A DNA stretch of 64,000 nt. Origin: Gemmatimonadota bacterium (lineage in GTDB: Bacteria > Gemmatimonadota > Gemmatimonadetes > Gemmatimonadales > GWC2-71-9). Below, in pieces: positions 1 through 64,000 of the stretch. How positions within the stretch are numbered: position 1 is the first letter of the stretch; each line of letters begins with the position of its first letter. The position numbers and the translations under genes are program-made. The stretch lies in NCBI GenBank assembly GCA_027294455.1, contig JAPULZ010000056.1, positions 27,854 through 91,853 on the forward strand, written 5' to 3'. The notes under the pieces were generated by a model. That model made no database searches, had not been told where the DNA came from, and worked only from the letters and a program-made list of their open reading frames with translations.

Positions 1-1
1 G

Positions 2-64
2 ACGCTCAAGACCCTGCGGCACCGCGGATTCATCGATCGGGTGCTGGGACGCGAGATCGATTAG
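2..64 (+). CDS. 3' end of an upstream CDS running off the window edge (…TLKTLRHRGFIDRVLGREID*), function unknown
   Basis: The frame is open from the window edge to TAG at 62-64. There is no other support. Confidence 0.2.
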   Translation, partial: TLKTLRHRGFIDRVLGREID

Positions 65-310
65 ACTCTGGCAGGGTCCTCTGACCAAGCAGCGGCGTCG
101 GATGATCCGCCAGCGTGACCTACGACACCTGATCGCAGTCCAGCGCGCCGATCGCGGCCTCGAACGACGCTCGATCGGGAGATGTCGCTTCGTCCCGCTG
201 GTCTCACGCCACGCGTTTCACGGCTGAGCGGCGGCGTTACTTCTCCCTGGCTCGCCCAGTGGTTATTTTTCCATCTCCCAAAACCAGATTCCGTTAGCCA
301 TAGGCAACCC

Positions 311-1912
311 ATGACAGCCCAAACATATACGGACACTGCATCCGGGTTGGCGCCCGGCCTGGACCCGCGCGAGGCCGTCTCGCGCAATCTGTCGGCGCCT
401 TCGCTGTACGAGGCCGCCATTCGCGCCGGAGAAGGACAGGTCGTACAAGCCGGCCCGTTTTGCGCCATCACTACCCCCCACACCGGACGGTCACCCAAGG
501 ACAAGTTCGTCGTGCGTGAACCAAGCACCGCCGACGACATATGGTGGGGCCCGGTCAACCAACCGATGTCTCCCGAGCACTGGGACGCGCTGCACGCTGA
601 CGTGCTGGCGCACCTCGCCGCGGTGCCGCTGCAAGTGCAAGATCTCTTCGCGGGCGCCGATCGCCCCGTCCGGGTGCCGGTGCGCTTCATCACGCCCAAC
701 GCGTGGCACGCGCTGTTTGTCCAGAATATGTTCATCCAGCCGCGGCCTGAGGAACTCGCCGATTTCGAACCGGGATTCACGGTGCTCCACGCGCCCGAAA
801 TGCAGGCCGATCCCAACCGGCACGGAACCAACAGCGGAACCTTCATCGTCATCAATTTCACCAAGCGCACGGTGTTGATCGGTGGCACGCGATACGCTGG
901 TGAACTGAAAAAGTCGATGTTTACGATCTTGAACTATGTGTATCCTAAGCAAGACATCTTGCCGATGCACTGCTCGGCCAACGTGGGCGATGCCGGCGAC
1001 GTGGCCATTTTCTTCGGGCTGTCGGGAACCGGCAAGACGACACTGTCGGCCGACCCGACACGCGGGTTGATTGGCGACGACGAGCATGGATGGAGCGACA
1101 ACGGCGTCTTCAACTTCGAGGGTGGATGCTACGCAAAAGTGATCCGCCTGTCGCGAGACAGCGAGCCCGAGATCTACGCCACGACGGAAAGATTCGGCAC
1201 CATTCTGGAGAACGTTGTCGTCGACCCCGGTTCCCGTTCCATCGATTTGGACGATGACTCGATCACCGAAAACACCCGCGCATCCTACCCCATCGACTTC
1301 ATTCCCAACCATGTGGTGAGTGGCTGCGCGGGCAATCCCGAGAACGTCATTTTCTTGACGGCCGATGCCTTCGGAGTGCTCCCGCCCATCAGCCGGCTCT
1401 CCCCGGACCAGGCGATGTACCATTTCCTGTCCGGCTACACCGCGAAGGTCGCCGGCACCGAGCGTGGTGTCACCGAGCCGCAAGCCACCTTCAGCGCATG
1501 TTTCGGCGCTCCGTTCCTTCCCTTCCCCCCAAGGGTATACGCCGAGATGCTCGGCCAACGACTCGAGAAACACGGTGCCGCCTGCTGGTTGGTGAACACC
1601 GGCTGGACCGGTGGGGCGTACGCGACCGGCCAGCGAATGTCCCTCGCCCACACGCGGGCCATCGTTCGCGCAGCGGTGGACGGCAGCCTGGCCAACGCCG
1701 CGACCCGCCCCGACCCGGTGTTCGGGCTCGAGGTTCCGACGGCGGTCCCGGGCGTTCCCGATGACGTCCTGATTCCGCGTGCTACCTGGAGCGACCAAGC
1801 CGCGTACGACGCACAGGCCGCGAAGCTCGCCAAGATGTTCCGCGACAATTTCGAACAATTCGCCGAGCAGGTATCGGACGGAGTACGGCAAGCCGGGCCG
1901 AGCATCCCGTAG
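311..1912 (+). CDS. pckA: Phosphoenolpyruvate carboxykinase (ATP)
   Basis: Part of track ORF 182..1912. Kinase-1a motif [11 protein letters not shown], plus the conserved blocks TGRSPKDKF and [11 protein letters not shown] start at ATG 311 (MTAQTY…), because the residues upstream are Arg/Pro-rich and look non-coding. Confidence 0.95.
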
Positions 1913-1913
1913 C

Positions 1914-3206
1914 ATGAGCCCACCCGGTGGTTTCAAGGTCATCCGCGATCCGCTGTGGAACAACATCGAGATAGAGGCCGAAGCGCTGGCGGTGCTCGAC
2001 ACCGAACCGTTCCAGCGCCTTCGGTATATCCGGCAGCTGGGGCATGCCTTCCTGGTCTATCCCACCGCCAATCACACGCGATTCGAGCACGCGGTCGGGA
2101 CGTATCACCTGGCCCGGCGGGCGTTGGGCCTGCTCGCTGATCACCACCAGTTGGAGAACGTCCCGCCAGACGATCCCGCCTTGGTGCGCCTGGCTTGCCT
2201 GGTGCACGACATCGGACACTACCCGTTTTCCCACGCGCTCGAGGAAGCGGGATTGCCGTCACACGAGGAACTCGCCCAGCGCCACTTTCAACACCCCGAG
2301 CTGCGCGACGCACTCGAGGCGACGGGGCTGCGAGACGTCGCCGGACGTCTCCGCGCCTTGATCGCGGGAAGGGGCGGCAGCCCGCTCCAAGGACTCATTT
2401 CCGGCTCGCTCGATCTCGACAAACTCGAGTACTTGACCCGGGATGCGCGGATGTGCGGTGTGCCCTATGGGACGGTCGATGTGGACCGGCTGCTGCAAGC
2501 GCTGGCGGTGGTACCCGCCGCCGATGGCACGTGGACCGTGGGCATTCGCGAAAAAGGCATGAGCGCGCTGGAATCCCTGCTCTTCGCGCGCTACCAAATG
2601 TACCGCAACGTGTACTGGCACCACGCGGTCCGGAGCGCCACCGCGATGTTCAAGCGGGCGGTGCGGAATGCCATCGCGCGCGGACACCTCACGGTGGACG
2701 CCATCGCCGACAGCGCGGATGAGGAACTCATGCAAACCCTACGCGCCCTGGACGACGACACGCTGGCCCGACGGCTCCGTCGCCGACACTTGTACAAGAG
2801 GGTGGTGGACATCGCGGGAGAGGACGTTCCGGCCGGGGCCGGCGATTGGGTGGCCGAGAACCCCGATCTCGTCGAACGCGTGGAAGACGTGCTTGCGCGC
2901 GAGCTCGCGTTGCAGCCGGGCGAGCTACTGCTGGATTTTCCCACCAAGGCGAAGATGTTGGACGTCGACATGCCGTTGCTGAAGAAGGACGGCACCGTGT
3001 TGCCATTGGGGACGTCGCCTGGGTCGGAACAGTTGGGGATTCAGCGCGTGGCCAACGAGCTGCATGCGCGGGCGCGCCGGCTCCGCGTCTTTGCGGCGGA
3101 GCCGCGGTCCATCGCGCCGGCGGCGGTCATCGAACTCGTGGAACGCAAAAAAAACGAGGTCGAAAGCGAGCTCGAACGCAACCAATTCCTGATCCGCCGC
3201 GGTTAG
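1914..3206 (+). CDS. HD-domain phosphohydrolase (dNTP triphosphohydrolase/SAMHD1-like family)
   Basis: RFEHAVGTYHLA and VHDIGHYPFSH form the H…HD…D metal motif. The N-terminus IRDPLWNNIEI is typical of this family. ATG 1914 lies 2 nt after the pckA stop. Confidence 0.85.
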   Translation: MSPPGGFKVIRDPLWNNIEIEAEALAVLDTEPFQRLRYIRQLGHAFLVYPTANHTRFEHAVGTYHLARRALGLLADHHQLENVPPDDPALVRLACLVHDIGHYPFSHALEEAGLPSHEELAQRHFQHPELRDALEATGLRDVAGRLRALIAGRGGSPLQGLISGSLDLDKLEYLTRDARMCGVPYGTVDVDRLLQALAVVPAADGTWTVGIREKGMSALESLLFARYQMYRNVYWHHAVRSATAMFKRAVRNAIARGHLTVDAIADSADEELMQTLRALDDDTLARRLRRRHLYKRVVDIAGEDVPAGAGDWVAENPDLVERVEDVLARELALQPGELLLDFPTKAKMLDVDMPLLKKDGTVLPLGTSPGSEQLGIQRVANELHARARRLRVFAAEPRSIAPAAVIELVERKKNEVESELERNQFLIRRG

Positions 3207-3400
3207 GCGTCTGGTGGGTCGTCGCGAGGCGTTCCCCCGGCCTCCGCGAGGAGTTTGGCCAAGGTCCGATAGTAGGATGAATCCTCACTTCGTCCCGCAT
3301 CGTCCATCGCGGTGGCGCAGACCTCGAGAGCATACAGGAGGGGGCCCATGTGCTCCGCGGCAACCTCGCCCACGGCTTGCGGGTTCGGCCCCTCCGTCAC
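3203..3400 (-). CDS. Small hypothetical protein (65 aa) downstream of the PP2C gene
   Basis: The composition is acidic and not Arg-rich, and third-position GC is fairly high. It starts 18 nt after the PP2C stop on the same strand. I recognise no family. Confidence 0.35.
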   Translation of the reverse strand: MTEGPNPQAVGEVAAEHMGPLLYALEVCATAMDDAGRSEDSSYYRTLAKLLAEAGGTPRDDPPDA

Positions 3401-3418
3401 ATCCCTCGCCCGCCGTGC

Positions 3419-4177
3419 CTACACTTTGCCATCGTTCGATCCGTCGACGCGGATCACGATCACGGTGACATTGTCCAGCCCTCCGCGGCGGTTCGCTTCG
3501 TCGACGAGTTCGTCGGCGAGCTGTTGGGGTTCCAGGTTCCGCAATATCATGCGGTGAAGATCTTCGTCCTCGATCATGCCGGTGAGGCCGTCGGAGGCCA
3601 GCAGGTAGAGGTCGCCCACCCGAAGCGTCCCCGAATAGACATCCGGCGCGACATCGACATTGGCGCCGACGCAGCGCGTGATCACGTTGCTGTACGGATG
3701 CGTGCGGGCTTCTTCCGGACTCAAGTACCCGGCATCCACCTGTTCTTGCACGTAGGAGTGGTCTTTGGTGATTTGGGTCAGCGTGCCGTCCCGAAACACG
3801 TAACCGCGACTATCGCCAACCTGGCCGATGAGATAGTGCTGGCCGAGGAGCACCATCGCGGTCGCCGTGGTGCCCATGCCCCGCTTGTCTTGCTCACTCA
3901 GCGTTCGCTCGAAGATCGCCGAGTTGGCCTGCATGATGGAACTCCTCACGCGCTCGGCGGCCGTCGCGTCGGTTTCGTTGGAGAGGTCGCCGAGTTCGCG
4001 CGCGATGATCCGCACCGCCATCTCGCTCGCCACCTCGCCAGCCGCGTGTCCCCCCATGCCGTCGGCCACGATGTACACGCCGCGATCGGGGACCATGAGG
4101 TAGTTATCCTCGTTGCCCGAACGGATGACACCGACGTCGGTGCGGCCGGCATGGGTAATCGTGAAGGACTGGGACAA
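3419..4177 (-). CDS. PP2C-family Ser/Thr protein phosphatase
   Basis: TDVGVIRSGNEDN, ADGMGGH and DNVTVIVI are PP2C motifs. I prefer the TTG start at 4177. It lies 1 nt after the FHA gene's TGA and is preceded by GGAGGGG. The track ATG at 4234 would overlap the FHA gene by 56 nt. Confidence 0.9.
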   Translation of the reverse strand: MSQSFTITHAGRTDVGVIRSGNEDNYLMVPDRGVYIVADGMGGHAAGEVASEMAVRIIARELGDLSNETDATAAERVRSSIMQANSAIFERTLSEQDKRGMGTTATAMVLLGQHYLIGQVGDSRGYVFRDGTLTQITKDHSYVQEQVDAGYLSPEEARTHPYSNVITRCVGANVDVAPDVYSGTLRVGDLYLLASDGLTGMIEDEDLHRMILRNLEPQQLADELVDEANRRGGLDNVTVIVIRVDGSNDGKV

Positions 4178-4178
4178 A

Positions 4179-5519
4179 TCAGTCCCCTCCTGGAGGGGGG
4201 TCCTTGATGGCACCGAGGAGTTGCGTTCCCCCACCCGGCTGGGCCGAATCGTCTTTCGTAGAATCGAACACGACGCTGACGTCTCCGAATCGCAGCAGCG
4301 CGCCGGGCGCCACCGGCGCCTCCCCCAACACCCGTTCCCCGTCGAGGAAGCTTCCGTTCGTCGAGTCGAGGTCCACCAGAATCCAGACGCCCTCTCGCAA
4401 CTGGATCTTGCAGTGTGCGGACGAGACGCTGGAGTCCGGAATCACGATGTCGTTGTAATCGGCGCGACCTACGTTGACGACGGGAAAACGGATCTGAAAC
4501 CGATGACCCTTGAGCTGACCGCTCCGGACCAGCAGCATGGCCAGCGAGGCCCCCGGGACGGCGGGCTCGGGCGGGGTTGCCGGTGGCGGGGCGGGGGCCG
4601 GCGACGCCGGGGGCAGGCCTCCGGGAATGCCGTGCAACGTGTCCCCCAGGCGATACGCCGCGCCGGGCGCCGCCTGGGCCGTGCCGGGCGCGGGCGGAGA
4701 TGGCGGGGCGGCAGGCGGCTCGGAGGGCAGGCTCGGCGGCAGTCCGTGCATGGTGTCGCCGAGCTTGTAGGCCGATCCCGCCGCCGGCACGGGGGCAGGC
4801 GGCTCGGCCTCCGGTGGGGCCTCGGGCGCCGCTGCCGGCTCCGGCGCCGGCTGGGGGGCCGAGTCGGCGTAGAACCGAAACTCGTCGTCACCCACCCGAA
4901 GCACGTCCGCTCGCGCCAGCAGACGTTCGCCCGCCACCCGCTCGCCGTTGACGAACACCCCGTTCGAGCTCATGTCGATGATGACGTAACCCTTGGGTGT
5001 GGCGAGAATCTCGGCGTGGCGCCGGGAGACGCGCTTCTTGGCAATCACCACGTCGCAGCTGGCCTCTCGACCGATCACGAGAGACGTGCCTTCGATCATA
5101 TATTCGCGACCGTCGGTCAGGCTGACCAACCGGCCGCCCGTTCCGGTGGTGGCGACGCGCTGCCTCCCGGCCTTGGGTTTCACCGCCTGGAGCTCGGCGA
5201 TTTCGGCAACCGTCACGAACTGGGTACTGCCGCTGCGCCGTTCATCGACGAAGGTCAGCTCGCGCTCCCCGACCTTAATCTTGTCGCCGTGGAGCAGCGG
5301 TGCCGGCTGGGGGCCCATGGGAACCCCGTTGATGAGAACCGGGGCTTCCTCGCTCACCCGCCGAACCGATACCTGCCCGTCGGGAGCCGACACGACCACA
5401 GCGTGCTCGGGGAGAATCCCCGCGTCCTCGATAACGAGGAAGCTGGCTGGTCCGCTGCCGATGATTGCCTCGCCGGCAGGAACTTCATGCCGGTTCCCAT
5501 CGAGTTCCAGAAAGGACAT
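4179..5519 (-). CDS. Triple FHA-domain protein with a Pro-rich linker
   Basis: Three FHA-like segments are present (…IIGSG…H..V…NG…, …VIGRE…SRRHAEI…SSNGVFVNG…, …VGRA…SSAHCKI…STNGSFLDG…). A Pro/Ala-rich linker carries a duplicated Y[KR]LGDT[ML]HG motif. Confidence 0.9.
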   Translation of the reverse strand: MSFLELDGNRHEVPAGEAIIGSGPASFLVIEDAGILPEHAVVVSAPDGQVSVRRVSEEAPVLINGVPMGPQPAPLLHGDKIKVGERELTFVDERRSGSTQFVTVAEIAELQAVKPKAGRQRVATTGTGGRLVSLTDGREYMIEGTSLVIGREASCDVVIAKKRVSRRHAEILATPKGYVIIDMSSNGVFVNGERVAGERLLARADVLRVGDDEFRFYADSAPQPAPEPAAAPEAPPEAEPPAPVPAAGSAYKLGDTMHGLPPSLPSEPPAAPPSPPAPGTAQAAPGAAYRLGDTLHGIPGGLPPASPAPAPPPATPPEPAVPGASLAMLLVRSGQLKGHRFQIRFPVVNVGRADYNDIVIPDSSVSSAHCKIQLREGVWILVDLDSTNGSFLDGERVLGEAPVAPGALLRFGDVSVVFDSTKDDSAQPGGGTQLLGAIKDPPPGGD

Positions 5520-5647
5520 GAAATTTCGCTAACGATTCAGTATAGGTCGTAGGGTTTCCAAACTTAGTGGTGCCCTGGCTCTTGTGCAACCGATTCCCCT
5601 ACCCGGAATACCAACGCAAGTCCAACAACCACAATGGCTTCCCTCTA

Positions 5648-6754
5648 TCACGCCGCCGAACCTCCTTCCGAGGGCTCGACGACCGAGAGTTCCTCCCGCT
5701 CCTCCGCGCCCTTCAGCCAGCGCCAGAACACCACCGAGCCGAAAGCCACGGTGAGATACGACAGGATCAAGCGCCAGAGCAGGATGTAGGAGGGCGCGAG
5801 TTCGCGTGGCACGTAGACGGACATCACGGCAACCGAGAGGATCTCCGCCAACCCGGACCCACCCGGGGTCGGAGCGAAATACAGCAGGAACGTGATGAGT
5901 GTCTGGAGCAGCAGCACGTCGAAGAAATTCACCTGAATGTCGAGCATCCTCAGCACCACGTACCCGGCGAGGAGCTTGTTGGCATGCGCCAAGGCCGAGA
6001 CGGGAATGGCCGCCGCCAGCGCGGCCCACCCCCACCCCTTGAAGAACGCGACGAGGCACTCGTGGGACCGATCGATCCCGACCCGGATGGTCTGTACCCG
6101 ATCGGCCAGCCGCTGGCTCCCGCGGCGCTCAAACCATCCCACGAGGACTCGAGCCGTCTGCTTGCCAAGACTCGGGAACACGAACAGGACCAACATCACG
6201 AGTCCGATGCCGACGAACCCGCCGAGACTCAGCCGGAACAGATCGTACAGCGTGAAGCTTTGTCCCAGAATGCCGTGTTGTTCGAGGGAGCGTCCGGCGC
6301 CCATGAAAATCGCGAAAGGGCCGGCCAGACCGAAGAAGATGACCGTCGCGACAAAGGTCATCAAACTCGCGATCATGGCTTCGGGGATGGGCGTACCGTA
6401 CCGCTTGAGGGTGTAGATCATCATGGGACCGCCGCCCGTCTGCGACGGTGTCAGAAAGCTCGCCCATGCCGTCAGGCCCCCGGCGAGGATCGATCCCTTG
6501 AGCGACACGCTGGGATGTACGTGTCGCGTCAGGATCCACAGCCGCAACCCGCCCCCGAACCAGTCCAGCGAAGCCAAGGCGACGCCCACCAACAGCCACC
6601 CCCACTTCAGGGAGGTCATGGCGGCAAGAAACGAAGCGAAATTGTTCCCGTAAAACAGCAACCCTCCGAATACGAGCGCGGAGACGGCTGCGAAAATCTC
6701 GAGACCTCGTCTCAAGACGCGAGTGGAAACCAGGGTCGCCATCAGAGCAGGCAA
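5648..6754 (-). CDS. Flippase-like membrane protein (lysylphosphatidylglycerol-synthase TM-region family, UPF0104)
   Basis: Polytopic hydrophobic protein. The layout of the N-terminal and GG/LR-rich loops resembles PF03706-type proteins. Assigned by resemblance only. Confidence 0.65.
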   Translation of the reverse strand: MPALMATLVSTRVLRRGLEIFAAVSALVFGGLLFYGNNFASFLAAMTSLKWGWLLVGVALASLDWFGGGLRLWILTRHVHPSVSLKGSILAGGLTAWASFLTPSQTGGGPMMIYTLKRYGTPIPEAMIASLMTFVATVIFFGLAGPFAIFMGAGRSLEQHGILGQSFTLYDLFRLSLGGFVGIGLVMLVLFVFPSLGKQTARVLVGWFERRGSQRLADRVQTIRVGIDRSHECLVAFFKGWGWAALAAAIPVSALAHANKLLAGYVVLRMLDIQVNFFDVLLLQTLITFLLYFAPTPGGSGLAEILSVAVMSVYVPRELAPSYILLWRLILSYLTVAFGSVVFWRWLKGAEEREELSVVEPSEGGSAA

Positions 6755-6854
6755 GCTAGGGCAGCCTCACAGCGCGAGTCAACGACCACGCCGTGCGCCG
6801 GTCCTGGACGGGGCACGGCGCGGCGTGGTTTTCGGAGGCGATTACCTTCCGGCC

Positions 6855-9677
6855 ATGTCCGCCGACTCCATCGTGATCCGCAACGCCCAGCAGAACAATC
6901 TCAAGGGGATCACCGTCGAGATTCCGCGACGCCGGCTGACGGTGGTCACCGGACCGTCCGGCTCCGGGAAGAGCTCGCTGGCATTCGATACGTTGTACGC
7001 CGAGGGACAACGACGGTACGTGGAGTCGCTTTCCACGTACGCGAAGCAGTTCCTCGAACGCATGCCGAAACCGGCGGTGGATAGCCTCACCGGAATCTCG
7101 CCGGCCGTGGCCATCGAGCAGAAAAACCCCACGACCTCGAGCCGGTCCACCGTGGGAACCGCCACCGAATCGTACGATTACCTCCGGCTGCTGTGGGCCC
7201 GCATCGGGCGCCCCAATTGCGTAAAATGCGGCGGCGCCGTCGTCAAGGAAACCCAGTCCACGGCCGCCGGGGCGATCCTCAGTCAGTGCGCCGACCAGCA
7301 GGTACTGATCACCTTTGCGCCGCCCCGCTCAAACCGACCCGATCACGACCTCATCCTGGAAAACCTCCAGGCGATGGGATTCGTGCGCGTGCTGACGGGA
7401 GACGCGATCCGCCGCCTCGACGAGCTCCCGCCCGACGTGCGGCTCGACACGGCGAACGTCGCCGTGATCGTGGATCGCGTGAAGGCCGTGCCGGCCATGC
7501 GGGGGCGCATCGCCGATTCCCTGGCCCTCGCGTTCGCCGAGGGCGAAGGGCGTGCCGAGGTCATCGTGGGCGAGGGGCGACTCCGCTTTTCTCAGCGCCC
7601 CCGTTGCGAATCGTGTGGCCATCCCGGGACGTCGATTTCACCGAATCTGTTTTCGTTCAACAATCCCCGCGGAGCGTGCCCCGTCTGCAACGGCTTCGGC
7701 GCCGTACTCGAATATGACGAATCCTTGATTATTCCCAACCCCGCGCGCCCGCTCGGCGATGGCGCCATCGATCCTTGGACCAAGCCGCGGTACGTGGGCC
7801 GGCGCCGGCTGCTGCGGGAGGTGGCCACGCAGAAGAAGATCCCCTTCGATCGACCGTGGCTCGATCTGAGTACCGCCCACCGGCGACTCTTGTTGGAGGG
7901 AAAGACCGGACGTTTTCAGGGCGTGCTGCCGTTCCTGCGGGCCCTCGAACGCAAGCGATACAAGCAGTACATCCGGGTATTTCTCAGACGATACCAGAAA
8001 GCCTCCACGTGCCACGCATGCGGCGGGTCCCGGCTCCGCCCGGAGGCCGGGGCCGTGCGGATCGGCGATCGTTCGATCGCCGACGTCGGCGCCGGCACCG
8101 CCGGGGAGATTCTGGATTGGCTGGGCGGGCTGACGCTGACGTCATTCGAGCGTGGCGTGTCAGAGACCATCCTCAAGGAGTTGGTCGCCCGATTGACGTT
8201 CCTGCGGGATGTCGGCCTGGAATACCTGACCCTCGACCGCCAGACACGCACGCTGTCAAGCGGCGAGGCCCAACGCATCGCCCTCGCCAACGCCCTGGGC
8301 GCCCGACTCGTCGACACTCTCTACGTCCTCGACGAGCCCTCCATCGGGCTCCATCCGCGGGATATCGATCGGTTGCTCGGCCTGCTCGTCCGCCTCCGTG
8401 ACGCGGGCAATACGGTAGTGGTGGTCGAACACGACACCGCGGCCATGGCGGCCGCCGATCACATGGTCGAGCTCGGCCCCGCCGCCGGCGCGGACGGCGG
8501 CGAGCTCGTGTTTTCCGGACCGATGTCGGACGCGGCACGGGCCCCGACACTCACCGGCGACTATCTCTCCGGCAGGAAGTCCATCGGGGTGCCCAGCGCG
8601 CGCCGGCACGCCGGCCCCCGCTGGCTCCAATTGAGCGGCGCCACCCTGCACAACCTCCAGCACGTCGATGTCGCGTTCCCGCTGAACACCCTCACCGCCG
8701 TCACCGGAGTCTCCGGTTCGGGCAAGTCCACCCTGGTGCACGACGTTCTCTACCGCCAGCTGGCGCTGCGCCTCAAGGGTGAGCATGGGGCGAAGGAACA
8801 TTTGGGGGAGGCGGTGGGATCGGTGGCGTCGCTCACCGGATGGGAGGCGTTGTCCGACGTGGTGCTGATCGATCAGTCTCCCATCGGCCGCACCCCGCGC
8901 TCCAACCCCATCACCTACGTGAAGGCCTTCGACGACATCCGACGGCTCTTCGCCAGCCAACCGCTCGCTCAAGCCCGGGGGTATTCGCCCACGACGTTCA
9001 GCTTCAACGCGGCGCAAGGCGGACGGTGCACGTCGTGCGAAGGCGCAGGCCACGTGCAAATCGAGATGGTGTTCCTCGCCGACATCTTCGCGCCGTGCGA
9101 CGCGTGCGGGGGAACGAGGTTCGAGCGGGAGGTCCTCGATGTCCGGATCAAGGGTTTATCGGTGCACGATGTGCTGCAACTGACCGTCGACGAGACCATG
9201 CAGCGCTTCCGCCACCAGGGAAAGCTGGGCAAGACCTTGTGGCATCTCCAGCAGGTCGGTTTGGGATACCTGCGATTGGGACAGCCTGCCACGACCCTGT
9301 CGGGCGGTGAGGCACAGCGGCTCAAGATCGCGCGCCAACTCGCCGGCGTGGCTCGGAAGACCGACCGCCGTCTATACATTCTGGACGAGCCGACCACCGG
9401 GCTCCACGTCGACGACGTGCGCACGTTGCTCCGCGTGCTGGACCGTCTCGTCGACTCCGGCCACACGGTGATAGTCATCGAGCACGATCTCGACGTCATC
9501 AAGCGCGCGGATTGGGTGGTCGACCTGGGGCCCGAAGGCGGGGAGGGCGGCGGCCGCGTCGTGGCGCAGGGCACGCCGGAACAGGTTGCACAAACCGGCA
9601 CGCACACCGGGCGCTACCTGGATGGGGTGCTGCACGCAGTTTCCGACCATCCGCCGCGGCATGCGTTGACCTCCTAG
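6855..9677 (+). CDS. uvrA: Excinuclease ABC subunit A (UvrA family)
   Basis: Two ABC ATPase modules are present (GPSGSGKSSLAFDTLYAEGQRRY; GVSGSGKSTLV). There are LSGGEAQR signatures in both halves and Cys4 zinc modules. I start at ATG 6855 (MSADSIVIRNA…). Confidence 0.9.
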   Translation: MSADSIVIRNAQQNNLKGITVEIPRRRLTVVTGPSGSGKSSLAFDTLYAEGQRRYVESLSTYAKQFLERMPKPAVDSLTGISPAVAIEQKNPTTSSRSTVGTATESYDYLRLLWARIGRPNCVKCGGAVVKETQSTAAGAILSQCADQQVLITFAPPRSNRPDHDLILENLQAMGFVRVLTGDAIRRLDELPPDVRLDTANVAVIVDRVKAVPAMRGRIADSLALAFAEGEGRAEVIVGEGRLRFSQRPRCESCGHPGTSISPNLFSFNNPRGACPVCNGFGAVLEYDESLIIPNPARPLGDGAIDPWTKPRYVGRRRLLREVATQKKIPFDRPWLDLSTAHRRLLLEGKTGRFQGVLPFLRALERKRYKQYIRVFLRRYQKASTCHACGGSRLRPEAGAVRIGDRSIADVGAGTAGEILDWLGGLTLTSFERGVSETILKELVARLTFLRDVGLEYLTLDRQTRTLSSGEAQRIALANALGARLVDTLYVLDEPSIGLHPRDIDRLLGLLVRLRDAGNTVVVVEHDTAAMAAADHMVELGPAAGADGGELVFSGPMSDAARAPTLTGDYLSGRKSIGVPSARRHAGPRWLQLSGATLHNLQHVDVAFPLNTLTAVTGVSGSGKSTLVHDVLYRQLALRLKGEHGAKEHLGEAVGSVASLTGWEALSDVVLIDQSPIGRTPRSNPITYVKAFDDIRRLFASQPLAQARGYSPTTFSFNAAQGGRCTSCEGAGHVQIEMVFLADIFAPCDACGGTRFEREVLDVRIKGLSVHDVLQLTVDETMQRFRHQGKLGKTLWHLQQVGLGYLRLGQPATTLSGGEAQRLKIARQLAGVARKTDRRLYILDEPTTGLHVDDVRTLLRVLDRLVDSGHTVIVIEHDLDVIKRADWVVDLGPEGGEGGGRVVAQGTPEQVAQTGTHTGRYLDGVLHAVSDHPPRHALTS

Positions 9678-9732
9678 CACCCGGTCGGAGCCGATTAGTT
9701 GACCGATCACCACGTCATTACAATCTTAGACC

Positions 9733-10362
9733 ATGCGGCAATCATTCTGGGTACTCCTGCTATTGCTCTCGGCGCCGGCCGCGGCACAACGACCGATCAT
9801 CGTCGGCCCCACCTCTCCCGATTTCACCGCCCGCGCCGGTGACGTGCTGCAGATCATCGTGTGGGGACAGGAGGAATTTTCGGGCCTGTTCAAGGTCGGT
9901 GACGCCGGCCAGATTCAATACCCCGGGATCGGCGAGATCGAGGTCGCAGGACAGACCATGGAGACCATCACCGCCGAGGTGCGCCGGCGCCTGGGCCAGT
10001 TCTTCAACGCGCCGTTCGTGACGGTCAGTCTGCAATTCAGCATCGCCGTGCTCGGCGAGGTCCGGGGCGCCGGACTCTACCCGGTGGATCCCACCCTCAC
10101 GGTGCTGGACATCGTGGCGATGGCGGGCGGCCCAACCGAGAACGGCAACCTCAACAAGATCCGGTTGCTGCGGGCCGGGCAGACCATGGATCTGCGATTC
10201 GAGCCGGACGAGGTTGGGGGGCTCACGCTCCAGGCGATGGGCCTGCGCTCGGGCGACCAGGTGTATGTGACCCGCCGCGCCTTTACCCGGCAGGACTTGT
10301 ATACCCTGCTCGCCCTCGTCCAGATCGCCCTGACCACGGTGCTCCTGATCAACACGCTCTAG
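9733..10362 (+). CDS. Periplasmic polysaccharide export protein (Wza/Poly_export + SLBB-like)
   Basis: Signal peptide MRQSFWVLLLLLSAPAAAQ. GDVLQIIVWGQEEFSG…QIQYPGIGEIEVAG.T is the Poly_export motif, followed by an SLBB-like V.VLGEV..PG.Y segment. Confidence 0.8.
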   Translation: MRQSFWVLLLLLSAPAAAQRPIIVGPTSPDFTARAGDVLQIIVWGQEEFSGLFKVGDAGQIQYPGIGEIEVAGQTMETITAEVRRRLGQFFNAPFVTVSLQFSIAVLGEVRGAGLYPVDPTLTVLDIVAMAGGPTENGNLNKIRLLRAGQTMDLRFEPDEVGGLTLQAMGLRSGDQVYVTRRAFTRQDLYTLLALVQIALTTVLLINTL

Positions 10363-10438
10363 CCGGTCGCTTGAAAGTCGAGGGCGGCCTCGTTAGACTC
10401 GATTCCTCTAGCGGGCGCGTCGGCGTTCCGCGGGTCGA

Positions 10439-10511
10439 TCCCGAGTAGCTCAGTTGGTAGAGCAGACGGCTGTTAACCGTCGGGTCGGGGGTTCGAGTCC
10501 CTCCTCGGGAG
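10439..10511 (+). tRNA. tRNA-Asn (anticodon GTT)
   Basis: Cloverleaf read by eye. Acceptor stem tcccgag/ctcggga, D-arm agctcagttggtagagc, anticodon loop cTGTTAa, and T-arm gggggttcgagtccctc. Confidence 0.9.
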
Positions 10512-10530
10512 CCTGTTGGGCCAGTCAAAG

Positions 10531-10692
10531 GTGGCTTGTGATGACGCCGGTGAGGAGCGTGTGCTCGAGATCGGCACCGGCTCGGGCTCGCCGCAGCGCG
10601 TGCGATGCCTTCGTGTGCTCGACCGCATCTGGATAGAGCTCGAAGGATATTGCTGCTGCGAAGCAACTGGCCATCGGCAGGATCGTGAGTAA
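10531..10692 (+). pseudogene. Fragment of a class I SAM-dependent methyltransferase (motif I only)
   Basis: The frame reads …DDAGEERVLEIGTGSGS… (canonical motif I VLEIGTGSG), then degenerates and stops at TAA 10690-10692. There is no N-terminus. The frame runs straight out of the tRNA-Asn gene. Confidence 0.3.
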
Positions 10693-10756
10693 TGGGATGG
10701 ACGGACACAAATAGGGCGACAGGACCTGCGTCGGCTGGTCCCGCCGCCCTTTTCTT

Positions 10757-10777
10757 GCGGGCCTTTTCTTGGCCCGC
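10757..10777. terminator. GC hairpin between the convergent methyltransferase fragment and the hsp20 gene
   Basis: gcgggcc-ttttctt-ggcccgc (7-bp stem). The T-runs are in and before the loop rather than after it, so it is not a classical intrinsic terminator. Confidence 0.3.
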
Positions 10778-10789
10778 CGTTCCGCCGCG

Positions 10790-11242
10790 TCAGCTGCGGA
10801 TGGCGATCTTCTTTGGCTTCGCCGATGCGGCCTTGGGGACCGTCACCGTCAGGACCCCGTCATCGAACTTTGCGGTCACCTTCTCGGTGTCGACGCCGCG
10901 CGGCAGGGTGAAGCTCCGCTCGAACCGTCCATAGCGCCGCTCGATCACGTGACGGCTCGAACCCTCGGTGCCCTCCTCCTTCTCTTCCTCTTCCTTCTTC
11001 TCGCCAATCAGCGAGAGCACGCCGTTTGCGATCTTTAGGTCGATGTCCTCCACCTTGAGTCCCGGCAACTCGGCGGTCACCGCAAACCCATTCTCGTTCT
11101 CCCGAACATCGATGGCAGGGGACCACCCAGCCGATGCCGGCGAGCGGATGTTGCCACCCAAGAGCCAGTCGAACTGGCGTCCAACATCGAAGAGGTCCCA
11201 ACCGTCCGGAACGGCTCTGTGGCGTCTGAGAACTGGTAACAT
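10790..11242 (-). CDS. Small heat-shock protein, Hsp20/alpha-crystallin family
   Basis: Alpha-crystallin domain: AIDVRENENGFAVTAELPGLKVEDIDL…GVLSL.GE…ERRYGRFERSFTLP…A.F.DGVLTVTVPK. I chose ATG 11242 because GGGAGG lies about 7 nt upstream. An ATG at 11248 is also possible. Confidence 0.9.
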   Translation of the reverse strand: MLPVLRRHRAVPDGWDLFDVGRQFDWLLGGNIRSPASAGWSPAIDVRENENGFAVTAELPGLKVEDIDLKIANGVLSLIGEKKEEEEKEEGTEGSSRHVIERRYGRFERSFTLPRGVDTEKVTAKFDDGVLTVTVPKAASAKPKKIAIRS

Positions 11243-11373
11243 GTTCATTCCTCCCAAATCTGTATGAGTTGCGCCGGCGGCAACCGCCACCGTTGTGCCT
11301 CGCTCAAGTGCAACAGCAATGCCAGGCGAAATGCGCCAAAACGGCAGTAAAACTGCTGAATATTGAGATTGAC

Positions 11374-11389
11374 TGCTACAAAAGTGCCA
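11374..11389 (-). promoter_or_regulatory. Candidate sigma-54 (-24/-12)-like element upstream of hsp20
   Basis: The minus strand reads TGGCACTTTTGTAGCA. GG and GC are separated by 10 nt, as in the consensus TGGCACG-N4-TTGCW. The -12 box is TAGCA rather than TTGCA. It overlaps the palindrome GTGCCA-N3-TGGCAC (11384-11398). Confidence 0.25.
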
Positions 11390-11425
11390 CAATGGCACAC
11401 AAGGAGGCGGCGCAGCGCCGAGAAC

Positions 11426-12961
11426 CTACCGGCGCACCGTCCTATCGCCCAACTCGGCAAACAGCTCGCCGGCCGATTCGCGTATATCGTCGAGGCACTG
11501 CTCCATGCGATCCCGATGCGTGCGGAACGAGAGAACGCAGATCCTGAGGGCGAAGCGGCCGGCGAGGACGGTACCGGTGAGGAACACGTTCTTCCGAGCG
11601 TTGACCCGGGCGAGGAGGGTGCGGTTGAGCTCGTTCAGCTCCTCGGGGGACCGCCCGGCGGGGGCCAGCCGGAACGCGCTGAGGGAGAGTTGGGGGTCGG
11701 CCAGAATCTCCATGCCGAGATCGTCCCGCAACACATCCGTGGCCCACCGAGCCAGGTCGAGCTTCTCGTCCAGGGCCGCTCGAAACGCATCGATGCCGTA
11801 GAGCCTCAGCGGAAGCCAGGCCCTCAGCCCCCGAAAATCCCGGGAAAGCTCGGGCGAGAGCTCACAGAAGTCCACGAAGTCCCGGTCGCCTTGCATCTCG
11901 GGCATGTAGTCGGCGAAGGTGGTGTGAGCCCGGCGGAGCGTCTCGGGATCCCGCACCAGCAGGGACCCGAGGCCATAGGGCAGAAAAAGCCCCTTGTGGG
12001 GATCCATCACGACGGAGTCCGCCCGCTCGATGCCGCCCATGACGGCGCGGCCGCGTTCGGTCAACATGAAAAAGCCACCGTAGGCTGCGTCCACGTGAAA
12101 CCAGACATCCTCTTCGCGGGCGATGCCCGCCAGCCGCTCCAGGTCGTCGATGGCGCCGGTATTCGCCGTGCCGGCACTGCCGACGATCATGAACGGGTGT
12201 CGGCCCTCCTCACGATCTTCCCGCATGCGCTGCGCCAGAAGATCGGGGCGGACCTGGAACCGATCGTTCACGGGGATCTCGCGAACGTTGCGCTCGGGAA
12301 ATCCGGCCAGCACCGCAGCTTTCTGAAGCGAGTGATGCACCTCCTGAGATGCGTAAATGGTGCCGCTCAGGAAATCCTCACCCAGGCGCTCGCGCCGCGC
12401 CGTAACCAGCGCCGTGAAATTGGCCAGGGATCCACCTGTGGTGAGAATGCCGCCGGCGCCATCGGGTAACCCCACGATGTCGCAAAACCAGCGGATGACG
12501 TTCGTCTCCAGCTGCACCAATCCCGGTGCTGCCGCCCAGACACCCACGTAGCGATTCACGGCGTTGGCAATGAGGTCGGCGACGGCGGAGGGAAACACGC
12601 CCCCACCGGGGATGTAGGCGAGGTACCCGGGACCCGCCGTATTGAAAGACGTCGGGACGGCCCGGTCGAAGAGCAGATCCAACAGCTCGGGAAACGAGGT
12701 CCCCGTCGCGGGCAGCGGCTCGAGGAGCGCCCGCGCCACCGCGGGGCCCTCCTCCACCTGTGTCGCCGGTTGCTCCGGCAAAGATGCGATGTGGGCGATG
12801 ATGCGATCGGCGGCCAGGTCGATCATCGAGCGCATCTCATCGGCGGAGGGTTCCAACACGTAGGCATTCGGGCACATGCCGATCGACGCTTTCACAAACG
12901 GGTGATCGAGTCCAAACAAGTTACACGCCGCCCGCGGGCGTGGAGTGGAACCGTGTGGCAA
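11426..12961 (-). CDS. Pyridoxal-dependent (group II) amino-acid decarboxylase
   Basis: The PLP-lysine block is SVVMDPHKGLFLPYG. The overall layout resembles aromatic-L-amino-acid/glutamate decarboxylase-type enzymes. An alternative start is ATG 12877 (MCPNAY…). Confidence 0.85.
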   Translation of the reverse strand: MPHGSTPRPRAACNLFGLDHPFVKASIGMCPNAYVLEPSADEMRSMIDLAADRIIAHIASLPEQPATQVEEGPAVARALLEPLPATGTSFPELLDLLFDRAVPTSFNTAGPGYLAYIPGGGVFPSAVADLIANAVNRYVGVWAAAPGLVQLETNVIRWFCDIVGLPDGAGGILTTGGSLANFTALVTARRERLGEDFLSGTIYASQEVHHSLQKAAVLAGFPERNVREIPVNDRFQVRPDLLAQRMREDREEGRHPFMIVGSAGTANTGAIDDLERLAGIAREEDVWFHVDAAYGGFFMLTERGRAVMGGIERADSVVMDPHKGLFLPYGLGSLLVRDPETLRRAHTTFADYMPEMQGDRDFVDFCELSPELSRDFRGLRAWLPLRLYGIDAFRAALDEKLDLARWATDVLRDDLGMEILADPQLSLSAFRLAPAGRSPEELNELNRTLLARVNARKNVFLTGTVLAGRFALRICVLSFRTHRDRMEQCLDDIRESAGELFAELGDRTVRR

Positions 12962-13006
12962 AATCGCCGACGAGGTGTCATCCTTTGATCATTACCAACG
13001 CGGAGC

Positions 13007-13453
13007 GTGCCGATGGAAAGCGCAGAAGGTCTGGAGCTGATGCGGCGTGACCTGACTCCCGGTCTGTACGAAGAAGTGCGCGCGCTCTGGAAAGTGCATT
13101 CGCTGGCGGAGGACGACCGCGACATCCACGGCATCATGCAGACCCTGACGGAGGACTGCGTCTACGAACTGCCGCAAACGGGAGATCGGTGGGAGGGCCA
13201 CATCGGTGCCACCCAGTTCTACACGCTGCTCCTCTCCGCATTTCCGGACATCCGGTTTCGCCTCCGGAACATCGTCATCGGCCCCCAAGGCGTCTACGAG
13301 GAGGCCCGGGCGACGGCGACGCACACCGGGGACTGGCTCGATTTCCCGGCGTCGGGCAACCCGGTCGAGTTCACCCTCGTGATTTTCTTCCCGTACGATC
13401 CGGACAGCCAGAAGTTCACCGGCGAGCGCATACACTTCCATTTCGCCACCTGA
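13007..13453 (+). CDS. SnoaL-like/ester-cyclase (NTF2-fold) protein
   Basis: Length is about 148 aa. The pattern …TEDCVYE…G…G…QFYTLLLSAFPDIRF… is typical of SnoaL-like cyclases. Assigned by resemblance only. Confidence 0.65.
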   Translation: MPMESAEGLELMRRDLTPGLYEEVRALWKVHSLAEDDRDIHGIMQTLTEDCVYELPQTGDRWEGHIGATQFYTLLLSAFPDIRFRLRNIVIGPQGVYEEARATATHTGDWLDFPASGNPVEFTLVIFFPYDPDSQKFTGERIHFHFAT

Positions 13454-13488
13454 CAGGCCGGCGTTTCTTGCCAGAGGAGGACACACAC

Positions 13489-14835
13489 ATGATACGACGT
13501 GTAGTGGTCGGTACTCTCTTGTTGGTTTGGGGCATGGCCCCGCTGGCCGCGCGCCAGAACGCGACCGGGCGCCCGTTCGGCACGCTGCGGCAACAAGCGC
13601 AGATACGCCAGGCCTGGCTGGGGGAGCGGCTCGAGCAGAACCTGCCCGCGGTAATGCGCGAGCACGGCGTCGACATGTGGGTCCTTCCCATGCGGGAGTA
13701 CAACGAAGACCCGGTCTTCCGCGCGCTGGTGTCGCCGACCACGTTGGCCGCACGGCGGCGCACCATCTACGTGTTTTTCGATCGGGGGCCCGTGGAGGGC
13801 GTCGAGCGGTTGGCGCTCGGCGGGTCGTCTCAGGGCGATCTGTATCACGCCATCCGCGACACCGAGCCCTCCCCCCGGGGTGACCCGCGCGAACTGTGGG
13901 GACGGGCGCAATGGGACCTACTGGCGCGGGTGATCCGGGAACGCGACCCGCGGCGAATCGCGGTCAACATCAGCCGTGAGCACAACTTCTCGGACGGCTT
14001 GAGCGCTGGGGAGTGGGCGCAGATGCAAGAGGCCATCGGCGACGAATTGGCGTCGCGCGTGGTGCGCGAGCCGCGCCTCGCCATCGACTACCTCGCCATG
14101 CGCGTGCCCAGCATGACCCAGGTGTATCGCAAGATGCAGGGGCTGGTCCACGACATCATCGCCACCGCGTTTTCCAACCAGGTGATCACACCCGGGGTCA
14201 CGACCACTGACGAGGTGGCCTGGTGGATGCGCCAGCGCGTGAACGACCTGGGGCTCGGCAGTTGGTTCCACCCGTCGGTGAACCTGCAGCGCCGGGAGGG
14301 AGCGCCCGGCGGGGAAGCGATCGAGCGGGGGGACGTGCTGCACTGCGACTTCGGCATCGTCGCCCTGGGCCTCGCCACCGACACGCAACACATGGCGTAC
14401 GTGCTGCGCGAGGGGGAGACCGACGCGCCCGAGGGATTGCGGCGGGCACTGGCCAACAGCAATCGGCTGCAGGACATCCTGCTCGAGGAGATGCGAGTCG
14501 GGCGATCGGGCAACGAGGTCCTCCAATCCGTGCTCGCGCGCATGCGCGCCGAGGAACTGGACGGGACGATGTATACCCACCCAATCGGCGACCACGGACA
14601 CGGTGCCGGGCCGTTGATCGGCTTGTGGGATCGACAGGACGGTGTGCCCGGCCGGGGCGACGTGCCCGTACTGGCCAAGATGTGGTTCTCCACCGAGCTG
14701 CAGGTCACGACACCAGTACCCGAATGGGACGGGCAACCCGTCAGGATGATGCAGGAAGAGGAGGCGGAAATCACGGCCGAGGGCGAAGTCCGGTGGGTGC
14801 TCCGGCGCCAAGCGGAGCTGCACTTGATTCGATGA
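13489..14835 (+). CDS. M24-family metallopeptidase (Xaa-Pro aminopeptidase/creatinase-like), secreted
   Basis: Signal peptide MIRRVVVGTLLLVWGMAPLAA. A creatinase-like N-domain is followed by a pita-bread region (GDVLHCDFGI…, HPIGDHGH.AGP). I start at ATG 13489 within track ORF 13189..14835. Confidence 0.8.
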   Translation: MIRRVVVGTLLLVWGMAPLAARQNATGRPFGTLRQQAQIRQAWLGERLEQNLPAVMREHGVDMWVLPMREYNEDPVFRALVSPTTLAARRRTIYVFFDRGPVEGVERLALGGSSQGDLYHAIRDTEPSPRGDPRELWGRAQWDLLARVIRERDPRRIAVNISREHNFSDGLSAGEWAQMQEAIGDELASRVVREPRLAIDYLAMRVPSMTQVYRKMQGLVHDIIATAFSNQVITPGVTTTDEVAWWMRQRVNDLGLGSWFHPSVNLQRREGAPGGEAIERGDVLHCDFGIVALGLATDTQHMAYVLREGETDAPEGLRRALANSNRLQDILLEEMRVGRSGNEVLQSVLARMRAEELDGTMYTHPIGDHGHGAGPLIGLWDRQDGVPGRGDVPVLAKMWFSTELQVTTPVPEWDGQPVRMMQEEEAEITAEGEVRWVLRRQAELHLIR

Positions 14836-15944
14836 CCTCGCAGCCTGCGGTGAGGAGTCTGCACGACGTGCCCACGCCGGCCCTGGTACTCGATCTGGAC
14901 CGGCTGGAGGCCAATCTGCAGGACATGGCGGATCGCGCGAACACGCTTGGCGTCTCCTTGCGTCCGCACATCAAGACCCACAAGTGTGTCGAGATCGCGC
15001 TGAGGCAGCGGGCCTTGGGCGCCCGGGGCATCACGGTCGCGACGCTGTACGAGGCCCGCGTCTTTGCCGACCACGGCTTCGAGGACATCACGTGGGCGTT
15101 CCCCGTGATCCTCAACCGCGTGCCCGAGATCATCGCGCTGGCTGGCCGCGTCCGGTTGGGACTGGTGGTGGACACCATGGAGGCGGTCGAGCGGTTGGAA
15201 AGTGCGCATGCACCGCTCCACGTCGCCCTCAAGGTGGATTGCGGCTATCACCGGGCCGGCGTGGATCCGCACGGCAGGGAGGCCGTGCGCATTGCCCAGG
15301 CAATCGCCGACGCCGCCCACCTGGAGTTCGACGGCATCCTGTCCCACTCAGGACACGCTTATGCCGCCCGGTCAGCCGATGCGGCGGCGCGGATCGCCGA
15401 GGAAGAACGGACCGTCATGGTCGCCTTCGCCGAGCGCCTTCGGGACTTGGGGCTCACAGTGCCCACGGTGAGCGTCGGATCGACGCCCACCATGCGAGCG
15501 GCGACAGACCTCACGGGAGTGACCGAGGCCCGCCCGGGCAACTATGCGTTGTTCGATTTCACCCAGGTGATCCTGGGGTCGTGTACCGCGGCGGAGTGTG
15601 CGGTCACGGTGCTGGCCAGCGTGGTCTCTGCGCCTGTCGGAGCGCACCACTGTCTCCTCGATGCCGGTGCACTGACGCTTTCCAAAGACACCGGGCCCGG
15701 CGCTCCACACACCACCATGGGGGAGGTCTTCCGAGATTACGACCGGGCCGAGCTGGATCCGAACACGCGGATCGTAGCCGTGAGCCAGGAGCACGGCCGC
15801 GTGAACGCATCGCTTGCCCCTGGGCAGCTCGTCCGGGTGCTGCCCAACCACTCTTGCCTCACCGTGGCACAGTTCGATCGCATGTGGATCGCCCGAGGCG
15901 ACGACCTCGTGGACCAGTGGAAAATCTGGCGGGGACGAGACTGA
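14832..15944 (+). CDS. PLP-dependent D-threonine aldolase/D-serine dehydratase (DSD1-like, alanine-racemase fold)
   Basis: The N-terminus TPALVLDLDRLEANL and the PLP-lysine block LRPHIKTHK fit this family. ATG 14832 overlaps the upstream stop (ATGA). Confidence 0.85.
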   Translation: MTSQPAVRSLHDVPTPALVLDLDRLEANLQDMADRANTLGVSLRPHIKTHKCVEIALRQRALGARGITVATLYEARVFADHGFEDITWAFPVILNRVPEIIALAGRVRLGLVVDTMEAVERLESAHAPLHVALKVDCGYHRAGVDPHGREAVRIAQAIADAAHLEFDGILSHSGHAYAARSADAAARIAEEERTVMVAFAERLRDLGLTVPTVSVGSTPTMRAATDLTGVTEARPGNYALFDFTQVILGSCTAAECAVTVLASVVSAPVGAHHCLLDAGALTLSKDTGPGAPHTTMGEVFRDYDRAELDPNTRIVAVSQEHGRVNASLAPGQLVRVLPNHSCLTVAQFDRMWIARGDDLVDQWKIWRGRD

Positions 15945-16210
15945 ACACTGACCACGGGTGTCAATTCTTGGTCGCCTCAGGTGTCAACGTTGTCGACGGT
16001 CTTTTCCGACACGTGAGGGCACAATGCAACTGGGATTCCTGTCCTTCCCAAGCTTGTGACCAGCCACTCAGTTAGATACGGTGCGATAGCGACCGCTCAC
16101 TCACTACACCGCTCTGAGCCGCTCGCCAGAAGTAAACCTTAATCGTTTTTCCACAACGACTTAAGTACACCAATACCAAATTGCTATCGGTGTCTTTAGA
16201 TTATCATCCG

Positions 16211-17272
16211 ATGGGTTTGCACGCTCTTTACGGACACGAGTCGCTGCTCCACCGGCTGGAGGGCACCATTGCCTCCGGCCGGTTTCCGCAAACGGTCCTT
16301 CTTGTCGGGCCAGCCGGTGTCGGCAAGCAACGCCTCGCCCTGCACATTGCCGAATCCCTCTTCTGTCATGACGAGGGTGAGGCGCCCCGGGGCGAATGTC
16401 GTGCCTCCCGGCAAGTCAGGCAGCTCAGCCATCCCGACCTGCACTGGTTCATTCCCATCGTTCCTCCGGCCAAGCGGTCCGGCGACCCCGAAAAGCAGAT
16501 TCAGGACACCGAAGAGGCCCTGGCAGAAGCCCTGGCCGAGAGGCGGAAGAACCCCATCTACCGCTCTCCGGATGGCCGTGCCACCCATTCGGTGGCCTCA
16601 GCTCGGCTGTTGCAACGCAAGGTGCGTCTCACCCCCTTTCAAGCCCGGCGGAAGGTCGTCATTCTCGGCGATGCCGACCGGCTCGTGCTCCACGAGGAGG
16701 CGGCGGGCGAGGCGGCCAATGCCCTTCTCAAGGTGCTCGAGGAGCCGCCTGAGGACACCACGCTGATACTCACCTCTTCGGTCCCAGAGGCCCTCCTCCC
16801 CACCATCCGCTCACGCATGGTTTCGGTCCGGGTGGGCCCGCTGAGGGACGAACAGGTACAGAACTTGCTCTCTACAGAGACTGGCATGTCGCCTGGGGAA
16901 GCGCGGCGCGTCTCTCAGCTCGCGGGTGGTTCGGTGACCCGAGCCCTTGGGGTAGCCGATGCGGGCGATGACGGCGCACAGGCCGCCAAGCGGTTTCTGG
17001 ACGCGATCCGCCGAGGACCCGAGGCATGGGCCGGAGAAGCCCTGCTCCAACAAGCCTGGGGAGCCCGAGGAGGATTCAGCGCGATGCTGGATGCATTGAC
17101 GATCCGTCTTCGCTCGAAGTTGCGCCGCAGTGCAGAGCAGGGCGGCGCGGACACCAGAAACTACTTGGACGCCATTCGTCTGGTCGAGGCCCACCGGGAT
17201 CGGGCGATGCGCAACGTGAATCCCCAGTTGGCCCTGGCCGTCTTGGCCTCCGAAGTCGCGGAGGTGCTGTGA
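16211..17272 (+). CDS. holB: DNA polymerase III delta-prime subunit
   Basis: LYGHESLL..L…GRFPQTVLLVGPAGVGK is a degenerate clamp-loader P-loop. ILGDADRL and N.LLK.LEEPP motifs follow. I start at ATG 16211. Confidence 0.8.
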   Translation: MGLHALYGHESLLHRLEGTIASGRFPQTVLLVGPAGVGKQRLALHIAESLFCHDEGEAPRGECRASRQVRQLSHPDLHWFIPIVPPAKRSGDPEKQIQDTEEALAEALAERRKNPIYRSPDGRATHSVASARLLQRKVRLTPFQARRKVVILGDADRLVLHEEAAGEAANALLKVLEEPPEDTTLILTSSVPEALLPTIRSRMVSVRVGPLRDEQVQNLLSTETGMSPGEARRVSQLAGGSVTRALGVADAGDDGAQAAKRFLDAIRRGPEAWAGEALLQQAWGARGGFSAMLDALTIRLRSKLRRSAEQGGADTRNYLDAIRLVEAHRDRAMRNVNPQLALAVLASEVAEVL

Positions 17273-17748
17273 AGCTGTCGCACGTCGACGCCACGGGGCG
17301 TCCTCGCATGGTCGACGTCGGATCCAAGCCCGAGTCGGCCCGGCGCGCCGTTGCGGAGGGAAAGATCCGCATTTCGGCGGAAGCGTACGACGCCTTGGCG
17401 GGGAACGTCAACCCGAAGGGTGACGTTCTCACAACGGCGGAACTGGCGGGAGTGACGGGGGCCAAGCGTACCGCGGATCTCATTCCGCTGTGCCATCCCA
17501 TCCCGCTGGATCACGTTCAGGTGAGCGTGGAGCTGGATCCGGATCTGCCAGGGGTACGGGTGGAGGCGTCCGCAAGCAGCGTGGGGCGCACCGGAGTCGA
17601 GATGGAGGCCCTGACGGCCGTCTCAGTCGCGCTGCTCACCGTGTACGACATGGTGAAGGCCGCGGGCCACGACATGGAAATCGGGGGAGTCCGTCTCATG
17701 GAAAAGACGGGCGGGGCGAGTGGGGAGTGGAAAAGAAACCAGCATTGA
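17269..17748 (+). CDS. moaC: Cyclic pyranopterin monophosphate synthase
   Basis: LSHVD..G.PRMVDV..K and KRTADLIPLCHPIPL…VGRTGVEMEALTAVSVALLTVYDM are MoaC motifs. The GTG start overlaps the holB stop (GTGA). Confidence 0.9.
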   Translation: MKLSHVDATGRPRMVDVGSKPESARRAVAEGKIRISAEAYDALAGNVNPKGDVLTTAELAGVTGAKRTADLIPLCHPIPLDHVQVSVELDPDLPGVRVEASASSVGRTGVEMEALTAVSVALLTVYDMVKAAGHDMEIGGVRLMEKTGGASGEWKRNQH

Positions 17749-17780
17749 GAGCCCCGGAAACGGGGGAGGACGATAGATAA

Positions 17781-18473
17781 ATGATTTTCATTGGGCAACG
17801 TGCCCTGCATGGGCCGTGGGATCGACTATCGACGACCCAACGTTTGACGGCGCGCGGGCTCGGGATCGTGGCCGGTGTCAGCGTGCTGGCAGCATTCTTG
17901 GGAGCCGCAGACCGGCCCCTGGGGACCCATCGCCTGTTCAACGGAACCGCGTCCCTTGCAGGACTCGACGTGGCCGAGGAAGCCCTCGATCCCGTCGAGA
18001 CCGCGAAGGCACGCCATGAGTTGCTCCGTGCCCAGGGGCTGCTGGATTTCTCCGCGCGATTCAACGTGGGCGCGGAGCTGGCCGGGCTGATCTACGACAT
18101 CGCCATCGAGGAGGGCATCGATCCGGAGCTCGGCTTCCGCGTGGTCTACGTGGAGAGCCGCTTCAACCCTCGCGCCATCAGCTCGGCCGGAGCCCTGGGT
18201 CTGGCACAGCTCATGCCGAAAACGGCCAGGATCTTCAACCCCGGTCTAGCAAACGAAGACCTGTTCGACGCCCAGACCAATCTGCGGATCGGCTTCCGCT
18301 TTTTGCGCCATCTGCTGGACCGCTACGAGGGAGAAATCTCTCACGCACTCCTGGCCTACAATCGCGGACCCACCCGCCTGAAACAGCTCCTGGACAAGGG
18401 CGTGGATCCCAGAAACGGCTATGCCTCTTCCGTGCTGCAAGGGTACCGCACCTCGGGAGCCACTTTCCAATAG
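17781..18473 (+). CDS. Lytic transglycosylase (SLT domain)
   Basis: The catalytic block VYVESRFNPRAISSAGALGLAQLMP and the motif LLAYNRGP are present. Confidence 0.8.
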   Translation: MIFIGQRALHGPWDRLSTTQRLTARGLGIVAGVSVLAAFLGAADRPLGTHRLFNGTASLAGLDVAEEALDPVETAKARHELLRAQGLLDFSARFNVGAELAGLIYDIAIEEGIDPELGFRVVYVESRFNPRAISSAGALGLAQLMPKTARIFNPGLANEDLFDAQTNLRIGFRFLRHLLDRYEGEISHALLAYNRGPTRLKQLLDKGVDPRNGYASSVLQGYRTSGATFQ

Positions 18474-18650
18474 CCGGCATCCAGCAGCTGGGGCGATTCG
18501 TTCCAGCCACTAGAGTCCCTCTCGCTCAATGAGAAAGTGGCCAGCACCATTGGATGGTGTTGTTCCTCGTGGAATCACGACGACTGGCCTGACCCTTGGG
18601 ACATGGAGTGGGGCGGGAACTGACTACCGGGGTGAGCGGTGTGCGAGCTA

Positions 18651-20273
18651 CTACTGCCTTACCCGAAGCCGCTGCCCAACCTGCAACAGGCTCTCGTTCG
18701 CTCCCATACCGTTCCAGTCCCTGAGATCGCTCACCTGGAGGCCGTAGCGCTGCGAGATGATCCAGAGGGTGTCTCCCCGCCGCACGGTATGGTATCCACT
18801 GGGCGGAACGCTCGCCCGGGCGATGCGGGTCCTGCGTCCGGTGCGCGCCGCGCGGCCGACCGGGATGACCAATCGCGTGCCGACATACATCCGTCTGGGC
18901 TGGACGCGGGGGTTCGCGGCCTGGAGGGCGCCGAGGGACACGCGGTAGCGCCGCGCGATCTCGCCCAGGGTTTCGCCCCGCCGCACGACGTGGTCCAGGA
19001 AATTCACCCGCTCGGAGGCTGGGAGCTCCTCGTAGAGACGCGCGACCATCGTGCCCGTGCCGCGGGGCACGCGGACGATGGCTTCTTCCCGCGGCGGCGT
19101 CGCCCCGCGGAAGTACTGGGGATTCAACTCGTTGATGGCCCGCACGGTCGTGTCGGCGAGCTGCGCGATGACGTCGAGACCGGTTTGATCCGGCACCGTG
19201 ATCTCATCGAACACCAACGGCTCGAGCAGCGGGATATTGCGGAACCCATAGCGCTCGGGGTCCTGGGCGACCATGGTCGCCGCGATTAGCTTGGGGACGT
19301 AATCCCTGGTTTCGCGACGGAGATAACGCCGGTCTGACAGGGCGAAGAACATTTCGTCGGACACGTCCTGATCGGGAAGACGCTGAATGCCCCGGGAAAC
19401 CGAGCCGGCCCCCGCATTGTAAGCCGCCGCCGCCAGGTACCACGCCCCGAACTCCTCTTGCAAATCCACCAGATGTCGCGCGGCCGCATCAGTGGCCTTG
19501 AAGGGATCGCGCCGCTCGTCCACCCAGCTTGTAATCCGCAGATCGTAGCCCCGCCCCGTCGACCTTACGAACTGCCACATGCCAACCGCATAGGACCGCG
19601 AGACGGCAGTATTGGAGTAGCCGCTTTCGATCAGGGCCAGATACAACAGCTCTTGAGGCAAGCCGTACCGCTGCAGGGCGGCCGTGATCATTCCCTCGTA
19701 GCGCCCGAGCCGGCCCAACCAGATGTTGAAGCGATTGCGCGACGGCCCGAGGAAATAGTCGACGTAGTAGCGGACGCGCCGGTGATCGGCGAACGACTCG
19801 ATATCCAAGGAGGCGGCGGCGGTCCCGCCACCCGACCCGCCCGTGGTGGTCCACTCTTCCGGATAATCGGTGGCGGGGTCCGCCGCGGGGAGCGTCCCGC
19901 GCAGGTGATCGGCGCCCTTGGCGAGGCTGGTGAACTCCAGCTCGCGCAGCGCCACCAGGGCAGCCTCGTCCGCCGCAGAGTCGGACACCGCAATCGTCTG
20001 CACCACCGGGAACTGAGACTCTTCCGTCCGAGGCACCGCGCCGAACTGAGGATGAGATGCCACCGGCGCCGACGACCCGCCCGCACACGCAGAAAGGAAC
20101 ATCACGCCCATCACCGTCCCCGAGGCCGGTAGCAAGCCGCGGGCCCGGCGGGCGGCGACCCAGCGAATCGAAGCAAACCCGATCAAGCGCACACCTCCAT
20201 ATGACGTTCCTAAACACACCGGCTCAACCATACCATAGAGCGCGTGGTTTCCAGGAGCGGTGATGGAACGCAC
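18651..20273 (-). CDS. Membrane-bound lytic murein transglycosylase D-like lipoprotein with two C-terminal LysM domains
   Basis: SLT block IESGYSNTAVSRSYAVGMWQF and AAAYNAGAGSV. Two LysM repeats (HVVRRGETLGEIARRY…, YHTVRRGDTLWIISQRY…). A lipobox FLSAC is present. The true start may be internal (GTG near 20192). Confidence 0.85.
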   Translation of the reverse strand: MRSITAPGNHALYGMVEPVCLGTSYGGVRLIGFASIRWVAARRARGLLPASGTVMGVMFLSACAGGSSAPVASHPQFGAVPRTEESQFPVVQTIAVSDSAADEAALVALRELEFTSLAKGADHLRGTLPAADPATDYPEEWTTTGGSGGGTAAASLDIESFADHRRVRYYVDYFLGPSRNRFNIWLGRLGRYEGMITAALQRYGLPQELLYLALIESGYSNTAVSRSYAVGMWQFVRSTGRGYDLRITSWVDERRDPFKATDAAARHLVDLQEEFGAWYLAAAAYNAGAGSVSRGIQRLPDQDVSDEMFFALSDRRYLRRETRDYVPKLIAATMVAQDPERYGFRNIPLLEPLVFDEITVPDQTGLDVIAQLADTTVRAINELNPQYFRGATPPREEAIVRVPRGTGTMVARLYEELPASERVNFLDHVVRRGETLGEIARRYRVSLGALQAANPRVQPRRMYVGTRLVIPVGRAARTGRRTRIARASVPPSGYHTVRRGDTLWIISQRYGLQVSDLRDWNGMGANESLLQVGQRLRVRQ

Positions 20274-20276
20274 AAA

Positions 20277-20699
20277 TCAACTCGAGAAGGTCGTAACCCC
20301 GAGAAAGCGATTTGTGGCATTGAGGACCGCGATCGCCGCCGCACGGGTCGGATCTTCTTCCGCAAGATACGAGCCGACGAGGCGTCGTGGTGCTTGATCC
20401 CGTCCGACCAACAGGGCGACGATCACGACGATGGCGTCAAACGCCTTCACCGCGTGGACGCCGATCAGCTCGAATCGGCCATCGGACGGCCGCATGGCCT
20501 GGTGGAGCGCATCGATGGTCGCGAGGGCGGCGCACCGAAGATGATCGGCATCGGGTTCGGCGCAGTCCGCGCGCCCGGTGAAGGACTGACCGGGGCGTAT
20601 CTGGAGCTCGACGCGGGCGGCATGGGCACCGGCGTCCGGGGTCTCGACTTCGAGGCTCAGGAACCTGAGACGTTGCGATGCGCTGTCCGCCATTTCCAT
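20277..20699 (-). CDS. Hypothetical protein (140 aa), possibly with a dsRBD-like fold
   Basis: Coding-like composition. Ends 3 nt before the MltD-like ORF. The pattern …RCAALATIDALHQA…AAAIAVLNATNRFL loosely resembles dsRBD-fold proteins. Weak assignment. Confidence 0.45.
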   Translation of the reverse strand: MEMADSASQRLRFLSLEVETPDAGAHAARVELQIRPGQSFTGRADCAEPDADHLRCAALATIDALHQAMRPSDGRFELIGVHAVKAFDAIVVIVALLVGRDQAPRRLVGSYLAEEDPTRAAAIAVLNATNRFLGVTTFSS

Positions 20700-20752
20700 T
20701 CCTCCAGACTACCCCCCCGGCCCTTCCGTCGGGCCGAAGGCGGAAACCGCGA

Positions 20753-21013
20753 TTAGGTTTCGGCCTTGAAGTGGACTTCGAGCTGGCTCCGCGAATGTTG
20801 CTCCGGCATGTGAAGCACGTCCACGTCCAATCGGGAGACGCCGCCTTCATCCACCACCGAGACCAGGAGGGTTCTGCCATCTTCCAGCATGATGCGCAGC
20901 TGGCGGCAGTCCGAACGGATCTTCACATCCTGCACGTGGCGGTCGCGCAATTGATCCACGGCTTCGGTGATGCGACGCAGATCTTGCACGGAGGTGATGG
21001 CGGTAGGTGACAT
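20753..21013 (-). CDS. Hypothetical small protein (86 aa)
   Basis: ATG 21013 (MSPTAITSVQDL…). Third-position GC is high and the composition is balanced. Lies in series with neighbouring small ORFs on the same strand. Confidence 0.45.
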   Translation of the reverse strand: MSPTAITSVQDLRRITEAVDQLRDRHVQDVKIRSDCRQLRIMLEDGRTLLVSVVDEGGVSRLDVDVLHMPEQHSRSQLEVHFKAET

Positions 21014-21026
21014 GGTGACCGTGGGC

Positions 21027-21272
21027 TCAGGTGTTGTGTTGTTGCAAGACCTGCCGCAGTTCGTCGTCGCGAATACGATCGGCCAGGCGGAACAGTAAGG
21101 TCTTCGATCCCGACTCCAGCGGATACGCCGTCCAAAAGGCCCTGGCCTCGGCCCCCCCTTGCTGGCGCCGAAACGAGAGCGAAAGCCGCCAGCTGCGCTC
21201 GTCCGGCCGGCGCTCTGCCGCCGGCTGCACATGCCACACCTCATCTTCTGTGTCGATTACTCTCCACACCAT
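21027..21272 (-). CDS. Hypothetical small protein (81 aa)
   Basis: ATG 21272 (MVWRVIDTEDEVWHV…). Coding-like codon usage. Lies 13 nt upstream of the next small ORF. Confidence 0.4.
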   Translation of the reverse strand: MVWRVIDTEDEVWHVQPAAERRPDERSWRLSLSFRRQQGGAEARAFWTAYPLESGSKTLLFRLADRIRDDELRQVLQQHNT

Positions 21273-21342
21273 TGAATTGGAACCTCGGTGGATGGACGAA
21301 TCGGGCAGCGCGGGCGAATATCGCCCGTCGTACGGTACACGG

Positions 21343-21669
21343 TCAAGGGGGCCACAGATCCAGTGCGGTGAGATCGTCGAGACGGTCGACATCGCGTAGC
21401 TCCGGCAGAAGCACCGGAGCGTCAGCCCCCACGGCGAGCACCGACCGATCCGGACGCCGGGCGAAATGCCCCTGGAAACCGAACGCGATGCTGGCGCCAA
21501 GATCCCCCTCGGGTTGTGGGCGAAACCGGTACTCCCCGAGCCACGCCCGCATCTCGGCGAGTGCGTCTGGGCGGATGGTACCAGATAGTGAGTGAGGAGA
21601 CGGGCGCGACTTGACGGCGCCGGCGCGCGGCGCGCGCGCAAAGAGCACCACAGAGATCACGGCAGGCAC
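21343..21669 (-). CDS. Abbreviated DUF2064-like (TIGR04282-type glycosyltransferase) ORF, possibly a decayed gene
   Basis: It keeps the N-terminal VVLFARAPRAGAVKSR motif, the central GDLG…GADAP motif and the C-terminal L.DVD..DDL motif. All of this sits in only 108 aa, versus about 200 aa for the family as I recall it. Confidence 0.4.
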   Translation of the reverse strand: MPAVISVVLFARAPRAGAVKSRPSPHSLSGTIRPDALAEMRAWLGEYRFRPQPEGDLGASIAFGFQGHFARRPDRSVLAVGADAPVLLPELRDVDRLDDLTALDLWPP

Positions 21670-21687
21670 CCTGGCAGGTTCACGGGC

Positions 21688-23871
21688 TCAGGCGGCCTTC
21701 ACAGCCTCCAGTTTCGCCATGACGGGCGGTAAGGGACTTGCGGAGGAGGAATGATCGAACGAAAGCACGTCCATCGGGCATACATCGATGCAGATACCAC
21801 ACTGAATGCATCCGGAGTTCCGGTTGTCGAACGACGCACCGCTCTTGGCAAACGCCATCACGTCCACCCCGACCTGGCAATACCGGCTGCACATGGTGCA
21901 CGAGATGCAGTGCTCGTTCGACTTGATGGTGAGACGACCGTACCAACGGGCCAAGACTTGATTCCAAGCAGCGAGCGGGCACCAGTACCGGCACCACACC
22001 TTGCCACCAAAAAAGGGATACAGCGCGATGGGAATCACGGCGATGAGCCAGAATTCGACCATATACTGGTACGACTGCATCCAGATGTTGTCGGCGCGGG
22101 TCTTGAACATCCCCACCGTCACGACCGTGGCAATCGTAGCTGCCACCAACACCACGGCTCCCTGGAATTCCCAAGAGCGGCTTCGCTTGCCCTTCGGTGC
22201 CAGATGCCGCCAGCGATCACCCAGGGTTTCCGCGAGCCCACCGCAGCCACAAATCCACGTGCAGAAGCGTTTGCCGTGGTTGCGACTCGCCCAGGGGATG
22301 GCGATGAACGTCAAGAAGAGACCGGCGCCGATGAACCCGTACACGATGAATTTCGGATCCGACGTGCTGAACCAGTTGAACGTGCTGATGGACAGGGGCC
22401 AAGGTTGCGAGAGGCCCCACGCTCGCCAGGAGTACTGGACGGTCAGGGCCTGCACCGCGACCACGTTGGCAATGAGAAAGAACCCAACCTGGAAGCTCGT
22501 CAGCGAGATAAAGCGCCACTTCTGGTACCGGTTGTCGCGGGCAATCGAACTCCACCGATAAAACGCCTGGTAGCCGAGCGCGGCGAACGCCACCGTGTAC
22601 AGCAAGCTGTAGAGGTACCCCTGCTGAAACCACAGCGTCCCGTAGATGTCTTGCCGCGCTTGTTCGTCAAAGATCCAGGAGAACGGCAGAAACGCGATAC
22701 CGAACAACCGCTGCACGACCCCGCTGAAACTCTCGAGAGAAAAGAAGTGGTTGAACGGCCAGGCGTAGGGCAACTCAGGAAATTTCTTGAGCCCGTACAG
22801 GGAATACGTAAAGAGGAATGCGAGGCCCAAATAGACCCACCGCCGTACATACCAATCACCTTCGAGCCTGATCCCGATGCGCCGAAAGAAGGGAAGCGGT
22901 AGCTCCGCGCCGATCATCTCGAACACCACGTCGTTCGGAACCGTCTGCTCCCGCCCGGCGGCGTCGCGAAACGTGACCGACGCCGTCTCGACCCGTTCCA
23001 GCGTACTCGAAAGATGCAAGTCGAGCCGCCCGGCAGCTTGCTCCGCCAGCAGGGCAGTGACGTTGCGCTTGCGCGGAAACGTCAACGCCGCGTCGACGGT
23101 CACCATGGTGACCTCGTTGGTCTTGCAGAGCGCCAGCGCCGCTTCGGCCGCAACGTCCCCGCCGCCGTAGATGAAAATGCGCTTGCCGGTGTACCGATCC
23201 GGATCGGCGAGGTGATGCTTGATCCGGTCGGCGTGTTCCGCCTCGCCCGTCGCACCGGCTTTGCGCGGGTTGCCCGCCATCCCGACGGCCAAAATGACGC
23301 GGCGGGCCCGATACGCACGGCGAGCGGATTCCACCACGAAGTGTCCGTCTCGCTGCTGGATATCGGTGACGTTCTCGTGTTCGTGCACCGCGAGGCCGGC
23401 ATCGCTGACCTGCCGCCGCCACCGTTCGAGGAGCTCCTCGCGAGTGCACTCTTCGAACCACATGGTACTGCGGTTGGGGACGCGGTCGGGCTCAGCGAAG
23501 AGGATCTTGCCCTTATACATATTGTGCACGGTCGTGGCGATCCGATCCGAGTCCAGGACCAGGTATCGCATGCCCAGCTCGTGCGCTCGCATGGCCGCGC
23601 CGAGGCCCGAGGAGCCGGCACCCACGACCACGACATCCAACAACTCCGGATCGCTCTCCACCGGCGGGCCCAGCTCGGCCCGGAGCCGATTCGCGAGATC
23701 GACCCCTTCGTTGAGTCCCAGCTTGATGAGAGGGGTGCCGCCGATATCCCCCGTCAGATAGAGGCCCGAGATCGAGCTTTCCCGGTTCTCATCGACTTCC
23801 GGCAGCACAGGGTACGAGGGATCCGGCTGCTTCGGGCCGAAGAGCGTACGAATTTGGGTCGAGAAAGTCAC
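21688..23871 (-). CDS. Fusion protein: FAD/NAD(P)-binding pyridine-nucleotide oxidoreductase domain + polytopic NapH/CcoG-like polyferredoxin membrane domain
   Basis: GxGxxG motifs VVVVGAGSSGLGAA and IFIYGGGDVAAEAA are followed by multiple TM helices. Cys motifs follow: CTWICGCGG, CRYWCPLAAW, CISCTMCSRYCQ and CIQCGICIDVCP (4Fe-4S type). The start is GTG 23871, the first start codon after an in-frame TAG, so the N-terminus is uncertain. Confidence 0.8.
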   Translation of the reverse strand: MTFSTQIRTLFGPKQPDPSYPVLPEVDENRESSISGLYLTGDIGGTPLIKLGLNEGVDLANRLRAELGPPVESDPELLDVVVVGAGSSGLGAAMRAHELGMRYLVLDSDRIATTVHNMYKGKILFAEPDRVPNRSTMWFEECTREELLERWRRQVSDAGLAVHEHENVTDIQQRDGHFVVESARRAYRARRVILAVGMAGNPRKAGATGEAEHADRIKHHLADPDRYTGKRIFIYGGGDVAAEAALALCKTNEVTMVTVDAALTFPRKRNVTALLAEQAAGRLDLHLSSTLERVETASVTFRDAAGREQTVPNDVVFEMIGAELPLPFFRRIGIRLEGDWYVRRWVYLGLAFLFTYSLYGLKKFPELPYAWPFNHFFSLESFSGVVQRLFGIAFLPFSWIFDEQARQDIYGTLWFQQGYLYSLLYTVAFAALGYQAFYRWSSIARDNRYQKWRFISLTSFQVGFFLIANVVAVQALTVQYSWRAWGLSQPWPLSISTFNWFSTSDPKFIVYGFIGAGLFLTFIAIPWASRNHGKRFCTWICGCGGLAETLGDRWRHLAPKGKRSRSWEFQGAVVLVAATIATVVTVGMFKTRADNIWMQSYQYMVEFWLIAVIPIALYPFFGGKVWCRYWCPLAAWNQVLARWYGRLTIKSNEHCISCTMCSRYCQVGVDVMAFAKSGASFDNRNSGCIQCGICIDVCPMDVLSFDHSSSASPLPPVMAKLEAVKAA

Positions 23872-24113
23872 CGCAAATCCTCTGTATGTCCCGGGCGAAA
23901 AGATTCCCTACGGGAACGGAGGAAACGCGCCGCGAGTTCCCCCGGGGCGCAGCTCCGTAGCCCGATGTCGGCCCTGGCAGGAAATCTAGTTGTGCGGGGT
24001 GAGCATGCTCCAGTATTCGGCGAGGTCGAATCCAACCGGATCGACATGGTCGTACCGCTCCCGCACGAAGTGGCGCCAAACGCCCAATTCCCGCCGACGG
24101 GCGGGACAGGACC

Positions 24114-24311
24114 CTATCCCCTACCCGGCGGGGGCGGGCCAAAGACGGGATCGGGCATGTTCATGCCCCCACCACCCCCCATGTCCATCATGGAGGGCAT
24201 GCCCTGACCCGCGAGAGCGGGCGGCGCGGCGAGCGAAACCATGACCGGAGCGGTGTAGACGGCCCCCGTCGCTAACTTCTTCAAGAACTCGCGCCGATCG
24301 TGGGATCTCAT
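24114..24311 (-). CDS. Small Tat-signal peptide/protein (65 aa) with a Met/Gly/Pro-rich mature region ending in GRG
   Basis: MRSHDRREFLKKLATGAVYTAPVMVSLAAPPALA carries the twin-arginine motif RREFLK, an h-region and an AxA site. The mature part is GQGMPSMMDMGGGGGMNMPDPVFGPPPPGRG. AGGTGA lies a few nt upstream of ATG 24311, which is 8 nt after the methyltransferase stop. Confidence 0.6.
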   Translation of the reverse strand: MRSHDRREFLKKLATGAVYTAPVMVSLAAPPALAGQGMPSMMDMGGGGGMNMPDPVFGPPPPGRG

Positions 24312-24318
24312 CACTCAC

Positions 24319-25479
24319 CTACACCTTGTTGGCAATGGACGTCTCGACCCTGCCCTGGAGAGCCGCGAGGACCTCTCGTTGCGCTAGCTCGGAACTCAAC
24401 TCCGGGTGGGCTCCGCGCAGCGCTTCGGCAATTTCGCCCATGGTCCTCGCACCGTCGGTGAGGGACAACACGTCGCACTCGAGCGCGCCGTGCCGTCCGA
24501 GCCTCGGAACCGCATCGGGGCTCAAGCCTGCGAGGTCGTGCAACGATGCCGGGGCCGCGGCGAACTCGTTGCCCTGTACCGTGCGTCCACCGGCTTCCAA
24601 GCTCCAAGCAAGCCAGCCAGGCGTTCCGTCGTCTGATGCGCTAGATCCGACGCTCGCACGGAGCACTTCTCCGACTCCCACGGACAGGGGCGGATCGGCC
24701 ATCAGCACCGTATTGCCCCAGGATCCCGGCTCGGCGCCCGGCGCGTTAGAAAGCCATTCCCCGGGAGCGAGCTCCAGGTCGAACCACAGCGCCAATCCGT
24801 CGATGGAGCCTGCCCGGTCCATGCGCCATTCCGCCGTACCGTGCAACGCCGCCCTCGGATCGGGAGCCCGATCGAACCGCACCTCCCCGAGGGCAACCGG
24901 GTCCGCCACCAGATCGTCGCTGACCATGTCCACCGACACGGGCGCGTTGACCGCGTACTCCCGGCTGGGACTCCAATCGATCCCGTATACCACTTCGGTG
25001 TCGAGATCCGCGAACGACAATACGGCCCGGCGCACGCGATCGGACCGGATGGGCGCCAGCATGAGCCGGGCCCGACACGGGACGGTACGCACTTCCCCCA
25101 CGGCATAATCTCGCAACAACGTCTCGAGCAAGCGAACATTGCCGGCGTCGAGGAGGCGCGGGGCGAAATCCTCGAAGATGACGACGTCACACCGCTCGGG
25201 TATCGTCAGTCTCGGAATCCATCCCCTCAGGAACTCTATGCGGTCGGCGTACCCGTTCACCACCCCGATGGCTTTTGCCACGTGCACGATCGGTGTCCCG
25301 TCCACGGCCCAGACGCGGCCGGCCCCCGCATCGGCGGCGAAGAACGCAAACGTCCCCAGTCCCGTCCCGACCTCCAACACCCGATCGCCGGGCCGTACCA
25401 CGGCGTGAATGGCGCGGCGAAAAGCCTCGATGCGCTTCTCTTGGGCCAACATGCCCCGGTAGTGCTGCATCATGCTCAT
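24319..25479 (-). CDS. PRMT-like class I SAM methyltransferase with a C-terminal PqqD/RRE-like domain
   Basis: Motif I is VLEVGTGLGTFAFFAADAGAGRVWAVD. There is an acidic loop VVIFEDF…LLD and a beta-barrel-like region with SWGNTVL, which resembles the PRMT THW loop. The C-terminal about 70 aa (VLSLTDGARTMGEIAEAL…VLAALQ) resembles PqqD. ATG 25479 overlaps the PqqD stop (ATGA). Confidence 0.75.
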   Translation of the reverse strand: MSMMQHYRGMLAQEKRIEAFRRAIHAVVRPGDRVLEVGTGLGTFAFFAADAGAGRVWAVDGTPIVHVAKAIGVVNGYADRIEFLRGWIPRLTIPERCDVVIFEDFAPRLLDAGNVRLLETLLRDYAVGEVRTVPCRARLMLAPIRSDRVRRAVLSFADLDTEVVYGIDWSPSREYAVNAPVSVDMVSDDLVADPVALGEVRFDRAPDPRAALHGTAEWRMDRAGSIDGLALWFDLELAPGEWLSNAPGAEPGSWGNTVLMADPPLSVGVGEVLRASVGSSASDDGTPGWLAWSLEAGGRTVQGNEFAAAPASLHDLAGLSPDAVPRLGRHGALECDVLSLTDGARTMGEIAEALRGAHPELSSELAQREVLAALQGRVETSIANKV

Positions 25480-25757
25480 TGCAGCAGTCCCGCCCGGGCA
25501 AATTCGGAGACGACGCCCTCCACGTCCTGCTCGAGGGTATCGGCCGGCGCCGACCCGGTGAATGCCTCACGCACCTCCCCGGCGATCTCGCCCAGGGTGA
25601 GGCTGCCGCTGCAATGCGCCCAGACCAGGGAGGCCGTGAGGTTCAGCACGTGCATCTTGTTGTCACGGGGATCGAAGAGCACCCACTCCTCATCGAGCTG
25701 ACGAAACACGACGTCGCCCCGGGCTTTGGGGCGTTGCGGCATCTTGGGCGTCGCCAT
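25476..25757 (-). CDS. PqqD-family protein (RiPP recognition element-like)
   Basis: VVFRQLDEEWVLFDPRDNKMHVLNLTASLVWAHCSGSLTLGEIAGEV…DVEGVVSEFARAGLL matches the PqqD pattern. I start at ATG 25757; ATG 25742 is also possible. Confidence 0.8.
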   Translation of the reverse strand: MATPKMPQRPKARGDVVFRQLDEEWVLFDPRDNKMHVLNLTASLVWAHCSGSLTLGEIAGEVREAFTGSAPADTLEQDVEGVVSEFARAGLLQ

Positions 25758-25812
25758 CGTCGTAAGATGGGCACTCACGGATTGGGCGGCAACGATGACA
25801 ACCGGCCGGGCC

Positions 25813-26916
25813 TCACCGGCGGCGGAGCTTGCCGGCGACGCTCGACGCGTGCCGCCCCCAGGCATGCAGCCGCGAGCCGGCGTCGGGCCATCGCCAGGCG
25901 AGGTGCGAGCGTGGAGGCACCAGTACGTCGGCCAGGAGCTTCCAGAGCCCGCTCCAGCGGTCGATGACGCCCAAACGCCGGCGTATCCGCCCCGGGGTGA
26001 TCGTCACGGCCTCCTCCGACGGGGTGGCGAGGGCCAACCGCACGAGGCCGCGTAGGTCCGATGCACCGATCTGGCTCGCACGCCAGTCCCACTCCGGCTG
26101 GATGCCTGGGGTCTGCGGCAAGTCAAACTCCCGGGAGACGATTCCCCCGAGCACGCGAACGGCCCGCAGCGCTCCCACCTCCCGCGCCACGGCTTCCACC
26201 TTGGCGCCGGCGCCGGTCGAAAGCCGCTGCCACAGCAGGGTGAAATCGATGATGCCCTTGAGATGGAGCATGTCGTGATGTGCCACGTGATGGGCGAGCA
26301 ACACCAGGTGGCACTCGTCGCTCGGAGCGATGAGCGCCTCGCCGCCGAGTGAGTCCCACACGACCTTCGGTATGGCCACCGTCGCACGGGGCAGCAATCT
26401 GTCCAACGGCTCCACCGCCCAGTGAAGATCGACGGTCACCGTTTCGATGTCGGTGCCCCCGGCCTCCCGGTGCAAGACGCAGGCACCGCGCAGGTCGGGA
26501 GGGCCCGGTTGTTCGTCCTCGGGCGCCGGTCGATACCCCAGCGCGGCCAAGGCCGCCAGGGCGGCCTCGCGAGCCGGCGGCGTCACATGAACATCGATGT
26601 CCTGGAGGTCTCGGTCGCCCACCTGGTAGACCGGCCCGAGGAGCGCGATGCCCTTGTAAAAAAAATGCGGGACGTCGGCCTGTTGGAACGCCGCTCCCAG
26701 CTCGAGGGCTGCGTCCCGCAGGATCGCCGCTTCGAGCCCTCGGTAGACCCGCCGCTCACGTACCCCGTCCGCCTCGAGGTCGAGGCAGCGGGCGAGGTAT
26801 CCCTCGAACCCGAAGTCTCTGGCAAGCTCGAGCGCCCGGGTGGGTCCCTTGCGCCCGACCTCGGCGGCCACATCGTCCAACGCGGACAGCAGGGTAGCCG
26901 CGACCGGCTCGGTCAT
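25813..26916 (-). CDS. Uncharacterised nucleotidyltransferase family protein (NTP_transf_5-like)
   Basis: DIDVHVTPP…ALAALGY, VDLHWAV and LLAHHVAHHDMLHLKGIIDF are blocks typical of PF14907-type proteins. ATG 26916 overlaps the upstream stop (ATGA). Confidence 0.75.
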   Translation of the reverse strand: MTEPVAATLLSALDDVAAEVGRKGPTRALELARDFGFEGYLARCLDLEADGVRERRVYRGLEAAILRDAALELGAAFQQADVPHFFYKGIALLGPVYQVGDRDLQDIDVHVTPPAREAALAALAALGYRPAPEDEQPGPPDLRGACVLHREAGGTDIETVTVDLHWAVEPLDRLLPRATVAIPKVVWDSLGGEALIAPSDECHLVLLAHHVAHHDMLHLKGIIDFTLLWQRLSTGAGAKVEAVAREVGALRAVRVLGGIVSREFDLPQTPGIQPEWDWRASQIGASDLRGLVRLALATPSEEAVTITPGRIRRRLGVIDRWSGLWKLLADVLVPPRSHLAWRWPDAGSRLHAWGRHASSVAGKLRRR

Positions 26917-27776
26917 GAGGACGCCACTTCGGAAAGGACGCGGACGGCCTCGTCCGCCCCGCCGAACCGAACCTCGACGGCGCCCGCCTTGTTCATCAAA
27001 TCCGCGAGACGTGAAAACGCGTCGGCTTTCTCGAGGCCGGTCTCGAAGCAACTGTGTACCAGAAGGCTCAGTCCATCGGCGGAGCTCATCGCTTTGACGC
27101 TCAATCCCTCGCCGGCGACGAATCTCACAAGCGCCACTACCTTCACCGGGGCCGGCTCGGCCCATCCCCCGGCCTGCGCGGGATCGAACCACGCCTCCTC
27201 CGACGCAGCACCCCAAAACGCCGTACCCGCAGGATCCACACCGAACCGGCGGAGCAGATCCGGATCCGACTTGAACAGCCGCTTGAAGGGCGCGGCGATG
27301 CCGTCATCGCCGATCAGCACCAGATCGTCGCCGAACGCCGGCAACCCGCTGAGACTGCCATGGGTGGCGAGGCTCGATTTCCCGGCGCCCGAAGGTCCGA
27401 GGACGATCACCGCTCCGGCATCGGCCGCCCACCCCGAAGCGTGAAGTTGCACCGAGTTGGCGCAGCCTTCGAGAAATACCTCGGTGAGGCAGTACTCGCA
27501 GTCGTCAACGAACGCGTCGAATGTGGCACAGAAGACGGGTTCGGGCCGGGAGGGCGTCTTGATCGACCACCCCCCGTCGTTGCACTCCACCCGTAGCGTC
27601 ACGCCCTCGCCATCTCGTGGGCCCGCCGTCGAGACCACCGCGTAAGCCGGAAACATGCTGCGTACCGCTTCACGGGTCGCAGGATCCGGCACCTCCACTC
27701 GGTGGCGCACGCCCATGACGTCGAACTCGATCGCCGTTAAACCGTTGTTATTCAACATGTTAGGTAGCACGGGCAC
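26913..27776 (-). CDS. HPr(Ser) kinase C-terminal-domain-like P-loop protein
   Basis: VIVLGPSGAGKSSLATHG…FGDDLVLI parallels the HprK/P block G.SG.GKSE.AL.L…G..LV.DD.V. Confidence 0.75.
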   Translation of the reverse strand: MPVLPNMLNNNGLTAIEFDVMGVRHRVEVPDPATREAVRSMFPAYAVVSTAGPRDGEGVTLRVECNDGGWSIKTPSRPEPVFCATFDAFVDDCEYCLTEVFLEGCANSVQLHASGWAADAGAVIVLGPSGAGKSSLATHGSLSGLPAFGDDLVLIGDDGIAAPFKRLFKSDPDLLRRFGVDPAGTAFWGAASEEAWFDPAQAGGWAEPAPVKVVALVRFVAGEGLSVKAMSSADGLSLLVHSCFETGLEKADAFSRLADLMNKAGAVEVRFGGADEAVRVLSEVASS

Positions 27777-27843
27777 AGGGACCTAGATCCAGCGAGGAAG
27801 TCGCCGCAACGCTCGCGCACACTCGCGCGTCTGTATGTACATG

Positions 27844-27868
27844 GGAGGCGCGGAAGCCGCGCGCCTCC
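27844..27868. other. GC hairpin in the intergenic region upstream of the HprK-like cassette
   Basis: ggaggcgcg-gaagccg-cgcgcctcc (9-bp stem). There is no flanking T-tract. It could terminate the upstream small gene or act on the cassette promoter region. Confidence 0.3.
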
Positions 27869-27981
27869 GACTTTCGCGGCAATTGGGCGTCTTACCGCTC
27901 GGTAGGAACCTCGCCGGAGGGGACGAGGCGGGACCATGCTAGCCCGGCCCAATCTGCCGCGATTGGGTAAGACCCACCCCA

Positions 27982-28251
27982 TCAATCCGCAGGTCCTCTA
28001 CCTCCCGACGCGCGCCCATCGGTCAGGAGCCGTTCGGCGAAATCGAGTCGTTCCTGTACCTCGGTGAGCTGCGTCCGCGTTTCGTTGAGGTCTTCGCGCA
28101 GGGAATCGACGACGGATTCGAGGTGCGATTCTCCCCCCCGGGCCTCGAGCTCCCGCTTCCGCAATGAGAACCGGAGAATCATCCCCAGCGCCACGACGGC
28201 CCCTCCCACCCCAAATATCACGCTGATGATCTGTGCTTCGAACGGCCCCAT
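27982..28251 (-). CDS. Small membrane protein with one TM helix and a coiled-coil tail (89 aa)
   Basis: MGPFEAQIISVIFGVGGAVVALGMIL is a TM helix, followed by a charged helical region. AGGAGA lies 7 nt upstream of ATG 28251. Confidence 0.5.
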   Translation of the reverse strand: MGPFEAQIISVIFGVGGAVVALGMILRFSLRKRELEARGGESHLESVVDSLREDLNETRTQLTEVQERLDFAERLLTDGRASGGRGPAD

Positions 28252-28311
28252 GACGTCTCTCCTCACTCCGGCGGCGCCCTGCGGCGGCCGAACATTCGCT
28301 CGCTCGGGGAG

Positions 28312-28384
28312 TGACCGGGGTGGGTCTCGAACCCACGACCTACGGATTAAAAGTCCGTTGCTCTGCCAGCTGAGCTACCCGGTC
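28312..28384 (-). tRNA. tRNA-Lys (anticodon TTT)
   Basis: The reverse complement folds as acceptor gaccggg/cccggtc, D-arm agctcagctggcagagc, anticodon loop cTTTTAa and T-arm gtgggttcgagacccac. Confidence 0.9.
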
Positions 28385-28540
28385 GGCCAAAAAAAACATC
28401 GCTAGAGGAGGGTGGATACACAAGCACATTTTCATAGGGGAAAATCGCCCAACAAAAGCTTGTTCTCCCCGAAGAAACACTTACTTTGGTGTCCGATTGG
28501 GGCTGGTCATGCTACAGAAACTTCTTTTCTCGAGGGGGCA

Positions 28541-29086
28541 ATGGCTGCAAAACGAAGAAAAAAAGCCAAGAGGAAGGTGACGAAGCGCAAGGCCACCAAG
28601 CGCAAGGGCACGAAGCGCAAGGCTACCAAGCGCAAAGCCACCAAGCGCAAGGCAACGAAGAAGAAGAAGGCCACCAAGCGCAAGGCAACGAAGAAGAAGA
28701 AGGCCACCAAGCGGAAGGCCAAGAAGAAAAAAGCCACCAAGCGCAAGGCCACCAAGCGCAAACCCGCCAAAAAGAAGAAAGCGACCAAGCGCAAGGCGAC
28801 CAAGCGCAAAGCCGCCAAGAAGAAAAAGACCAAGCGCAAGCCGAACGCGGCGTTCATGAGGCCGTTGCAGCCGGATGCCGCGCTCTCACTGGTGGTGGGC
28901 AGCAAGCCGTTGCCGCGAACGGAGGTCACCAAGAAGCTTTGGCAATACATTCGCAAACACGGCCTGCAGGACAACGTAGACCGCCGCATGATCAATGCGG
29001 ACGCAAACTTGAAGGCCGTCTTCAGCGGCAAATCTCAAGTGAGCATGTTCGAAATGACGAAGCTGGTGAACTACCACATGAAGTAA
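28541..29086 (+). CDS. SWIB/MDM2-domain protein with an N-terminal lysine-rich histone-H1-like repeat region
   Basis: About 100 aa of (K/R)KATKRK repeats are followed by LPRTEVTKKLWQYIRKHGLQD…INAD..LK.VF…V.MFEM.KLV, a SWIB domain. I start at ATG 28541 (MAAKRRKK…). Confidence 0.85.
   Translation: MAAKRRKKAKRKVTKRKATKRKGTKRKATKRKATKRKATKKKKATKRKATKKKKATKRKAKKKKATKRKATKRKPAKKKKATKRKATKRKAAKKKKTKRKPNAAFMRPLQPDAALSLVVGSKPLPRTEVTKKLWQYIRKHGLQDNVDRRMINADANLKAVFSGKSQVSMFEMTKLVNYHMK
28550..28840 (+). repeat. In-frame tandem coding repeat (about 15-nt gccaccaagcgcaag units, including a 33-nt duplication)
   Basis: aagcgcaaggccaccaag-type units recur many times. The unit ggcaacgaagaagaagaaggccaccaagcg[c/g]aa occurs twice back to back. 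Confidence 0.8.
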
Positions 29087-29145
29087 TTGCTGGACGCTTC
29101 ATTCGCCGTACTGCAGTACTACCGTTCCAGCCCCGGAACCGTGTA

Positions 29146-29172
29146 GGGGGCACGACGCGCTCGTCGGCCCCC
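29146..29172 (+). terminator. GC hairpin downstream of the SWIB gene
   Basis: gggggc-a-cgacg-cgct-cgtcg-gccccc (about 11 bp with one bulge), 60 nt after the stop. No U-tract follows. Confidence 0.35.
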
Positions 29173-29421
29173 AACGGGACCTTCCCCGACACACCGCCAT
29201 CAGGCCGTTTCGACACCCCGCCCGTGGCGCAACAAGGCGGCTTGCCTCGAAACGATGCACGCCGACCCAGCGTGACTCCGGTCACATCTTGTAAGTCCTT
29301 ATAATTCAATTAGTTGTAGTACGCCACCGGCGGACGCGGCGGCGGCATCCTACGATCAGATCGGATCGCGGATGCGAGCGAGCCGGCTCCTCGACCGGCT
29401 TCACGAGCTGCCCGTAGACCG

Positions 29422-30021
29422 CTAGAAGAGCTTGAGCTGGGAGACGGGATTGAACGACCGGCGGTGATGTGGGGTCAACCCGACCGCGTCGATCGCCGCC
29501 ATGTGCTCAGCCGTTCCGTATCCCATGTTCTGATCCCACCCAAACTCGGGAAACCGGCTGCTCAGGAGTGTCATGAGACCGTCGCGGGCCTGCTTGGCCA
29601 GCACCGACGCCGCCGCGATGGACTGGCAGGTCGCGTCCCCTTTTACCACGGCTTCGTGCTCGGTTCGGAGCTCCGGGAAGGGCCGGCCGTCGACGAGCAC
29701 GTGGTCGGGCCTGGTCGATAGCAACGCGAGGGCACGTCGCATGGCCAGCGCCGTCGCCTTGAGAATGTTGAGGCGGTCGATCTCGCGTGGCGTGGCTGCG
29801 CCCACGCCCCAGGACAGCGCGGTCTCACGTATGACGCCCGCCACGCGGTCGCGTTGACGGGCGGTCATGGCCTTGGAATCCCGCAGATCCTCGATGGGGG
29901 TCTGCTCGGGGGTGAAGATCACGGCGGCCGCGACGACGGGTCCCGCCAGTGGGCCCCGTCCGACCTCGTCCACCCCTGCAACGTACCGACACCCCTTCGC
30001 CCACAGCGCGCTTTCGCGCAT
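29422..30021 (-). CDS. rnhB: Ribonuclease HII
   Basis: VAGVDEVGRGPLAGPVVAAAVI (DEVGRG motif) and DSK.M motifs. I start at ATG 30021 (MRESALW…) within track ORF 29422..30255. Confidence 0.9.
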   Translation of the reverse strand: MRESALWAKGCRYVAGVDEVGRGPLAGPVVAAAVIFTPEQTPIEDLRDSKAMTARQRDRVAGVIRETALSWGVGAATPREIDRLNILKATALAMRRALALLSTRPDHVLVDGRPFPELRTEHEAVVKGDATCQSIAAASVLAKQARDGLMTLLSSRFPEFGWDQNMGYGTAEHMAAIDAVGLTPHHRRSFNPVSQLKLF

Positions 30022-30041
30022 GAGCGTCGGAGATGCCACGC

Positions 30042-30389
30042 TCAGGACTCTCGCCGCTCCCGGATGCGGGCCGCCTTGCCTGACAGTTTCCGCAAGTAGT
30101 AGAGCTTGGCTCTTCGCACGCGACCCAGGCGCACAACGTCGATCGCCGCTAGATTCGGCGAGTGCAGCGGGAAGATGCGCTCCACGCCCACGCCGGACGA
30201 GACCTTCCTCAGCGTGAAGGTCTCGCCGATGCCCCCGCCCCGGCGCGCGATGCACACCCCCTCGAACGCCTGCAGCCGCTCTTTCTGACCCTCGCGCACG
30301 CGCACCTGCACCCGCACTGTGTCGCCGGCGCGAAACTCGGGAATGTCCTCACGCAGCCCTTCGCGTTCAATCGTTTCCAATGTCACCAT
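30042..30389 (-). CDS. rplS: 50S ribosomal protein L19
   Basis: [42 protein letters not shown] start at ATG 30389, 4 nt after the trmD stop. Confidence 0.95.
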
Positions 30390-30393
30390 GATT

Positions 30394-31107
30394 CTATCCT
30401 CCGGGCTCGCCATCGCCGGGCCCGTGTTCAGCCACATAGCGCGCCCACAGTGCGGGACGGCGCTCTCGAGTCAATCGCTCGGCCTGGGCTCGCCTCCAGG
30501 CTTCGATGCGGGCGTGGTCGCCGCTCTGCAACACTTCCGGTACCCGCGCCCCCCGGTACTCCGCCGGCCGCGTGTAGCTCGGCGGGCTCACCAATCCGTC
30601 GTAGTACGAGTCCGTCGCCGCAGACTCGTGATCTCCCAAGGCCCCAGGGAGCAGGCGAACGACGGCGTCGATGACGCAGAGCGCCGCGAACTCCCCACCC
30701 GTCAACACGAACTCCCCAACCGCAATCTCTTCGACCTCGGGCCGCTCAGCGACCCGCTCGTCCACATCCTTGTAGTGCCCGCACAGCAGCGTCAGCTCCT
30801 CACCCACGCTGTACCGCACCGCGTCGTCATGCGTGAACAACCGTCCGCGGGCCGACAACAACACCACCGGCCTCACAGGGGCCAAATCGTCGAGCGCCTC
30901 GAAGAAGGGCTCCGGCTTCAGCACCATCCCCGCGCCGCCGCCGTAGGGCACGTCGTCGACGGTCCGGTGACGGTCGTGCGTATGGTCTCGCAAGTTCACC
31001 AGCCGAACGGCGAACAACCCGGCAGCGGCGGCCCGGCCCATGATGCTGGCCTGAAGCGGCTCCCGGAACATATCCGGAAACAGCGTGACCACGTTCACCT
31101 GCAGCAC
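30394..31107 (-). CDS. trmD: tRNA (guanine37-N1)-methyltransferase
   Basis: [21 protein letters not shown] and [13 protein letters not shown] are TrmD motifs. Confidence 0.95.
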
Positions 31108-31629
31108 CTACACCTCCAACAACCCGGCCGGCAATGCCACCTCGATGCGCCGGTTGGTCCGGTCGAGCCGTCGCACGATCGGGGCGCGAAACGGGATCAA
31201 GTGTTCTCGCCCATCCCGCACCACCACCAGCACCCGCCCGCCGGGAACGCCGACCACCTCTCGGACGACGCCGATCTCCGTTCCGTCTTCCACCACCGTC
31301 GAGCCCGGGATCTCGTGGAGGTACATCTCTCCGTCGTCCGGTTGGCGCAACTCATCCTGGGCGGCTCCGAGGATCTTATACGACCAGCTCTCCAACGCAC
31401 CCCTGTCGTGAATGCCCTCGAAAGACAGCAGCCAGTGGCGTTGATAGCGTCGCGCGTGGCTGATCACGACCTGCGGCCCGACGGACTGACCCTCCTCGTC
31501 AATGGGTACCAGGACCCGGCCGGCCGTAAACACATCTTCGGGCTCGTCCGTCAGCGGGAGCACCAAAGCATCCCCCTTGAGCCCGTGTGGTTTCCGAAAG
31601 CGCGCCACCGCCAGGTAGGCCGCCCCCAT
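31108..31629 (-). CDS. rimM: 16S rRNA processing protein RimM
   Basis: VARFRKPHGLKGD is the RimM N-terminal motif, and a PRC-barrel-like C-terminus is present. It sits in the conserved rpsP-rimM-trmD-rplS order. Confidence 0.9.
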   Translation of the reverse strand: MGAAYLAVARFRKPHGLKGDALVLPLTDEPEDVFTAGRVLVPIDEEGQSVGPQVVISHARRYQRHWLLSFEGIHDRGALESWSYKILGAAQDELRQPDDGEMYLHEIPGSTVVEDGTEIGVVREVVGVPGGRVLVVVRDGREHLIPFRAPIVRRLDRTNRRIEVALPAGLLEV

Positions 31630-31635
31630 GGCGCG

Positions 31636-31992
31636 TTATTCCTTTTCCTGCGCCTCGGGCGGGGCCGTGGCTTGCTCCTCAGCCGGCGCCTCTGCTTGTG
31701 TGGCCTTCGGCTCGGCCGGTGCAGTGGCCGCGAGCTGCGACTCACCGGAGGCGAACACGCCGGCCTTCTTGAGCAGCGACCGAACGGTATCCGAGGTCGT
31801 CGCGCCGCGCGACAACCAGTCCCGCGCTTTGTCCGCATCGACCTGCAGCGTGACCGGCTCGGTCCGCGGATTGTAGTGGCCGATCGTTTCGATGAAGCGC
31901 CCGTCTCGAGGCGCCGATTTCTCGGTCACGACGATCCGGTAACTCGGCTTGTGCCGCCGGCCGGTCCGACGCAAACGAATTCGTGTTGCCAT
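31636..31992 (-). CDS. rpsP: 30S ribosomal protein S16 (with an Ala/Pro/Glu-rich C-terminal extension)
   Basis: MATRIRLRRTGRRHKPSYRIVV…RDGRFIE.IG.YNP. Confidence 0.95.
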   Translation of the reverse strand: MATRIRLRRTGRRHKPSYRIVVTEKSAPRDGRFIETIGHYNPRTEPVTLQVDADKARDWLSRGATTSDTVRSLLKKAGVFASGESQLAATAPAEPKATQAEAPAEEQATAPPEAQEKE

Positions 31993-32010
31993 ATCACACG
32001 TCCTTACGGT

Positions 32011-33330
32011 TTACCGCCCACTGAACTGCCCCATGCCCTTCATGAGCTTCTTCATCTGGCCGAACTGTTTCACGAGCTGGTTCACTTCCTGAACCGTCCG
32101 CCCGCTTCCCCGGGCGATGCGCACCCGTCGGGATCCGTTCAGCACATCGGGCCGCCGCCGTTCCCCGGGCGTCATCGACAGGACGATCGCCTCGAAGTGC
32201 TTGATCCGTTTTTCGTCCACCTTGGCGTTCCTGAGCATCTTGGCATTCACGCCCGGAAGCATGCCCAACACACCTTTGAGCGGCCCCATTTTCTGGATCT
32301 GCCGCATCGCCGTCAAGAAGTCCTCGAGATCGAGGCCTCTCTTCGAAAGCGCCTTCTTCGCCAGCCGCGCCGAGTCGTCCGGATCCACCGCATCCTGCAC
32401 CCGCTCCACGAGCCCGACGACGTCGCCCTTCTGGAGAATGCGACCCGCCATCCGGACCGGATCGAACACCTCCAGTTCCTCCAGCCTCTCGCCCACGCCC
32501 ACGTACTTGATCGGCGCACCGGTCACGCCGTGGATCGAGAGTGCAGCGCCACCGCGGGCGTCGCCGTCCAGCTTCGTCAGGATCACGCCGGTCACGCCCA
32601 GGGCGTCGTTGAACCCCTTGGCGATCCGCACCGCATCCTGCCCCGTCATGCCGTCCGCCACTAGGAGAATCTCCTGGGGGCTCACGGCGGCCTTGAGCCG
32701 CCCCAGCTCGCCCATCATCTCCTCGTCGATCTGCAGCCGGCCGGCGGTGTCGACGATGACCGTCCTGGCCCGGGCCCCCCCTGCGGCGCGGATGCCCGCC
32801 TTCACCAGCGCGACCACATCCCCACGTTCGTGGGCGTCGCCATCGGCAGCCCCGTGCACCTCCACACCCGCCTGCTCACCCAGCTGGCGAAGCTGCTCTT
32901 CGGCGGCCGGCCGGTAGATGTCCGCAGCCACCAGGAACGGTGCCTTTTGCTCCCGCTTGAGCCGCAATGCCAGCTTCGCGGCGGTCGTCGTCTTGCCCGA
33001 TCCCTGTAGCCCCACCAAGAGCACGACCGTGGGGGAGACCGTGGCGAAGCTCAGGGGCACCTGGTGCTCACCCAGCAACGTGACCAGCTCGTCGTGCACG
33101 TACTTCACGAGCTGCTGGCCGGGGCTCACCGACTTGACGACGTGGAGTCCAACCGCCTTCTCGCGCACTCGCTGTACGAAGGAGCGGGTCAACTCGTAAC
33201 TGACATCGGCCTCCAGCAAGACACGCCGGATCTCCCGCAGGCCCTCCTTGACCTGCTCGTCGGTCAGAACCCCCCGGCTGGAGAGATTCTGCAGGACGCC
33301 GGTCAGTTTCTCGGAAAGGGCCGAAAACAT
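32011..33330 (-). CDS. ffh: Signal recognition particle protein Ffh
   Basis: GLQGSGKTTT, DTAGRL and the Met-rich M domain (LGMLPG…, KKLMKGMG). Confidence 0.95.
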   Translation of the reverse strand: MFSALSEKLTGVLQNLSSRGVLTDEQVKEGLREIRRVLLEADVSYELTRSFVQRVREKAVGLHVVKSVSPGQQLVKYVHDELVTLLGEHQVPLSFATVSPTVVLLVGLQGSGKTTTAAKLALRLKREQKAPFLVAADIYRPAAEEQLRQLGEQAGVEVHGAADGDAHERGDVVALVKAGIRAAGGARARTVIVDTAGRLQIDEEMMGELGRLKAAVSPQEILLVADGMTGQDAVRIAKGFNDALGVTGVILTKLDGDARGGAALSIHGVTGAPIKYVGVGERLEELEVFDPVRMAGRILQKGDVVGLVERVQDAVDPDDSARLAKKALSKRGLDLEDFLTAMRQIQKMGPLKGVLGMLPGVNAKMLRNAKVDEKRIKHFEAIVLSMTPGERRRPDVLNGSRRVRIARGSGRTVQEVNQLVKQFGQMKKLMKGMGQFSGR

Positions 33331-33456
33331 ATAACCTGTAAGCTTAGCCAGGCGCAGGGTTGAGCGCTACAGGGTGGCTGCCTGGGGAGAGGAGATGGTC
33401 CTGCTGGTTGGAGGTGGACAGTGCCCGTCCGCTTCCACCGCGCCTCATTGGGCAAT

Positions 33457-33483
33457 CCCCACCCCCGGGCCCTCGGGGTGGGG
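33457..33483 (-). terminator. GC hairpin just downstream of the symporter gene
   Basis: ccccaccccc-gggccct-cggggtgggg (about 10-bp stem with one bulge), 15 nt after the stop at 33498. No clear U-tract. Confidence 0.35.
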
Positions 33484-33497
33484 TAGGAAGGGACTGT

Positions 33498-34796
33498 CTA
33501 CTGAGCTGGCGATCCCTCGGCCACCGTGGGCGCCGTGGTGGCGTCGAGTACAATGTTCTCGCCCTCGGTCCGGGCGATGAACGTCGCGCCTGTCAGATCG
33601 CCGGTCAGGTTCACCGAGGTGCGGAGCATGTCGAGAATCCGGTCCACACCCAGAATGAGGGCGATCCCGGTGTCCGGCACGCCCGCCTGCGAGAGCACGA
33701 TGGTCAGCGTGATGATCCCGGCGCTGGGCACCCCGGCGGCACCGATGGAGGCCAACGTCGCCGTGAGGACTACCATCAGCTGCTGCATGACGCTCAGCTC
33801 GATCCCGAACACCTGAGCGATGAACATGACGGCGACCCCCTGGTAGAGGGCCGTCCCGTCCATGTTCACCGTGGCGCCCAGCGGCAGGACGAAGCTCGAG
33901 ATCTTCTTCGAAATGCCGAGGTTCTCCTCTGCGATCTGCATGGAGACAGGGAGGGTGGCGCTGGAGCTGGAAGTGGAGAACCCGAGGAGCTGGGCATTGC
34001 GTATCCGGCGAAAGAACTCCACCGGGTTGACCCGCGCCAGAAACCTCAAGATGAGCGAGAACGTACCGAAAGCGTGCAGCGCCAACCCGAGGACCACCGT
34101 TCCCGTATACCACAGCAGGCTCTCGAGGATCTCGAAGCCGAACCGGGCCGTGACCGCGGCGATCAGGACGAAGACCGCGTACGGTGCCAGCGTCATCACC
34201 CAGTGGATCATCACCATGGAGATGTCGTTGATCGCCTCGAACACGCCCAACACGGCCCTGCGGCGATCCTCACGGATCATGGTGGCGGCGACGCCGAATA
34301 GAATGCTGAACAGGATGAGGGGCAGCATGTCCGCGTTGGCGGCGGCGCCCACGGGATTGTCGGGGATCATGCTGAGCAAGAGCTGCACCACCGACGGCGC
34401 CTGGTTGCCCAGCTCGATGTTGCCGGCGGCCTGGGTCCCGTATTCGGCCTGGAGGGCCTGCTGCGATTCGACGCTCAGGCCCCGGCCGGGCTTGATTACA
34501 TTCGAGAGAACCAGCCCGATCGAGACGGCCACCGACGTGGTGGCCAGATAGTACGCGACGGTTTTTCCACCGACACGGCCCAGGGTCCGCAGATCACCCA
34601 GGCTGGCCGCTCCGACGACGAGGCTGGCAACGACGAGGGGGACGACGATCATGCGGATCAATCGGATCCATCCGAGTCCGAACGGCTCGATCGTGGCGAG
34701 GACGTTTCCACCGCCCTCCCAGCCGGCGATGTTGACGACGATGCCCGCGGTGGCGCCCGCCACGAGTCCGATAGAGATCTTGGTGTACAGTTTCAT
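33498..34796 (-). CDS. Dicarboxylate/amino acid:cation symporter (DAACS, GltP/DctA-like)
   Basis: MKLYTKISIGLVAG…, IKMIVVPLV-like RMIVVPLVV, SSSATLP and GATVNMDGTALY motifs. I start at ATG 34796. Confidence 0.9.
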   Translation of the reverse strand: MKLYTKISIGLVAGATAGIVVNIAGWEGGGNVLATIEPFGLGWIRLIRMIVVPLVVASLVVGAASLGDLRTLGRVGGKTVAYYLATTSVAVSIGLVLSNVIKPGRGLSVESQQALQAEYGTQAAGNIELGNQAPSVVQLLLSMIPDNPVGAAANADMLPLILFSILFGVAATMIREDRRRAVLGVFEAINDISMVMIHWVMTLAPYAVFVLIAAVTARFGFEILESLLWYTGTVVLGLALHAFGTFSLILRFLARVNPVEFFRRIRNAQLLGFSTSSSSATLPVSMQIAEENLGISKKISSFVLPLGATVNMDGTALYQGVAVMFIAQVFGIELSVMQQLMVVLTATLASIGAAGVPSAGIITLTIVLSQAGVPDTGIALILGVDRILDMLRTSVNLTGDLTGATFIARTEGENIVLDATTAPTVAEGSPAQ

Positions 34797-34849
34797 GAAC
34801 GATCCATGCTGAGTGCGGTCCCGGATGCTTCGCACCCGAGGACCGCAGT

Positions 34850-36424
34850 GTGAGTTCCGACATCTCCCTGCTCACCGCTGCGGTGACGATCGTGTTCGGT
34901 GCACTCGCCGGCGGCCTGACCAACGCCGTGGCGATCTGGATGCTGTTTCATCCGTACACCCCCCGGGGACCGTGGCGCTTCAAGCTTCACGGCGCCATCC
35001 CAAAAAACAAGGCCCGGTTGGCCAAGACGATCGGCCGAACCGTGGGCCAGCGGCTCCTCACCGCAGATGATCTGGCGAGCCAGCTTGCCGCGCCGGAACT
35101 GCGGGCGGCCTTCGACAACGCCATCGGGGGACTCATCGGCACCGTGCTGGACACCGACCGCGGCTCCCTGAGGCAGGAACTCCCCACCGGCCTGTTGCGC
35201 GAGGTCGAGGGCGTACTCGCCCAAATTGCACCCTCCATTGCGCAACAGCTAGCGGATTTCGTCAAGACGGAGGATTTCAACACCGCCGTGGCCGGGTTTC
35301 TTACACACATCGGTGAGGATCTCGGCGACCGGCCCCTGAGCGATTTCCTCACCGAAGAGCGCCGTGCGTCGATACGCAGCCGCATCGAAACATGGGTCGG
35401 CGAAGCCGTGATGAACCCGGAGCTCGAGAAGACAATCGAAAACTGGCTGGACCGCCAGCTCGTCTCCTGGTCCGGCGACCAGACCCCGATGCTGGAGCGG
35501 TTTCCCACCGCCATCGTCGACGCGGTGGAGAAGGAAATCGCCGGCTACCTCCCCGTGGCGCTCGATCGCATCGGCGCGGCGCTGCGGGATCCCAAGACCC
35601 GTTCGAACATCCAGCAATCACTCCACGGACTTTTCGAGGGATTCGTCAAGAACCTCCTCATCCACGAGCGCATCGTGGCGCGCATCGTCGTCACCGAAAA
35701 GACCATCGCACGCCTGCTCGACAACTTCGAGCGGGACGGAGCCGATCAGATGAGCCGGCTGCTCGACGAACCGGAGATGCGCGACCAGGTCGCCAAGGGC
35801 GTCAACGAGGCAATGGTGAAGTTTCTGCGGCGCCCCTTGGCCGATCACCTGGCGGCACTCGGTCCGGAGCGTCTGGAGGGCATCAAGCACATCGCGGTCC
35901 ACCACATCACGGCGGCCCTCCGCGACTCCGCGACTCGCACGTATGCCATCGAAAAGGTCGGCCACGCCCTCGAGAACGCCGAAAAGTACAGCGTGAGCGA
36001 GATCATCAAACGGCTTCCCCCGAAGGATGCCGCCAACTGGACCGCCGCGGCCATCGCATCGGAGCGAGTCCGGGAGTGGATCGAGCAGGGTACCACGGCG
36101 GCGCTCAACGCGCTGTTGGACAAGCCCATCGGGCGTCCGGCAGACCGGCTCCCCGAGGGCAGCTCCACGCGGATCATCGCGGCGCTGTCACCGATCTTGT
36201 GGGAGTGGATGCAGCAGCAGGTGCCCGAACTGGTGGGACGGGTGGACATTCAGGCCGTGGTCGAGGAGAAAGTCGCGGGGTTTTCCCTGGAGCGTATCGA
36301 GCAGATCGTCCGCGCCACCACGCAACGGGAACTGGATCTCATCGTGCGGCTGGGCTACGTGCTCGGGGCCGTCGTCGGTGCCGTGGCCTATCTCGTCACG
36401 GTGGTGCTCTCGATGATTCGATAG
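34850..36424 (+). CDS. DUF445-family membrane-associated protein
   Basis: The N-terminus GGLTNAVAIWMLFHP…G.IPKNK is typical of DUF445/YheB-like proteins. The C-terminal block E..TQRELDLIVRLGYVLGA is also conserved. Confidence 0.7.
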   Translation: MSSDISLLTAAVTIVFGALAGGLTNAVAIWMLFHPYTPRGPWRFKLHGAIPKNKARLAKTIGRTVGQRLLTADDLASQLAAPELRAAFDNAIGGLIGTVLDTDRGSLRQELPTGLLREVEGVLAQIAPSIAQQLADFVKTEDFNTAVAGFLTHIGEDLGDRPLSDFLTEERRASIRSRIETWVGEAVMNPELEKTIENWLDRQLVSWSGDQTPMLERFPTAIVDAVEKEIAGYLPVALDRIGAALRDPKTRSNIQQSLHGLFEGFVKNLLIHERIVARIVVTEKTIARLLDNFERDGADQMSRLLDEPEMRDQVAKGVNEAMVKFLRRPLADHLAALGPERLEGIKHIAVHHITAALRDSATRTYAIEKVGHALENAEKYSVSEIIKRLPPKDAANWTAAAIASERVREWIEQGTTAALNALLDKPIGRPADRLPEGSSTRIIAALSPILWEWMQQQVPELVGRVDIQAVVEEKVAGFSLERIEQIVRATTQRELDLIVRLGYVLGAVVGAVAYLVTVVLSMIR

Positions 36425-36443
36425 CACCGCCGGCCCGGCGGGG

Positions 36444-37637
36444 TCATGGGTCGCGTTCGACGACGCGAGGCGGATCATCCCAGCCCGCCCACCATCGCGG
36501 GGCATCGATCACCAACACCCCCGGCCGGTCACCGACCGGGGCTTGCCTCACCGCGCGCTCACGGCCGCGGGCCGCCGATGCGGCCCATTCGCGCCCGAGC
36601 ACGGTGGCGAACCGGCGCGACGCCTGGGGCGTGTCCCATACCGACCACCAGACGAGGGCGTGCGAGTCCTCGACCTTGAACACGCCGTAGCGGTCGCCGC
36701 CCCAATCCCGGGCGGTTGCCGTCGCCGTCGACTCGCTGCCCGTAGCCGCCGTCACCAGGATCCGGGTATCGAACTCGCCGAGCACGTCGTCGTGCACGAG
36801 GTTCTCCGTGGTGGTGAAGCGGAGGGTCACCGGCTCGTCGCCCGCGAGGTACCGGTCGGGCCGCAGGATCTGCTCGGTGGACCGGGGCAGCAGGTCCCCA
36901 TAGGGGACTTGACCGGGAAACTCGCGCCCGAACCACCGCACGAAGTCAGCACCACCGAGGTACGGGAAGATCAACCCCTCGCGGAGCACGAGTGGCGCGG
37001 AGCTGAAGATCGGGTGGAGGGCCTGCTGGGCGCGGACCGACCGGCGGTACTCCTGCCAGAAGTCGGGGAGCGCCCCGAAGTCCTGATCGGGCATGAGGGC
37101 CATCAGCGAGGCGAGAATGCCCTGCCCTTCCATCACCGCCTGCGCGGCCGTTTGGCGGTCGTTGTCGCCGCGGGTTCGCAGAATGGAATCCAAGGGCATG
37201 TACTGCGCCTGGAGCGCGTGCACGAGCTCGTGGGCGACGATCAAGCGCACTTGAAACTCGTCGGCGCCCGAGACCACGAAGAGCGAATCGGTGAGCGGAT
37301 CGTAAAACCCGACGATTTGTTCGGTGTACAGGTCGAGCATGAGCTTGACGAGATCGAGGGAATCGGGGATGAGCCCAAACAAACGGTAGGCCAACGAGGT
37401 GCGTTCGATTTCTTCCGGCGGCAGCTCGGTTTCGAACTTGTCGAGGAGATACCGATAGACCTGGGCGCTATCGCGGACGGCGACGTTCGGTGGGTACTTG
37501 AAATCGAGGCCGACCGCCCGCTCCACTCCGGGCGCCAATTCCGCTGCAAGCACCTGCAATCGGTCCTGCCACTGGTCCCCTTGCGCGCGGCAGGCCAGCG
37601 TCGTCGCGGCAACGATGGTCAGTGCGAGAATTCTCAT
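36444..37637 (-). CDS. Secreted putative zinc metalloprotease (HExxH)
   Basis: Signal/lipoprotein-like N-terminus MRILALTIVAATTLAC. The motif VAHELVHALQ is present. The family is not identified. Confidence 0.5.
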   Translation of the reverse strand: MRILALTIVAATTLACRAQGDQWQDRLQVLAAELAPGVERAVGLDFKYPPNVAVRDSAQVYRYLLDKFETELPPEEIERTSLAYRLFGLIPDSLDLVKLMLDLYTEQIVGFYDPLTDSLFVVSGADEFQVRLIVAHELVHALQAQYMPLDSILRTRGDNDRQTAAQAVMEGQGILASLMALMPDQDFGALPDFWQEYRRSVRAQQALHPIFSSAPLVLREGLIFPYLGGADFVRWFGREFPGQVPYGDLLPRSTEQILRPDRYLAGDEPVTLRFTTTENLVHDDVLGEFDTRILVTAATGSESTATATARDWGGDRYGVFKVEDSHALVWWSVWDTPQASRRFATVLGREWAASAARGRERAVRQAPVGDRPGVLVIDAPRWWAGWDDPPRVVERDP

Positions 37638-37710
37638 GGCTCAAGATACACCGGTTGGAAGCGAAGTTCCCCAATCTACGGGAGCGCATTCCGCACCGGT
37701 GTATCAGCCG

Positions 37711-38493
37711 TCACCGCGCTCGGCGCAACCGAATGCTCCCGTTTACCGTACTCACGTCGAGGCGGGTGCCGCCCTCGCCGATCCGACCCTGGAGCGTCCG
37801 CCGGCTGAACCGGCCGCTCACGGTGATGGGAAGCGCGCTGTCGATGCTCCCGTTCACGGTGCTGGCGTGCAGGTCGACGTTGCTGTCCTCGGGCAAGTCG
37901 AGCGTGATGTTGCCATTGACCGTCTCAAACCGCACATCGCCCGACGTCGAACCGATCGACGCGCGAATAGACCCGTTGATGGTCGTGGCCACGGCCCGTT
38001 GCGTCGTCTTTACCTCGACGTCGCCGTTGACGGTGGCGGTCTCTACGTCGCTTGCGAGCCCGATCGCTTCGACGTCGCCGTTGACGGTGCGGCCCACGAA
38101 CCGCACACCGGCCGGCACGCTCACCGTGAAGTGCACGCGCGTGTCGTTGTTGCGCGTGTTCATACGGCCACCCGACCCATGCACGCACTCGTTCGGCCGT
38201 CCACTCGACGGGTACACCGCGCAGATGGTGATCCCGTCACCGTGTTCGACGACTACGATGTCGACCGCGTCCGGATCGCTCCGGCGGCCCCGCTTGATGG
38301 CCGTGACGACGACCTCGCTTCCTGACGTGAACGCGGCGACGACATCGCCGTTGACGCCCTTGATCTCGATTGCGTCTCCTTGCGCGATGCGACCCCGCCA
38401 TTCGAAGTCCTGCGCCGCCAGCTGGGTCGCGCCGATCGCTGCGGAAAACGCCAAGACCAGCGGCAGGCGCATGCACACTGGATGCTGCGTCAT
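37711..38493 (-). CDS. DUF4097-domain (putative beta-helical adhesin-like) protein
   Basis: VNGD/VNGS/VNGNI strands recur periodically (VNGDVVAAF, TVNGDVEV, TINGSIRA, TVNGNITL, STVNGSI). A signal peptide is present. I start at ATG 38493; 38472 is an alternative. Confidence 0.7.
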   Translation of the reverse strand: MTQHPVCMRLPLVLAFSAAIGATQLAAQDFEWRGRIAQGDAIEIKGVNGDVVAAFTSGSEVVVTAIKRGRRSDPDAVDIVVVEHGDGITICAVYPSSGRPNECVHGSGGRMNTRNNDTRVHFTVSVPAGVRFVGRTVNGDVEAIGLASDVETATVNGDVEVKTTQRAVATTINGSIRASIGSTSGDVRFETVNGNITLDLPEDSNVDLHASTVNGSIDSALPITVSGRFSRRTLQGRIGEGGTRLDVSTVNGSIRLRRAR

Positions 38494-38500
38494 GATTGCC

Positions 38501-39364
38501 TCATCGCAGACGACGGAGAAAAATGTCCCCGTCAAAAGTTTCCATTCGCAACACCGCCCCGCCATCACCCAACGTGAAGTTGAATCGATATCGCTGCGAC
38601 CCGCGAAGGATCACCGGGAAGCTCGTCTCGAACTCGCCCTCGAACGTCGCCACGCTCACGCTGGCGTTCACCCCGGCCGGAACCCAAACCGTCACGTCAC
38701 CGTCGTGCGTGCCGAAGCGGTACCGGCCGCCATCGTGAATCGGCCCCGAAAACGTCACGTCGCCGTCTACGGTGTTGGCCGTGATCTGCCGCGCGTCGAC
38801 GTTGTCCAGCTCGATGTCGCCGTCGATCGATTCCGCCGTCACTTCACCGGACACGTTGCGGATCCACACGTTGCCACCCGTGGAGGTGGCGTGGATCCGC
38901 CCACGCGCATCTTCGATACGAACGTCGTCATCCAGGGATTGCACGGAGACGAAGCCGGCTCCGCCACGCACAAGCACGGCGCCCTCCACTGTCTCTACCG
39001 ACACGTCGCCCGCGGTTCCGATCACGCTCACGGCGACTTCCACGCCACTGAGATCCAGGTCGAGGTAGGGCGGTACTGTGATCGCGAAATCGACATCCGC
39101 ATCGTCGTCGATATCGTCCTCGAATCCCCGCGCCACCACCCGTCGCACCCGCAACACCGCACCGGAGCGCTCCACGTCGATCCGGAAGCCCCGGGGACGC
39201 CGCACGATGATGCGTACGGCATCGCGCTGCCAGACCGTTACGCGAATCTCCCCGGTCTGGTTTCGCAGATCGAGGCGCATACCATCTTCGACGGCGATGG
39301 TCGTGTCTGTCGCTTGAAACAGGACCGAAGCGACGAGGGCTCCGGCCGCGAACGTGCTGATCAT
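38501..39364 (-). CDS. DUF4097-domain (putative beta-helical adhesin-like) protein
   Basis: Periodic G.V.V/DGDI/DGDV strand repeats (GGNVWI, IDGDIEL, TVDGDVTF, HDGDVTV, FDGDIFL). N-terminal signal or anchor. Confidence 0.7.
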   Translation of the reverse strand: MISTFAAGALVASVLFQATDTTIAVEDGMRLDLRNQTGEIRVTVWQRDAVRIIVRRPRGFRIDVERSGAVLRVRRVVARGFEDDIDDDADVDFAITVPPYLDLDLSGVEVAVSVIGTAGDVSVETVEGAVLVRGGAGFVSVQSLDDDVRIEDARGRIHATSTGGNVWIRNVSGEVTAESIDGDIELDNVDARQITANTVDGDVTFSGPIHDGGRYRFGTHDGDVTVWVPAGVNASVSVATFEGEFETSFPVILRGSQRYRFNFTLGDGGAVLRMETFDGDIFLRRLR

Positions 39365-39398
39365 GAAATACCTAAACTTTCTGGCCTGTCACTTCGCG

Positions 39399-40112
39399 CT
39401 ACAGCGCGCTGGAGATCGCGGTCACACCTTGCAGTAACGTCAACTTGTGTAGCATGGCCCGCTCGAGGTGCCCCCGCAGGTAGTCGCTCTCGGGATCGGC
39501 CGCTAACGCTCGCAGCGAACGCTCGATCGCCCGGTCGATGATCGCCAGGTTGTCTTCGACGATCCGGACGGTTGCCGGATCCAGGATTTCCCGCTCCCGC
39601 TCAAATACCGTCGTCAGGTCGGCCACCGCCTGTTCCAACCTGATGGCCCCGACCGACACGAACGACGCCTCGGCGACCGGCACGTCAGTAGCCGTGATGC
39701 CGTCACCGGCGATCGGCCCGTCGAGCGGCGATGCCGGGCCTCGCAACACCATTGCGCCACCTCCCGACAACAGCACCAGGGCGATGGCGGCGGCGAGGAG
39801 CTGCGGCACCGACACCGACAGCCGACCGGTGGACCACCACCGCCTGACGTGCAACATGGTGACCGCGTTCTCCGTGTCCGGCGCCCTGGCCCCTATTTGC
39901 TTGGCGATCCCCTCCCAAATCCGCTGCACCTGTGGCGGGACCTTGTCGTCCAGCGCCCGCGCCCGCATCACGACGCGACGAAGACCCTCGAGGGCTGCCG
40001 CCGATTCGGCGTCTTGGGCCAGACGCGCCTCCACGAGCGCCCGCTCGGCCGGTGTCATCTCGCCGTCGATGTAATCCGAGAGTCGATCCATCCACTTGTC
40101 GCTCATCGTCAC
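39399..40112 (-). CDS. Anti-sigma factor (zf-HC2-like N-terminus, single TM)
   Basis: LSDYIDGEMTPAERALVEARL is typical of anti-sigma N-domains. A central TM helix LLAAAIALVLLSGGGAMVL is present. The gene lies 2 nt downstream of the ECF sigma gene. Confidence 0.7.
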   Translation of the reverse strand: MTMSDKWMDRLSDYIDGEMTPAERALVEARLAQDAESAAALEGLRRVVMRARALDDKVPPQVQRIWEGIAKQIGARAPDTENAVTMLHVRRWWSTGRLSVSVPQLLAAAIALVLLSGGGAMVLRGPASPLDGPIAGDGITATDVPVAEASFVSVGAIRLEQAVADLTTVFEREREILDPATVRIVEDNLAIIDRAIERSLRALAADPESDYLRGHLERAMLHKLTLLQGVTAISSAL

Positions 40113-40114
40113 TC

Positions 40115-40690
40115 CTAGCGGTCGAGATGCTTGCGGAGGGTCATCCGCGCTCGGTGCAGTTGCGCTTTCGAGGTGCCAGCCGTCACACCGAGCATCTCGG
40201 CAATCTCATGGTGCTTGTATCCCTCGACATCGTGGAGCACGAACACGCTGCGCGCGCCGGGGGGAAGGTGTTCGATCGCTGCATCGACATCCATATCGAG
40301 TCCTTCCGGTTTCACCCGGGCCGACAGACGCTCGAGCGGTTCATCGGAATCTAGGTACCGCTCCCGCCGCACACCGCGTTCTTTCCGCGCGCCGAGGATT
40401 ACGTTGATGGCCACTCGATGCAGCCACGTGCCGAATGCCGCTTCTCCGCGAAACGTGCCGAGCTTTTCCCACGCGCGAACGAAGACGTCTTGCGTGAGCT
40501 CGTCGGCGTCGCCGGATCCCAGCATCCTCCGCGCGAGCCCATGAATGCGCGCGACATGCGTCCGATACAGCCGCTCGAACGCTTGCGAATCACCACTCGC
40601 CGCCAAGGTCACGTCGATCGCGTCCTGGTCCGCCGAGGCCGTCGTGGCTTCTCGTGGCAGTTCGGTCACCCTGGGGCCGTCGACTTCCAT
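40115..40690 (-). CDS. ECF-type RNA polymerase sigma factor
   Basis: Region 2 is FERLYRTHVARIHGLARRMLG…DADELTQDVFVRAWE. Region 4 is VFVLHDVEGYKHHEIAEMLGVTAGTSKAQLHRAR. Confidence 0.9.
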   Translation of the reverse strand: MEVDGPRVTELPREATTASADQDAIDVTLAASGDSQAFERLYRTHVARIHGLARRMLGSGDADELTQDVFVRAWEKLGTFRGEAAFGTWLHRVAINVILGARKERGVRRERYLDSDEPLERLSARVKPEGLDMDVDAAIEHLPPGARSVFVLHDVEGYKHHEIAEMLGVTAGTSKAQLHRARMTLRKHLDR

Positions 40691-40771
40691 GCACTCAATT
40701 GGATACCCGTTTCACCGCAAAGGTTGAAACGTTCATCGTATCATTAATCATATCAATAGCTTACGGCACTT

Positions 40772-41542
40772 TTACACGCCGAGGAATCCCATGTACCAGG
40801 CTACCAAGGCGTCCCCGAACACGAAGGCGATGGCCGCGGCCCCGGCCAGGAATACGCCGAACGGCACCAGCCGCTCCCGATTGCCGAAGCTGAGGGGCAC
40901 GAAGATGAGGGTCCCCAGGAGGGCGCCCCCGAAGAGGGTGATCAACACCCCCTGCCACCCGACGAACGATCCCACCATCGTCATCATCTTGATGTCTCCG
41001 CCCCCCATCGCTTCCTTTTTGAACGCTTTCTCCCCGGCCCAGGCGACGAAATACAGCAGTCCAAATCCGGTCGCGGCGCCCACGACTGCGGTGATCAGAC
41101 CGTCCAGACCGCCCGCGAGGCTCAGCACCAGGCCGACGCCGAGCCCACCCCACGTGTACTCGTTGGGAATGAGGTAGTGCCGCGCGTCGGTGATCGCGAT
41201 GCCCAACAGGAGCGTGCCGAACACCGCCGCGGCCAAACCTGTGACCGTGATCCCGTACCACCACGCCGATGCCAGCCACATCAACCCGACGGTCAACTCG
41301 ATCAAAGGATACTGGAAGGAGATCGGCTGTCCGCAGTGACGGCAGCACCCTCGCAGGAGCACCCACGAGAGCACCGGGATGTTGTCGTACCAAGCGATCA
41401 TCTTGCCGCACTTGGGACACTTGGACCGCGGCTTGACGACAGACTCGTCCTCCGGCAGCCGCACGATACACACGTTCAGGAAGCTGCCGAAGTTCAAACC
41501 CAAGAGTGTCGCGGCAATCAGAAAGAAATAATCAGGTATCAC
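40772..41542 (-). CDS. Prepilin peptidase (A24 family)
   Basis: The N-terminal zinc-ribbon block is GSFLNV…PRS.CP.CG..I.WYDNIP..S…G.C..C. Multiple TM helices are present, with the GGGDIKMM active-site motif. Confidence 0.9.
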   Translation of the reverse strand: MIPDYFFLIAATLLGLNFGSFLNVCIVRLPEDESVVKPRSKCPKCGKMIAWYDNIPVLSWVLLRGCCRHCGQPISFQYPLIELTVGLMWLASAWWYGITVTGLAAAVFGTLLLGIAITDARHYLIPNEYTWGGLGVGLVLSLAGGLDGLITAVVGAATGFGLLYFVAWAGEKAFKKEAMGGGDIKMMTMVGSFVGWQGVLITLFGGALLGTLIFVPLSFGNRERLVPFGVFLAGAAAIAFVFGDALVAWYMGFLGV

Positions 41543-42302
41543 GCATGACCTCGTTGAGGATGATGCCCGCCGCCACGGCGACGTTCAATGACTCGACTTC
41601 CGTGACCGTTCGCACACTGACCACCGCATCGGCGATCCCTTGCAGTTCCGCACGGACGCCTGCGCCTTCGTTTCCCACGATGAGCGCGAGACGGTCCGGG
41701 CGCGAGATGGTGCGGATATCGACTCCCGAGGCCGCGCTCGCCCACAGCGTTATCGCCTCCCGCTCGGCCCACGCAACGAAATCTCTCTGGCCGAGTGCCA
41801 CCACGGGCATGCGGAACGTGACGCCCATCGCCGCGCGGAGCACCTTTGGATGGGTAAGATGCGCGCTGCCGGGTAACAGCACGGCCCCGCCGGCACCGAG
41901 GGCGAACGCCGTGCGGAGCAATGCACCGACATTCCCCGGATCCTGAACACCATCCAACACGAGGTGGACCATCCCAGCGCCAACGGCAAGATCGGCCAAC
42001 GACCAGGCTGGATGCTCGAACACGGCAAGCACCCCCTGGGGCGTGTCCGTGTCCGCGAGTTCGAGGAGCTCGCGTTCGGCCAATTCCTCCACCGCCACAC
42101 CGGTGTCGCCCAACCGACGCCGCAGAGCTCGACCGCGGTCGGTGCGCTCCAGCGCGCCGCTGATGATCACTCCCTCTAGCGACAGACCGGCGGCCAGGGC
42201 CTCCTCGACGAGCCGCACGCCCTCCGCCACGGCGAGCGGGTGTCGGCGGCGTGCTTTGCGTTGCTGTAGATTTCTCACTAACGTCAGGAGGTGTGGTGTC
42301 AT
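41532..42302 (-). CDS. TrmH/SpoU-family RNA 2'-O-methyltransferase
   Basis: A substrate-binding N-domain is followed by the SpoU motifs DGVQDPGNVGALLRTA, LIVGNEGAGV and ESLNVAVAAGI. I start at ATG 42302; 42332 is an alternative. Confidence 0.8.
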   Translation of the reverse strand: MTPHLLTLVRNLQQRKARRRHPLAVAEGVRLVEEALAAGLSLEGVIISGALERTDRGRALRRRLGDTGVAVEELAERELLELADTDTPQGVLAVFEHPAWSLADLAVGAGMVHLVLDGVQDPGNVGALLRTAFALGAGGAVLLPGSAHLTHPKVLRAAMGVTFRMPVVALGQRDFVAWAEREAITLWASAASGVDIRTISRPDRLALIVGNEGAGVRAELQGIADAVVSVRTVTEVESLNVAVAAGIILNEVMRDT

Positions 42303-42422
42303 GCCCGGGTCGCGTTCAGCGGGTGGAGCCATCGATCTCGGAAACCAGTATGCCGCACAGCATGTGAAAGAGCTACCGGCAAATCAGGATCGAGCGTTGT
42401 CGCGGGTCATCTACGTGATACG

Positions 42423-43265
42423 ATGACGTCGGGTCAAGGCCAGCCGACGCGCGGTCGCCGGCCCATCGCTCTCACCATCGCCGGATCCGATTCGGGGGGC
42501 GGGGCGGGCATCCAAGCCGACTTGAAGACCTTTCACCAGTTCGGCGTGTTCGGCACGTCGGTGATCGTCGCCGTCACGGCGCAGAATACCCGGGGCGTCG
42601 CCGGCGTTCACGAGATTCCCGGTGAGATGGTCACGAGCCAGATGGAAGCACTCGCCGGCGATCTTCCCCCCGATGCGGTGAAGACCGGGATGCTGGCCAC
42701 CCCGGAGCTAGTCGACCTCGTCGCCACGGGAATCAAGCACTTTGGCTTCCGCCGTCTCGTGGTGGACCCGGTCATGGTGGCCACGTCGGGCGACCGGCTG
42801 CTCTCCCCCGACGCGGAACGCCTCGTTGCCCAACGACTGGTGCCCCTCGCTACCCTGGTCACGCCAAACCTCGAAGAAGCCCGGTTATTATTGCATGAAG
42901 CCATCGACGGGATCGACGACATGGAGCGAGCGGGCCACAAACTAATGCAGTTGGGAGCGGAAGCCGTCCTCGTCAAGGGCGGTCACATGAGCGGCGACGA
43001 CAGTGAGCTCGTGGACGTGTTGGTCACCGGCGACACCGTCCGCCACTTCCGCCATCCGAGAATCCCCACCGCCTCCACGCATGGCACGGGGTGCACCTTG
43101 AGCGCCGCCGTCGCGGCGGGCCTGGCGCATGGCAGGGACTTGGTGACGGCCGTCGTCGACGCCGTTGATTTCGTCCACCGCGCGATCGCGGGCGCTCCGG
43201 CCATTGGGCACGGGCACGGACCGATAAGCCATTTCGTCGCCGCTCCCACCCACGCCAATTCGTAA
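42423..43265 (+). CDS. thiD: Hydroxymethylpyrimidine/phosphomethylpyrimidine kinase
   Basis: [34 protein letters not shown] and the C-terminal [10 protein letters not shown] start at ATG 42423. Confidence 0.9.
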
Positions 43266-43267
43266 CC

Positions 43268-44737
43268 ATGGCCAAACGCAAAACGGCACGGCGCACATCC
43301 CTCCAACTCGCGCAATCTCCGGAACCCCACCAAGCGGACCACGTCCGAGGCGTGTTCTGCAACCGCACGCTGAATCTGCGGTCGATCACCGCGATCGGCT
43401 ACGACATGGACTACACGCTCGTCCACTACAACGTGGAGCAATGGGAGCAGCTCGCCTACCAACACATCAAGCAGAAACTCGTCGATCAGGGATGGCCGCT
43501 GGAGGACTTGGAGTTCAATCACAGGGCCGTGGTACGTGGATTGATCATCGACAGGGAACTGGGCAACATCCTGAAGGCAAACCGGTTCGGATACATCAAG
43601 CAGGCGCGCCATGGAACCTGGCTCATGGACCACGCCGTGCTGCGCAAAGTCTACGGGAGGACCATCATCGACCTGACAGAGGGCCGCTGGGTCTTTCTCA
43701 ATACGCTGTTTTCTTTGTCCGAAGCGTGTATGTACGGGCAACTCATCGATCTGCTCGATCGGGACGAGATACCCAACGTGCTGACGCCGCGAGACCTGTA
43801 CGATATCATCCGCACATCCCTCGACGAGACCCACATGGAGGGGGCTCTCAAGACGGAGATCGTCACGAATCCAGATCGCTACCTGCGATTGGATCCCGAC
43901 GTGCCGCTGACGCTCCTGGATCAGCAACGCGCCGGGAAGAAGCTGCTCCTCATCACCAATTCTGAATGGGAGTACACTCGAGCGATGATGGAATACGCGT
44001 TCGATCGCTTTCTCCCTGAGGGCGTCGCGTGGCGCGATCTGTTCCATCTCGTCATCGTGTCCGCCCGTAAGCCAGCGTTCTTCTCGACCGACCATCCCTT
44101 CTTCGAAGTCAGCGGCGACGACGGCCTCCTGCGTCGCGTGGTTGGGGGCCCGAGTCCCGGCGGCGTCTTCCTCGGAGGAAACGCCGCCGCCGTGGAGCAC
44201 CACCTCGGCATCTCCGGTGACAGCATCCTGTACGTCGGCGACCACCTATTCAGCGACGTCCACGTAACGAAAAACCTGCTGCGATGGAGAACGGCGCTGA
44301 TTGTGCCAGAACTCGAGGGCGAACTTGCCGCGACCCGATCTTTTGCCGGCGACCAGGGGCGGTTGGCTGCGTTGATGAAGGAAAAAGAGCAACTCGAGCT
44401 GGAGCAAAACCAGGCGCGCCTGCTGCTACAGCGAAAGCGCAAGGGGTACGGCCCACGGCCAGAAGAGCCGGCGAAAGATCTCGAGCTGCGGGTCGCACGT
44501 TCGCGGCGCAAGCTCATCGCGTTGGATGAGAAGATCCGGCCGCTGGCCGAAGCGGCGGGCGAGGTGAGCAACACGCGCTGGGGCCTGCTGATGCGAGCGG
44601 GGAACGACAAAAGCCACATGGCGCGGCAGATCGAGCGACACGCCGACATCTACATGTCACGCGTCTCCAACTTCATGCAGTGCACGCCCTACGCTTACTT
44701 CCGCTCGCCACGAGGCAGTTTGCCGCACGATCGGTAG
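43268..44737 (+). CDS. HAD-IG family 5'-nucleotidase
   Basis: VFCNR.LNL..I.AIGYDMDYTLV.Y (DxDxT), TNS.WEYT, and GDH.F.D motifs resemble the cytosolic purine 5'-nucleotidase family (PF05761). Confidence 0.8.
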   Translation: MAKRKTARRTSLQLAQSPEPHQADHVRGVFCNRTLNLRSITAIGYDMDYTLVHYNVEQWEQLAYQHIKQKLVDQGWPLEDLEFNHRAVVRGLIIDRELGNILKANRFGYIKQARHGTWLMDHAVLRKVYGRTIIDLTEGRWVFLNTLFSLSEACMYGQLIDLLDRDEIPNVLTPRDLYDIIRTSLDETHMEGALKTEIVTNPDRYLRLDPDVPLTLLDQQRAGKKLLLITNSEWEYTRAMMEYAFDRFLPEGVAWRDLFHLVIVSARKPAFFSTDHPFFEVSGDDGLLRRVVGGPSPGGVFLGGNAAAVEHHLGISGDSILYVGDHLFSDVHVTKNLLRWRTALIVPELEGELAATRSFAGDQGRLAALMKEKEQLELEQNQARLLLQRKRKGYGPRPEEPAKDLELRVARSRRKLIALDEKIRPLAEAAGEVSNTRWGLLMRAGNDKSHMARQIERHADIYMSRVSNFMQCTPYAYFRSPRGSLPHDR

Positions 44738-44746
44738 CGACACCCG

Positions 44747-46312
44747 CTACTCATTGTTGATGATCTCACGCAATACTTCCGCCGCGCGAGGACTCCGCGT
44801 CTGGCCCAGCCAGAAGATCGCCTTGCCGCGCAACTCCGGGTCCCGCTCGGTGCGCACGATGGCGATGAGCTGATCCACGGCCACGCTGTCCCGGCCACGC
44901 TGCCCGTAGACCGCGATCAGTTGCTCTTTCATCTCCGGTTCGGATACCTGGTCGTAGAGATCGTAGATCGGCAGGTCCACCCCCTGCATCTGGCCCACCC
45001 AGAAGAGAGCGCGCGCGCGCGCGCGTATGTCCTCGCCGCTGTCCATCGCGATCCCCAGGAGGAACTGTGCGTTCTCTTCGTTGCGGGTCTGCGACAATGC
45101 CAGCAGCGTGCGCTCCTTCAACACGCTGTCGCTGAGCTCGGCGTAGAGCTCTCGGAGGAAAGACCCGTTGTCGGCGCCCCGCCGCTGTCCCAACCACATG
45201 ATCACGTGCGCGCGGTTGTCGACTGAGACATCACTTCGACGGGCATAGCTCCGGAGAATCTCTCCGGCCCGGTCGCTCCTATGCTGCGAGAGGGCCAAGA
45301 TCGCCTTCTCCTGCAGCGACTCTTCAGTGGCGAACTCGAGAATGGAGTCCAGCGCGGCGACGGCGCGGTCGGTGCGGACCATCGACAACCACTGCACCGC
45401 CTGCTCCCGCACGCCGAGATCGGGATCGTTGCGGGCCACGTCGAGGAGCATGTCTTCGCGCCCGTCGGTACGCTTCTGTGCCAGGATCAAGAGCGCGCGC
45501 TTGCGCATCTCGCTGCGGCTGGAATCCCGATTCGCCAGCACTTCCCGCAGGATGGGCACGGCGTTCTCGGCATCCATCTGGTACAGGGCGTTCAACGCCT
45601 GCATCCGGATGTCGTCTTCGTCTCTCCTCTGTAGGAGGACACCGCCGCCCAGCGCCAGTCTACCGCCCAGCGCGATCTGCTGGGCTCGTCGTCCCACCAG
45701 TTGGGCCACCTGGTCTACCTGGAGGCCGATCCGATCGACCGCCAGCTGGTTCGCCTGCAGAGAGACGGCCGCCGCCGCCTCCGAATCCCCCAGCCGCGCC
45801 AGGTAGCCTTGGATCCGTGCGTAGAGCGTCTCGGCATCCCGATTGACATCGCCGCCGGCCGGTCCGTAGCGATCCCGGAACTCATCCAGCAGCTCCAGTG
45901 CTGTGCGGTACGACCGCTCGTTGCGCAGCCGCGACAGAGCGAACGCTTCGTAATACATCGCCTGCGGGAGATAGCGGGATTCTTCGTTGTCACGACGAAG
46001 CTGGCGGAACAAATCGATAGCAGGCTGCAGATTGCCCCGGTTGAATTCCTCCCGCGCACGCCGATAGAGCGCGTCGGCGGTGTCCTGCGGAAACCACTCG
46101 TCCGCTGGACGCCTCGCGGTCGTCGCGAGCCGCGTGTTCACCAACGAGGTCTGCAACGCCACCGCCGGCGTCAGGACGGGCTGCAGCGCCCAGCCGTATG
46201 CCACGACCAGATCCAGATTCGGCCGCAGCGAATCCACTCGCTCCTGGGCGTCAGCGACTCCGGTCCCGACGACGACCGCCAGCGCAATCACAGTGGAATA
46301 TCTCCGCAACAT
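44747..46312 (-). CDS. Secreted HEAT/TPR-like repeat protein
   Basis: Signal peptide MLRRYSTVIALAVVVGTGVADA. The C-terminal two thirds carry repeated …R..A…L… HEAT-like units (e.g. VREQAVQWLS, LQEKAILALS, LKERTLLALS, LRGKAIFWLG). ATG 46312 overlaps the upstream stop (TGATG). Confidence 0.65.
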   Translation of the reverse strand: MLRRYSTVIALAVVVGTGVADAQERVDSLRPNLDLVVAYGWALQPVLTPAVALQTSLVNTRLATTARRPADEWFPQDTADALYRRAREEFNRGNLQPAIDLFRQLRRDNEESRYLPQAMYYEAFALSRLRNERSYRTALELLDEFRDRYGPAGGDVNRDAETLYARIQGYLARLGDSEAAAAVSLQANQLAVDRIGLQVDQVAQLVGRRAQQIALGGRLALGGGVLLQRRDEDDIRMQALNALYQMDAENAVPILREVLANRDSSRSEMRKRALLILAQKRTDGREDMLLDVARNDPDLGVREQAVQWLSMVRTDRAVAALDSILEFATEESLQEKAILALSQHRSDRAGEILRSYARRSDVSVDNRAHVIMWLGQRRGADNGSFLRELYAELSDSVLKERTLLALSQTRNEENAQFLLGIAMDSGEDIRARARALFWVGQMQGVDLPIYDLYDQVSEPEMKEQLIAVYGQRGRDSVAVDQLIAIVRTERDPELRGKAIFWLGQTRSPRAAEVLREIINNE

Positions 46313-46965
46313 CACAGTGCTCCTTCCGCAAATATGAGGTGGGCGTCGGCGGTCAACGCGGCTTGCAGCCGATGCTGGACGCCACGCGCTTCCAGTCCCT
46401 GTTCGATCAAATCGAGCTCGTCGATGCTCCGGTTGGACGCATACTGGCTGATCTGCACGAGAATCAGTTCCAGATCTTCGAACAGCTCGCGCAAGATCGG
46501 ATCTCGGGCGATGGGGGAGTCCATCATGAGGCGGGCCGTCGCAAGCAGGTCGCGCGCCCACGCCATCACTTCTGCGTCGGCCTGCCCGATCCTGGCCTCC
46601 GTCCTGAAGAGCGACAAGAACGCATCCGTACGCGCCAGGTAGTCGGCGGCGAAGACCCGGAACGCCAGGGGCGTCTCGTCGATTCCGTCTTCGTCCGCCG
46701 GCTCGGCGGCGGCGGTAGTGCTCGCGGTGTCCGACGCGCCGGGGGCCGTGACCCGTCCGAGGCCTACTCCCACCGCGAGCACCGCCGCGGCCACGAGGCC
46801 CCAAGCCCCCCAAGGTCGTGCTTGCCGTTCGAGGTCCCGCTCCCCACCGCGTTTCGCGCGCGCCGCGTCGATACGCGACCAGATTTCCTCCCGGGGCGTT
46901 TCGGGCGGATGACGATAATCCGCCGCCGTCTCCTTCAGAAATTCTTCAAACTGTTGGTCCGTCAT
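46312..46965 (-). CDS. Putative anti-sigma factor (single TM)
   Basis: ATG 46965 overlaps the sigma gene stop (ATGA). A short cytoplasmic N-domain is followed by the TM helix WGAWGLVAAAVLAVGVGLG and a periplasmic helical domain. Confidence 0.55.
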   Translation of the reverse strand: MTDQQFEEFLKETAADYRHPPETPREEIWSRIDAARAKRGGERDLERQARPWGAWGLVAAAVLAVGVGLGRVTAPGASDTASTTAAAEPADEDGIDETPLAFRVFAADYLARTDAFLSLFRTEARIGQADAEVMAWARDLLATARLMMDSPIARDPILRELFEDLELILVQISQYASNRSIDELDLIEQGLEARGVQHRLQAALTADAHLIFAEGAL

Positions 46966-47507
46966 GAAACCCACTCCTGTACAAACTCAGCCAGGGATTC
47001 CCGCAGCTTGGCCCGCGCCCTCGACAACTGCGCCTTCGAAGTCCCGATCTGTAACCCCAACGTCTCGGCGATCTCGCGATGCTTGAAACCCTCGACGTCG
47101 TGCATGACGAAGACCAACCTATACTTGTCGGGCAAGTCGTCGATGGCTTCGCGAAGCCGCTCCTTGAGGTCGGGCTCGGCCTGGCGCACCCGGTCCCCGA
47201 CCGTGCGCGCCTCGCCGAGATCGATCTCCCTCGTGCGAAATCGCTTGACCTTGCGAAGCGTGTTCAGCGCGACGGTCGTGCCGATGGAGTGGAGCCAGGT
47301 GCCAAATGCCGCCTCGCCACGGAAATCAACGATCCGATCGAACGCCCGGATGAACGTGTCCTGCGTGATGTCCTGGGCCAGGACGTCGTCCCCGGAGATC
47401 CGGTACGCCAGGCGATACACCCGATCGACATGGGTGTCATACAGCTCACGTTCTGCGACGGCATCCCCACTGCGGACCCGGGCGATCAAATCTCGCTCGT
47501 CCACCAC
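46962..47507 (-). CDS. ECF-type RNA polymerase sigma factor
   Basis: Region 2 is ERELYDTHVDRVYRLAYRISGDDVLAQDITQDTFIRAF. Region 4 is VFVMHDVEGFKHREIAETLGLQIGTSKAQLSRAR. Confidence 0.9.
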   Translation of the reverse strand: MVDERDLIARVRSGDAVAERELYDTHVDRVYRLAYRISGDDVLAQDITQDTFIRAFDRIVDFRGEAAFGTWLHSIGTTVALNTLRKVKRFRTREIDLGEARTVGDRVRQAEPDLKERLREAIDDLPDKYRLVFVMHDVEGFKHREIAETLGLQIGTSKAQLSRARAKLRESLAEFVQEWVS

Positions 47508-47602
47508 ACTCCAGGGCTATTGGAGGCTCAACGCGCGTTGGTCTGGATGTATGACACATGAAGGGGGGAGAGGGTTGCAAAGGGAGGGGAACTGCGATTC
47601 TA

Positions 47603-47732
47603 GAACCGCTCATTCTAGATTCTAGATTGGTGACTCTAGATTGCAGATTGGATTTTTTGATGGGGTGTGGCGCTGCAACTTCCAACCAATGGAATCAAAG
47701 ATCTCGAATCACCAATCTAGAATGAGCGGTTC
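47603..47732. repeat. Long-range inverted repeat (24-bp arms) in an AT-rich, TCTAGA-dense intergenic patch
   Basis: Arm 1 (47603-47633) is gaaccgctcattctaga[ttctaga]ttggtga. Arm 2 (47709-47732) is tcaccaatctagaatgagcggttc, the exact reverse complement apart from the 7-nt duplication. TCTAGA occurs at 47599, 47614, 47621, 47635 and 47716. Confidence 0.75.
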
Positions 47733-47734
47733 AC

Positions 47735-49510
47735 CTAATGCCCCGCCGCCCCTGCGTCGCTCTGCCGATAATCCGGCGCCCCTAGGCGATCCCCCGTGAC
47801 CGGGTCGATCATGATGGAATGAATGCTGCCCTGCCGGCCGCGCACCTGCACCACGTGGCCCATCGCCCGCAACTGCCCCACCGTCTCGGCCGAAACGCCT
47901 CCGGCTTCGATCCGCAGGTTGTCCGGCAACCATTGATGGTGCAGGCGCCTGGCGTCCACGGCTTCCTGGATCCCCATGTCGAACTCCATGACGTTGAGGG
48001 CCACTTGGAGAACGGTGTTGATGATCGTGCGCCCGCCGGGACTGCCTATGACGGCGACGAGTCGGCCGTCCCGCGCGAGGATCGTGGGTGTCATGCTCGA
48101 GAGCATGCGTTGCTCGGGACGGGCGAGGTTGGGCTCCGTCCCGATGAGCCCGCCCGACGTGGTGAGCCCGCGTTGGGGGTTGAAGTCACCCATCTCGTTA
48201 TTCAGGAGAAACCCCGCCCCCGGCACGACAATCCCCGAGCCGTACCCCTGCTCCAGGGTGTACGTCACCGACACTGCCATCCCGTCGGCATCGACCACGG
48301 AGTAGTGCGTGGTCTGGTCACTCTCGTGCGGAACGCTCACGTCCGCCGGATCCGAGTGGCCCGCCATGGCGGGATTGATGGATTGCCGCAGCTCGGCGGC
48401 GTATTCCTTGCTCGTCAAACGATCGACCGGGACCTCGACGAAGTCCTGGTCGGCGAGCAACAACGCCCGGTCCCGGTAGGCGCGGCGCATGGCTTCGGTG
48501 ACATGGTGAATGTAGGCAGCCGAGTTGTGGCCCATGGACCTGAGGTCATATCCCTCCAGGACGTTGAGCATCTGCACCAGCGCCGGTCCGCCGCTGCTCG
48601 GCGGGGGCATACTGATGATCTCGTAACCGCGAAACGTCCCCCGGATCGGCGTGCGCTCTATCGCTTCATATCGCGCCAGGTCTTCCTCGGTGATCAAGCC
48701 GCCGCCCCGACGCATCTCGGCGGCGAGCAACCGGGCGGTCTCCCCCCGGTAGAAACCCTTCCGACCCTCGCGCATGATGCGCTCCAAGGTGCGGGCCAGA
48801 TCGGGTTGGCGTAGCACCTCGCCGGGGAGATACTCCTCGCCGTCCCGCGTGAACGCATCGACCGTCGCCGGATACCGGGACAACCGCTGAACCACACCGC
48901 GGAGCGAGCGCGCCAGATTCCCGGTGAGCACGAACCCTTCCGCGGCCAGGTCGACCGCGGGCCCCACCAACCGCGCCCACGGCAACTTCCCGTAGCGCTC
49001 GTGTGCTTTCGCAAACCCGGCCACGGTGCCGGGAACACCCACCGCCAGATGGCTGTTGTGGTGCAGCGTCGACGAATAAGTGCCGTTTTCATCCAGAAAC
49101 ATGTCGGCGTTGGCCGCGAGGGGGGCCTTCTCGCGGAAGTCGATGGCGGTCGCCCTACCATCCGGCAACCGGACGACCATGAACCCTCCGCCTCCGATGT
49201 TTCCGGCGCCCGGATGTGTCACGGCAAGGGCGAAGCCGGTGGCGATGGCGGCGTCGATGGCATTGCCGCCGGCGCGCAGCACGTCCCGCCCCACTTGACT
49301 GGCCCGCATGTCCGCCGACACGACCATGCCGGCGGCGGCCCGTATGGGGGGTCGAGAAACGACCCGCTCCGCGGCCATGGGTGCCAGCGAGGCCGGTTGC
49401 GGCCCTTGGCACGCGACGACGAGCGTGACGACAACGAGGCAAACAAGACGCCGAAGCAAATTGGGTCTGACCATGAGACCGAAACCGTGGGTTCGAGATA
49501 GCAGAGTCAT
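47735..49510 (-). CDS. ggt: Gamma-glutamyltranspeptidase
   Basis: GGNAIDAA, the autoprocessing-site block SDQTTHYSVVD, and GSPGG…II motifs. A signal peptide is present. Confidence 0.95.
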   Translation of the reverse strand: MTLLSRTHGFGLMVRPNLLRRLVCLVVVTLVVACQGPQPASLAPMAAERVVSRPPIRAAAGMVVSADMRASQVGRDVLRAGGNAIDAAIATGFALAVTHPGAGNIGGGGFMVVRLPDGRATAIDFREKAPLAANADMFLDENGTYSSTLHHNSHLAVGVPGTVAGFAKAHERYGKLPWARLVGPAVDLAAEGFVLTGNLARSLRGVVQRLSRYPATVDAFTRDGEEYLPGEVLRQPDLARTLERIMREGRKGFYRGETARLLAAEMRRGGGLITEEDLARYEAIERTPIRGTFRGYEIISMPPPSSGGPALVQMLNVLEGYDLRSMGHNSAAYIHHVTEAMRRAYRDRALLLADQDFVEVPVDRLTSKEYAAELRQSINPAMAGHSDPADVSVPHESDQTTHYSVVDADGMAVSVTYTLEQGYGSGIVVPGAGFLLNNEMGDFNPQRGLTTSGGLIGTEPNLARPEQRMLSSMTPTILARDGRLVAVIGSPGGRTIINTVLQVALNVMEFDMGIQEAVDARRLHHQWLPDNLRIEAGGVSAETVGQLRAMGHVVQVRGRQGSIHSIMIDPVTGDRLGAPDYRQSDAGAAGH

Positions 49511-50307
49511 AACTGCTGAATCACACCGCGCACCAGGGCCTCCAGGTCACCCCGCACCTCGCGGCTGGCCGCGAGGACGTCGTCGTGACTGAGTGGGCCC
49601 GGCCCCATGCCCGCGACGACGTTGGAAACCGTCGAGATGCCGAGGACACGCATCCCATTGGCCCGGGCGGCGATGACTTCGGGGACCGTGGACATTCCCA
49701 CGGCGTCGGCACCCATCCGCTCGAGCATCCGGATTTCTGCCACCGTTTCATAGGCCGGCCCCAGCACCCCGGCATACACGCCCTCGTGGATGGTGATCCC
49801 CGCCGCGAGGGCCGTCTGCCGGGCGAGGGATCGCAACTCGCCGTCGTAGGGTTCGGACATGTCCGGGAAACGCTCCTCCACGCCGACGATGGCACCCTGA
49901 AGCGGGCTTCTCCACATCAGATTGATGTGGTCGGCAATCAACATCAAGACGGGCGGCGTAAACGTGCGACGGATCCCCCCGGCGGCGTTCGTGACGATCA
50001 CCGTCTTGGCACCGAGTGCCGCGAACGTGCGCACCGGCAGGATCACCGTCGCCGGATCGTGCCCCTCGTACAGATGGAATCGACCGCTCTGGAGCATCAC
50101 AGGCACACCACCGAGCCGGCCAAACACAAAGACGCCCTGGTGCCCAGCCACCCCGGGGTCGGGAAATCCGGGAACCTCGCCGTACGGAACCGTCACCGGT
50201 GACTCCAGCGCGTCGGCCAGCGCTCCGAGACCCGAGCCGAGCACGATGGCAATCTCGGGAACGTCGGGTCCGATCCGCGAGACCAGCGCTTGCGCCGCGG
50301 CGATCAC
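49507..50307 (-). CDS. punA: Purine nucleoside phosphorylase (PNP family 2, PunA-like)
   Basis: AIVLGSGLG, GH.G.FVFG.L.G..V…QGRFH.YEG, NAAGG and GMSTVPE motifs. GTG 50307 overlaps the nupC stop (GTGA) and gives a typical 266 aa. Confidence 0.85.
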   Translation of the reverse strand: MIAAAQALVSRIGPDVPEIAIVLGSGLGALADALESPVTVPYGEVPGFPDPGVAGHQGVFVFGRLGGVPVMLQSGRFHLYEGHDPATVILPVRTFAALGAKTVIVTNAAGGIRRTFTPPVLMLIADHINLMWRSPLQGAIVGVEERFPDMSEPYDGELRSLARQTALAAGITIHEGVYAGVLGPAYETVAEIRMLERMGADAVGMSTVPEVIAARANGMRVLGISTVSNVVAGMGPGPLSHDDVLAASREVRGDLEALVRGVIQQL

Positions 50308-51671
50308 AGCAACAGCCCGGCCAGACTCGCGGACATGAGCGCCGCGAGGTTGCCGCCGATCATTGCCTTCACCCCCAACCGCGCCAGATCCCCCCTTCGC
50401 TCTGGCGCGATTCCACCGATGCCGCCAATCTGAATGGCGATCGACGGAATGTTCGCGAAGCCGAGCAGCGCGTACGTGGCGATGACGGCTCCACGGGGTG
50501 AAAGGCTCCCGCCCACCTCCATCATTCCCGAGAGCTGGAGATACGCCACGAATTCGGTGGCCACGACCTTCACGCCCACGAGACTGCCCACGATCGTCGC
50601 ATCTCCCCAAGACAACCCCATCAACCAGATCACGGGAGCGAGGATCCATCCAAAGATTGATTGCAGTGTCAGGTCGTCCGCACCAACCAAACCGCCGGCC
50701 GCACCGACCACGAAGTTCAGCAACGCCAGCAATGCCACGAACGCGAGGAGCATGGCACCCACGTTGAGCGCAAGCTGCATGCCCTGCGATGCTCCCGTGG
50801 CGGCCGCGTCGATCACGTTGGCTTCGTTACGTTCGATGTCGCCCGCCAGACCGCCGCTGGTCTCGGGCTCGCCGGTCTCGGGAACCAGCAACTTCGAAAT
50901 GACCAGCGCAGCCGGGGCATTCATGACACTTGCCGTGAGCAGATGGCCGGCGATGTCCGGAAAGTACGGCGACAGCATGCCGACATAGGCCGCCATCACG
51001 CCGCCGGCAATGGTGGCGAACCCTCCGACCATGACGGTATTCAGCTCGGAGAGCGTGAGCCGGCCGATGAAGGGTTTGATCATGAGCGGCGCCTCAGTCA
51101 TCCCGACGAAGATGTTGCCGGCGACGCACAACGTCTCCGCACCGGACGTGCGCAACGTGCGGCGCATCGCCCAGGCGATGCCCCCCACGATCCGCTGCAG
51201 GATGCCGAGATGGTACAACACGGACGTCAGGGCCGAGAAGAAAATGATGGTGGGCAACACGAAGAAGGCGAAATACGCCCCGGTGTTGGCCCACGCGGCG
51301 CCGGCGTCTATCAGGGCCATGTCCGCAGGTTGGCCTAGCGACTGGCCCACCGGGACGTTGTTCTTCACGAGATTGCCGAAGATGAACCGCGCGCCGACTT
51401 CCGTGAATCCCAGCAATTGGGCGAACACGCGGTTCGCCCCTTGGAACATGACCCGCCCGAACGCGGTCTTGAGCACCACGAAGCCGAAGATCGCCTGCAT
51501 CGTGACCCCGAATCCCACCAGGCGCCACGGTACCCTGGCCCGGTCGGACGACAGGAACCAGGCGATGCCGATCATGGTCGCCATCCCGACGATGCCCATC
51601 AAGCGTTGCGCCGCGGGCACGCTCCAAGTCGTCGGGTCGGCGACCAGCTGCTCCAACGCCAGCGTGGTCAT
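50304..51671 (-). CDS. nupC: NupC-family concentrative nucleoside transporter
   Basis: A polytopic protein with the conserved blocks GTSFVFG-like ARFIFGNL, ESLNVAGNIFVG-like ETLCVAGNIFVGMTEAPL and GFANxxSIGI-like GFANIPSIAIQIGG. Confidence 0.9.
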   Translation of the reverse strand: MTTLALEQLVADPTTWSVPAAQRLMGIVGMATMIGIAWFLSSDRARVPWRLVGFGVTMQAIFGFVVLKTAFGRVMFQGANRVFAQLLGFTEVGARFIFGNLVKNNVPVGQSLGQPADMALIDAGAAWANTGAYFAFFVLPTIIFFSALTSVLYHLGILQRIVGGIAWAMRRTLRTSGAETLCVAGNIFVGMTEAPLMIKPFIGRLTLSELNTVMVGGFATIAGGVMAAYVGMLSPYFPDIAGHLLTASVMNAPAALVISKLLVPETGEPETSGGLAGDIERNEANVIDAAATGASQGMQLALNVGAMLLAFVALLALLNFVVGAAGGLVGADDLTLQSIFGWILAPVIWLMGLSWGDATIVGSLVGVKVVATEFVAYLQLSGMMEVGGSLSPRGAVIATYALLGFANIPSIAIQIGGIGGIAPERRGDLARLGVKAMIGGNLAALMSASLAGLLL

Positions 51672-52693
51672 GTGATCTCCTGAAGCTCTCGGGTCACGCG
51701 TGCCATGAGGGCAGTTTTCTCATCATCCGGCAAGAACGCGCTTGCGAATCCGTTCAGAATCAACCGGTCCAACTCGCTGCGTGAAAAACCCAGTGCAGTG
51801 TGCGCCAGCCAGTATTCATCGGTGAGCGACACACCGTCCATCAGCCGGCTGTCGGTGTTCAAGGTGACGACGCATCCGCGGTCGAAATACCGACGAAGGG
51901 GGTGCGAGGCGACGTCGGTGACGGTCCGGGTATGCAGGTTGGACGACAGGCACATTTCCAGCGGAATCCCCTCCTCGCACACCTGCCGCTCGAGCGTCGC
52001 GTCCTCATGAATCCGCGTGCCGTGCCCGATGCGTTGGGCTCCGCAATCGTGCAGCGCTTGGCGCACCGAGTCCGGGCCGTCGCCCTCCCCCGCATGACAT
52101 GTGCAGTGCACTCCGTGTCGAGCGGCGTGGGCAAAGGCGGCCGCGTGGTCCCGGGCCGGATGATGGCGCTCCGCCCCGCCCAGGTCGAATGCGACCGAAC
52201 CCTCCTCCCGATAATCCACGGCCAGATGGGCGAGGTCGCTGGACACCGAGGGCGCCATGGTCCGCAGCGCTGTGACGATGAGTGTCGCCCTTGTGCCGGT
52301 CTCGGCCTCGGCGCGGCGGAGTCCGACGAGCACGGCCTCCATCACCTGAGACAGCCGCAGCGAGGCCGTATGCAGTGCCGGACAGAAGCGAACCTCGACG
52401 TACCGAACGTTCTCCAGGGATGCATCGTGGACGAACTCGTAGGAGATCCGCTCGAGCGCTACATCGGTCTGCATGAGCGCGACCGTGTAGGTGTAGCGAT
52501 CGAGATACTCCTCCAGGTTTTTGGCGTTGCGGACGAACATGGCATCCGCCAGCGATCGCGGGTCCCCGCCGGGTAACCTGACGCCCGCTGTCTGCGCGAG
52601 CTCGATCATTGTTTGAGGCCGCAGACACCCGTCGAGGTGCACGTGGAGCTCCGCCTTCGGCAAACGCCGGATCACGTCCTTGGTCAGCGTCAC
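51668..52693 (-). CDS. add: Adenosine deaminase
   Basis: LPKAELHVHLDG, HAGE and TLNTDSRL (catalytic Asp) motifs. The start overlaps the upstream small ORF's stop. Confidence 0.9.
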   Translation of the reverse strand: MTLTKDVIRRLPKAELHVHLDGCLRPQTMIELAQTAGVRLPGGDPRSLADAMFVRNAKNLEEYLDRYTYTVALMQTDVALERISYEFVHDASLENVRYVEVRFCPALHTASLRLSQVMEAVLVGLRRAEAETGTRATLIVTALRTMAPSVSSDLAHLAVDYREEGSVAFDLGGAERHHPARDHAAAFAHAARHGVHCTCHAGEGDGPDSVRQALHDCGAQRIGHGTRIHEDATLERQVCEEGIPLEMCLSSNLHTRTVTDVASHPLRRYFDRGCVVTLNTDSRLMDGVSLTDEYWLAHTALGFSRSELDRLILNGFASAFLPDDEKTALMARVTRELQEIT

Positions 52694-52911
52694 CGCCGCT
52701 GCTCCGGTCGGCGGGCGCTCTTGATCACTCGGATGATGGCCCCCTCCGCCACGATGGACGCGGGGTCGAGTTCGCGGCCCACGCCATCGGTCGCGTAGGC
52801 GGCGCCTGCGTCCAGTGCTGCACCGAGCGCCACGTCAAACGATTGGACGGCCTGACGCACCGACACGCCGGGTGAGACCACTAACGGCCTTTCATCAATG
52901 AAGACCTTCAA
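52690..52911 (-). CDS. Small hypothetical protein (about 73 aa), possibly with a beta-grasp-like fold
   Basis: The frame is open between deoC and add, and its stop overlaps the add start codon by 4 nt. The only plausible start is TTG 52911 (KVFIDERPLVVSPGVSVRQAV…AEGAIIRV). There are no Cys residues and no recognised family. Confidence 0.35.
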   Translation of the reverse strand: MKVFIDERPLVVSPGVSVRQAVQSFDVALGAALDAGAAYATDGVGRELDPASIVAEGAIIRVIKSARRPEQRR

Positions 52912-53563
52912 GACCCTCCAGGATGGACACACCGGACGATGTGCCGATTCGGCTCGCACCGGCCGTGATCATGCGCAGCGCGGTGGCGCCATCACGAATG
53001 CCGCCCGAAGCCTTGACACCCATCGCGTCTCCCACGACGGTGCGCATCAACCGGACCGCATCGACGGTGGCACCACCCGCAGAATGAAAGCCCGTCGACG
53101 TCTTGACGAACCGCGCCCCCGACTCCCGCGCCACCACCGACCCCTGGATGATCTCCACCGGCAGCAGGGCCGCCGTTTCCAAAATGACCTTGACCGGCCG
53201 CCCCGAGGCCGCCTGCACAACCGCCGTCATGTCGTCCTCGACGTAGGTCCACGCGCCGTCCTTCATGGCACCAATGGATGCGACCATGTCCAGTTCATCG
53301 GCGCCGGCCTCCACCAGCCTGGAGGCTTCGAAGGCCTTCGCCGCCGACGGCATCGCGCCCAACGGGAAACCCACCACTGCGGCGATTTTCACCTCGCTCC
53401 CGCGCAGGCGGGAAACGCAACGACCGACCCACATCCCGTTGACGCACACCGCCGCGAAGCGGTGGCGCCGCGCTTCGGTGCACAGGCGATCGATTTCGCC
53501 GCAGGTCGCGTCGGCCCGCAGCAGCGTGTGATCCACATACGATGCCATGCGAGAGGGGGTCAC
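52895..53563 (-). CDS. deoC: Deoxyribose-phosphate aldolase
   Basis: VDHTLL, AAVCVN, VVGFPLG, VKVILET and FVKTSTGF (Schiff-base Lys) motifs. Confidence 0.9.
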   Translation of the reverse strand: MTPSRMASYVDHTLLRADATCGEIDRLCTEARRHRFAAVCVNGMWVGRCVSRLRGSEVKIAAVVGFPLGAMPSAAKAFEASRLVEAGADELDMVASIGAMKDGAWTYVEDDMTAVVQAASGRPVKVILETAALLPVEIIQGSVVARESGARFVKTSTGFHSAGGATVDAVRLMRTVVGDAMGVKASGGIRDGATALRMITAGASRIGTSSGVSILEGLEGLH

Positions 53564-53835
53564 CCCTCGATATCCACCTGGTCGATGATGCCGACGATCA
53601 CTACCTGGACCGGGATCTTCTCATCGTCGAAGATCTTGCGGGCCGAACTGCCCTCCTGCACCACGAGGACGCGGTCTCCCACCCCCGCGGACACCACATC
53701 GAGGGCAATGACCTCCATGGATCCGTCGGATGCCCCGTCGAGCCCGAGGCGCTGCACCAACAGGAGCTTCTTCCCTGCGAGACGTGCGTTCTTGTGCGTG
53801 GAGACCACGTCGCCGACAACTTCAGCGAGATACAT
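53560..53835 (-). CDS. EutN/CcmL-family microcompartment vertex protein (BMC-P)
   Basis: MYLAEVVGDVVSTHKN..L.GKKLLLVQ…VIALDVVSAGVGDRVLVVQEGSSAR…PVQVVIVGIIDQV aligns along its whole length with E. coli EutN as I recall it (MKLAVVTGQIVCTV…LLMVE…AIDNIGAGTGEWVLLVSGSSAR…PVDLCVIGIVDEV). Confidence 0.85.
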   Translation of the reverse strand: MYLAEVVGDVVSTHKNARLAGKKLLLVQRLGLDGASDGSMEVIALDVVSAGVGDRVLVVQEGSSARKIFDDEKIPVQVVIVGIIDQVDIEG

Positions 53836-53859
53836 GGGTGATCCACCGGCGATTGTGGT

Positions 53860-54138
53860 TCATCGGGGGCGATCCGCCATGTCGATCCGGTCGACCTTGC
53901 CCACGATGCCCGCGTCGACGGCCGCGAACGTGTCCCACAGGGTGAGGGACGCTTCCCGGGCGGTGATGTAGTAGCACAACTCCCCCGGACCGAGTCCGAT
54001 GGGATCCACCGCGACGATCGGGCCACCACGGTCGTGACGCAACGCGTCCACCGGCTGGATCCATTGCAGCGACTGCCCCCGGAGCGTGTCCTGTTTGACC
54101 GTCGCCACCACCCGGCCCACGACCCGAGCGAGAAACAC
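53860..54138 (-). CDS. EutN/CcmL-family microcompartment vertex protein (BMC-P), divergent paralog
   Basis: MFLARVVGRVVATVKQDTLRGQSL.WIQPVD…IVAVDPIGLGPGE…AVDAGIVGKVDRI has the same fold signature. The GSSAR block is replaced. Confidence 0.8.
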   Translation of the reverse strand: MFLARVVGRVVATVKQDTLRGQSLQWIQPVDALRHDRGGPIVAVDPIGLGPGELCYYITAREASLTLWDTFAAVDAGIVGKVDRIDMADRPR

Positions 54139-54139
54139 G

Positions 54140-54895
54140 TCAAGACCTCCACGGTTGATGGGTCGTGAAAACCTGGGGTTGCCGTCGCGCCGCGGCCAGC
54201 AGGTCAGGCTTGGTGAACAGCCTGATCAAGACGACCCCGGCGACGAATCCGCCCACGTGGGCCATGAAGGCCACCCCCCCTGAGGACTGCAAGGCGGCTC
54301 CCGCCAATTGCAGCACCGCCCAATAGAGCAGCATGAAGTACGCGGGCAGCGAGAGCGTGGTGATGAAGAACCCCAGAACCACCAACGTGTGCACCCGCAC
54401 CCTGGGATAGAGAACCAAGTAGGCGCCCATGATGCCGCTGATGGCGCCTGACGCCCCGACCATCGGCACGGGCGAGGACGGCTCCGCGAATACGTGGGCC
54501 AGCGCCGCGAGGACACCGCATGCCAGGTAGAACACGACGAATCGCCCGTGGCCCATGGCGTCCTCGATGTTGTTGCCGAACACCCAGAAGAACCACATGT
54601 TGCCCAGGAGATGGAACCAGCCGCCGTGGAGGAACACCGAGGACACCAGCGTATGCCAGGCGCCCCCGATGGCGCCGGCGCAGATCTGCACCGGCCCCCG
54701 CGGCGTGAGGACCGGCTCGCTGGGATTGCCAAATAGGCGGGCCGGGATCGCTCCCAGATCGCAGATCGACTGGCCGAGCCGCGGCTCGGCTCCGCCGCTC
54801 TGGAATACCAGCCAGACGAGGGAGGTGAGGACGATGATAGCCACCGTCACGAACGGCGTGAGGACGGTCGGATTGTCGTCTTTGTAGGGGAACAC
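54140..54895 (-). CDS. Rhomboid-family intramembrane serine protease
   Basis: Six TM helices. HGGWFHLLGNM, the catalytic GASGAISG and AHVGG motifs. Confidence 0.85.
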   Translation of the reverse strand: MFPYKDDNPTVLTPFVTVAIIVLTSLVWLVFQSGGAEPRLGQSICDLGAIPARLFGNPSEPVLTPRGPVQICAGAIGGAWHTLVSSVFLHGGWFHLLGNMWFFWVFGNNIEDAMGHGRFVVFYLACGVLAALAHVFAEPSSPVPMVGASGAISGIMGAYLVLYPRVRVHTLVVLGFFITTLSLPAYFMLLYWAVLQLAGAALQSSGGVAFMAHVGGFVAGVVLIRLFTKPDLLAAARRQPQVFTTHQPWRS

Positions 54896-55069
54896 CCGGG
54901 GAACCTACGCGGGCTGTAAATGCGAGTCAATCATGCCGTTGACGGCCCTCACCCCGTGAAAAACGGCAAGAACTCTGTCACTTTGGCAGTATTTTTCGGT
55001 ATGGCGCTTGCAATTGCGACTCCTGAGGTATTCTGCGCATCCAACCCTATTCGTGAAGGAGCCGGGCTG

Positions 55070-56974
55070 ATGTCACAAAAAGTGATCGGAATCGATCTCG
55101 GGACCACCAATTCTGTAGTCGCCGTCATGGAGGGTGGCGATCCGGTCGTGATCCCCAATTCCGAGGGAGGGCGCACCACGCCCTCGGTGGTGGCTTTTAC
55201 GAAGGACGGCGAACGTCTGGTGGGCCAGGTCGCCAAGCGGCAGGCCGTGACCAACCCGACCAACACCGTCTTTTCGATCAAGCGGTTCATGGGCCGCCGG
55301 ATGAACGAGGTCAAGGAAGAGGCGGCCCGGGTGCCGTACTCCGTGGCGTCGGGACCGCACGACCTGGCTGTCGTGGACATCCAAGGCAAGAAATACACCC
55401 CGCCCGAAATCTCGGCCATGGTGCTGCAAAAAATGCGGCAGACGGCCGAGGACTACCTCGGGCACTCCGTGGACAAAGCGGTCGTGACGGTTCCGGCATA
55501 CTTCAACGATTCGCAACGCCAGGCCACCAAGGACGCAGGCAAGATTGCCGGGCTCGACGTGCTCCGTATCATCAACGAGCCCACCGCCGCGGCGCTGGCC
55601 TACGGCATGGAAAAGAAGAAGGACGAGAAGATTGCCGTCTTCGACCTCGGCGGCGGCACGTACGATATCTCGGTCCTCGAGCTGGCCGAAGGCGTGTTCG
55701 AGGTCAAGAGCACCAACGGCGATACGCACCTCGGTGGCGACGATTTTGACCATAGGATCATCGACTGGTTGGTGGACGAATTCAAAAAGGACCAAGGGAT
55801 CGATCTCTCGAAGGATCCGATGGCCCTGCAGCGGCTCAAAGAGGCCGCCGAGAAGGCGAAAATGGAGCTGTCCACGACCCAGCAGACTGAAATCAATCTG
55901 CCGTTCGTCACCGCGGACCAGTCCGGACCGAAGCACCTCAGCATGACGTTGACGCGCGCGAAGTTCGAGCAGTTGGTCGACGACCTGATCCAGCGCACGA
56001 TTCCGCCCATGAAGCAAGCGCTGAAGGACGCGAACCTAGACCCATCGGCCCTCGACGAGGTCATCCTGGTCGGAGGATCCACACGCATTCCCAAGATCCA
56101 GGAGATCGTCAAGGAATTCTTCGGCCAGGAGCCGAACAAGGGCGTGAACCCCGACGAGGTCGTGGGCATCGGCGCGGCGATCCAGGGCGGCGTGTTGGCC
56201 GGGGACGTGAAGGACGTGTTGTTGCTCGACGTGACGCCCCTGTCGCTCGGGATCGAGACGCTCGGCGGAGTCACCACCGTACTGATATCGCGCAACACCA
56301 CCATCCCCACCAAGAAGGATGAGATCTTCTCCACGGCGGAGACCAATCAAACCACAGTGGAGATTCATGTGCTCCAGGGCGAACGGGAGATGGCCGTGGA
56401 CAATCGAACGATTGGGCGATTCCAGCTCACAGGCATCCCGCCGGCTCCTCGGGGAATTCCGCAAGTTGAAGTCATCTTCGACATCGACGCCAACGGGATC
56501 CTGCACGTCTCGGCCAAAGACAAAGCGACCGGCAAGGAGCAAAAGATCCGCATCGAAGCGTCGAGCGGGCTGTCGGACGACGAGATTGAGAACATGGTGA
56601 AGAACGCCGAATCCCACGCGGAGGAAGACAAGAAACGCCGCGAATCGATCGAGCAGCGCAACCGCCTCGATGCCATGGTGTATGAAGTCGAGAAGAACAG
56701 CCAGGAATGGGCGGATCGGCTCGATGATGCCACCAAGGAGCGTTTGAGCAGCTCCGTCGAGGCGGCCAAGCAGGCGCTTCGATCGGGCGAAGAGGCCGGC
56801 ATCGAGAAAGCCCTCGGGGATCTCTCCCAGGCCTACTCCGCGGCCGGTGCGTCACTCCATCAGGCCGAAGCCGGCACGCCGGAAGGCGAGGAAGCCGCGG
56901 CGGAAGGCGAGGGGGAGGCGAAAGAAGAAGACGTGGTCGAGGCCGACTACGAGATCGTCGACGACTCGAAATAG
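55070..56974 (+). CDS. dnaK: Molecular chaperone DnaK (Hsp70)
   Basis: [18 protein letters not shown]-like DLGGGTYD and [12 protein letters not shown] start at ATG 55070, with GAAGGAG 8 nt upstream. Confidence 0.97.
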
Positions 56975-57124
56975 TCACCACGGCTCGGCTCACTCCGGGG
57001 GGGCGGAACTCTGCCCCTCCGTCGAGGGCTTTTACGTCAAAAGGTGTTTTGCAACGCAGAAACTCTTAACTTGAGCACTTCTCTCAAGGCACGGGCAGGC
57101 CATGACACGAGGTACGAGCAGGCC

Positions 57125-58660
57125 ATGACACGCACACGAGATTGGATGAAGTTCGCATTGCTGGTCGCCGTCACGATCGTCCTCGCTGGCGCATTCGCGG
57201 TTTCGATCAATGCACCCCGGGTGGGCGAGGCCCAACAAAGACAGCCGGTGCTGCTGAACACGCAACCCGTCGTCAACCCACCGGCGGCCCAGGCGGCCGC
57301 CGATCTCGGCGAGTCGTTCGTCGCCGTCGTGGAGGCGGTGAGACCGGCCGTCGTGTTCATCCGCGCCGAATCCAACGGACGAGGCGAGAGCCGCGGGGGC
57401 CCCTCCTGGGACGATTTCTTTCCCAACCGACCTCCACCGCAACGTCCACAAACGGGGACCGGAAGCGGATTCATCATTTCCCAGGACGGCTATATCATCA
57501 CCAACAACCACGTCGTGCGCGCTGCCGACCGGCTCACCGTCACACTCCTCGACCGGCGGCAATTCGTAGCCGAACTCGTCGGCCGGGACCCGAATACCGA
57601 CATCGCGATCATCAAGATCGACGCAACCAACCTTACCGCCGCCTCGCTCGGCAACTCCGACGAAGTCCGCATTGGCGAATGGGCGTTGGCCATCGGCAAT
57701 CCGCTCGGCGAGAGGTTCTCCTTTACCGTCACCGCCGGGATCGTGAGCGCCAAGGGCCGGGTGCTCCAGGGGCTACAGCAGGAGCGGTACCGCATCCACG
57801 ATTTCATCCAAACCGATGCCGCGATCAACCCCGGCAACTCCGGCGGTCCCCTGGTGAACGTTCGTGGGCAGGTGATCGGCGTCAACTCGGCCATTGCCTC
57901 GGAGACGGGACGCTCCATCGGGTACGGCTTCGCCGTACCGATCAACCTGGCGAGGAGGGTTGGCGAGCAGTTGATCGCCACGGGCAAGGTCACGCGCGCC
58001 ATCCTCGGCGTGGGGATCACGGACGTGTCGGCCGAAGACGCCGAATACGTCGGCCTCGATTCAATCCATGGTGTGCTGGTGTCCGAGTTCTCCGTGCCCG
58101 ACGGGCCGGCCGAACGCGCCGGGTTGCAGCCGGGGGACGTCATCATCGCCCTCGACGGCGAACACGTCAGCTACGTGGGGCAGCTGCAGCAAGACATCGG
58201 ATTCCGCAGCCCCGGCGAACAGGTGCGGGTGACGGTGGCGCGACGCGGCGGCGTGCGGGAAACGCTCACGGTAACCCTCGATGAAGCGGCAGCGGCGGTC
58301 GAACAGGTTGCCCGGGTCGATGAGCCGGAACCGACATCCGACGGCAAGCGGTTCGGTGACCGGCTCGGCATCGTGGTCCGCGAGATCACGCGGCGCGATC
58401 TGGCCAGCCAGGGCTACCCCACGCAGAATACGGGCCTCCGCGTCCAGCAGATCGATCCCGAAGGCCCCGCCGACGGGTATTTGCGGCGAGGCGAGATCAT
58501 CACGCACGTCGAGGGCACGCGAGTCGAGACCGAAGAAGACCTCGCTGCCGCCCTCCAGGCCGTGCAACCGGGACAAGTCATTTCCGTCCGGACCGTGGTG
58601 CTCCTGCCGAATGCCCCCTCCAGGGGTCGTACGGTTCGCTTCCGCGTCTCGCGGGACTAG
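57125..58660 (+). CDS. HtrA/DegP-family periplasmic serine protease with two PDZ domains
   Basis: Catalytic triad context: ITNNHV, DIAIIKI and GNSGGPLVN. Two PDZ-like regions follow (GLQPGDVIIALDG; LRRGEIITHVEG). The start is ATG 57125 or 57146. Confidence 0.9.
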   Translation: MTRTRDWMKFALLVAVTIVLAGAFAVSINAPRVGEAQQRQPVLLNTQPVVNPPAAQAAADLGESFVAVVEAVRPAVVFIRAESNGRGESRGGPSWDDFFPNRPPPQRPQTGTGSGFIISQDGYIITNNHVVRAADRLTVTLLDRRQFVAELVGRDPNTDIAIIKIDATNLTAASLGNSDEVRIGEWALAIGNPLGERFSFTVTAGIVSAKGRVLQGLQQERYRIHDFIQTDAAINPGNSGGPLVNVRGQVIGVNSAIASETGRSIGYGFAVPINLARRVGEQLIATGKVTRAILGVGITDVSAEDAEYVGLDSIHGVLVSEFSVPDGPAERAGLQPGDVIIALDGEHVSYVGQLQQDIGFRSPGEQVRVTVARRGGVRETLTVTLDEAAAAVEQVARVDEPEPTSDGKRFGDRLGIVVREITRRDLASQGYPTQNTGLRVQQIDPEGPADGYLRRGEIITHVEGTRVETEEDLAAALQAVQPGQVISVRTVVLLPNAPSRGRTVRFRVSRD

Positions 58661-58682
58661 GCCGTCGGGGACATCCAGGGAC

Positions 58683-58713
58683 AAAAAAACCCCCGCCAGG
58701 CGGGGGTTTTTTT
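58683..58713. terminator. Bidirectional rho-independent terminator between htrA and the cox operon
   Basis: aaaaaaa-cccccgc-cag-gcggggg-ttttttt is a perfect GC stem flanked by an A7 run and a T7 run. Confidence 0.8.
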
Positions 58714-58737
58714 GTGCACGATGGCGCAGGAATCGGC

Positions 58738-59052
58738 CTATCCCAGCCACCACGCTCCCAGCAATGTCATCAAGGCCAACACCACTACCGTCGCCAGCGC
58801 GAGCGGTGCGGTGAAGATGAGCGTGTACAACTTGCTGTCCGGCTTCAGGTGCATGTAGAACATGACCACGAGGGCGAATTTGCTCGCCGACAGCAAGATC
58901 AAGATCGGGGCCAAGGCGGCGGTCTCGGCGACGGCCGGAATATAAAAGAGGGCTACCTCGATCACCGTGATCCCGGTGAGAATTGCGGCGATGGCCAGGT
59001 AGACCTTGGTACCCGGATGGGCGCGCGGTCTCGCTTCGCTCTCGGTGCTCAT
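58738..59052 (-). CDS. ctaF: Cytochrome c oxidase subunit IV (prokaryotic COX4 family)
   Basis: 104 aa with three TM helices and the block VALFYI…SKFALVVMFYMHL. The ATG overlaps the ctaE stop (ATGA). Confidence 0.7.
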   Translation of the reverse strand: MSTESEARPRAHPGTKVYLAIAAILTGITVIEVALFYIPAVAETAALAPILILLSASKFALVVMFYMHLKPDSKLYTLIFTAPLALATVVVLALMTLLGAWWLG

Positions 59053-59648
59053 GCGGGCGGCCCCCTCTGTATGAGGTAGACGACCGTGAAGATCACGATC
59101 CACACTACGTCGACGAAATGCCAGTACAATCCAGCGAGCTCGACCGTCATGGCTTTGTCCGGCCCGAGCTTGCCCCGCATGGACTGAATCAGCAGCGTCG
59201 ACAGCCAGATCACGCCAATCAACACGTGCAAGCCGTGGCACCCCGTCAAAACATAGAAGGTCGATCCGAACAAGTTCGTTGAGATCGTCAACCCCTCGTG
59301 CACGAACTCGGTGAATTCGATTGCCTGAAAGGTGAGAAACACCGTTCCGAGACCCGCCGTGGTCGCGAGCCAGAGCTTGGCACCGCCCCCGTCACCGCGC
59401 GCCACAGCCGCGAGCGCGAGCACCATCGCCAGACTCGACATGAGCAGCACGAAGGTGCTGACCGATGTGAGAGGGATGTTGAGGATTTCCTGCGGCGTCG
59501 GTCCGACGACGCTCTTTCCCTCGTACGAGAGGTACGTGGCTATCAGGGATCCGAACAGCATACACTCGGACCCGATGAAGGTCCAAAACGCAATCTTGCG
59601 CGTATCTTGGCCGGTACTCGTGTAATGCGCAGCCGCTGCTGTGGTCAT
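59049..59648 (-). CDS. ctaE: Cytochrome c oxidase subunit III
   Basis: FWTFIGSECMLFGSL, FEF-like IEFTEFV and YWHFVDVVWI motifs. ATG 59648 overlaps the ctaD stop. Confidence 0.9.
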   Translation of the reverse strand: MTTAAAAHYTSTGQDTRKIAFWTFIGSECMLFGSLIATYLSYEGKSVVGPTPQEILNIPLTSVSTFVLLMSSLAMVLALAAVARGDGGGAKLWLATTAGLGTVFLTFQAIEFTEFVHEGLTISTNLFGSTFYVLTGCHGLHVLIGVIWLSTLLIQSMRGKLGPDKAMTVELAGLYWHFVDVVWIVIFTVVYLIQRGPPA

Positions 59649-61456
59649 ATCACGTCGAAGGGTTCGAAGGCCCACTTGAAGACACTGATCGCGAGTACTG
59701 CGACGCCGAGGATCGTTATGACCAAGGATCGGACGAGGACACCCGTGAAGAACGTGACCAGACCCACGGCCGCGACAGCCGGCCAGTACGATCCATCAGG
59801 TACGTGCACCGGCACCGGCGGGTCGTCGGGTATCTCGCTTACCCCGTCCTCGTTCCACAGCGGCAACCGACTCCGCACCTCCGGCACAACCGAGAAATTA
59901 TAGATCGGCGGCGGCGAAGAGATGGCCCACTCCAGCGTCGCCGCACCCCAGGGGTTCTTTTGCGCCCGTTCGCCGTGCTTCGCCGTGTGCCAGATGTTGT
60001 ACACCAAGAACAGCGTGGACATGCCGAGAGTGAACGCGCCGATGGTGGCCACCAGGTTCATCTGCTCCAGGCCCAACTCGGGACCGTACGTGTACACACG
60101 GCGCGGCATGCCCAGCATGCCTATGAAGTGCATCGGGAAAAACGTCACGTTCATGCCGATGAACGCGAGCCAGAAGTGCCACTTGCCGAGGGCCTCATTC
60201 AACAGCCGTCCGAAAACCTTGGGCCACCAATAGTAGATCGCGGAGAAAATTCCCATCATCCCGCCGCCGAACAGGACGTAGTGGAAATGGGCGACGATGA
60301 AATACGTATCGGTTTGCTGGAGATCGGTCGGTGGCGAGGCATGCATCACACCGGAGATCCCACCGATCGTGAACAGCATGATGAACGAGATGGCAAACAG
60401 CATGGGGGTCGCGAAGCGAATCTGGCCGCCCCACATCGTGGCGATCCAGTTGAAGATCTTCACCCCGGTGGGAATGGCGATCAACATCGATGCGGCGCCG
60501 AAGTACGAATCGGCAATCGCTCCCATGCCGGTGGCAAACATGTGGTGGCTCCAGACCCCCCAACCAATGGCTCCTATGAGCACACCGGAGTACACCACCA
60601 CCGGATAACCGAACAACGGCTTGCGCGAGAATGTCGGAAGCACCTCCGAGACCATGCCCATGGTAGGCAGGATGAGAATGTACACCTCGGGATGACCGAA
60701 CAGCCAAAACAGGTGCTGCCACAACAGGAGATCCCCACCCGCGGCGGGAGAGTAGAACGTGGTTCCGAATATGCGATCGAACATCATGAAGACCAGCGCC
60801 ACCGTGATGACTGGAAAGGCAGTCACGATGATCACCTGGGTTATCAGGGCCATCCAGGTGAATACCGGCATGCGCATGAGCTTCATGCCGGGCGCGCGCA
60901 TGTTGATGATGGTCGCTATGAAATTGAACGCCGCCGCCAGGGACGCGATGCCGAGAATTTGCAGGCCGATGGCCCAGAAATCCGCATTCATGCCCGGCGA
61001 ATACTGGATCGAGGTGAGATTCTGGTATCCGAACCACCCAGTATCCGGCGCCGCCCCCACGAGAAAACTGGCGTTCAGAAACAGTCCGCCGAGGAGAAAC
61101 ACCCAGTAGCTGAACGCGTTCAGCCGCGGAAACGCCACGTCTCGGGCACCGATTTGCAGCGGAATGAGGTAGTTGAAGAACGCGGCCGACAGCGGCATCA
61201 TGGCCAGGAACACCATGGTGGTGCCGTGCATGGTGAACAGCTGATTGAACGCGTCGGCACCGATCAGCGTATTGTCGGCCCGAGCCAGCTGCGCCCGTAT
61301 CAACAACGCCTCGAGGCCGCCTACCAGCAGAAAGAAAAACGCCGTCGCCCCGTAGAGAATGCCGATCCGCTTGTGGTCGGTCGTGGTGATCCAGCTCCAC
61401 AGCCCGCTCCGGGCCGTCTGCTCGGCGCTCTCATGCGCCAACGCTGCGGTCGCCAT
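59645..61456 (-). CDS. ctaD: Cytochrome c oxidase subunit I
   Basis: TTDHKRIGILY, WFFGHPEVYILILP-like LFWLFGHPEVYILILP, HHMF and HFHYV motifs. I start at ATG 61456 (MATAALAHE…), overlapping the ctaC stop (TAATG). Confidence 0.95.
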   Translation of the reverse strand: MATAALAHESAEQTARSGLWSWITTTDHKRIGILYGATAFFFLLVGGLEALLIRAQLARADNTLIGADAFNQLFTMHGTTMVFLAMMPLSAAFFNYLIPLQIGARDVAFPRLNAFSYWVFLLGGLFLNASFLVGAAPDTGWFGYQNLTSIQYSPGMNADFWAIGLQILGIASLAAAFNFIATIINMRAPGMKLMRMPVFTWMALITQVIIVTAFPVITVALVFMMFDRIFGTTFYSPAAGGDLLLWQHLFWLFGHPEVYILILPTMGMVSEVLPTFSRKPLFGYPVVVYSGVLIGAIGWGVWSHHMFATGMGAIADSYFGAASMLIAIPTGVKIFNWIATMWGGQIRFATPMLFAISFIMLFTIGGISGVMHASPPTDLQQTDTYFIVAHFHYVLFGGGMMGIFSAIYYWWPKVFGRLLNEALGKWHFWLAFIGMNVTFFPMHFIGMLGMPRRVYTYGPELGLEQMNLVATIGAFTLGMSTLFLVYNIWHTAKHGERAQKNPWGAATLEWAISSPPPIYNFSVVPEVRSRLPLWNEDGVSEIPDDPPVPVHVPDGSYWPAVAAVGLVTFFTGVLVRSLVITILGVAVLAISVFKWAFEPFDVI

Positions 61457-62502
61457 TATTGCAAGCTCCGGAGATACGCCACCAGAGCGGCGATCTCCTC
61501 CTCCGAAAGGCCGATGGCCGGCATGAGGCTCCCCGGCTTCATGGCCGCGGGATCGCGCAGCCACCCGGCGAGATTCTCCGCCGTGTTGTCGAGGATGCCC
61601 CCCGCGAGCGTCGACCGGCTGCCGACGTGATTCAGGTCGGGTCCCAGCACGCCGAAGGATATCCCCCGAATCGCATGGCACGCGATACAGGAGTTGGATG
61701 CCGGGGTGCGCACGGCGCGAAACGCCTCGAGGCCCTGTTGCTCCAGCTCGCTGAGCGTGGCCTCCGGAGCCGGCGGGGTGGCTTGCCCTTCCACCCAACT
61801 TGCGAAATCCGCCGGCGCATGCACAAACGCCCTGAACCGCATATTGGCGTGGGACGTGCCGCAAAACTCGGCGCACTGCCCGAGAAACTCACCCACCGAA
61901 TCGGGCGTGAACACCAGGCGATTCGTCCGCCCGAGCATCATGTCTCGCTTGCCGCCCAGCCTCGGCAACCAAAAACTGTGAATGACGTCGGCCGATGTGA
62001 GCTGCAATTCGACCGGCCGCCCTTGCAGAAGGTGGAGGTCGTTCGCCGTGGTGATACCGTATTCCGGGTAGCGAAACTCCCACCACCACTGGTGCCCGAC
62101 CACCTGAATCTGGAGTGCGTCCGAGGTGTCAGCCCCCGCATCTTTCCACAAGACCTGAATGGTCGGCACGGCAATGAAGACGATGATCATGGCCGGCGCC
62201 AGGGTCCACGCGATCTCTAGCGCCGTATGTCCGTGCACGGGAGTCGGATCCGGGACATCCGGACGGGCCCGGAAACGGTACAGCACATACAACACGACCA
62301 CCTCGACACCCACGAAGACGACGACGCCCCACCAGAAGATCAACATGAACAACCCGTTGAGATCGTCAGCAAATTCGCTGGTGGGCGAGAACGTCGACTG
62401 GGGGAACGGGCCTTGGCATCCCGTGAGTGCGACCAGGACGGTTACAAGTACGACGACGCCGAGCGGCTTCGTGCTACCGACACCATGCCGATCGAACTTC
62501 AT
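61456..62502 (-). CDS. ctaC: Cytochrome c oxidase subunit II with fused C-terminal cytochrome c domain (caa3-type)
   Basis: The CuA site is CAEFCGTSHANM, with DVIHSFW. The C-terminal heme c motif is CIACHAI. Lipoprotein-like N-terminus. Confidence 0.9.
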   Translation of the reverse strand: MKFDRHGVGSTKPLGVVVLVTVLVALTGCQGPFPQSTFSPTSEFADDLNGLFMLIFWWGVVVFVGVEVVVLYVLYRFRARPDVPDPTPVHGHTALEIAWTLAPAMIIVFIAVPTIQVLWKDAGADTSDALQIQVVGHQWWWEFRYPEYGITTANDLHLLQGRPVELQLTSADVIHSFWLPRLGGKRDMMLGRTNRLVFTPDSVGEFLGQCAEFCGTSHANMRFRAFVHAPADFASWVEGQATPPAPEATLSELEQQGLEAFRAVRTPASNSCIACHAIRGISFGVLGPDLNHVGSRSTLAGGILDNTAENLAGWLRDPAAMKPGSLMPAIGLSEEEIAALVAYLRSLQ

Positions 62503-62637
62503 TGGCGTGTGGTATTCCCATAAGATGAGGAAAGATGTGGCGGAACGCTACGGAAAATGGTAGCACGGGGGTGCCCGCCGGTCAACTTGGACCGGCGGAC
62601 GCGGCGATCAACGTGAGATCGTGTTCGAACGGGAGAG

Positions 62638-63906
62638 CTAGCTGCGGTCCAGGCCCTGCCTGAAGTCTTTCCCAGTGGGATGCTGAAAGACCTGCAGGCT
62701 GAATTCGGAGAGTATCGCGATGATATGATCGAGGATATCCGACTGGATGTCTTCGTAGGCCACCCAGGCCGGATCGTTCGTGAACGCGTAGATTTCGATC
62801 GGCAGCCCGTGGGGGCCGGGAGCCAACTGTCGCACCAGCAGCGTCCGGTCCTGGTGAATCTTGGGGTGATGGCGGAGGTACTGTACGACGTACGCCCGAA
62901 ACGTCCCGACGTTCGTGAGACGCCGCCGGTTCACCGCCCCCACGGCCTGGCCGATGGACAGGTTGTACGCCGCGAGCTCGTCTTCCTTGCGCTGGATGTA
63001 GTCGCGCAGGAGCACGAATCCCTTGAGTCGCTCGATCTCCGCGTCGGTCAGGAATCGAATGGTATTCTGGTCGATTGCGATGGAGCGCTTGATCCGTCGG
63101 GCCCCCGACTCGGACATGCCACGCCAATTTTTGAAGGAATCCTCGATGAACTTGGAGGTCGGAACGGTCGTGATCGTTTTGTCCCAGTTTTGGATCTTGA
63201 TGGTATGCAGCGCCATGTCGATCACATCGCCGTCGGCGTTGTACTTGGGCATCTCGACCCAATCGCCCACCCGCACCATGTCGTTATTGGTCAGCTGCAC
63301 GCTCGCCACCAGGGAGAGCAGCGTGTCTTTGAACACGAGGAGCAAGACCGCCGTCATCGCGCCGATACCGCTCAGGAAAATCAAGGGCGATCGATTCATG
63401 AGCGTGGCGAGAATGACGACACCACCCAACACGAACAGCACGATCTTGACGACCTGGAGGTAGCCCTTGATCGGGCGCGTCTTGGAGATCTCCCCGCGCT
63501 CGTAAATCGCGTTTCCCGCCGAGAGAAAGGCCCCCACCGCCAGCACCGCGATCACGACCATGAACGCCGACGACACACGCTCCGTGAGGGAGCGCAGGCT
63601 GTCCGACACCCCGGGGACCAGCGCAATACCGAAGTACACGATCGCGGCTGGTACCAGACGTACGAGTCGCTCGAACACCCGGTAGCGATGCAACACGTCG
63701 CCCCAATCCGACTGGCTGCGCTTGACCATCAGCGATACCAGGGCGAGGATGCGCCGCTTGGCAATCGTGTTCCCGACGTAGGCTGCGATTCCCAGCGCCG
63801 CCAATCCCAAGACCATGGCGGGAAGCGGGTTGGCGTTCAGCCAGTCCACCACGGGCTGCAGGATCGCAACATTCGCGGTGTCGGCAGGGGCTTGGATGGC
63901 AACCAT
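62638..63906 (-). CDS. Mechanosensitive ion channel (MscS family)
   Basis: TM helices are followed by the MscS beta-domain block VRVGDWVEM…DG.V.D…T.KIQNWDKTITTVPTSKF. Confidence 0.85.
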   Translation of the reverse strand: MVAIQAPADTANVAILQPVVDWLNANPLPAMVLGLAALGIAAYVGNTIAKRRILALVSLMVKRSQSDWGDVLHRYRVFERLVRLVPAAIVYFGIALVPGVSDSLRSLTERVSSAFMVVIAVLAVGAFLSAGNAIYERGEISKTRPIKGYLQVVKIVLFVLGGVVILATLMNRSPLIFLSGIGAMTAVLLLVFKDTLLSLVASVQLTNNDMVRVGDWVEMPKYNADGDVIDMALHTIKIQNWDKTITTVPTSKFIEDSFKNWRGMSESGARRIKRSIAIDQNTIRFLTDAEIERLKGFVLLRDYIQRKEDELAAYNLSIGQAVGAVNRRRLTNVGTFRAYVVQYLRHHPKIHQDRTLLVRQLAPGPHGLPIEIYAFTNDPAWVAYEDIQSDILDHIIAILSEFSLQVFQHPTGKDFRQGLDRS

Positions 63907-64000
63907 CCACGTTCTCCACTGGTGAGGGCACCGTTAAGCTAAGAACAAGCGACGCCCTGGGGCAATACGATCATCTCGCCCCGCGGACCCCATCCATCTA

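Follow-up and report, generated by a model that had tools for sequence, protein, structure and literature searches.

What does a block of closely packed genes make when it combines an HprK-like kinase, a nucleotidyltransferase-fold protein, a PqqD protein and a PRMT-like methyltransferase with a gene for a very short peptide? The question is raised by a 64,000-nucleotide stretch of Gemmatimonadota DNA (hereafter the window), in which a preliminary description had seen a peptide-tailoring cassette that fits no known RiPP class. The ORF listing of the window confirmed five minus-strand genes, all encoded within positions 24114-27776: gene A (26913..27776), a 287-aa HPr-kinase-like P-loop kinase; gene B (25813..26916), a 367-aa PF14907 (NTP_transf_5) nucleotidyltransferase-fold protein; gene C (25476..25757), a 93-aa stand-alone PqqD-family RiPP recognition element (RRE); gene D (24319..25479), a 386-aa PRMT-homologous SAM methyltransferase; and gene E (24114..24311, or to 24314 with a GTG start), a precursor-like peptide of 65 or 66 aa. 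The tight packing described earlier is present. Both ATGA overlaps, joining the stop of A to the start of B (26913-26916) and the stop of C to the start of D (25476-25479), could be read directly from the DNA and confirm the translational coupling, and the 55-nt gap between B and C is borne out at 25758-25812. There is also a gap before E; its length, given as 8 nt, comes to 7 nt for the ATG start and 4 nt for the GTG start, a trivial difference. The GC1/GC2/GC3 values of E (0.64/0.55/0.79) follow the pattern of the neighbouring genes, from which the overlapping alternative frame differs, and the 65-aa product is a called gene in a public collection (P0137).

Conservation was counted over 43 loci of other genomes whose flanking DNA was sufficient. 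Genes A, B and C are present in 41, 36 and 42 of them, an E homolog forms a separate gene in 38 and part of a fusion with C in another 3, and all five components occur together in 33. This co-localisation, conserved across phyla, upholds the earlier proposal of a peptide-tailoring pathway. The loci are mostly from Gemmatimonadota; the cassette is found as well in Poribacteria, Nitrospinota, Tectomicrobia, Acidobacteriota and Nitrospiraceae, and in these lineages the gene order is rearranged. At L040 and L045, both rearranged, the gene for the peptide is found on the other strand, adjoining a divergently oriented kinase gene. Genes A-E are a real operon, conserved across several bacterial phyla. 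Three loci (L018, L020 and L023) have C-D-E alone with the kinase and nucleotidyltransferase genes not nearby, and so phosphorylation is not obligatory everywhere, or the genes lie elsewhere.

The call of gene A as an HprK-like kinase stands. Its translation contains the GPSGAGKSS...GDDLV motif, a profile search matched it to TIGR04352 (HprK_rel_A) at 43.9 bits, under the 200-bit cutoff, and all 16 aligned members of its family match this model (best E 3e-35). The best PDB matches of the A profile were the HPr kinase/phosphatases 1ko7, 1knx and 1jb1, with the His, Walker A and DD motif aligned. The TIGRFAMs cassette that the preliminary description mentioned does exist, as TIGR04352 and TIGR04353 ('HPr-rel-A system PqqD family peptide chaperone'), and both A and C score under the curated cutoffs of these models. 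Gene B belongs to PF14907, as had been thought (77.6 bits, cutoff 31.2). The catalytic residues are kept in both proteins: H112, G130, G132, K133, G144 and D150 of A are invariant in 45 homologs, and D151 nearly so, and both Asp of D106-x-D108 in B are invariant in 37 of 37. Nucleotidylation, the chemistry initially suggested for B, is unlikely. PsmN, the sole studied PF14907 protein, is required for hexose addition onto phosphate, PsmK phosphorylating and PsmN then hexosylating, and its DxD, analogous to that of B, is essential. The chemistry of B is nonetheless uncertain, because the one study of the Linear Polyphosphorylated Peptides (LPPs) of Bacillota (Nat Commun 2026) could detect no activity of LppN.

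For gene C, the assignment as a stand-alone PqqD is supported by PF05402 (51.6 bits, cutoff 23.4) and by the best PDB matches of its profile, which are lasso and LPP RREs: TbiB1 (5v1u), 9x8z_B, which we took as LppB from residue offsets, and TfuB1. Residues N39 and D78 of C correspond to N33 and D70 of LppB, which, in the crystal structure of LppB with its leader, hold the leader Tyr and Pro; counting from the C-family alignment, N39 is invariant and D78 is Asp in 10 of 14 sequences. The motif [Y/W]xxPx[L/V/I/F/A] is the RRE-binding determinant of lasso and LPP leaders, and a segment of this type is embedded in peptide E (YTAPVM, 24240..24257, residues 20-25), between a Tat-type N-terminus (RREFLKK, 24276..24296, residues 7-13 of the 66-aa reading) and a variable core rich in Met, Gly and Pro that ends in PPPPGRG. 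The E family comprises 57 proteins among 5.8 billion, those with a named source coming from the cassette phyla. Its best-conserved positions are RR and YxxP: R7 and P23 are invariant and R8 and Y20 nearly so, and all 45 peptides have a [Y/F]xxPx[V/I/L/M] motif, which in 42 of them comes 13 residues past RR. A Ser or Thr lies 17-22 residues past the Tyr in 40 of the 45, near the Y(-16)-to-S(+3) distance of LppA, a spacing that is only suggestive because Ser and Thr make up ~14% of core residues. We conclude that E is the likely substrate of the cassette.

These same features could belong to an ordinary lasso pathway, of which the cassette would be the tailoring part, with the genes for the lasso cyclase (the C protein of such pathways) and leader protease (B2) at another genomic site. 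Lasso B1 proteins are the closest structural and sequence relatives of gene C, whose best NCBIfam match is NF033530 (lasso_PqqD), the leader carries a lasso-type YxxP motif, and HprK-like kinases and PF14907 proteins both count among the usual tailoring enzymes of lasso clusters, a precedent pointed out earlier and confirmed by the literature. We nevertheless consider this origin very improbable. A Pfam scan of the window covered ~35 of 43 probable genes, including every ORF above 340 aa, and returned only housekeeping or unassigned genes, with no Asn-synthase-like or transglutaminase-like gene among the ORFs scanned; such genes were equally absent from the Pfam-annotated Nitrospinota loci and from the flanks of L038, L042, L047, L048 and L051. 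The large ORFs of the window are housekeeping genes and gave no match to a lasso cyclase, LanM or YcaO, in agreement with the preliminary description, and the Gemmatimonadota cassette occupies one syntenic housekeeping position with no space for more biosynthetic genes. The E peptides themselves differ from lasso precursors in their twin-arginine N-terminus and in having neither a conserved Thr at -2 nor a conserved acidic residue at core positions 7-9. Moreover, in LPPs the same set of enzymes functions with no cyclase.

A second alternative keeps the export signal and discards the tailoring of E: it would simply be a small protein sent to the periplasm by Tat, such as a metal binder rich in Met and His, C would serve only as a chaperone of its signal peptide, and A, B and D would act elsewhere, on an exopolysaccharide or an envelope protein. 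The Met-rich and His-rich cores of the E family do resemble periplasmic copper-binding sequences, and there are weak matches to a small 'formate dehydrogenase region TAT target' family. Besides, in Nitrospinota, in Poribacteria and at L047, an unclassified locus of low GC, the cassette has polysaccharide genes as neighbours (Wza-like, Wzc-like, CpsB, Wzy-like and GT4), and LPP clusters for their part are found within capsule loci. Yet no polysaccharide genes adjoin the Gemmatimonadota cassette, and however the genes are rearranged, that of the peptide remains with those of the enzymes, across about six phyla. The E family also combines a conserved leader with a hypervariable core, which is the RiPP pattern, its members bear the exact motif bound by RREs of this clade, and in LPP and lasso clusters it is the RRE-bound peptide that the homologous kinase phosphorylates. 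We therefore hold this explanation to be unlikely.

Conversely, the RRxFLK segment might be Tat-like by chance and act only as a leader for recognition by the RRE or the enzymes, the peptide being exported by unlinked dedicated machinery or remaining in the cytoplasm. The TIGR01409 Tat model (cutoff 16.7 bits) gives the window peptide 15.6 bits, and the Gemmatimonadota peptides stay under the cutoffs of Tat models, most of them with weak matches only; Lys, Tyr and Pro interrupt their hydrophobic stretch, and a clean AxA site is missing from many of them. However, relatives from other phyla pass TIGR01409 (24.2 bits in Nitrospinota, 17.2 bits in Tectomicrobia), RR or the tolerated RK is found in 45 of 45 peptides with the full S/T-R-R-x-F-L-K context kept, and small-residue sites (GQG, AQA, AxA) follow 25-30 residues past RR; NCBI names some members 'twin-arginine translocation signal domain-containing protein'. 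Cores rich in Cys, Met or His would suit a peptide destined for a place outside the cytoplasm, paired Cys in particular an oxidising compartment, and none of the loci examined has a linked gene for a dedicated peptidase or exporter. The Acidobacteriota fusions bear on both sides. In these single chains (22 protein clusters) a PqqD domain is followed by a signal-like segment, RRxWLRxLG...P...AP..AxA, in which RR, P and the Ala of AxA are invariant, and by a Cys-rich core. They tie the RRE to this leader type, but place RR ~95 residues from the N-terminus, unlike a classical signal. An internal Tat-type segment could still act as an N-in/C-out signal anchor, for which Rieske-type Tat substrates provide a precedent. 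An AF2 model of a natural PqqD-leader fusion showed the leader as helices (pLDDT down to 52-62), with no leader strand added to the RRE sheet, which counts against the proposed binding of the leader by the RRE. On the export question, taken together, we find a purely chance resemblance to Tat signals quite unlikely.

The methyltransferase call for gene D was likewise confirmed, by PF22528 PRMT_C (36.6 bits, cutoff 27), by its family profile, which matched PRMT6 in the PDB (E 2e-41, positions 3-286), and by a Foldseek search with its AF2 model (pLDDT 87), which retrieved PRMT6, PRMT1 and Hmt1 at target-normalised TM-scores of 0.71-0.82. A database search scored 198 relatives at E <= 1e-5, those with a named source being Gemmatimonadota. 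In D, a Rossmann domain and a beta-barrel are joined by a helical tail at the C-terminus (24349..24507, ~residues 325-377). The last 70 residues had been described as PqqD-like and as a possible second RRE, to be checked by structure prediction. The helical half of this claim holds: AF2 helices 329-340, 347-357 and 363-374 resemble PqqD alpha1-alpha3, and hhalign against the cassette PqqD family gave 79.5% probability (E 1.5e-5) over 41 columns of the helical part only. The full domain does not, as the AF2 model assigns no beta-sheet to this module, and what is left is a three-helix remnant. D has no second Glu in the double-E loop; for this reason, and because some cores contain no Arg, arginine is a doubtful methyl acceptor. 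As to novelty, Aravind and colleagues had previously noted bacterial PRMT-like peptide methylases in secondary-metabolite operons, so such enzymes are not new in themselves, although we found no report in the literature linking them to an RRE/HprK cassette.

We consider it reasonably probable, then, that this operon tailors a ribosomal peptide in the manner of LPP clusters and that the peptide, E, is exported via Tat. In this scheme the conserved N-terminal ~35 residues of E would be the leader, and C, given the motif and the contact residues, may bind the YxxPxV segment as lasso B1 and LppB do. By analogy with LppK, which acts on Ser3, C would present E to A for phosphorylation of a Ser or Thr just past the leader/core junction, putatively in the GQG-SS-x-HK region of most relatives and at S41 of the window peptide. 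B would probably modify the phosphate, for instance with a hexose as PsmN does, and D would add one or more methyl groups to E, its PqqD-like helical tail probably anchoring it on the RRE-leader complex. The twin-arginine motif of the leader is accompanied by a stretch of mild hydrophobicity and by a cleavage site of small residues, so that E, once tailored, would leave through Tat and the general signal peptidase would release it. Because the hydrophobic region of the signal also holds the RRE site, RRE binding could delay export until tailoring is complete.

LPPs, first described in 2026, offer the closest comparison. Their clusters have a core of RRE, HprK and NTP-transferase, in which the kinase polyphosphorylates Ser3 of the core peptide. 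The cassette has this RRE, HprK-like kinase and NTP-transferase core in common with them, E carries the YxxP leader motif of LPP and lasso peptides, and C keeps the Asn and Asp of LppB; the claim that the cassette fits no known RiPP class is accordingly outdated. It differs from LPP clusters in lacking a SipW-like leader peptidase and an ABC exporter, whose place Tat and signal peptidase would take, in having a Tat-type leader, and in adding a PRMT homolog devoid of the second double-E Glu and equipped with a partial PqqD-like tail. The cassette, whose most likely role is to phosphorylate and methylate a small peptide for export, is thus a new variant within a recently described peptide class and not an entirely unknown one.

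The cassette consists of five minus-strand genes, all of which are found in the ORF listing of the window as the preliminary description had claimed: gene A, encoding an HprK-like kinase (26913-27776, 287 aa); gene B, a PF14907 protein (25813-26916, 367 aa); gene C, a PqqD-type RiPP recognition element or RRE (25476-25757, 93 aa); gene D, a PRMT-homologous methyltransferase (24319-25479, 386 aa); and gene E, a small peptide (24114-24311, 65 aa, or 66 aa with a GTG start at 24314). The reported ATGA overlaps at the A/B and C/D junctions could both be read directly, and B and C are separated by 55 nt. E is indeed set off from D by a short gap, although this measures 7 nt (ATG start) or 4 nt (GTG start) and not the 8 nt first given. 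The GC contents of E at the three codon positions (0.64/0.55/0.79) form a coding signature like that of its neighbours, which the overlapping frame does not have, and the 65-aa product is already a called gene in a public protein collection. A scan of 23600-28500 revealed no sigma-70-like promoter, with fewer promoter and terminator hits than in shuffled controls, which makes this outcome uninformative; the single terminator-like site falls inside gene B, and a GC hairpin without a T-run lies at 24090-24105, just past the stop codon of E.

The GC content of the window is about 65%, and the organism-labelled closest homologs all come from Gemmatimonadota metagenome-assembled genomes. On one flank of the cassette, a tRNA-Lys gene (TTT anticodon, 28311-28384, minus strand) lies between the region upstream of A and a plus-strand gene (28412-29086) whose product has, ahead of a SWIB/MDM2 domain, a long N-terminus of Lys-rich KRKATKRKATKKKK repeats that resembles histone H1; in many Gemmatimonadota loci the SWIB part is conserved at this upstream position. 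The other flank carries a LysM/SLT transglycosylase. Around the cassette are the housekeeping genes rnhB, rplS, trmD and ffh and, between these, rimM and rpsP, which were assigned solely from reading their translations. A small ORF upstream of A (27982-28266) was rejected as a member of the cassette, as it has no homologs in any related locus. The gene directly downstream of E in the window (gene F, 21688-23871, minus strand, 727 aa) encodes a YpdA/thioredoxin-reductase-like FAD/NAD(P) disulfide oxidoreductase followed by a NapH-like polytopic 4Fe-4S ferredoxin membrane domain; its linkage to the cassette is not kept in other genomes, where its place is taken by unrelated genes or by none, and it was likewise rejected. 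Lasso cyclase, LanM and YcaO had been described as absent from the window, and Pfam detected none of them in the ~35 of 43 probable genes scanned, which include every ORF above 340 aa. Two ORFs with coding-like GC3, at 36444-37637 (minus strand, 397 aa) and 37622-39541 (plus strand, 639 aa), had no Pfam match at E <= 1e-5.

We scanned one genome per species with an alignment of the methyltransferase and recovered 53 loci, on which tblastn and purpose-built family HMMs were run; the counts that follow are limited to the 43 loci with enough flanking DNA. The kinase gene is present in 41 of these, the PF14907 gene in 36 and the RRE gene in 42, while the peptide has a gene of its own in 38 and forms a fusion with C in three. 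The co-localisation that the preliminary description had left to be checked is therefore conserved, the complete set of components being found in 33 of the 43 loci and in several phyla. The majority of loci are from Gemmatimonadota and have the order A-B-C-D-E. In many of them the SWIB-domain gene and three downstream genes occupy the same sides of the cassette, and this recurrent flanking synteny argues for vertical inheritance. The order is C-B-A-D-E in Poribacteria and E-C-A-D-B in Nitrospinota, and a rearranged gene set was also found in Tectomicrobia, Acidobacteriota and one Nitrospiraceae MAG. The peptide gene directly follows D in locus L047; in the rearranged loci L040 and L045 it is on the opposite strand, adjoining the divergent kinase gene.

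Some of these loci have features of their own. In Nitrospinota, the low-GC locus L047 and Poribacteria (taken together, L047, L051, L054-L057 and L038), the cassette lies amid genes for exopolysaccharide export and assembly, encoding Poly_export/SLBB Wza-like, Wzz/GNVR/AAA_31 Wzc-like, CpsB/CapC and Wzy_C-TPR proteins and a GT4-GGDEF fusion. Three Gemmatimonadota loci (L018, L020 and L023) contain C-D-E alone, with the kinase and PF14907 genes absent from the upstream DNA available (~9-10 kb in L018 and L023, 1.2 kb only in L020), and their peptides still have the SS-x-HK motif that follows the leader in most Gemmatimonadota. To judge by these minimal loci, either the central step is methylation or the genes for the remaining enzymes are unlinked. 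In L015 the match to the methyltransferase gene is split in two (10001-13820), with ~2.5 kb and two unrelated ORFs between the pieces; an insertion or an assembly join may have broken the gene. The Tectomicrobia locus L050 (8717-8947 and 10361-10678) has two kinase paralogs and two Tat-type peptides, one His/Gly-rich and the other Met/Gly-rich; the HMM search picked up no separate PqqD there, and its methyltransferase ORF is readable to 451 aa, above the usual length.

Gene A matched a single model, TIGR04352 'HprK-related kinase A', at 43.9 bits, under its 200-bit cutoff. The same model is matched by all 16 members of the A family (best E 3.2e-35), and a profile of these 16 sequences against the PDB placed HPr kinase/phosphatase on top (1ko7, E 1e-6, followed by 1knx and 1jb1), in an alignment that spans the catalytic His, the Walker A GxSGxGKS and the DD motif. 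Across 45 homologs, H112, G130, G132, K133 and D150 do not vary, and 43 of the homologs retain D151. Protein B matches PF14907 at 77.6 bits (cutoff 31.2), and its DxD motif (D106/D108) is invariant in the family. Profile and PDB matches thus uphold the domain assignments made at first reading for the kinase and the PF14907 protein, and equally those of the PqqD and PRMT-type proteins.

Protein C matches PF05402 at 51.6 bits, and its profile ranks, among PDB entries, the lasso RRE TbiB1 first, followed by 9x8z_B (E 3.4e-6), TfuB1 and PqqD itself. It scores 28.2 bits with TIGR04353, below the 35-bit cutoff, and the lasso, PQQ and ScmD subfamily models match it about equally. We identify 9x8z_B as LppB from the 2026 study of Linear Polyphosphorylated Peptides (LPP), because V35, C39, N33 and D70 are each offset by 18. 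In the structure of LppB with its leader, D70 hydrogen-bonds the Tyr and N33 fixes a kink at the Pro of the element [Y/W]xxPx[L/V/I/F/A], which is bound by lasso B1 proteins and by LppB, and mutation of either residue weakens or abolishes binding (Popov et al., Nat Commun 2026, PMC13381572). LppB N33 and D70 correspond to N51 and D88 in 9x8z_B, and N39 and D78 of the window protein align there; N39 never varies in the family, and Asp occupies the D78 position in 10 of the 14 sequences of the printed alignment, by our count.

The window peptide E reads MRSHDRREFLKKLATGAVYTAPVMVSLAAPPALAGQG-MPSMMDMGGGGGMNMPDPVFGPPPPGRG. All 45 peptides collected carry RR (or RK) in the context S/T-R-R-x-F-L-K (DRREFLKK in the window) and all have a [Y/F]xxPx[V/I/L/M/F] element, with a spacing of 13 residues between RR and YxxP in 42. 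When 27 peptides were aligned, only the first Arg of RR and the Pro of YxxP were invariant, the second Arg and the Tyr being nearly so. The leader is followed by a small-residue site (GQG, AQA), after which most Gemmatimonadota peptides have SS-x-HK. The cores vary greatly, abound in Pro, Gly, Ser, Gln, Met or His, and often end in APW..PPPG. A Ser/Thr is found 17-22 residues past the Tyr in 40 of the 45 peptides (18 in LppA), a spacing that is only suggestive of a phospho-acceptor because the cores are Ser/Thr-rich. The family comprises 57 proteins among 5.8 billion and is confined to cassette-bearing phyla. In the Nitrospiraceae MAG (L048), an ORF just upstream of the PqqD gene (2775-3104) has long MGWGWGW... 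and MGMGMGMG... dipeptide repeats with a masked N-run between them; the peptides of L049, L050 and L031 have comparable cores rich in MGMG.

Searches of the peptide with Pfam and NCBIfam gave nothing beyond marginal matches to the Tat model TIGR01409 (cutoff 16.7), which scores 24.2 bits in Nitrospinota, 17.2 in Tectomicrobia, 16.5 in Poribacteria and 15.6 for the window peptide, and has no match in most Gemmatimonadota peptides. Some members of the family are named Tat-signal proteins by NCBI. Since the Gemmatimonadota peptides fall under the Tat cutoffs, their resemblance to Tat signals could serve as a recognition leader only, a reading that we consider improbable. It is possible, on the other hand, that A, B and D act on a polysaccharide or on another protein and that E is an unrelated Tat substrate, but against this stand the strict linkage of the peptide gene to the enzymes, the RiPP-like pattern of a conserved leader with a variable core, and the presence of the RRE motif in E itself.

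A different line of evidence comes from Acidobacteriota, where PqqD, leader and core are found in one frame (L039:9415-9939, L041:9469-9990 and L046:9501-10010). In these fusions the PqqD part is followed by an RRxWLRxLG...LP.V....AP..AxA segment and then by a core with about six Cys; in 22 protein clusters of this architecture (P0178-P0199) the RR, the Pro and the Ala of AxA are invariant. Modelled with AF2, the RRE part matches the structures of TbiB1 and TfuB1. In the model of the P0178 fusion the RRE and the Cys-rich core are confident, and the leader is predicted as helices with low-to-moderate confidence, so that the model speaks neither for nor against docking of the leader on the RRE sheet. 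The fusions nevertheless physically tie this clade of RREs to this type of leader, and they are independent evidence that the leader segment would be recognised by the RRE. Their Cys-rich cores suggest that they end up in an oxidising environment outside the cytoplasm. Fusions that unite RRE and precursor in this way may so far be undescribed.

Protein D scores above the cutoff for PF22528, and its family profile finds PRMT6 in the PDB at E 2e-41 over positions 3-286. An AF2 model (pLDDT 87) used as a Foldseek query retrieved PRMT6, PRMT1, Hmt1 and CARM1 with target-normalised TM-scores of ~0.71-0.82. By profile and model, D is a true PRMT homolog, with the Rossmann SAM domain and the beta-barrel of the PRMT fold both predicted. 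Shared with type I PRMTs are R16, the SAM-carboxylate Arg, and an invariant E103 in the place of the first double-E Glu. However, the second Glu of PRMT6 (LLHESM) corresponds to A112, a variable position in D, the adjacent D111 not being conserved; the PRMT6 'ATHWKQ' corresponds to 'GSWGH/N', so that THW is reduced to (G)SW with the Trp (W254) alone kept; and D starts, as read from the alignment, too late for the N-terminal YFxxY helix. Unlike PRMTs, D has a nearly invariant Arg (R108) in its double-E loop and a C-terminal PqqD-like three-helix tail. Judging from the alignment, D is without half of the arginine-binding apparatus. Arg in the core as the general methyl acceptor was considered and rejected, as several cores, among them those of L018 and L020, lack Arg altogether and PW..PPPG, the C-terminal motif, is not present outside Gemmatimonadota; the only universally conserved Arg residues in the peptides are the twin arginines.

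The C-terminus of D had been described as a second PqqD. Its helical half was borne out: the AF2 model has three helices, hhalign aligned alpha1-alpha3 to the PqqD family of the cassette with 79.5% probability, over this half only, and one D homolog (P0100) carries a precomputed PF05402 match. The leader-binding beta-sheet of true RREs is absent, however, and the tail is therefore a partial module and not a full second PqqD. Bacterial PRMT-like peptide methylases were previously noted by Aravind et al. and linked to peptide secondary metabolism. Those methylases are associated with NRPS and dioxygenase genes, whereas the gene for D stands beside those for an RRE, a kinase and a ribosomal precursor.

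Starting from the gene set, its linkage, the catalytic residues, the leader motifs and the RRE contact residues, all directly observed, we propose the following scheme. C would bind the YxxPxV segment of E, A would phosphorylate a Ser/Thr just past the leader/core junction, B would decorate the phosphate, and D, docking through its helical PqqD-like tail, would methylate the peptide. The RRxFLK leader would then send the finished product to the Tat translocase and a signal peptidase would cut the leader off. Since Tat and signal peptidase would serve, neither a SipW-like peptidase nor an ABC exporter need be encoded. The predicted RRE site lies inside the hydrophobic stretch of the signal, so that a bound RRE could postpone export to the end of tailoring. 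Our joint reading, which we hold tentatively and with more doubt than confidence, is that leader and Tat signal would here, for the first time in a ribosomal-peptide tailoring system, be one and the same, with the RRE serving as a proofreading chaperone of the Tat kind and retaining the peptide in the cytoplasm for phosphorylation, perhaps phospho-glycosylation, and methylation by a PRMT homolog, before general Tat and signal-peptidase export. The product could be a modified peptide of the periplasm or envelope, for example a metal-binding one or one bearing a phospho-sugar and linked to polysaccharide assembly. The fixed synteny in Gemmatimonadota and the polysaccharide neighbours elsewhere point to a cell-envelope function and not to an antibiotic.

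We found no description of this cassette in the literature on HprK-related kinases, on PRMT together with RRE, or on twin-arginine RiPP leaders. What appears to be new is the combination of the RRE/kinase/NTP-transferase set with a PRMT homolog that bears the remnant of an RRE, a leader that, from its motifs, would be both Tat-type and RRE-binding, the lack of a dedicated peptidase or exporter, the RRE-precursor fusions, and the spread of the toolkit well past Bacillota. The core of RRE, HprK-like kinase and PF14907 protein would reach Gemmatimonadota and no fewer than five further phyla. A Tat-type leader would be a second logistic solution, in which general export and cleavage machinery is borrowed and replaces the peptidase and the ABC pump. 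Further, the cassette offers a definite setting in which a bacterial PRMT homolog would act on one particular ribosomal peptide; this is relevant to the proposal that the arginine methyltransferases of eukaryotes arose from peptide methylases of bacteria.

Among known systems, the tailoring of the lasso peptides paeninodin and pseudomycoidin (PadeK/PsmK and PsmN) resembles the cassette in using an HprK-family kinase with P-loop and DD metal site, a PF14907-type protein with DxD (essential in PsmN), a B1-type RRE and a YxxP-type leader. In pseudomycoidin, PsmK phosphorylates the peptide and PsmN, of PF14907 type, is needed to add hexoses onto the phosphate. The cassette differs in having no lasso cyclase or B2 protease, in possessing a methyltransferase and a Tat-type leader, and in its likely phospho-acceptor, near the N-terminus of the core instead of the C-terminal Ser. 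The B1-type RRE and YxxP leader are lasso-type traits and could be those of a split lasso pathway; this is unlikely, because cyclase and B2 genes are absent from every neighbourhood examined (no Asn-synthetase-like cyclase or transglutaminase-like B2 protease in the Pfam-scanned ORFs of the window or the annotated related loci) and because the peptides are without lasso core features.

The 'HPr-rel-A system' of NCBIfam/TIGRFAMs (TIGR04352 HprK_rel_A and TIGR04353 PqqD_rel_X) provides the best curated family for A and one of the top matches for C, both proteins scoring under its cutoffs; to our knowledge, its models describe neither a methyltransferase nor a Tat-type precursor. A functional analogy may be drawn with TorD, DmsD and NapD, Tat signal-binding proofreading chaperones of the kind that delay export until maturation is complete. 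Like them, C would be a small cytoplasmic protein encoded beside a putative Tat substrate and predicted to bind the signal peptide before export. However, C is a PqqD winged helix, its predicted site is the YxxP motif within the hydrophobic region, and the maturation awaited would be peptide tailoring and not cofactor insertion.

The closest parallel is found in the LPP clusters (lppA-K-B-S-D-N) of Bacillota, whose precursors have the consensus YxxPxVLxHQxIxFETxxS, whose kinase places several phosphates onto Ser3 of the core, and which occur in capsule loci and are reported as restricted to Bacillota (PMC13381572). The claim that the cassette fits no known RiPP class is superseded by that study. 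Neither system has a macrolactam cyclase, and both unite a discrete RRE of PqqD-like type with an HprK-like kinase and an NTP transferase of PF14907 type; both have a conserved N-terminal YxxPxV leader, a hypervariable C-terminal part and a Ser a few residues past the leader/core junction, and the Asn/Asp pair that fixes the Tyr and Pro is kept in C. The cassette relatives of other phyla are also in polysaccharide loci, a context that echoes, by analogy, the capsule loci of LPP. On the other hand, the rest of the LPP leader consensus (LxHQxIxFETxxS) is missing from the cassette peptides. A SipW-like signal peptidase (LppS) was found neither in the operon nor in the Pfam-scanned flanks or annotated loci of other phyla, and no MsbA-like ABC exporter (LppD) is adjacent to the cassette, the sole ABC-type matches being, in the window, a UvrA-like protein and, in Nitrospinota, importers of molybdate type. 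Instead, the cassette leader starts with a twin-arginine motif, and a PRMT-homologous methyltransferase with a PqqD-like helical tail is added to the set. Finally, while LPP are reported from Bacillota only, the cassette occurs in Gemmatimonadota and five other phyla and, far from being patchy or transfer-prone, holds in Gemmatimonadota a fixed syntenic position among housekeeping genes.

Follow-up and report, generated by a model that had tools for sequence, protein, structure and literature searches.

The window, by which we mean the whole 64-kb stretch of Gemmatimonadota DNA analysed here, carries an operon of five genes on its minus strand. In operon order they encode an HprK-like kinase, a PF14907 nucleotidyltransferase, a PqqD-type RRE, a PRMT-fold methyltransferase and, as the last gene, a small peptide. 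The genes and the features within the peptide are as follows.

26913..27776, minus strand: HprK-related kinase-like P-loop protein, 287 aa (TIGR04352, HprK_rel_A)
25813..26916, minus strand: PF14907 (NTP_transf_5) nucleotidyltransferase (PF14907, E = 3e-21)
25476..25865, minus strand: discrete PqqD-type RRE (PF05402, E = 3e-13; longest ORF 129 aa)
24319..25479, minus strand: PRMT-fold SAM-dependent methyltransferase, 386 aa (PF22528 PRMT_C, E = 6e-9)
24114..24311, minus strand: predicted precursor peptide gene, 65 aa plus stop (ATG at 24311, stop codon 24116-24114)
24276..24296, minus strand: R6-R7-E-F-L-K-K12, twin-arginine motif of the leader n-region (family counts, TIGR01409)
24246..24257, minus strand: Y19-T-A-P22, a [Y/W]xxP putative RRE-binding motif in the hydrophobic part of the leader (conservation and the LPP/lasso precedent)
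24204..24215, minus strand: predicted cleavage region L33-A-G35↓Q36 (family -3/-1 pattern)
24117..24206, minus strand: predicted core (mature) peptide, 30 aa, QGMPSMMDMGGGGGMNMPDPVFGPPPPGRG (family pattern)
24192-24194, minus strand: Ser40, candidate phosphorylation site (conserved Ser/Thr position)

The original prediction had called a small gene at 24114-24311, and the ORF and its translation (MRSHDRREFLKKLATGAVYTAPVMVSLAAPPALAGQGMPSMMDMGGGGGMNMPDPVFGPPPPGRG) were confirmed, on the minus strand. The Shine-Dalgarno-like AGGTGA that it described is present 3 nt 5' of the ATG, and an in-frame GTG at 24314 provides an alternative start with one additional residue. The ORF starts 7 nt past the stop codon of the methyltransferase gene. 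Its GC content by codon position is 0.64/0.55/0.81, and the neighbouring genes have a GC3 of 0.77-0.80. The overlapping frame at 24121-24318 had been put forward as possibly the conserved one; its GC3 is 0.56 versus 0.81 in the precursor frame, and it was therefore rejected as the true gene. Conservation likewise tracks the 24114..24311 frame. Pfam and NCBIfam searches gave no match to the peptide at E ≤ 0.01, and a promoter/terminator scan of the operon returned nothing informative. Those homologues of the peptide that carry a name are entered as "hypothetical protein" in their sources.

Small ORFs next to PRMT-like genes in related genomes, proposed earlier as a check on the gene, were indeed found: a homologous peptide gene directly follows the methyltransferase gene in 41/41 Gemmatimonadota loci having downstream sequence. 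The order kinase, nucleotidyltransferase, RRE, methyltransferase, peptide is kept in Gemmatimonadota, and the peptide also occurs in Poribacteria, Methylomirabilota, Pseudomonadota, Nitrospinota and Acidobacteriota. An exhaustive profile search of 1.84 billion proteins yielded 119 peptide clusters at 50% identity, nearly all of 50-130 aa. In the reverse test, peptides found from sequence alone (P0213, P0188, P0004, P0005 and P0008) directly follow a methyltransferase gene. The peptide-enzyme association holds in several phyla and in varied genomic contexts. In two loci (L048 and L040) the module is embedded in polysaccharide loci, and in a third (L029) it is flanked by rpoC and rpsL/rpsG; being bounded in this way, the latter module contains no protease or exporter of its own. 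It was concluded that the small gene is real and conserved. No peptide was found in Neomarinimicrobiota-type loci with methyltransferase and PqqD genes, which may have a different substrate. One borderline match (P0244, locus L071) has no methyltransferase context and probably does not belong to the family.

Family statistics were compiled from 165 sequences, of which 161 carry the motif at the fixed spacing; core counts refer to 160 members. The family pattern is that of a precursor, with a conserved leader and a hypervariable core. The leader in the window reads D-R-R-E-F-L-K-K and matches the Tat (S/T)-R-R-x-F-L-K consensus region. R-R is found in 156/161 motif-bearing members (RK or KR replaces it in the other 5/161), F at +2 in 149, L at +3 in 142, and the position after L is K/R in 74% of the family. 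An uncharged stretch of 22 residues (LATGAVYTAPVMVSLAAPPALA) has a mean hydropathy of 1.35. When 31 family members were compared with the curated models, TIGR01409 matched 11/31, TIGR02811 15/31 and PF10518 2/31. The Tat-like leader of the original prediction is supported by a family-wide consensus and a site of the signal peptidase I type, but the window peptide itself is borderline, scoring 15.7 bits against TIGR01409 with a cutoff of 16.7. Acidic residues in the c-region (e.g., ELVG) are atypical for Tat signals. A regex scan of the 64-kb window found no credible tatA or tatC genes. Apart from the twin arginines, which stand at a fixed distance of 13 residues from YxxP, no arginine is conserved throughout the substrate family.

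The YxxP motif lies inside the hydrophobic section of the leader. P22 shows no variation, and Y19 is conserved to 90% or more; [Y]xxP stands exactly 13 residues past the basic pair in 161/165 family sequences. Binding of [Y/W]xxP to the RREs LppB and lasso B1 is known from crystallography and mutagenesis (PMC13381572). A search of the leader profile against PDB chains, aimed at the LppA leader, gave no meaningful match. Counting from the Tyr, position 15 (-3) is L/A/V in 152/160 members, position 17 (-1) is A/G/S in 151/160 and position 18 (+1) is Gln in 113/160. This L/A/V-x-A/G↓Q pattern is that of the -3/-1 rule of signal peptidase I and predicts cleavage before Q36. The alternative predicted site, A-L-A34↓G35, is the one originally proposed. 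The leader appears to be double-purpose, combining an enzyme docking site with a twin-arginine export signal.

In the 31-residue "mature" part of the original prediction, the counts of six Met, seven Pro and one Arg are correct, but there are 10 Gly and not 11. The window core is of low complexity, with no matching family, and its six Met are arranged in MxM/MM spacing. Cys is absent from it and occurs in 25/160 family cores. The family cores contain approximately 19% Pro, 18% Gly, 10% Ser and 8% Met. PW is found in 108/160 and a C-terminal PPG/PPP in 104/160; the window end (PVFGPPPPGRG) is the local version of the family C-terminal P-[W/F]-x-x-P-P-P-G followed by a variable tail. A Ser or Thr is present at positions 18-23 from the Tyr, i.e., within six residues of the predicted cleavage site, in 151/160 members (Ser40 in the window peptide).

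The 386-aa upstream gene had been described as PRMT-like, and both sequence and predicted structure agree. The methyltransferase family profile matches PRMT6 with E = 1e-41; the AlphaFold model (pLDDT 88) matches PRMT1/6/8, CARM1 and HMT1 in Foldseek with E of ~1e-27 and TM of 0.74-0.81. Compared with the eukaryotic type I PRMTs (PRMT1, PRMT6, CARM1 and HMT1), the enzyme shares the Rossmann and beta-barrel fold, intact SAM-binding motifs, the first Glu of the double-E loop (E103) and the Trp of the THW loop (W254), the last two being invariant (120/120). It differs in that the second Glu falls in a variable column, with Asp at a neighbouring position in 83/120, and in that the THW loop is changed to GSW (S253 in 105/120, W254 in 120/120, no His). 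With a variable second Glu and with Ser in place of the THW His, arginine specificity should not be assumed. The enzyme further differs from the eukaryotic PRMTs in being bacterial and fixed in a RiPP operon, and in an extra C-terminal three-helix domain (approximately residues 329-374) that is weakly PqqD-like (14 bits; 23.6 bits in the homologue P0110). This domain was considered as a second RRE and set aside, the PqqD similarity being suggestive at most. A literature search on bacterial PRMT homologues turned up no description of this family.

The RRE domain begins at residue 50 of the longest ORF, and the true start may be the ATG at 25757. Its sole significant PDB match is LppB (9x8z_B), at a modest E = 3e-4 and 24 bits. 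N75 (N33 in LppB) is conserved in 63/63 sequences and D114 (D70 in LppB) in 38/42 Gemmatimonadota sequences. The nucleotidyltransferase ORF extends to 27216 at its longest; the likely start is the ATG at 26916, which overlaps the kinase stop. The kinase matches TIGR04352 weakly, with E = 1.5e-11 and 44 bits (well under the equivalog cutoff, 200), and has a Walker A sequence GPSGAGKS. PDB sequence searches gave no useful matches for the kinase or the nucleotidyltransferase. ATGA overlaps at the kinase/nucleotidyltransferase junction and between the RRE stop and the methyltransferase start indicate translational coupling.

By gene content and leader sequence, the closest known system to the window operon is that of the LPP RiPPs, the "linear polyphosphorylated peptides" of Bacillota, encoded by LppA/K/B/S/D/N in Paenibacillus alginolyticus (Popov et al., Nat Commun 2026, PMC13381572). 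They are described as restricted to Bacillota; their kinases are annotated as TIGR04249/04352/04355, LppN belongs to NTP_transf_5, LppK acts on Ser3 (position 19 from the Tyr), which is polyphosphorylated, and the clusters carry a SipW-like leader peptidase (TIGR02228) and an MsbA-like exporter (PMC13381572). Both systems have an HprK-like kinase, an NTP_transf_5 transferase and a discrete PqqD RRE, and the RRE residues that grip the leader Tyr and Pro are conserved in the window family. In both, the precursors keep an N-terminal [Y]xxPx[V] and are hypervariable towards the C-terminus, with a cleavage site (predicted in the window family) 16-17 residues after the Tyr and a Ser just past it; A-Q-S is found at identical spacing in four window-family loci. 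Some clusters of both kinds lie inside polysaccharide loci.

The differences from LPP are also substantial. In most window-family members the Ser is 1-4 residues farther from YxxP, and the LPP consensus YxxPxVLxHQxIxFETxxS is not common to the window family beyond YxxPxV. Neither a SipW-type peptidase (TIGR02228) nor an MsbA-like/ABC exporter is found in the window operon or in the module that lies between rpoC and rpsL. The window family adds the N-terminal Tat consensus to the leader, a PRMT-fold methyltransferase to the enzymes and a C-terminal P-W-x-x-P-P-P-G motif to the cores. The phyla are different, and phosphorylation in the window family is a prediction.

Other known systems share single aspects. 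Bufferins are RiPPs with Sec signal peptides that act as periplasmic copper chelators (PMC11626156), and bufferins and oxazolins are MNIO-modified periplasmic copper-binding RiPPs (PMC11626156, PMC12452194). As in bufferins, the window-family leader would be a general export signal with no dedicated exporter or protease, and the product is predicted to be periplasmic and possibly metal-binding. The signal is of the Tat type in the window family and of the Sec type in bufferins; the MNIO/DUF692 enzymes and their DUF2063 partners, which act on Cys, are absent from the window operon; and the cores of bufferins are small folded proteins that contain Cys, whereas window-family cores are Pro/Gly-rich and predicted to be disordered. 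Paeninodin-type phosphorylated lasso peptides share the discrete RRE with a [Y/W]xxP leader and tailoring by an HprK-like kinase and an NTP transferase, but the operon and the bounded module lack the lasso cyclase (asparagine-synthetase-like) and the B2 cysteine peptidase. In paeninodins the phosphorylated Ser is C-terminal. The Tat proofreading chaperones TorD, DmsD and NapD bind Tat signal peptides of cofactor enzymes. Similarly, in the window family the Tat leader would first be engaged by a protein in the cytoplasm, so that export follows maturation; here the binder would be a PqqD/wHTH RRE recognising YxxP and the maturation a covalent modification. A role of the RRE in gating export is purely speculative. 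Searches of the literature on HprK-related kinase systems and Tat-signal RiPPs found nothing on the window family, no description of a Tat-signal RiPP precursor and no leader that combines enzyme docking with a twin-arginine signal. RRE-Finder and the 2025 RRE survey make no mention of an HPr-kinase, nucleotidyltransferase, twin-arginine or Gemmatimonadota system.

Because of translational coupling, complete co-occurrence, a YxxP motif in the peptide and an RRE that keeps the YxxP-gripping residues, the peptide is most likely the dedicated substrate of the upstream enzymes, in line with one of the two readings of the original prediction. We consider it probable, though well short of certain, that the 65-aa ORF encodes the precursor in a RiPP-type operon of five genes, a Gemmatimonadota-centred relative of LPP whose product is exported by Tat after modification. 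The first 35 residues would stack a Tat consensus, a YxxP 13 residues farther on inside the hydrophobic stretch, and the L-A-G↓Q site. In the cytoplasm, the RRE would bind YxxP and present the peptide to the enzymes. The kinase would phosphorylate the conserved Ser past the cleavage site (Ser40), like LppK on Ser3, the nucleotidyltransferase would elaborate the phosphate, and the PRMT-fold enzyme would add one or more methyl groups to the peptide. The Tat pathway accepts pre-modified cargo. It would export the modified peptide, and a housekeeping signal peptidase would cut off the leader; Tat and signal peptidase I would thus take the place of the MsbA-like exporter and the SipW-like leader peptidase of LPP. 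The predicted product is a disordered Pro/Gly/Met-rich peptide of approximately 30 residues with an N-terminal Gln.

One reading of the original prediction has the PRMT-like enzyme methylating the peptide's only Arg, which sits in its C-terminal G-R-G, ahead of Tat export. The genuine PRMT fold, the intact SAM motifs, the first catalytic Glu and the coupling of the enzyme to the peptide speak for it; Arg is present in 116/160 cores and lies within five residues of the C-terminal Pro motif in 38% (42/110 members), and P0144, from another subfamily, also terminates in PPPPPGRG. The methyltransferase is always present, yet 44/160 cores have no Arg and 13/160 have neither Arg nor Lys, only 8/160 end in GRG, and the enzyme lacks the two PRMT catalytic signatures noted above. 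GRG was discarded as a conserved substrate motif, and methylation of its Arg is quite unlikely. That the PRMT-fold enzyme might instead methylate a twin arginine of the leader, and so gate or time Tat export with the RRE as a Tat proofreading chaperone, is very improbable. A third view makes the mature peptide a periplasmic Met-rich Cu(I) binder that works with the downstream FAD/polyferredoxin membrane protein. The Met spacing of the window core fits this, bufferins are a precedent for signal-peptide RiPPs as periplasmic copper chelators, the downstream protein has a polyferredoxin domain of the NapH/MauN type, and Met-rich cores recur in several lineages (e.g., L017, L030b, L045, L060 and P0188; P0137 is His-rich). 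But Met makes up at least 10% of the core in only 47/160 members (29%), other cores being of His-, Lys/Gly- or Cys-motif types, and a gap of 240 nt separates the peptide gene from the FAD/polyferredoxin gene. With phmmer and tblastn, no homologue of the latter turned up among 68 related loci, nor in the four closest relatives with PPPPGRG peptides (0/72 in total), where a pseudopilin gene follows the peptide; the polyferredoxin was therefore dismissed as the partner. The core has a Met tract as in CusF, CopC/PcoC and the CueO insert, but it matches no folded copper-protein family, and neither the window (regex scan) nor the related loci showed copper genes such as cop or cus. We regard the Cu(I) reading as unlikely.

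It is equally doubtful that R-R-x-F-L-K-K is a cytoplasmic enzyme-recognition leader with no export function, the product staying inside or leaving by an unlinked transporter once an unlinked protease has cleaved it. The whole leader, hydrophobic region included, is far more conserved than ordinary Tat signals, and the spacing of 13 from RR to Y is fixed, as would be expected of an enzyme-recognition element; the TIGR01409 score below threshold and the RK/KR variants point the same way. However, the leader matches every Tat consensus position, the uncharged stretch and the -3/-1 signal peptidase site follow, and no exporter or protease belongs to the module even where housekeeping genes flank it, whereas LPP clusters have both. 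The ORF could be spurious, or could encode a small protein that is exported by Tat in the ordinary way and has nothing to do with the upstream enzymes, as the missing Pfam/NCBIfam matches and the "hypothetical" names of its homologues would allow. This is hardly credible in view of the coding-type GC3, the 41/41 co-occurrence and coupling with the methyltransferase, the YxxP matched by conserved RRE contact residues, and the association across several phyla in different genomic contexts.

If the precursor reading is correct, the known range of LPP-type modification by kinase, nucleotidyltransferase and RRE would widen from Bacillota to include Gemmatimonadota plus five or more further phyla. 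RiPP precursors that carry a Sec signal, the bufferins, have already been termed rare. The window family would be the first RiPP class routed via Tat, and its signal peptide would itself contain the motif on which the enzymes dock. With leader and Tat signal fused, general export and signal peptidase would do the work of a dedicated exporter and protease. Genome mining would overlook such a class wherever the precursor finder filters out proteins with signal peptides. A bacterial PRMT-fold enzyme tied to a defined small substrate would also make its chemistry directly testable. The hypervariable cores (Met-rich, His-rich, Lys/Gly-rich and Cys-motif types) may have diversified extracytoplasmic roles, possibly including metal binding.

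The peptide gene is the final gene of a minus-strand operon that lies in the window (64% G+C) as follows:

26913-27776, minus strand, P-loop protein similar to HprK-related kinase A (TIGR04352, E=1.5e-11, well under the equivalog cutoff)
25813-26916, minus strand, PF14907 (NTP_transf_5) nucleotidyltransferase (E=3e-21)
25476-25865, minus strand, PqqD-family protein (PF05402, E=3e-13)
24319-25479, minus strand, methyltransferase with a PRMT_C domain
24114-24311, minus strand, small ORF encoding the 65-aa precursor peptide

The kinase stop and nucleotidyltransferase start overlap as ATGA, as do the PqqD stop and methyltransferase start, and the peptide ATG is found 7 nt past the methyltransferase stop. 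The longest nucleotidyltransferase ORF (25813-27216, minus strand) overlaps the kinase gene by ~300 nt; its true start is likely the ATG at 26916 within the ATGA. The PqqD ORF may start at 25757 instead of 25865. A small membrane ORF, tRNA-Lys (28311-28384) and a SWIB-domain gene are located upstream of the operon. The last gene (28412-29086, plus strand) adjoins the tRNA gene; its 224-aa product combines a long repeat rich in Lys and Ala (KRKATKRKATKKKKATKRKA...) with a C-terminal SWIB/MDM2 domain.

The small ORF runs from ATG 24311 to a stop at 24116-24114 and its product is MRSHDRREFLKKLATGAVYTAPVMVSLAAPPALAGQGMPSMMDMGGGGGMNMPDPVFGPPPPGRG; an in-frame GTG at 24314 is an alternative upstream start. 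Its G+C content by codon position is 0.64/0.55/0.81, and neighboring genes have a GC3 of 0.77-0.80. The overlapping frame 24121-24318, which had been considered as the possible true gene, has a GC3 of only 0.56 and was discarded. A word-indexed search found nine peptide homologs with a near-invariant C-terminus MPDPVFGPPPPGRG and two more sequences with the same leader and a different Met-rich core. We then retrieved 68 genome loci using the methyltransferase as bait. With a leader HMM, a small-ORF homolog was detected immediately after the methyltransferase in 41 of 41 Gemmatimonadota or Longimicrobiales loci with downstream sequence, often with an ATGA overlap at the junction, so lack of conservation in syntenic relatives is clearly not the case. 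Further hosts are Poribacteria, Methylomirabilota, a Pseudomonadota MAG, Nitrospinota, Acidobacteriota and an unclassified MAG. When 1.84 billion representative proteins were searched exhaustively with a profile, 119 clusters at 50% identity emerged, nearly all of 50-130 aa. In the reverse direction, five database proteins found by sequence alone (P0213, P0188, P0004, P0005 and P0008) are each encoded directly after a PRMT_C methyltransferase. It was concluded that the peptide ORF is a genuine, conserved precursor gene.

Among 165 non-identical family members, 161 carry a basic pair (RR 156, RK 4, KR 1) exactly 13 residues ahead of a [Y/F/W/I]xxP motif, whose aromatic residue is Tyr in 152. 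R-K or K-R replaces the twin arginines in five of 161 (listed: L032, L060, P0154, P0155, P0210, P0240). Past the basic pair, F is found at +2 in 149, L at +3 in 142, followed by K/R in 74%; this pattern matches the Tat consensus (S/T)-R-R-x-F-L-K. The window peptide scores 15.7 bits against TIGR01409, just under the cutoff of 16.7; it is the motif statistics that point to a Tat-type leader. No tat genes were seen within the 64-kb window. Counting from Tyr, 152/160 members have L/A/V at position 15, 151 have A/G/S at 17 and 113 have Gln at 18. Positions 15 and 17 correspond to the -3/-1 pattern of signal peptidase I, which predicts cleavage at L-A-G↓Q in the window peptide; A-L-A↓G, the originally proposed site, is a possible alternative.

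Ser/Thr is present at positions 18-23 from Tyr in 151/160 members. Beyond it the cores are hypervariable and of low complexity (~19% Pro, 18% Gly, 10% Ser, 8% Met), with Leu, Ile, Tyr and Cys nearly absent. Several core types recur: Met/Gly repeats, poly-His, Lys/Gly repeats and an FCDYFPxxC motif. Many members also share a C-terminal P-W-x-x-P-P-P-G signature (PW 108/160, PPG/PPP 104/160), and PVFGPPPPGRG of the window peptide is its local form plus a short variable tail. The 31-residue tail contains 6 Met, 7 Pro and a single Arg as first counted, and 10 rather than 11 Gly. The Cys-containing motif MMMTFCDYFPxxCxxFGW is common to a subset of cores (P0226, P0233, P0237, P0246, P0214, L030, L051), which may form a separate subclass that is structured or cross-linked. 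In the L030 locus (9165-9695) two precursor genes lie in tandem; their leaders are alike and their cores very different, one with FCDYFPxxC and the other with a long (MG)n repeat.

The description of the upstream gene as PRMT-like is correct at the fold level. A profile of 22 homologs matched PRMT6, CARM1, PRMT1, PRMT3 and PRMT8 over ~300 positions (E=1e-41 to 1e-32), and the AlphaFold model (pLDDT 88, pTM 0.75) gave Foldseek matches to PRMT structures with E ~1e-27 and TM of 0.74-0.81 normalized to target. E103 and W254, which stand for the first Glu of the double-E loop and the Trp of the THW loop, are the same in all 120 family members. The other double-E Glu falls in a variable column, the adjacent position is Asp in just 83/120, and the THW His is replaced by Ser. 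From these residues arginine specificity should not be taken as a given. The C-terminal three-helix domain (residues 329-374) is only weakly PqqD-like (14 bits; 23.6 bits in homolog P0110). P0211 (446 aa) joins methyltransferase and precursor peptide in a single ORF; it could be a natural fusion or else an artifact of a frameshift or of assembly. Methyltransferase homologs with 24-28% identity occur in Neomarinimicrobiota/Fidelibacterota and unclassified MAGs (L044, L047, L049-L059, L061-L063, L065); a PqqD gene is kept nearby, no leader-type peptide was detectable near them, and polysaccharide-type genes (ABC-2 permease, glycosyltransferases or flippase-like protein) follow these genes.

The original prediction offered two non-exclusive readings of the peptide, as substrate of the upstream enzymes methylated at the GRG Arg, or as a Cu(I)-binding partner of the downstream polyferredoxin. 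The docking motif, operon and conservation argue for the outline of the former, a putative substrate with a Tat-type leader. The GRG Arg does not hold as a family-wide target: 44/160 cores lack Arg, 13 lack both Arg and Lys, and just 8 end in GRG. In 38% of members an Arg comes no more than five residues past the Pro motif, and methylation of R64, the single core Arg of the window peptide, is possible. As to the polyferredoxin, a 240-nt gap separates the operon from a gene (21688-23871, minus strand) encoding a 727-aa fusion of a YpdA/thioredoxin-reductase-like FAD/pyridine-nucleotide-disulfide oxidoreductase (Pyr_redox_3) and a NapH/MauN-type membrane polyferredoxin. No homolog was found in the 68 related loci. 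The four closest relatives whose peptide shares the PPPPGRG ending lack it too and have pseudopilin genes in its place. With no homolog in 72 related loci, it looks like a genome-specific insertion, and the partnership was rejected. In the window peptide's subclade the Met-rich core may plausibly bind metal; just 29% of the family (n=160) has such cores.

A variable slot separates the peptide from a conserved block downstream. The block (18651-21300, minus strand; three small unknown genes and a LysM-SLT lytic transglycosylase) is kept downstream of the module across Gemmatimonadota (L002, L003, L006 and others). The slot is empty or holds a 4.5-kb insert, a pseudopilin pair or the polyferredoxin gene. 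The insert, seen in other Gemmatimonadota loci and flanked by the peptide and the block, encodes a Pyr_redox_2 oxidoreductase, VTT/DedA, DUF547, GT2 and, last, DUF2064; the window has a DUF2064 remnant (21343-21669, minus strand; 108 vs 197 aa, internal deletion; counterpart L006:13214-13807). In the closest relatives of the window and two other loci (L001:7676-8583, L030:10158-11083, L072:3033-3976, L073-L075), the pseudopilin-like pair, with a prepilin N-terminal methylation motif (GFTVVELLMV), comes immediately after the precursor gene; it is missing from the window.

The five-gene set is conserved among related loci. In L029 (Longimicrobiales) it lies between rpoC and rpsL/rpsG (5622-9332), an unusual site for an accessory cluster, with the whole module inserted. 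No dedicated protease or exporter is found within these bounds, which defines the system as four enzymes plus peptide. In L048 the module is surrounded by an exopolysaccharide locus (Wzz/BY-kinase, CpsB), and in L040 a GT4-GGDEF protein comes after it.

The linear polyphosphorylated peptides (LPPs) described in Bacillota, and stated to be restricted to them (Popov et al., Nat Commun 2026; PMC13381572), are made by the HprK-like kinase LppK, the uncharacterized NTP transferase LppN, the discrete RiPP recognition element (RRE) LppB, the SipW-type leader peptidase LppS and the MsbA-like exporter LppD. In their precursors the N-terminus is conserved (YxxPxVLxHQxIxFETxxS) and the C-terminus varies; LppB binds YxxP and LppK polyphosphorylates Ser3 in a core starting A-Q-S (PMC13381572). 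NTP_transf_5, TIGR04249/04352/04355 and PqqD are shared between the LPP domain table and the window operon, whereas TIGR02228 and TIGR02203/4 of that table are absent here (PMC13381572). Similarity of the kinase and RRE to LPP proteins is distant. The single significant PDB match of the window PqqD protein is LppB (9x8z_B). N33 of LppB, the residue fixing the kink at the leader Pro, is matched by N75 of the window protein (conserved 63/63), and D70, hydrogen-bonded to the leader Tyr, by D114 (38/42 in Gemmatimonadota). Peptides of L003, L008, L010 and L036 have A-Q-S at exactly positions 17-19 from Tyr, like LppA. Judged by these families and motifs, the operon encodes a peptide-modification system of the LPP type (kinase, nucleotidyltransferase and RRE) in a new form, set apart by the PRMT-fold methyltransferase and a Tat-type leader with an embedded RRE-docking motif. 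Bufferins are a precedent for RiPPs with a general signal peptide (PMC11626156), but they use Sec in contrast to the Tat-type leader here; even Sec-signal RiPPs are rare according to their authors (PMC11626156, PMC12452194). No Tat-signal RiPP precursor was found in the literature searched.

The most likely account is that the peptide is a RiPP-type precursor whose leader Y19-x-x-P22 would serve as the RRE docking site. The kinase would place a phosphate on Ser just past the cleavage site (Ser40), the NTP transferase would elaborate it, and the PRMT-fold enzyme would methylate some acceptor. The leader, in which the docking motif is preceded by a full Tat consensus and followed by a signal-peptidase site, would direct the modified peptide to the Tat route. 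Tat tolerates cargo matured in the cytoplasm, which fits this export step. Removal of the leader by the housekeeping signal peptidase would release a disordered ~30-residue peptide with an N-terminal Gln, and reliance on Tat and this peptidase would explain why the dedicated LPP exporter and peptidase are absent here.

Follow-up and report, generated by a model that had tools for sequence, protein, structure and literature searches.

Genes at the PB–PA locus

The 64-kb stretch of DNA analysed here, hereafter the window, carries two adjacent genes for microcompartment vertex proteins of the EutN/CcmL (BMC-P) family, labelled PB (53860..54138; 92 aa, GTG start) and PA (53560..53835; 91 aa), which lie between a rhomboid-family protease gene and deoC, all on the minus strand. 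The 3′ end of the rhomboid gene (54140..54895; PF01694, E 6e-34) lies 1 nt ahead of the PB start and contains the Shine–Dalgarno sequence of PB, GGAGG. On the other side of the pair, deoC (52895..53563) encodes a deoxyribose-phosphate aldolase of 222 aa that scores 245.8 bits against TIGR00126 (cut-off 117.3) and is thus a genuine DERA. Its GTG start lies over the TGA stop of PA at 53560–53563, forming a GTGA overlap; the ATGA coupling given for this site in the earlier note is instead the form found in the close relative L062.

Beyond deoC, the same strand continues with a small conserved open reading frame (52690..52911; ~63–73 aa), whose likely start is a TTG at 52911 with GGAGG ahead of it and which overlaps the adenosine deaminase gene add (51668..52693; PF00962, E 1.9e-97) by 4 nt. 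A nupC-type concentrative nucleoside transporter gene (50304..51671; PF07662, PF01773, PF07670) and a purine nucleoside phosphorylase (PNP) gene (49507..50307; PF01048, E 1.3e-54) follow, the true PNP start being the GTG at 50307 over the nupC stop; the PNP orthologue in L062 is 265 aa long. The deoC, add, nupC and PNP genes of the window make up a single translationally coupled run. Classical deo operons similarly join deoC to a nucleoside phosphorylase, a deaminase and NupC in a cytosolic pathway from uptake to deoxyribose-phosphate cleavage, but microcompartment shell genes are absent from them. The window showed no gene for a phosphopentomutase. The small reading frame, which matches nothing in Pfam or NCBIfam, is called as a gene in three loci (L001, L002 and L062), is found by tblastn adjoining add in two others (L003 and L005) and has an unannotated 83-aa gene at its position in L056. 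A gamma-glutamyltranspeptidase gene (47735..49510, minus strand; PF01019, E 5.6e-169) closes the tightly packed run on this strand; it has a 4-nt overlap with the PNP stop and is probably outside the function of the module. A consensus scan of 47300–55200 for promoters and terminators was uninformative, as it showed neither promoter-like sites nor convincing internal terminators.

Fold and paralog type of the vertex proteins

PB and PA are BMC-P proteins, and PB is predicted to have the BMC-P fold. Both cover positions 1–83 of the 83-position PF03319 profile above its gathering score of 25 bits, PA with 91.1 bits (E 6.7e-26) and PB with 69.7 bits (E 3.1e-19), which bears out the end-to-end alignment of two adjacent 91–92-aa reading frames with the EutN/CcmL family proposed from the sequence in the earlier note. 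Its description of the first as near-canonical and the second as divergent and devoid of GSSAR also holds: PA keeps GSSAR and is ~40% identical to GrpN (4i7a) over its full length, and PB has AREAS at the same site. Modelled with AlphaFold2 (pLDDT 85), PB superposes with a TM-score of ~0.8 on the pentamer subunits of GrpN, CcmL, EutN and Haliangium ochraceum BMC-P, and in a Foldseek search of the PDB with this model the top 46 matches were all BMC-P proteins (GrpN, CcmL, EutN, HO and CsoS4; best TM-scores 0.75–0.85).

Sequence comparison types PB as the P2 member and PA as the P3 member of a pentamer triplet. Homologues in ~80 loci of Acidobacteriota and other phyla stand in clusters of BMC-H, P1, P2 and P3 genes, and PB and PA are the counterparts of the second and third (P2 and P3) genes in the Acidobacteriota clusters. 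PB groups with the middle gene, P2, with which it has the REAS signature in common; PA, which carries the signature AG.GDRVLVVQGSSAR, shares AG.GDRVLVVQG and the position after P2 with the P3 genes of triplets. The phylogenetic placement suggested in the earlier note accordingly puts PB with P2 and gives PA the P3 signature, with the qualification that in a neighbour-joining tree the Gemmatimonadota PA sequences fall at the base of P1 plus P3 and not strictly within P3. Two triplet members, P2-like and P3-like, are thus present in the window, and the canonical third member occurs in neither the window nor any of the flanks of related loci. According to Sutter 2021, BMC-P proteins of the grey and the orange clade always occur together, as two of the three triplet members.

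Conservation and selection

In each of the Gemmatimonadota loci recovered (~21 lineages), PB, PA and deoC lie side by side, and the order rhomboid, PB, PA, deoC is kept wherever the contig reaches that far, the rhomboid gene being the conserved upstream neighbour of the module. Relatives of PA (n=600) are mostly from Gemmatimonadota. The substitution pattern indicates that purifying selection still acts on both pentamer genes: against L062, at a dS of 0.4–0.55, dN/dS is 0.12 for PA and 0.15 for PB, and across the phylum it ranges from 0.07 to 0.25 for the two genes. Pseudogenisation of PA and PB is rejected because of the values of 0.12–0.15, which were obtained inside the clade whose DeoC lacks a targeting peptide (see below).

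These results bear on the reading that PB and PA are remnants of a microcompartment that has been lost, now decaying and without function. That DeoC has lost its peptide and tail in this clade would suit such a dismantling, but no lineage has a broken reading frame for either protein, PB and PA hardly vary over long stretches, and the Shine–Dalgarno sites and stop/start coupling are preserved. The selection analysis largely refutes the relic reading, which we consider very improbable.

A peptide-like helix on DeoC and its loss

Extra N-terminal sequence is present in 115 of the 120 nearest DeoC relatives (lengths 234–375 aa), and only the other 5 are as short as the DeoC of the window. The 89 full-length relatives extended by 40 aa or more start with a helix such as MNxRELDELAxAVAExL, for which the median hydrophobic moment is 0.61 compared with 0.47 for shuffled sequences; the PduP, PduD, EutC and EutE peptides span 0.43–0.76. 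An A/P/G/R-rich linker comes after the helix, and AlphaFold2 predicts, for extended DeoC of relatives, a helix at residues 3–16, disorder at 21–70 and then the TIM barrel. The relatives therefore display the combination by which encapsulated cargo is recognized, an amphipathic helix of ~15–20 aa on a flexible linker, and by this resemblance the helix is a putative encapsulation peptide. Together with the adjacency of the genes in ~21 lineages, its presence in nearly all relatives lends strong support to the functional link between the pair and DERA that had been proposed from their coupling. Sutter 2021 reports that encapsulation-peptide HMM searches on fragmented loci as a group gave no matches.

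The DeoC of the window, in contrast, starts 5 residues ahead of the conserved core and has no extension that could serve as an encapsulation peptide; the C-terminal Cys-containing tail of the relatives is absent as well. One in-frame deletion, common to the window and L062, removes the N-terminal region, and the alignment indicates that the extension was lost in the small clade of the window through this single event. A swap of deoC for an unrelated housekeeping copy is ruled out, as the nearest relatives outside the clade are extension-bearing Gemmatimonadota DeoCs, the overlap of the start with the PA stop is kept, and the deletion boundaries are those of L062. A substitution in PA, D48S, coincides with the loss of the peptide; it is specific to this clade, S48 being confined to sequences P0001–P0009. 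With a DeoC devoid of the peptide, the only direct sign of encapsulation is therefore missing in this very genome.

Shell components in the window and in related loci

The earlier note had found no BMC-H, aldehyde dehydrogenase or phosphotransacylase gene in the 64 kb, and six-frame HMM, Pfam and tblastn searches agree. When BMC-H and BMC-P profiles were run with hmmsearch --max against every six-frame reading frame of at least 40 aa, only the two BMC-P proteins and zero BMC-H were recovered; tblastn of the window with five BMC-H seeds gave nothing significant, and with EutE and RpiB no match; and PF00936, PF00171, PduL/Pta and RpiB were absent from Pfam scans of the ~50 larger reading frames. 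A BMC-H-like tblastn match at 21877–22089 (E 0.08) was discarded, as it lies inside a pyridine-nucleotide-disulphide oxidoreductase gene. Two adjacent PF03319 genes with zero PF00936 genes in 64 kb agree with one part of the satellite-locus definition of Axen 2014, namely that the shell genes are contiguous and are PF03319 only or PF00936 only.

The same picture extends to the relatives: up to 10 kb from the module, as far as contigs extend, neither a BMC-H nor a third BMC-P gene was found at any Gemmatimonadota locus, nor a gene for an aldehyde dehydrogenase or RpiB. To look for a BMC-H or third pentamer of Gemmatimonadota, Hoch_5814, a pentamer of the H. ochraceum main locus, was used as query in a protein search; it gave only close relatives of 76–100% identity, the few named matches being Haliangium, Kofleriaceae and other Myxococcota. 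Cluster look-ups yielded no UniProt accession that linked to the published FRAG8 genomes, and one candidate cluster belonged to Myxococcales. In the literature, searches for orphan or shell-independent BMC-P proteins and for Gemmatimonadota microcompartments yielded nothing beyond Axen 2014 and Sutter 2021, Krupovic and Koonin 2017 treating the OB-fold origin only.

The pair might also mark the edge of a compact main locus of the sugar-phosphate-utilising (SPU) type just beyond the window. The source contig has 104,288 bases, of which the window is 64 kb, leaving room for such a locus in the other ~40 kb. The 53.5 kb and ~10 kb that flank the pair are, however, all housekeeping (dnaK, htrA, cox, ffh, trmD and others), and in the relatives, including contigs of 137 kb to 5.5 Mb, the 10 kb on each side of the module hold neither BMC-H nor aldehyde dehydrogenase nor RpiB. 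We judge a nearby main locus improbable.

Comparison with known microcompartments

The closest description is that of FRAG8 (Sutter 2021, Nat Commun 12:3809, Supplementary Data 2), which, in the 7 loci that it covers, joins a BMC-P triplet and a single BMC-H to a DeoC-family aldolase in a Gemmatimonadetes host, the components lying at several places in the genome. The locus studied here likewise has a Gemmatimonadetes host and a pfam01791 (DeoC) aldolase with shell genes, and it resembles that description in BMC-P proteins of apparent triplet type, in shell genes that would be scattered and, for the most part, in the absence of RpiB and aldehyde dehydrogenase nearby; the FRAG8 triplet is defined there by the green, grey and orange BMC-P clades, and our pair was typed as P2-like and P3-like. 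It differs in that two of three pentamers and no BMC-H are seen, and in the N-terminal DeoC peptide, which is found in relatives, lost in the window and not part of the FRAG8 description as given in that supplement.

Three other systems share parts of this arrangement. The nearest homologues of PB and PA outside Gemmatimonadota, at 40–56% identity, are P2 and P3 of the ACI loci of Acidobacteriota, which have the same gene order and the REAS and AG.GDRVLVVQG signatures; these loci nevertheless keep BMC-H and all three pentamers together, and their aldolase is of class II (pfam00596) instead of DeoC. SPU loci have a DeoC-type aldolase as their signature enzyme (Axen 2014; Sutter 2021), with a presumed chemistry, as outlined there, of deoxyribose-5-phosphate cleavage yielding glyceraldehyde-3-phosphate together with acetaldehyde and a presumed role in the catabolism of nucleic-acid breakdown products. 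As described, their main loci also carry BMC-H, RpiB (pfam02502) and aldehyde dehydrogenase beside DeoC, whereas in the window and near the module of the relatives DeoC alone is present. The type I satellite of H. ochraceum (HO) resembles our locus in having a triplet-type pentamer pair and an aldolase gene remote from BMC-H; its aldolase is usually pfam00596, its host is a myxococcote, its main locus is known and its shell has been solved (PDB 5V74). Some HO-type genomes are noted in Sutter 2021 as having a pfam01791 enzyme with an N-terminal extension that resembles an encapsulation peptide.

A probable fragmented microcompartment and its alternatives

We favour the reading, at a probability of roughly 0.6, that a fragmented, SPU-related microcompartment of Gemmatimonadota, of the FRAG8 type, has PB and PA among its functional vertex proteins. 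Between the two options raised in the earlier note, an SPU-like satellite and a shell-independent role, the satellite is favoured because of the P2/P3 typing, the match to FRAG8 and the reported co-occurrence of the grey and orange clades in triplets; the second option is reduced and is kept alive because the DeoC of this lineage has lost its targeting peptide. Under the satellite reading, PB and PA would be two specialised paralogs of a three-member pentamer set, and the canonical third member of that set, along with the facet hexamer BMC-H and any aldehyde dehydrogenase, would be encoded elsewhere in the genome. The ancestral module would have comprised rhomboid, PB, PA and deoC, with a DERA to whose N terminus an amphipathic encapsulation peptide was joined by a flexible linker. 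Inside the shell, this enzyme would cleave deoxyribose-5-phosphate, so that acetaldehyde would be freed in a confined space. In the sub-lineage of the window, one in-frame deletion has taken the peptide and linker, the C-terminal Cys-containing tail of DeoC has gone too, and deoC now heads the coupled nucleoside-catabolism run of small reading frame, add, nupC and PNP. With peptide and linker deleted, DERA in this lineage is probably no longer targeted by that route. A shell in this genome, true targeting of a shell by the DeoC helix and the present role of the pair are what we infer from these comparisons.

The main competitor holds that BMC-H is missing from these Gemmatimonadota, or from the peptide-less sub-lineage at least, and that the pentamers act as a DERA scaffold, a small pentamer-only cage or an OB-fold oligomer with another role tied to nucleoside or deoxyribose catabolism. 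It would account for the lack of BMC-H in the 64-kb window and in the module flanks of ~21 lineages, for the purifying selection on the pentamer genes and their translational coupling to a deoC whose peptide has been deleted, and for the coincidence of the clade-specific D48S change in PA with that loss. Encapsulation peptides studied to date bind hexamer tiles, however, as the DeoC helix of relatives may do, and P2- and P3-type paralogs adjoin BMC-H and P1 in the ~80 loci of other phyla. CcmL does form pentamer-only cages in vitro (PDB 7wkc; PMC8812686), but the CcmL-only cage required nanoparticle templating (PMC8812686). Sutter 2021, moreover, describes PF03319 and PF00936 as folds unique to microcompartments and reports BMC-H in FRAG8 genomes of the same phylum. 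Shell-independent pentamers are on this balance unlikely, and a role without a hexamer shell in the sub-lineage of the window, whether in an assembly made of pentamers only or in partnership with DERA or the adjacent rhomboid protease, seems to us more doubtful still. If true, shell independence of PA and PB would be the first natural role of BMC-P proteins outside shells.

The pair was initially regarded as an unusual orphan; since its arrangement fits the catalogued FRAG8 type, PB and PA are not unexplained orphans. The pair is mostly ordinary, and, as a further example of a fragmented microcompartment type already in the catalogue, it adds little alone, the exception being an aldolase without a targeting peptide. 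What is new here is the peptide-like N-terminal helix on the DeoC relatives and its deletion in the clade of the window. The helix would provide a concrete cargo for a FRAG-type organelle, and thereby a testable function in the catabolism of deoxyribose and DNA detritus. As 12 pentamers suffice for capping one shell, paralog triplets are a puzzle, and a sub-lineage that has deleted the peptide and in which both pentamer paralogs are under selection gives a comparative way to ask why three of them are retained in many microcompartments.

Gene organization and identity of the pentamer genes

The two vertex-pentamer genes of the window, PB and PA, lie in a densely packed minus-strand run that extends from a rhomboid protease (54140-54895, PF01694) to a gamma-glutamyltranspeptidase (47735-49510, PF01019). 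Both match PF03319, the EutN/CcmL (BMC-P) family, as the earlier note had read them from the sequence: PB (53860-54138, 92 aa) with an E-value of 3.1e-19 and PA (53560-53835, 91 aa) with 6.7e-26. A single nucleotide separates the rhomboid stop from the PB start (junction 54138-54140); the Shine-Dalgarno sequence of PB (GGAGG) lies inside the 3′ end of the rhomboid gene, and PA comes 24 nt after PB. The PA stop is overlapped by the start of deoC (52895-53563; TIGR00126 at 245.8 bits, cut-off 117.3); the overlap is GTGA, with a GTG start, and not the ATGA first proposed. Downstream lie a conserved small ORF (52690-52911), add (51668-52693, PF00962), nupC (50304-51671, PF07662, PF01773 and PF07670) and a PNP gene (49507-50307, PF01048), with 4-nt overlaps at the junctions small ORF/add, add/nupC, nupC/PNP and PNP/gamma-glutamyltranspeptidase. 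PNP begins at a GTG at 50307 that overlaps the nupC stop (GTGA), giving ~266 aa compared with 265 aa for its orthologue in L062, the window's close relative; the mechanical ORF (49507-50649, 380 aa) is over-extended.

The small ORF overlaps the 3′ end of deoC, encodes ~63-73 aa (beginning MKVFIDERPLVVSPGV) and, behind a GGAGG, likely starts at a TTG (52911). Neither Pfam nor NCBIfam gives a family match for it. By tblastn it lies beside add in two relatives (L003 and L005), and in L062 it is a called gene; at this position another relative, L056, carries an 83-aa gene without annotation.

PA keeps the GSSAR block and PB reads AREAS at the same position, in line with the near-canonical and divergent genes described previously. 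The AlphaFold2 model of PB (pLDDT 85) superposes on solved BMC-P subunits with a TM score of ~0.8. The next-nearest homologues of the pair, at 40-56% identity, occur in Acidobacteriota and a few other phyla, in compact clusters of BMC-H followed by three pentamer genes, P1, P2 and P3. A neighbour-joining tree built on 142 BMC-P sequences of these loci, read together with clade consensus sequences, places PB with P2, with which it shares a REAS signature; its missing GSSAR is thus typical of the clade rather than particular to this locus. PA and P3 have AG.GDRVLVVQG in common, and PA, like P3, is positioned after P2. In the tree, PA branches close to the common base of P1 and P3. The missing member is the canonical P1 type, which clusters with pentamers that are the only ones in loci of other types. 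From co-occurrence and gene order rather than the published tree, we infer that P2 and P3 correspond to the published grey and orange clades. One Terriglobia MAG contig (CAVXCR010000048.1; L033:4465-10837) carries the complete BMC-H, P1, P2, P3 cluster twice in tandem, ~4.9 kb apart.

A change from D48 to S marks PA in the window's clade (P0001-P0009). Within this clade, purifying selection persists on both genes, with a dN/dS of 0.12 in PA and of 0.15 in PB (dS 0.4-0.55). The pair is functional rather than relict, and decay of these genes is essentially excluded.

Distribution and missing shell genes

In the window, BMC-H was sought by tblastn with five seeds, without a significant match, and by six-frame hmmsearch (--max), which matched only the two BMC-P genes. 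Pfam scans of the window's gene set found no BMC-H, BMC-T, aldehyde dehydrogenase, phosphotransacylase or RpiB, bearing out the earlier report that shell-protein, aldehyde dehydrogenase and phosphotransacylase genes are absent here, and tblastn of the window with EutE and RpiB returned nothing. The remainder of the window encodes housekeeping and aerobic respiration functions (dnaK, htrA, cox, ffh, rpsP, trmD, uvrA and others).

PA has ~600 relatives in the protein collection, the named ones being Gemmatimonadota. Scans of JGI metagenomes and of a genome set with one member per species, with exact-protein look-ups, recovered the module in ~21 distinct Gemmatimonadota lineages, once on a closed 5.47-Mb contig. 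PB, PA and deoC occur together in all of them, and the rhomboid gene is upstream wherever the contig reaches; no connection of rhomboid proteases with microcompartments is known to us. The flanks of these loci, up to 10 kb per side, contain no BMC-H, third BMC-P, aldehyde dehydrogenase or RpiB, and a compact main locus directly beyond the window's edge seems quite unlikely. With the H. ochraceum main-locus pentamer as query, a protein search retrieved its close relatives alone, the few named ones being Myxococcota. On the 5.47-Mb long-read contig (ENA ERZ25039539 contig_11120; L064:6341-8301), the dnaK call is split into two HSP70 fragments of 334 and 323 aa, probably through a frameshift assembly error, which calls for caution with gene calls on that genome.

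The fragmented microcompartment type FRAG8, as described in Supplementary Data 2 of Sutter et al. 2021, is found mainly in Gemmatimonadetes. Its description there gives a BMC-P triplet and one BMC-H, with the parts dispersed across several genomic locations, pfam01791 in nearly all loci, and RpiB and aldehyde dehydrogenase in some only. The window locus matches one fragment of such a system. We therefore favour, with a probability of about 0.6, a FRAG8-type fragment in which PB and PA are two specialised vertex paralogs of an organelle related to sugar-phosphate utilisation (SPU). The hexamer, the canonical pentamer and any aldehyde dehydrogenase would be encoded elsewhere in the genome. This supports the earlier note's alternative of a satellite of an SPU-like locus; the novelty of the pair as 'orphan' genes is not supported, because the arrangement is already catalogued.

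A cargo-like DeoC and its truncation

DeoC has 222 aa in the window and 265-375 aa in all lineages outside the window's clade. Among the nearest 120 homologues, 5 clusters (at least 80% identical) form the clade, with 218-222 aa; the other 115 are longer and 61-68% identical, 109 of them exceeding 270 aa. Full-length relatives open with a conserved amphipathic helix (for example, MNERELDELARAVAEKL and MSLDLDALAQRIAGELA), whose median hydrophobic moment is 0.61, against 0.47 for shuffled sequences and 0.43-0.76 for the encapsulation peptides of PduP, PduD, EutC and EutE. The helix leads into an A/P/G/R-rich linker, and the AlphaFold2 model of one such DeoC (P0275) has a helix at 3-16, disorder at 21-70, a confident TIM barrel at 76-288 and two C-terminal helices. 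Judged by resemblance and predicted structure rather than by a curated HMM or experiment, this architecture is that of a microcompartment cargo enzyme. It is the strongest support obtained for the module belonging to a real shell-forming system, and it also supports the functional link to DERA, the DeoC product, proposed previously.

The DeoC of most relatives (L055:10273-11235, L059:10362-11372, P0249-P0363) is extended at its C terminus as well, by a tail whose cysteines are conserved (EC[LI]G.GP..L.ELLADPERHE..C..G.C...Y), and an RDC cysteine in the barrel is conserved in 113/120 homologues. The resulting ~4 conserved cysteines might form a metal or redox site. A WRMP[VI] motif recurs in many of the linkers.

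The window and L062 (GCA_039590315.1) share a single in-frame deletion of ~270 nt in deoC that removes helix and linker; the start codon overlapping the PA stop survives. Neither retains the tail or the RDC cysteine, both lost in the clade. In the window and L062 the DeoC core is more diverged than PA and PB: it shares 56-66% identity with extended DeoCs (54-82% among the latter), compared with 66-84% between the window's PA and PA of the same lineages. Downstream of deoC, the clade has the small ORF, add, nupC and PNP on the same strand, genes that L055, L056 and L009 either lack or carry on the other strand. The sub-lineage without the peptide is a genuine, if modest, curiosity.

That the PA/PB pair is kept after loss of the putative peptide, with no BMC-H near the module in the flanks of any locus, could mean that genomes with the module, or at least the window's clade, lack BMC-H and that the pentamers act shell-free. 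Pentamer-only cages of CcmL can be made in vitro (PDB 7wkc), but only with nanoparticle templating (PMC8812686). We consider shell-free action, the main rival reading, rather unlikely: P2 and P3 types adjoin BMC-H in other phyla, the relatives' DeoC bears a peptide-like helix, and the FRAG8 description of Sutter et al. 2021 reports BMC-H in FRAG8 genomes. Under the FRAG8-type reading, DERA would be the ancestral cargo, its peptide-mediated targeting since lost in the window's lineage.

Other features of the window

A cN-II-type 5′-nucleotidase (PF05761; 43268-44737, plus strand) lies ~6 kb from the module. In L055-L058 (L055:14715-19311), a PF05761 gene adjoins a large Metallophos/5_nucleotid_C protein next to add, nupC and PNP, a placement that suggests a broader neighbourhood for salvage of nucleotides and DNA detritus.

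A possible RiPP-type cluster occupies 24114-27216 (minus strand), comprising a 66-aa ORF (24114-24314), a protein with a PRMT_C-like domain (24319-25479), a PqqD-family gene (25476-25865) and an NTP_transf_5 'uncharacterised nucleotidyltransferase' (25813-27216). Consecutive minus-strand genes at 37711-40690 encode an ECF sigma factor, a zf-HC2 anti-sigma factor and two DUF4097 'toastrack' proteins, and a second ECF sigma factor is found at 46962-47507.
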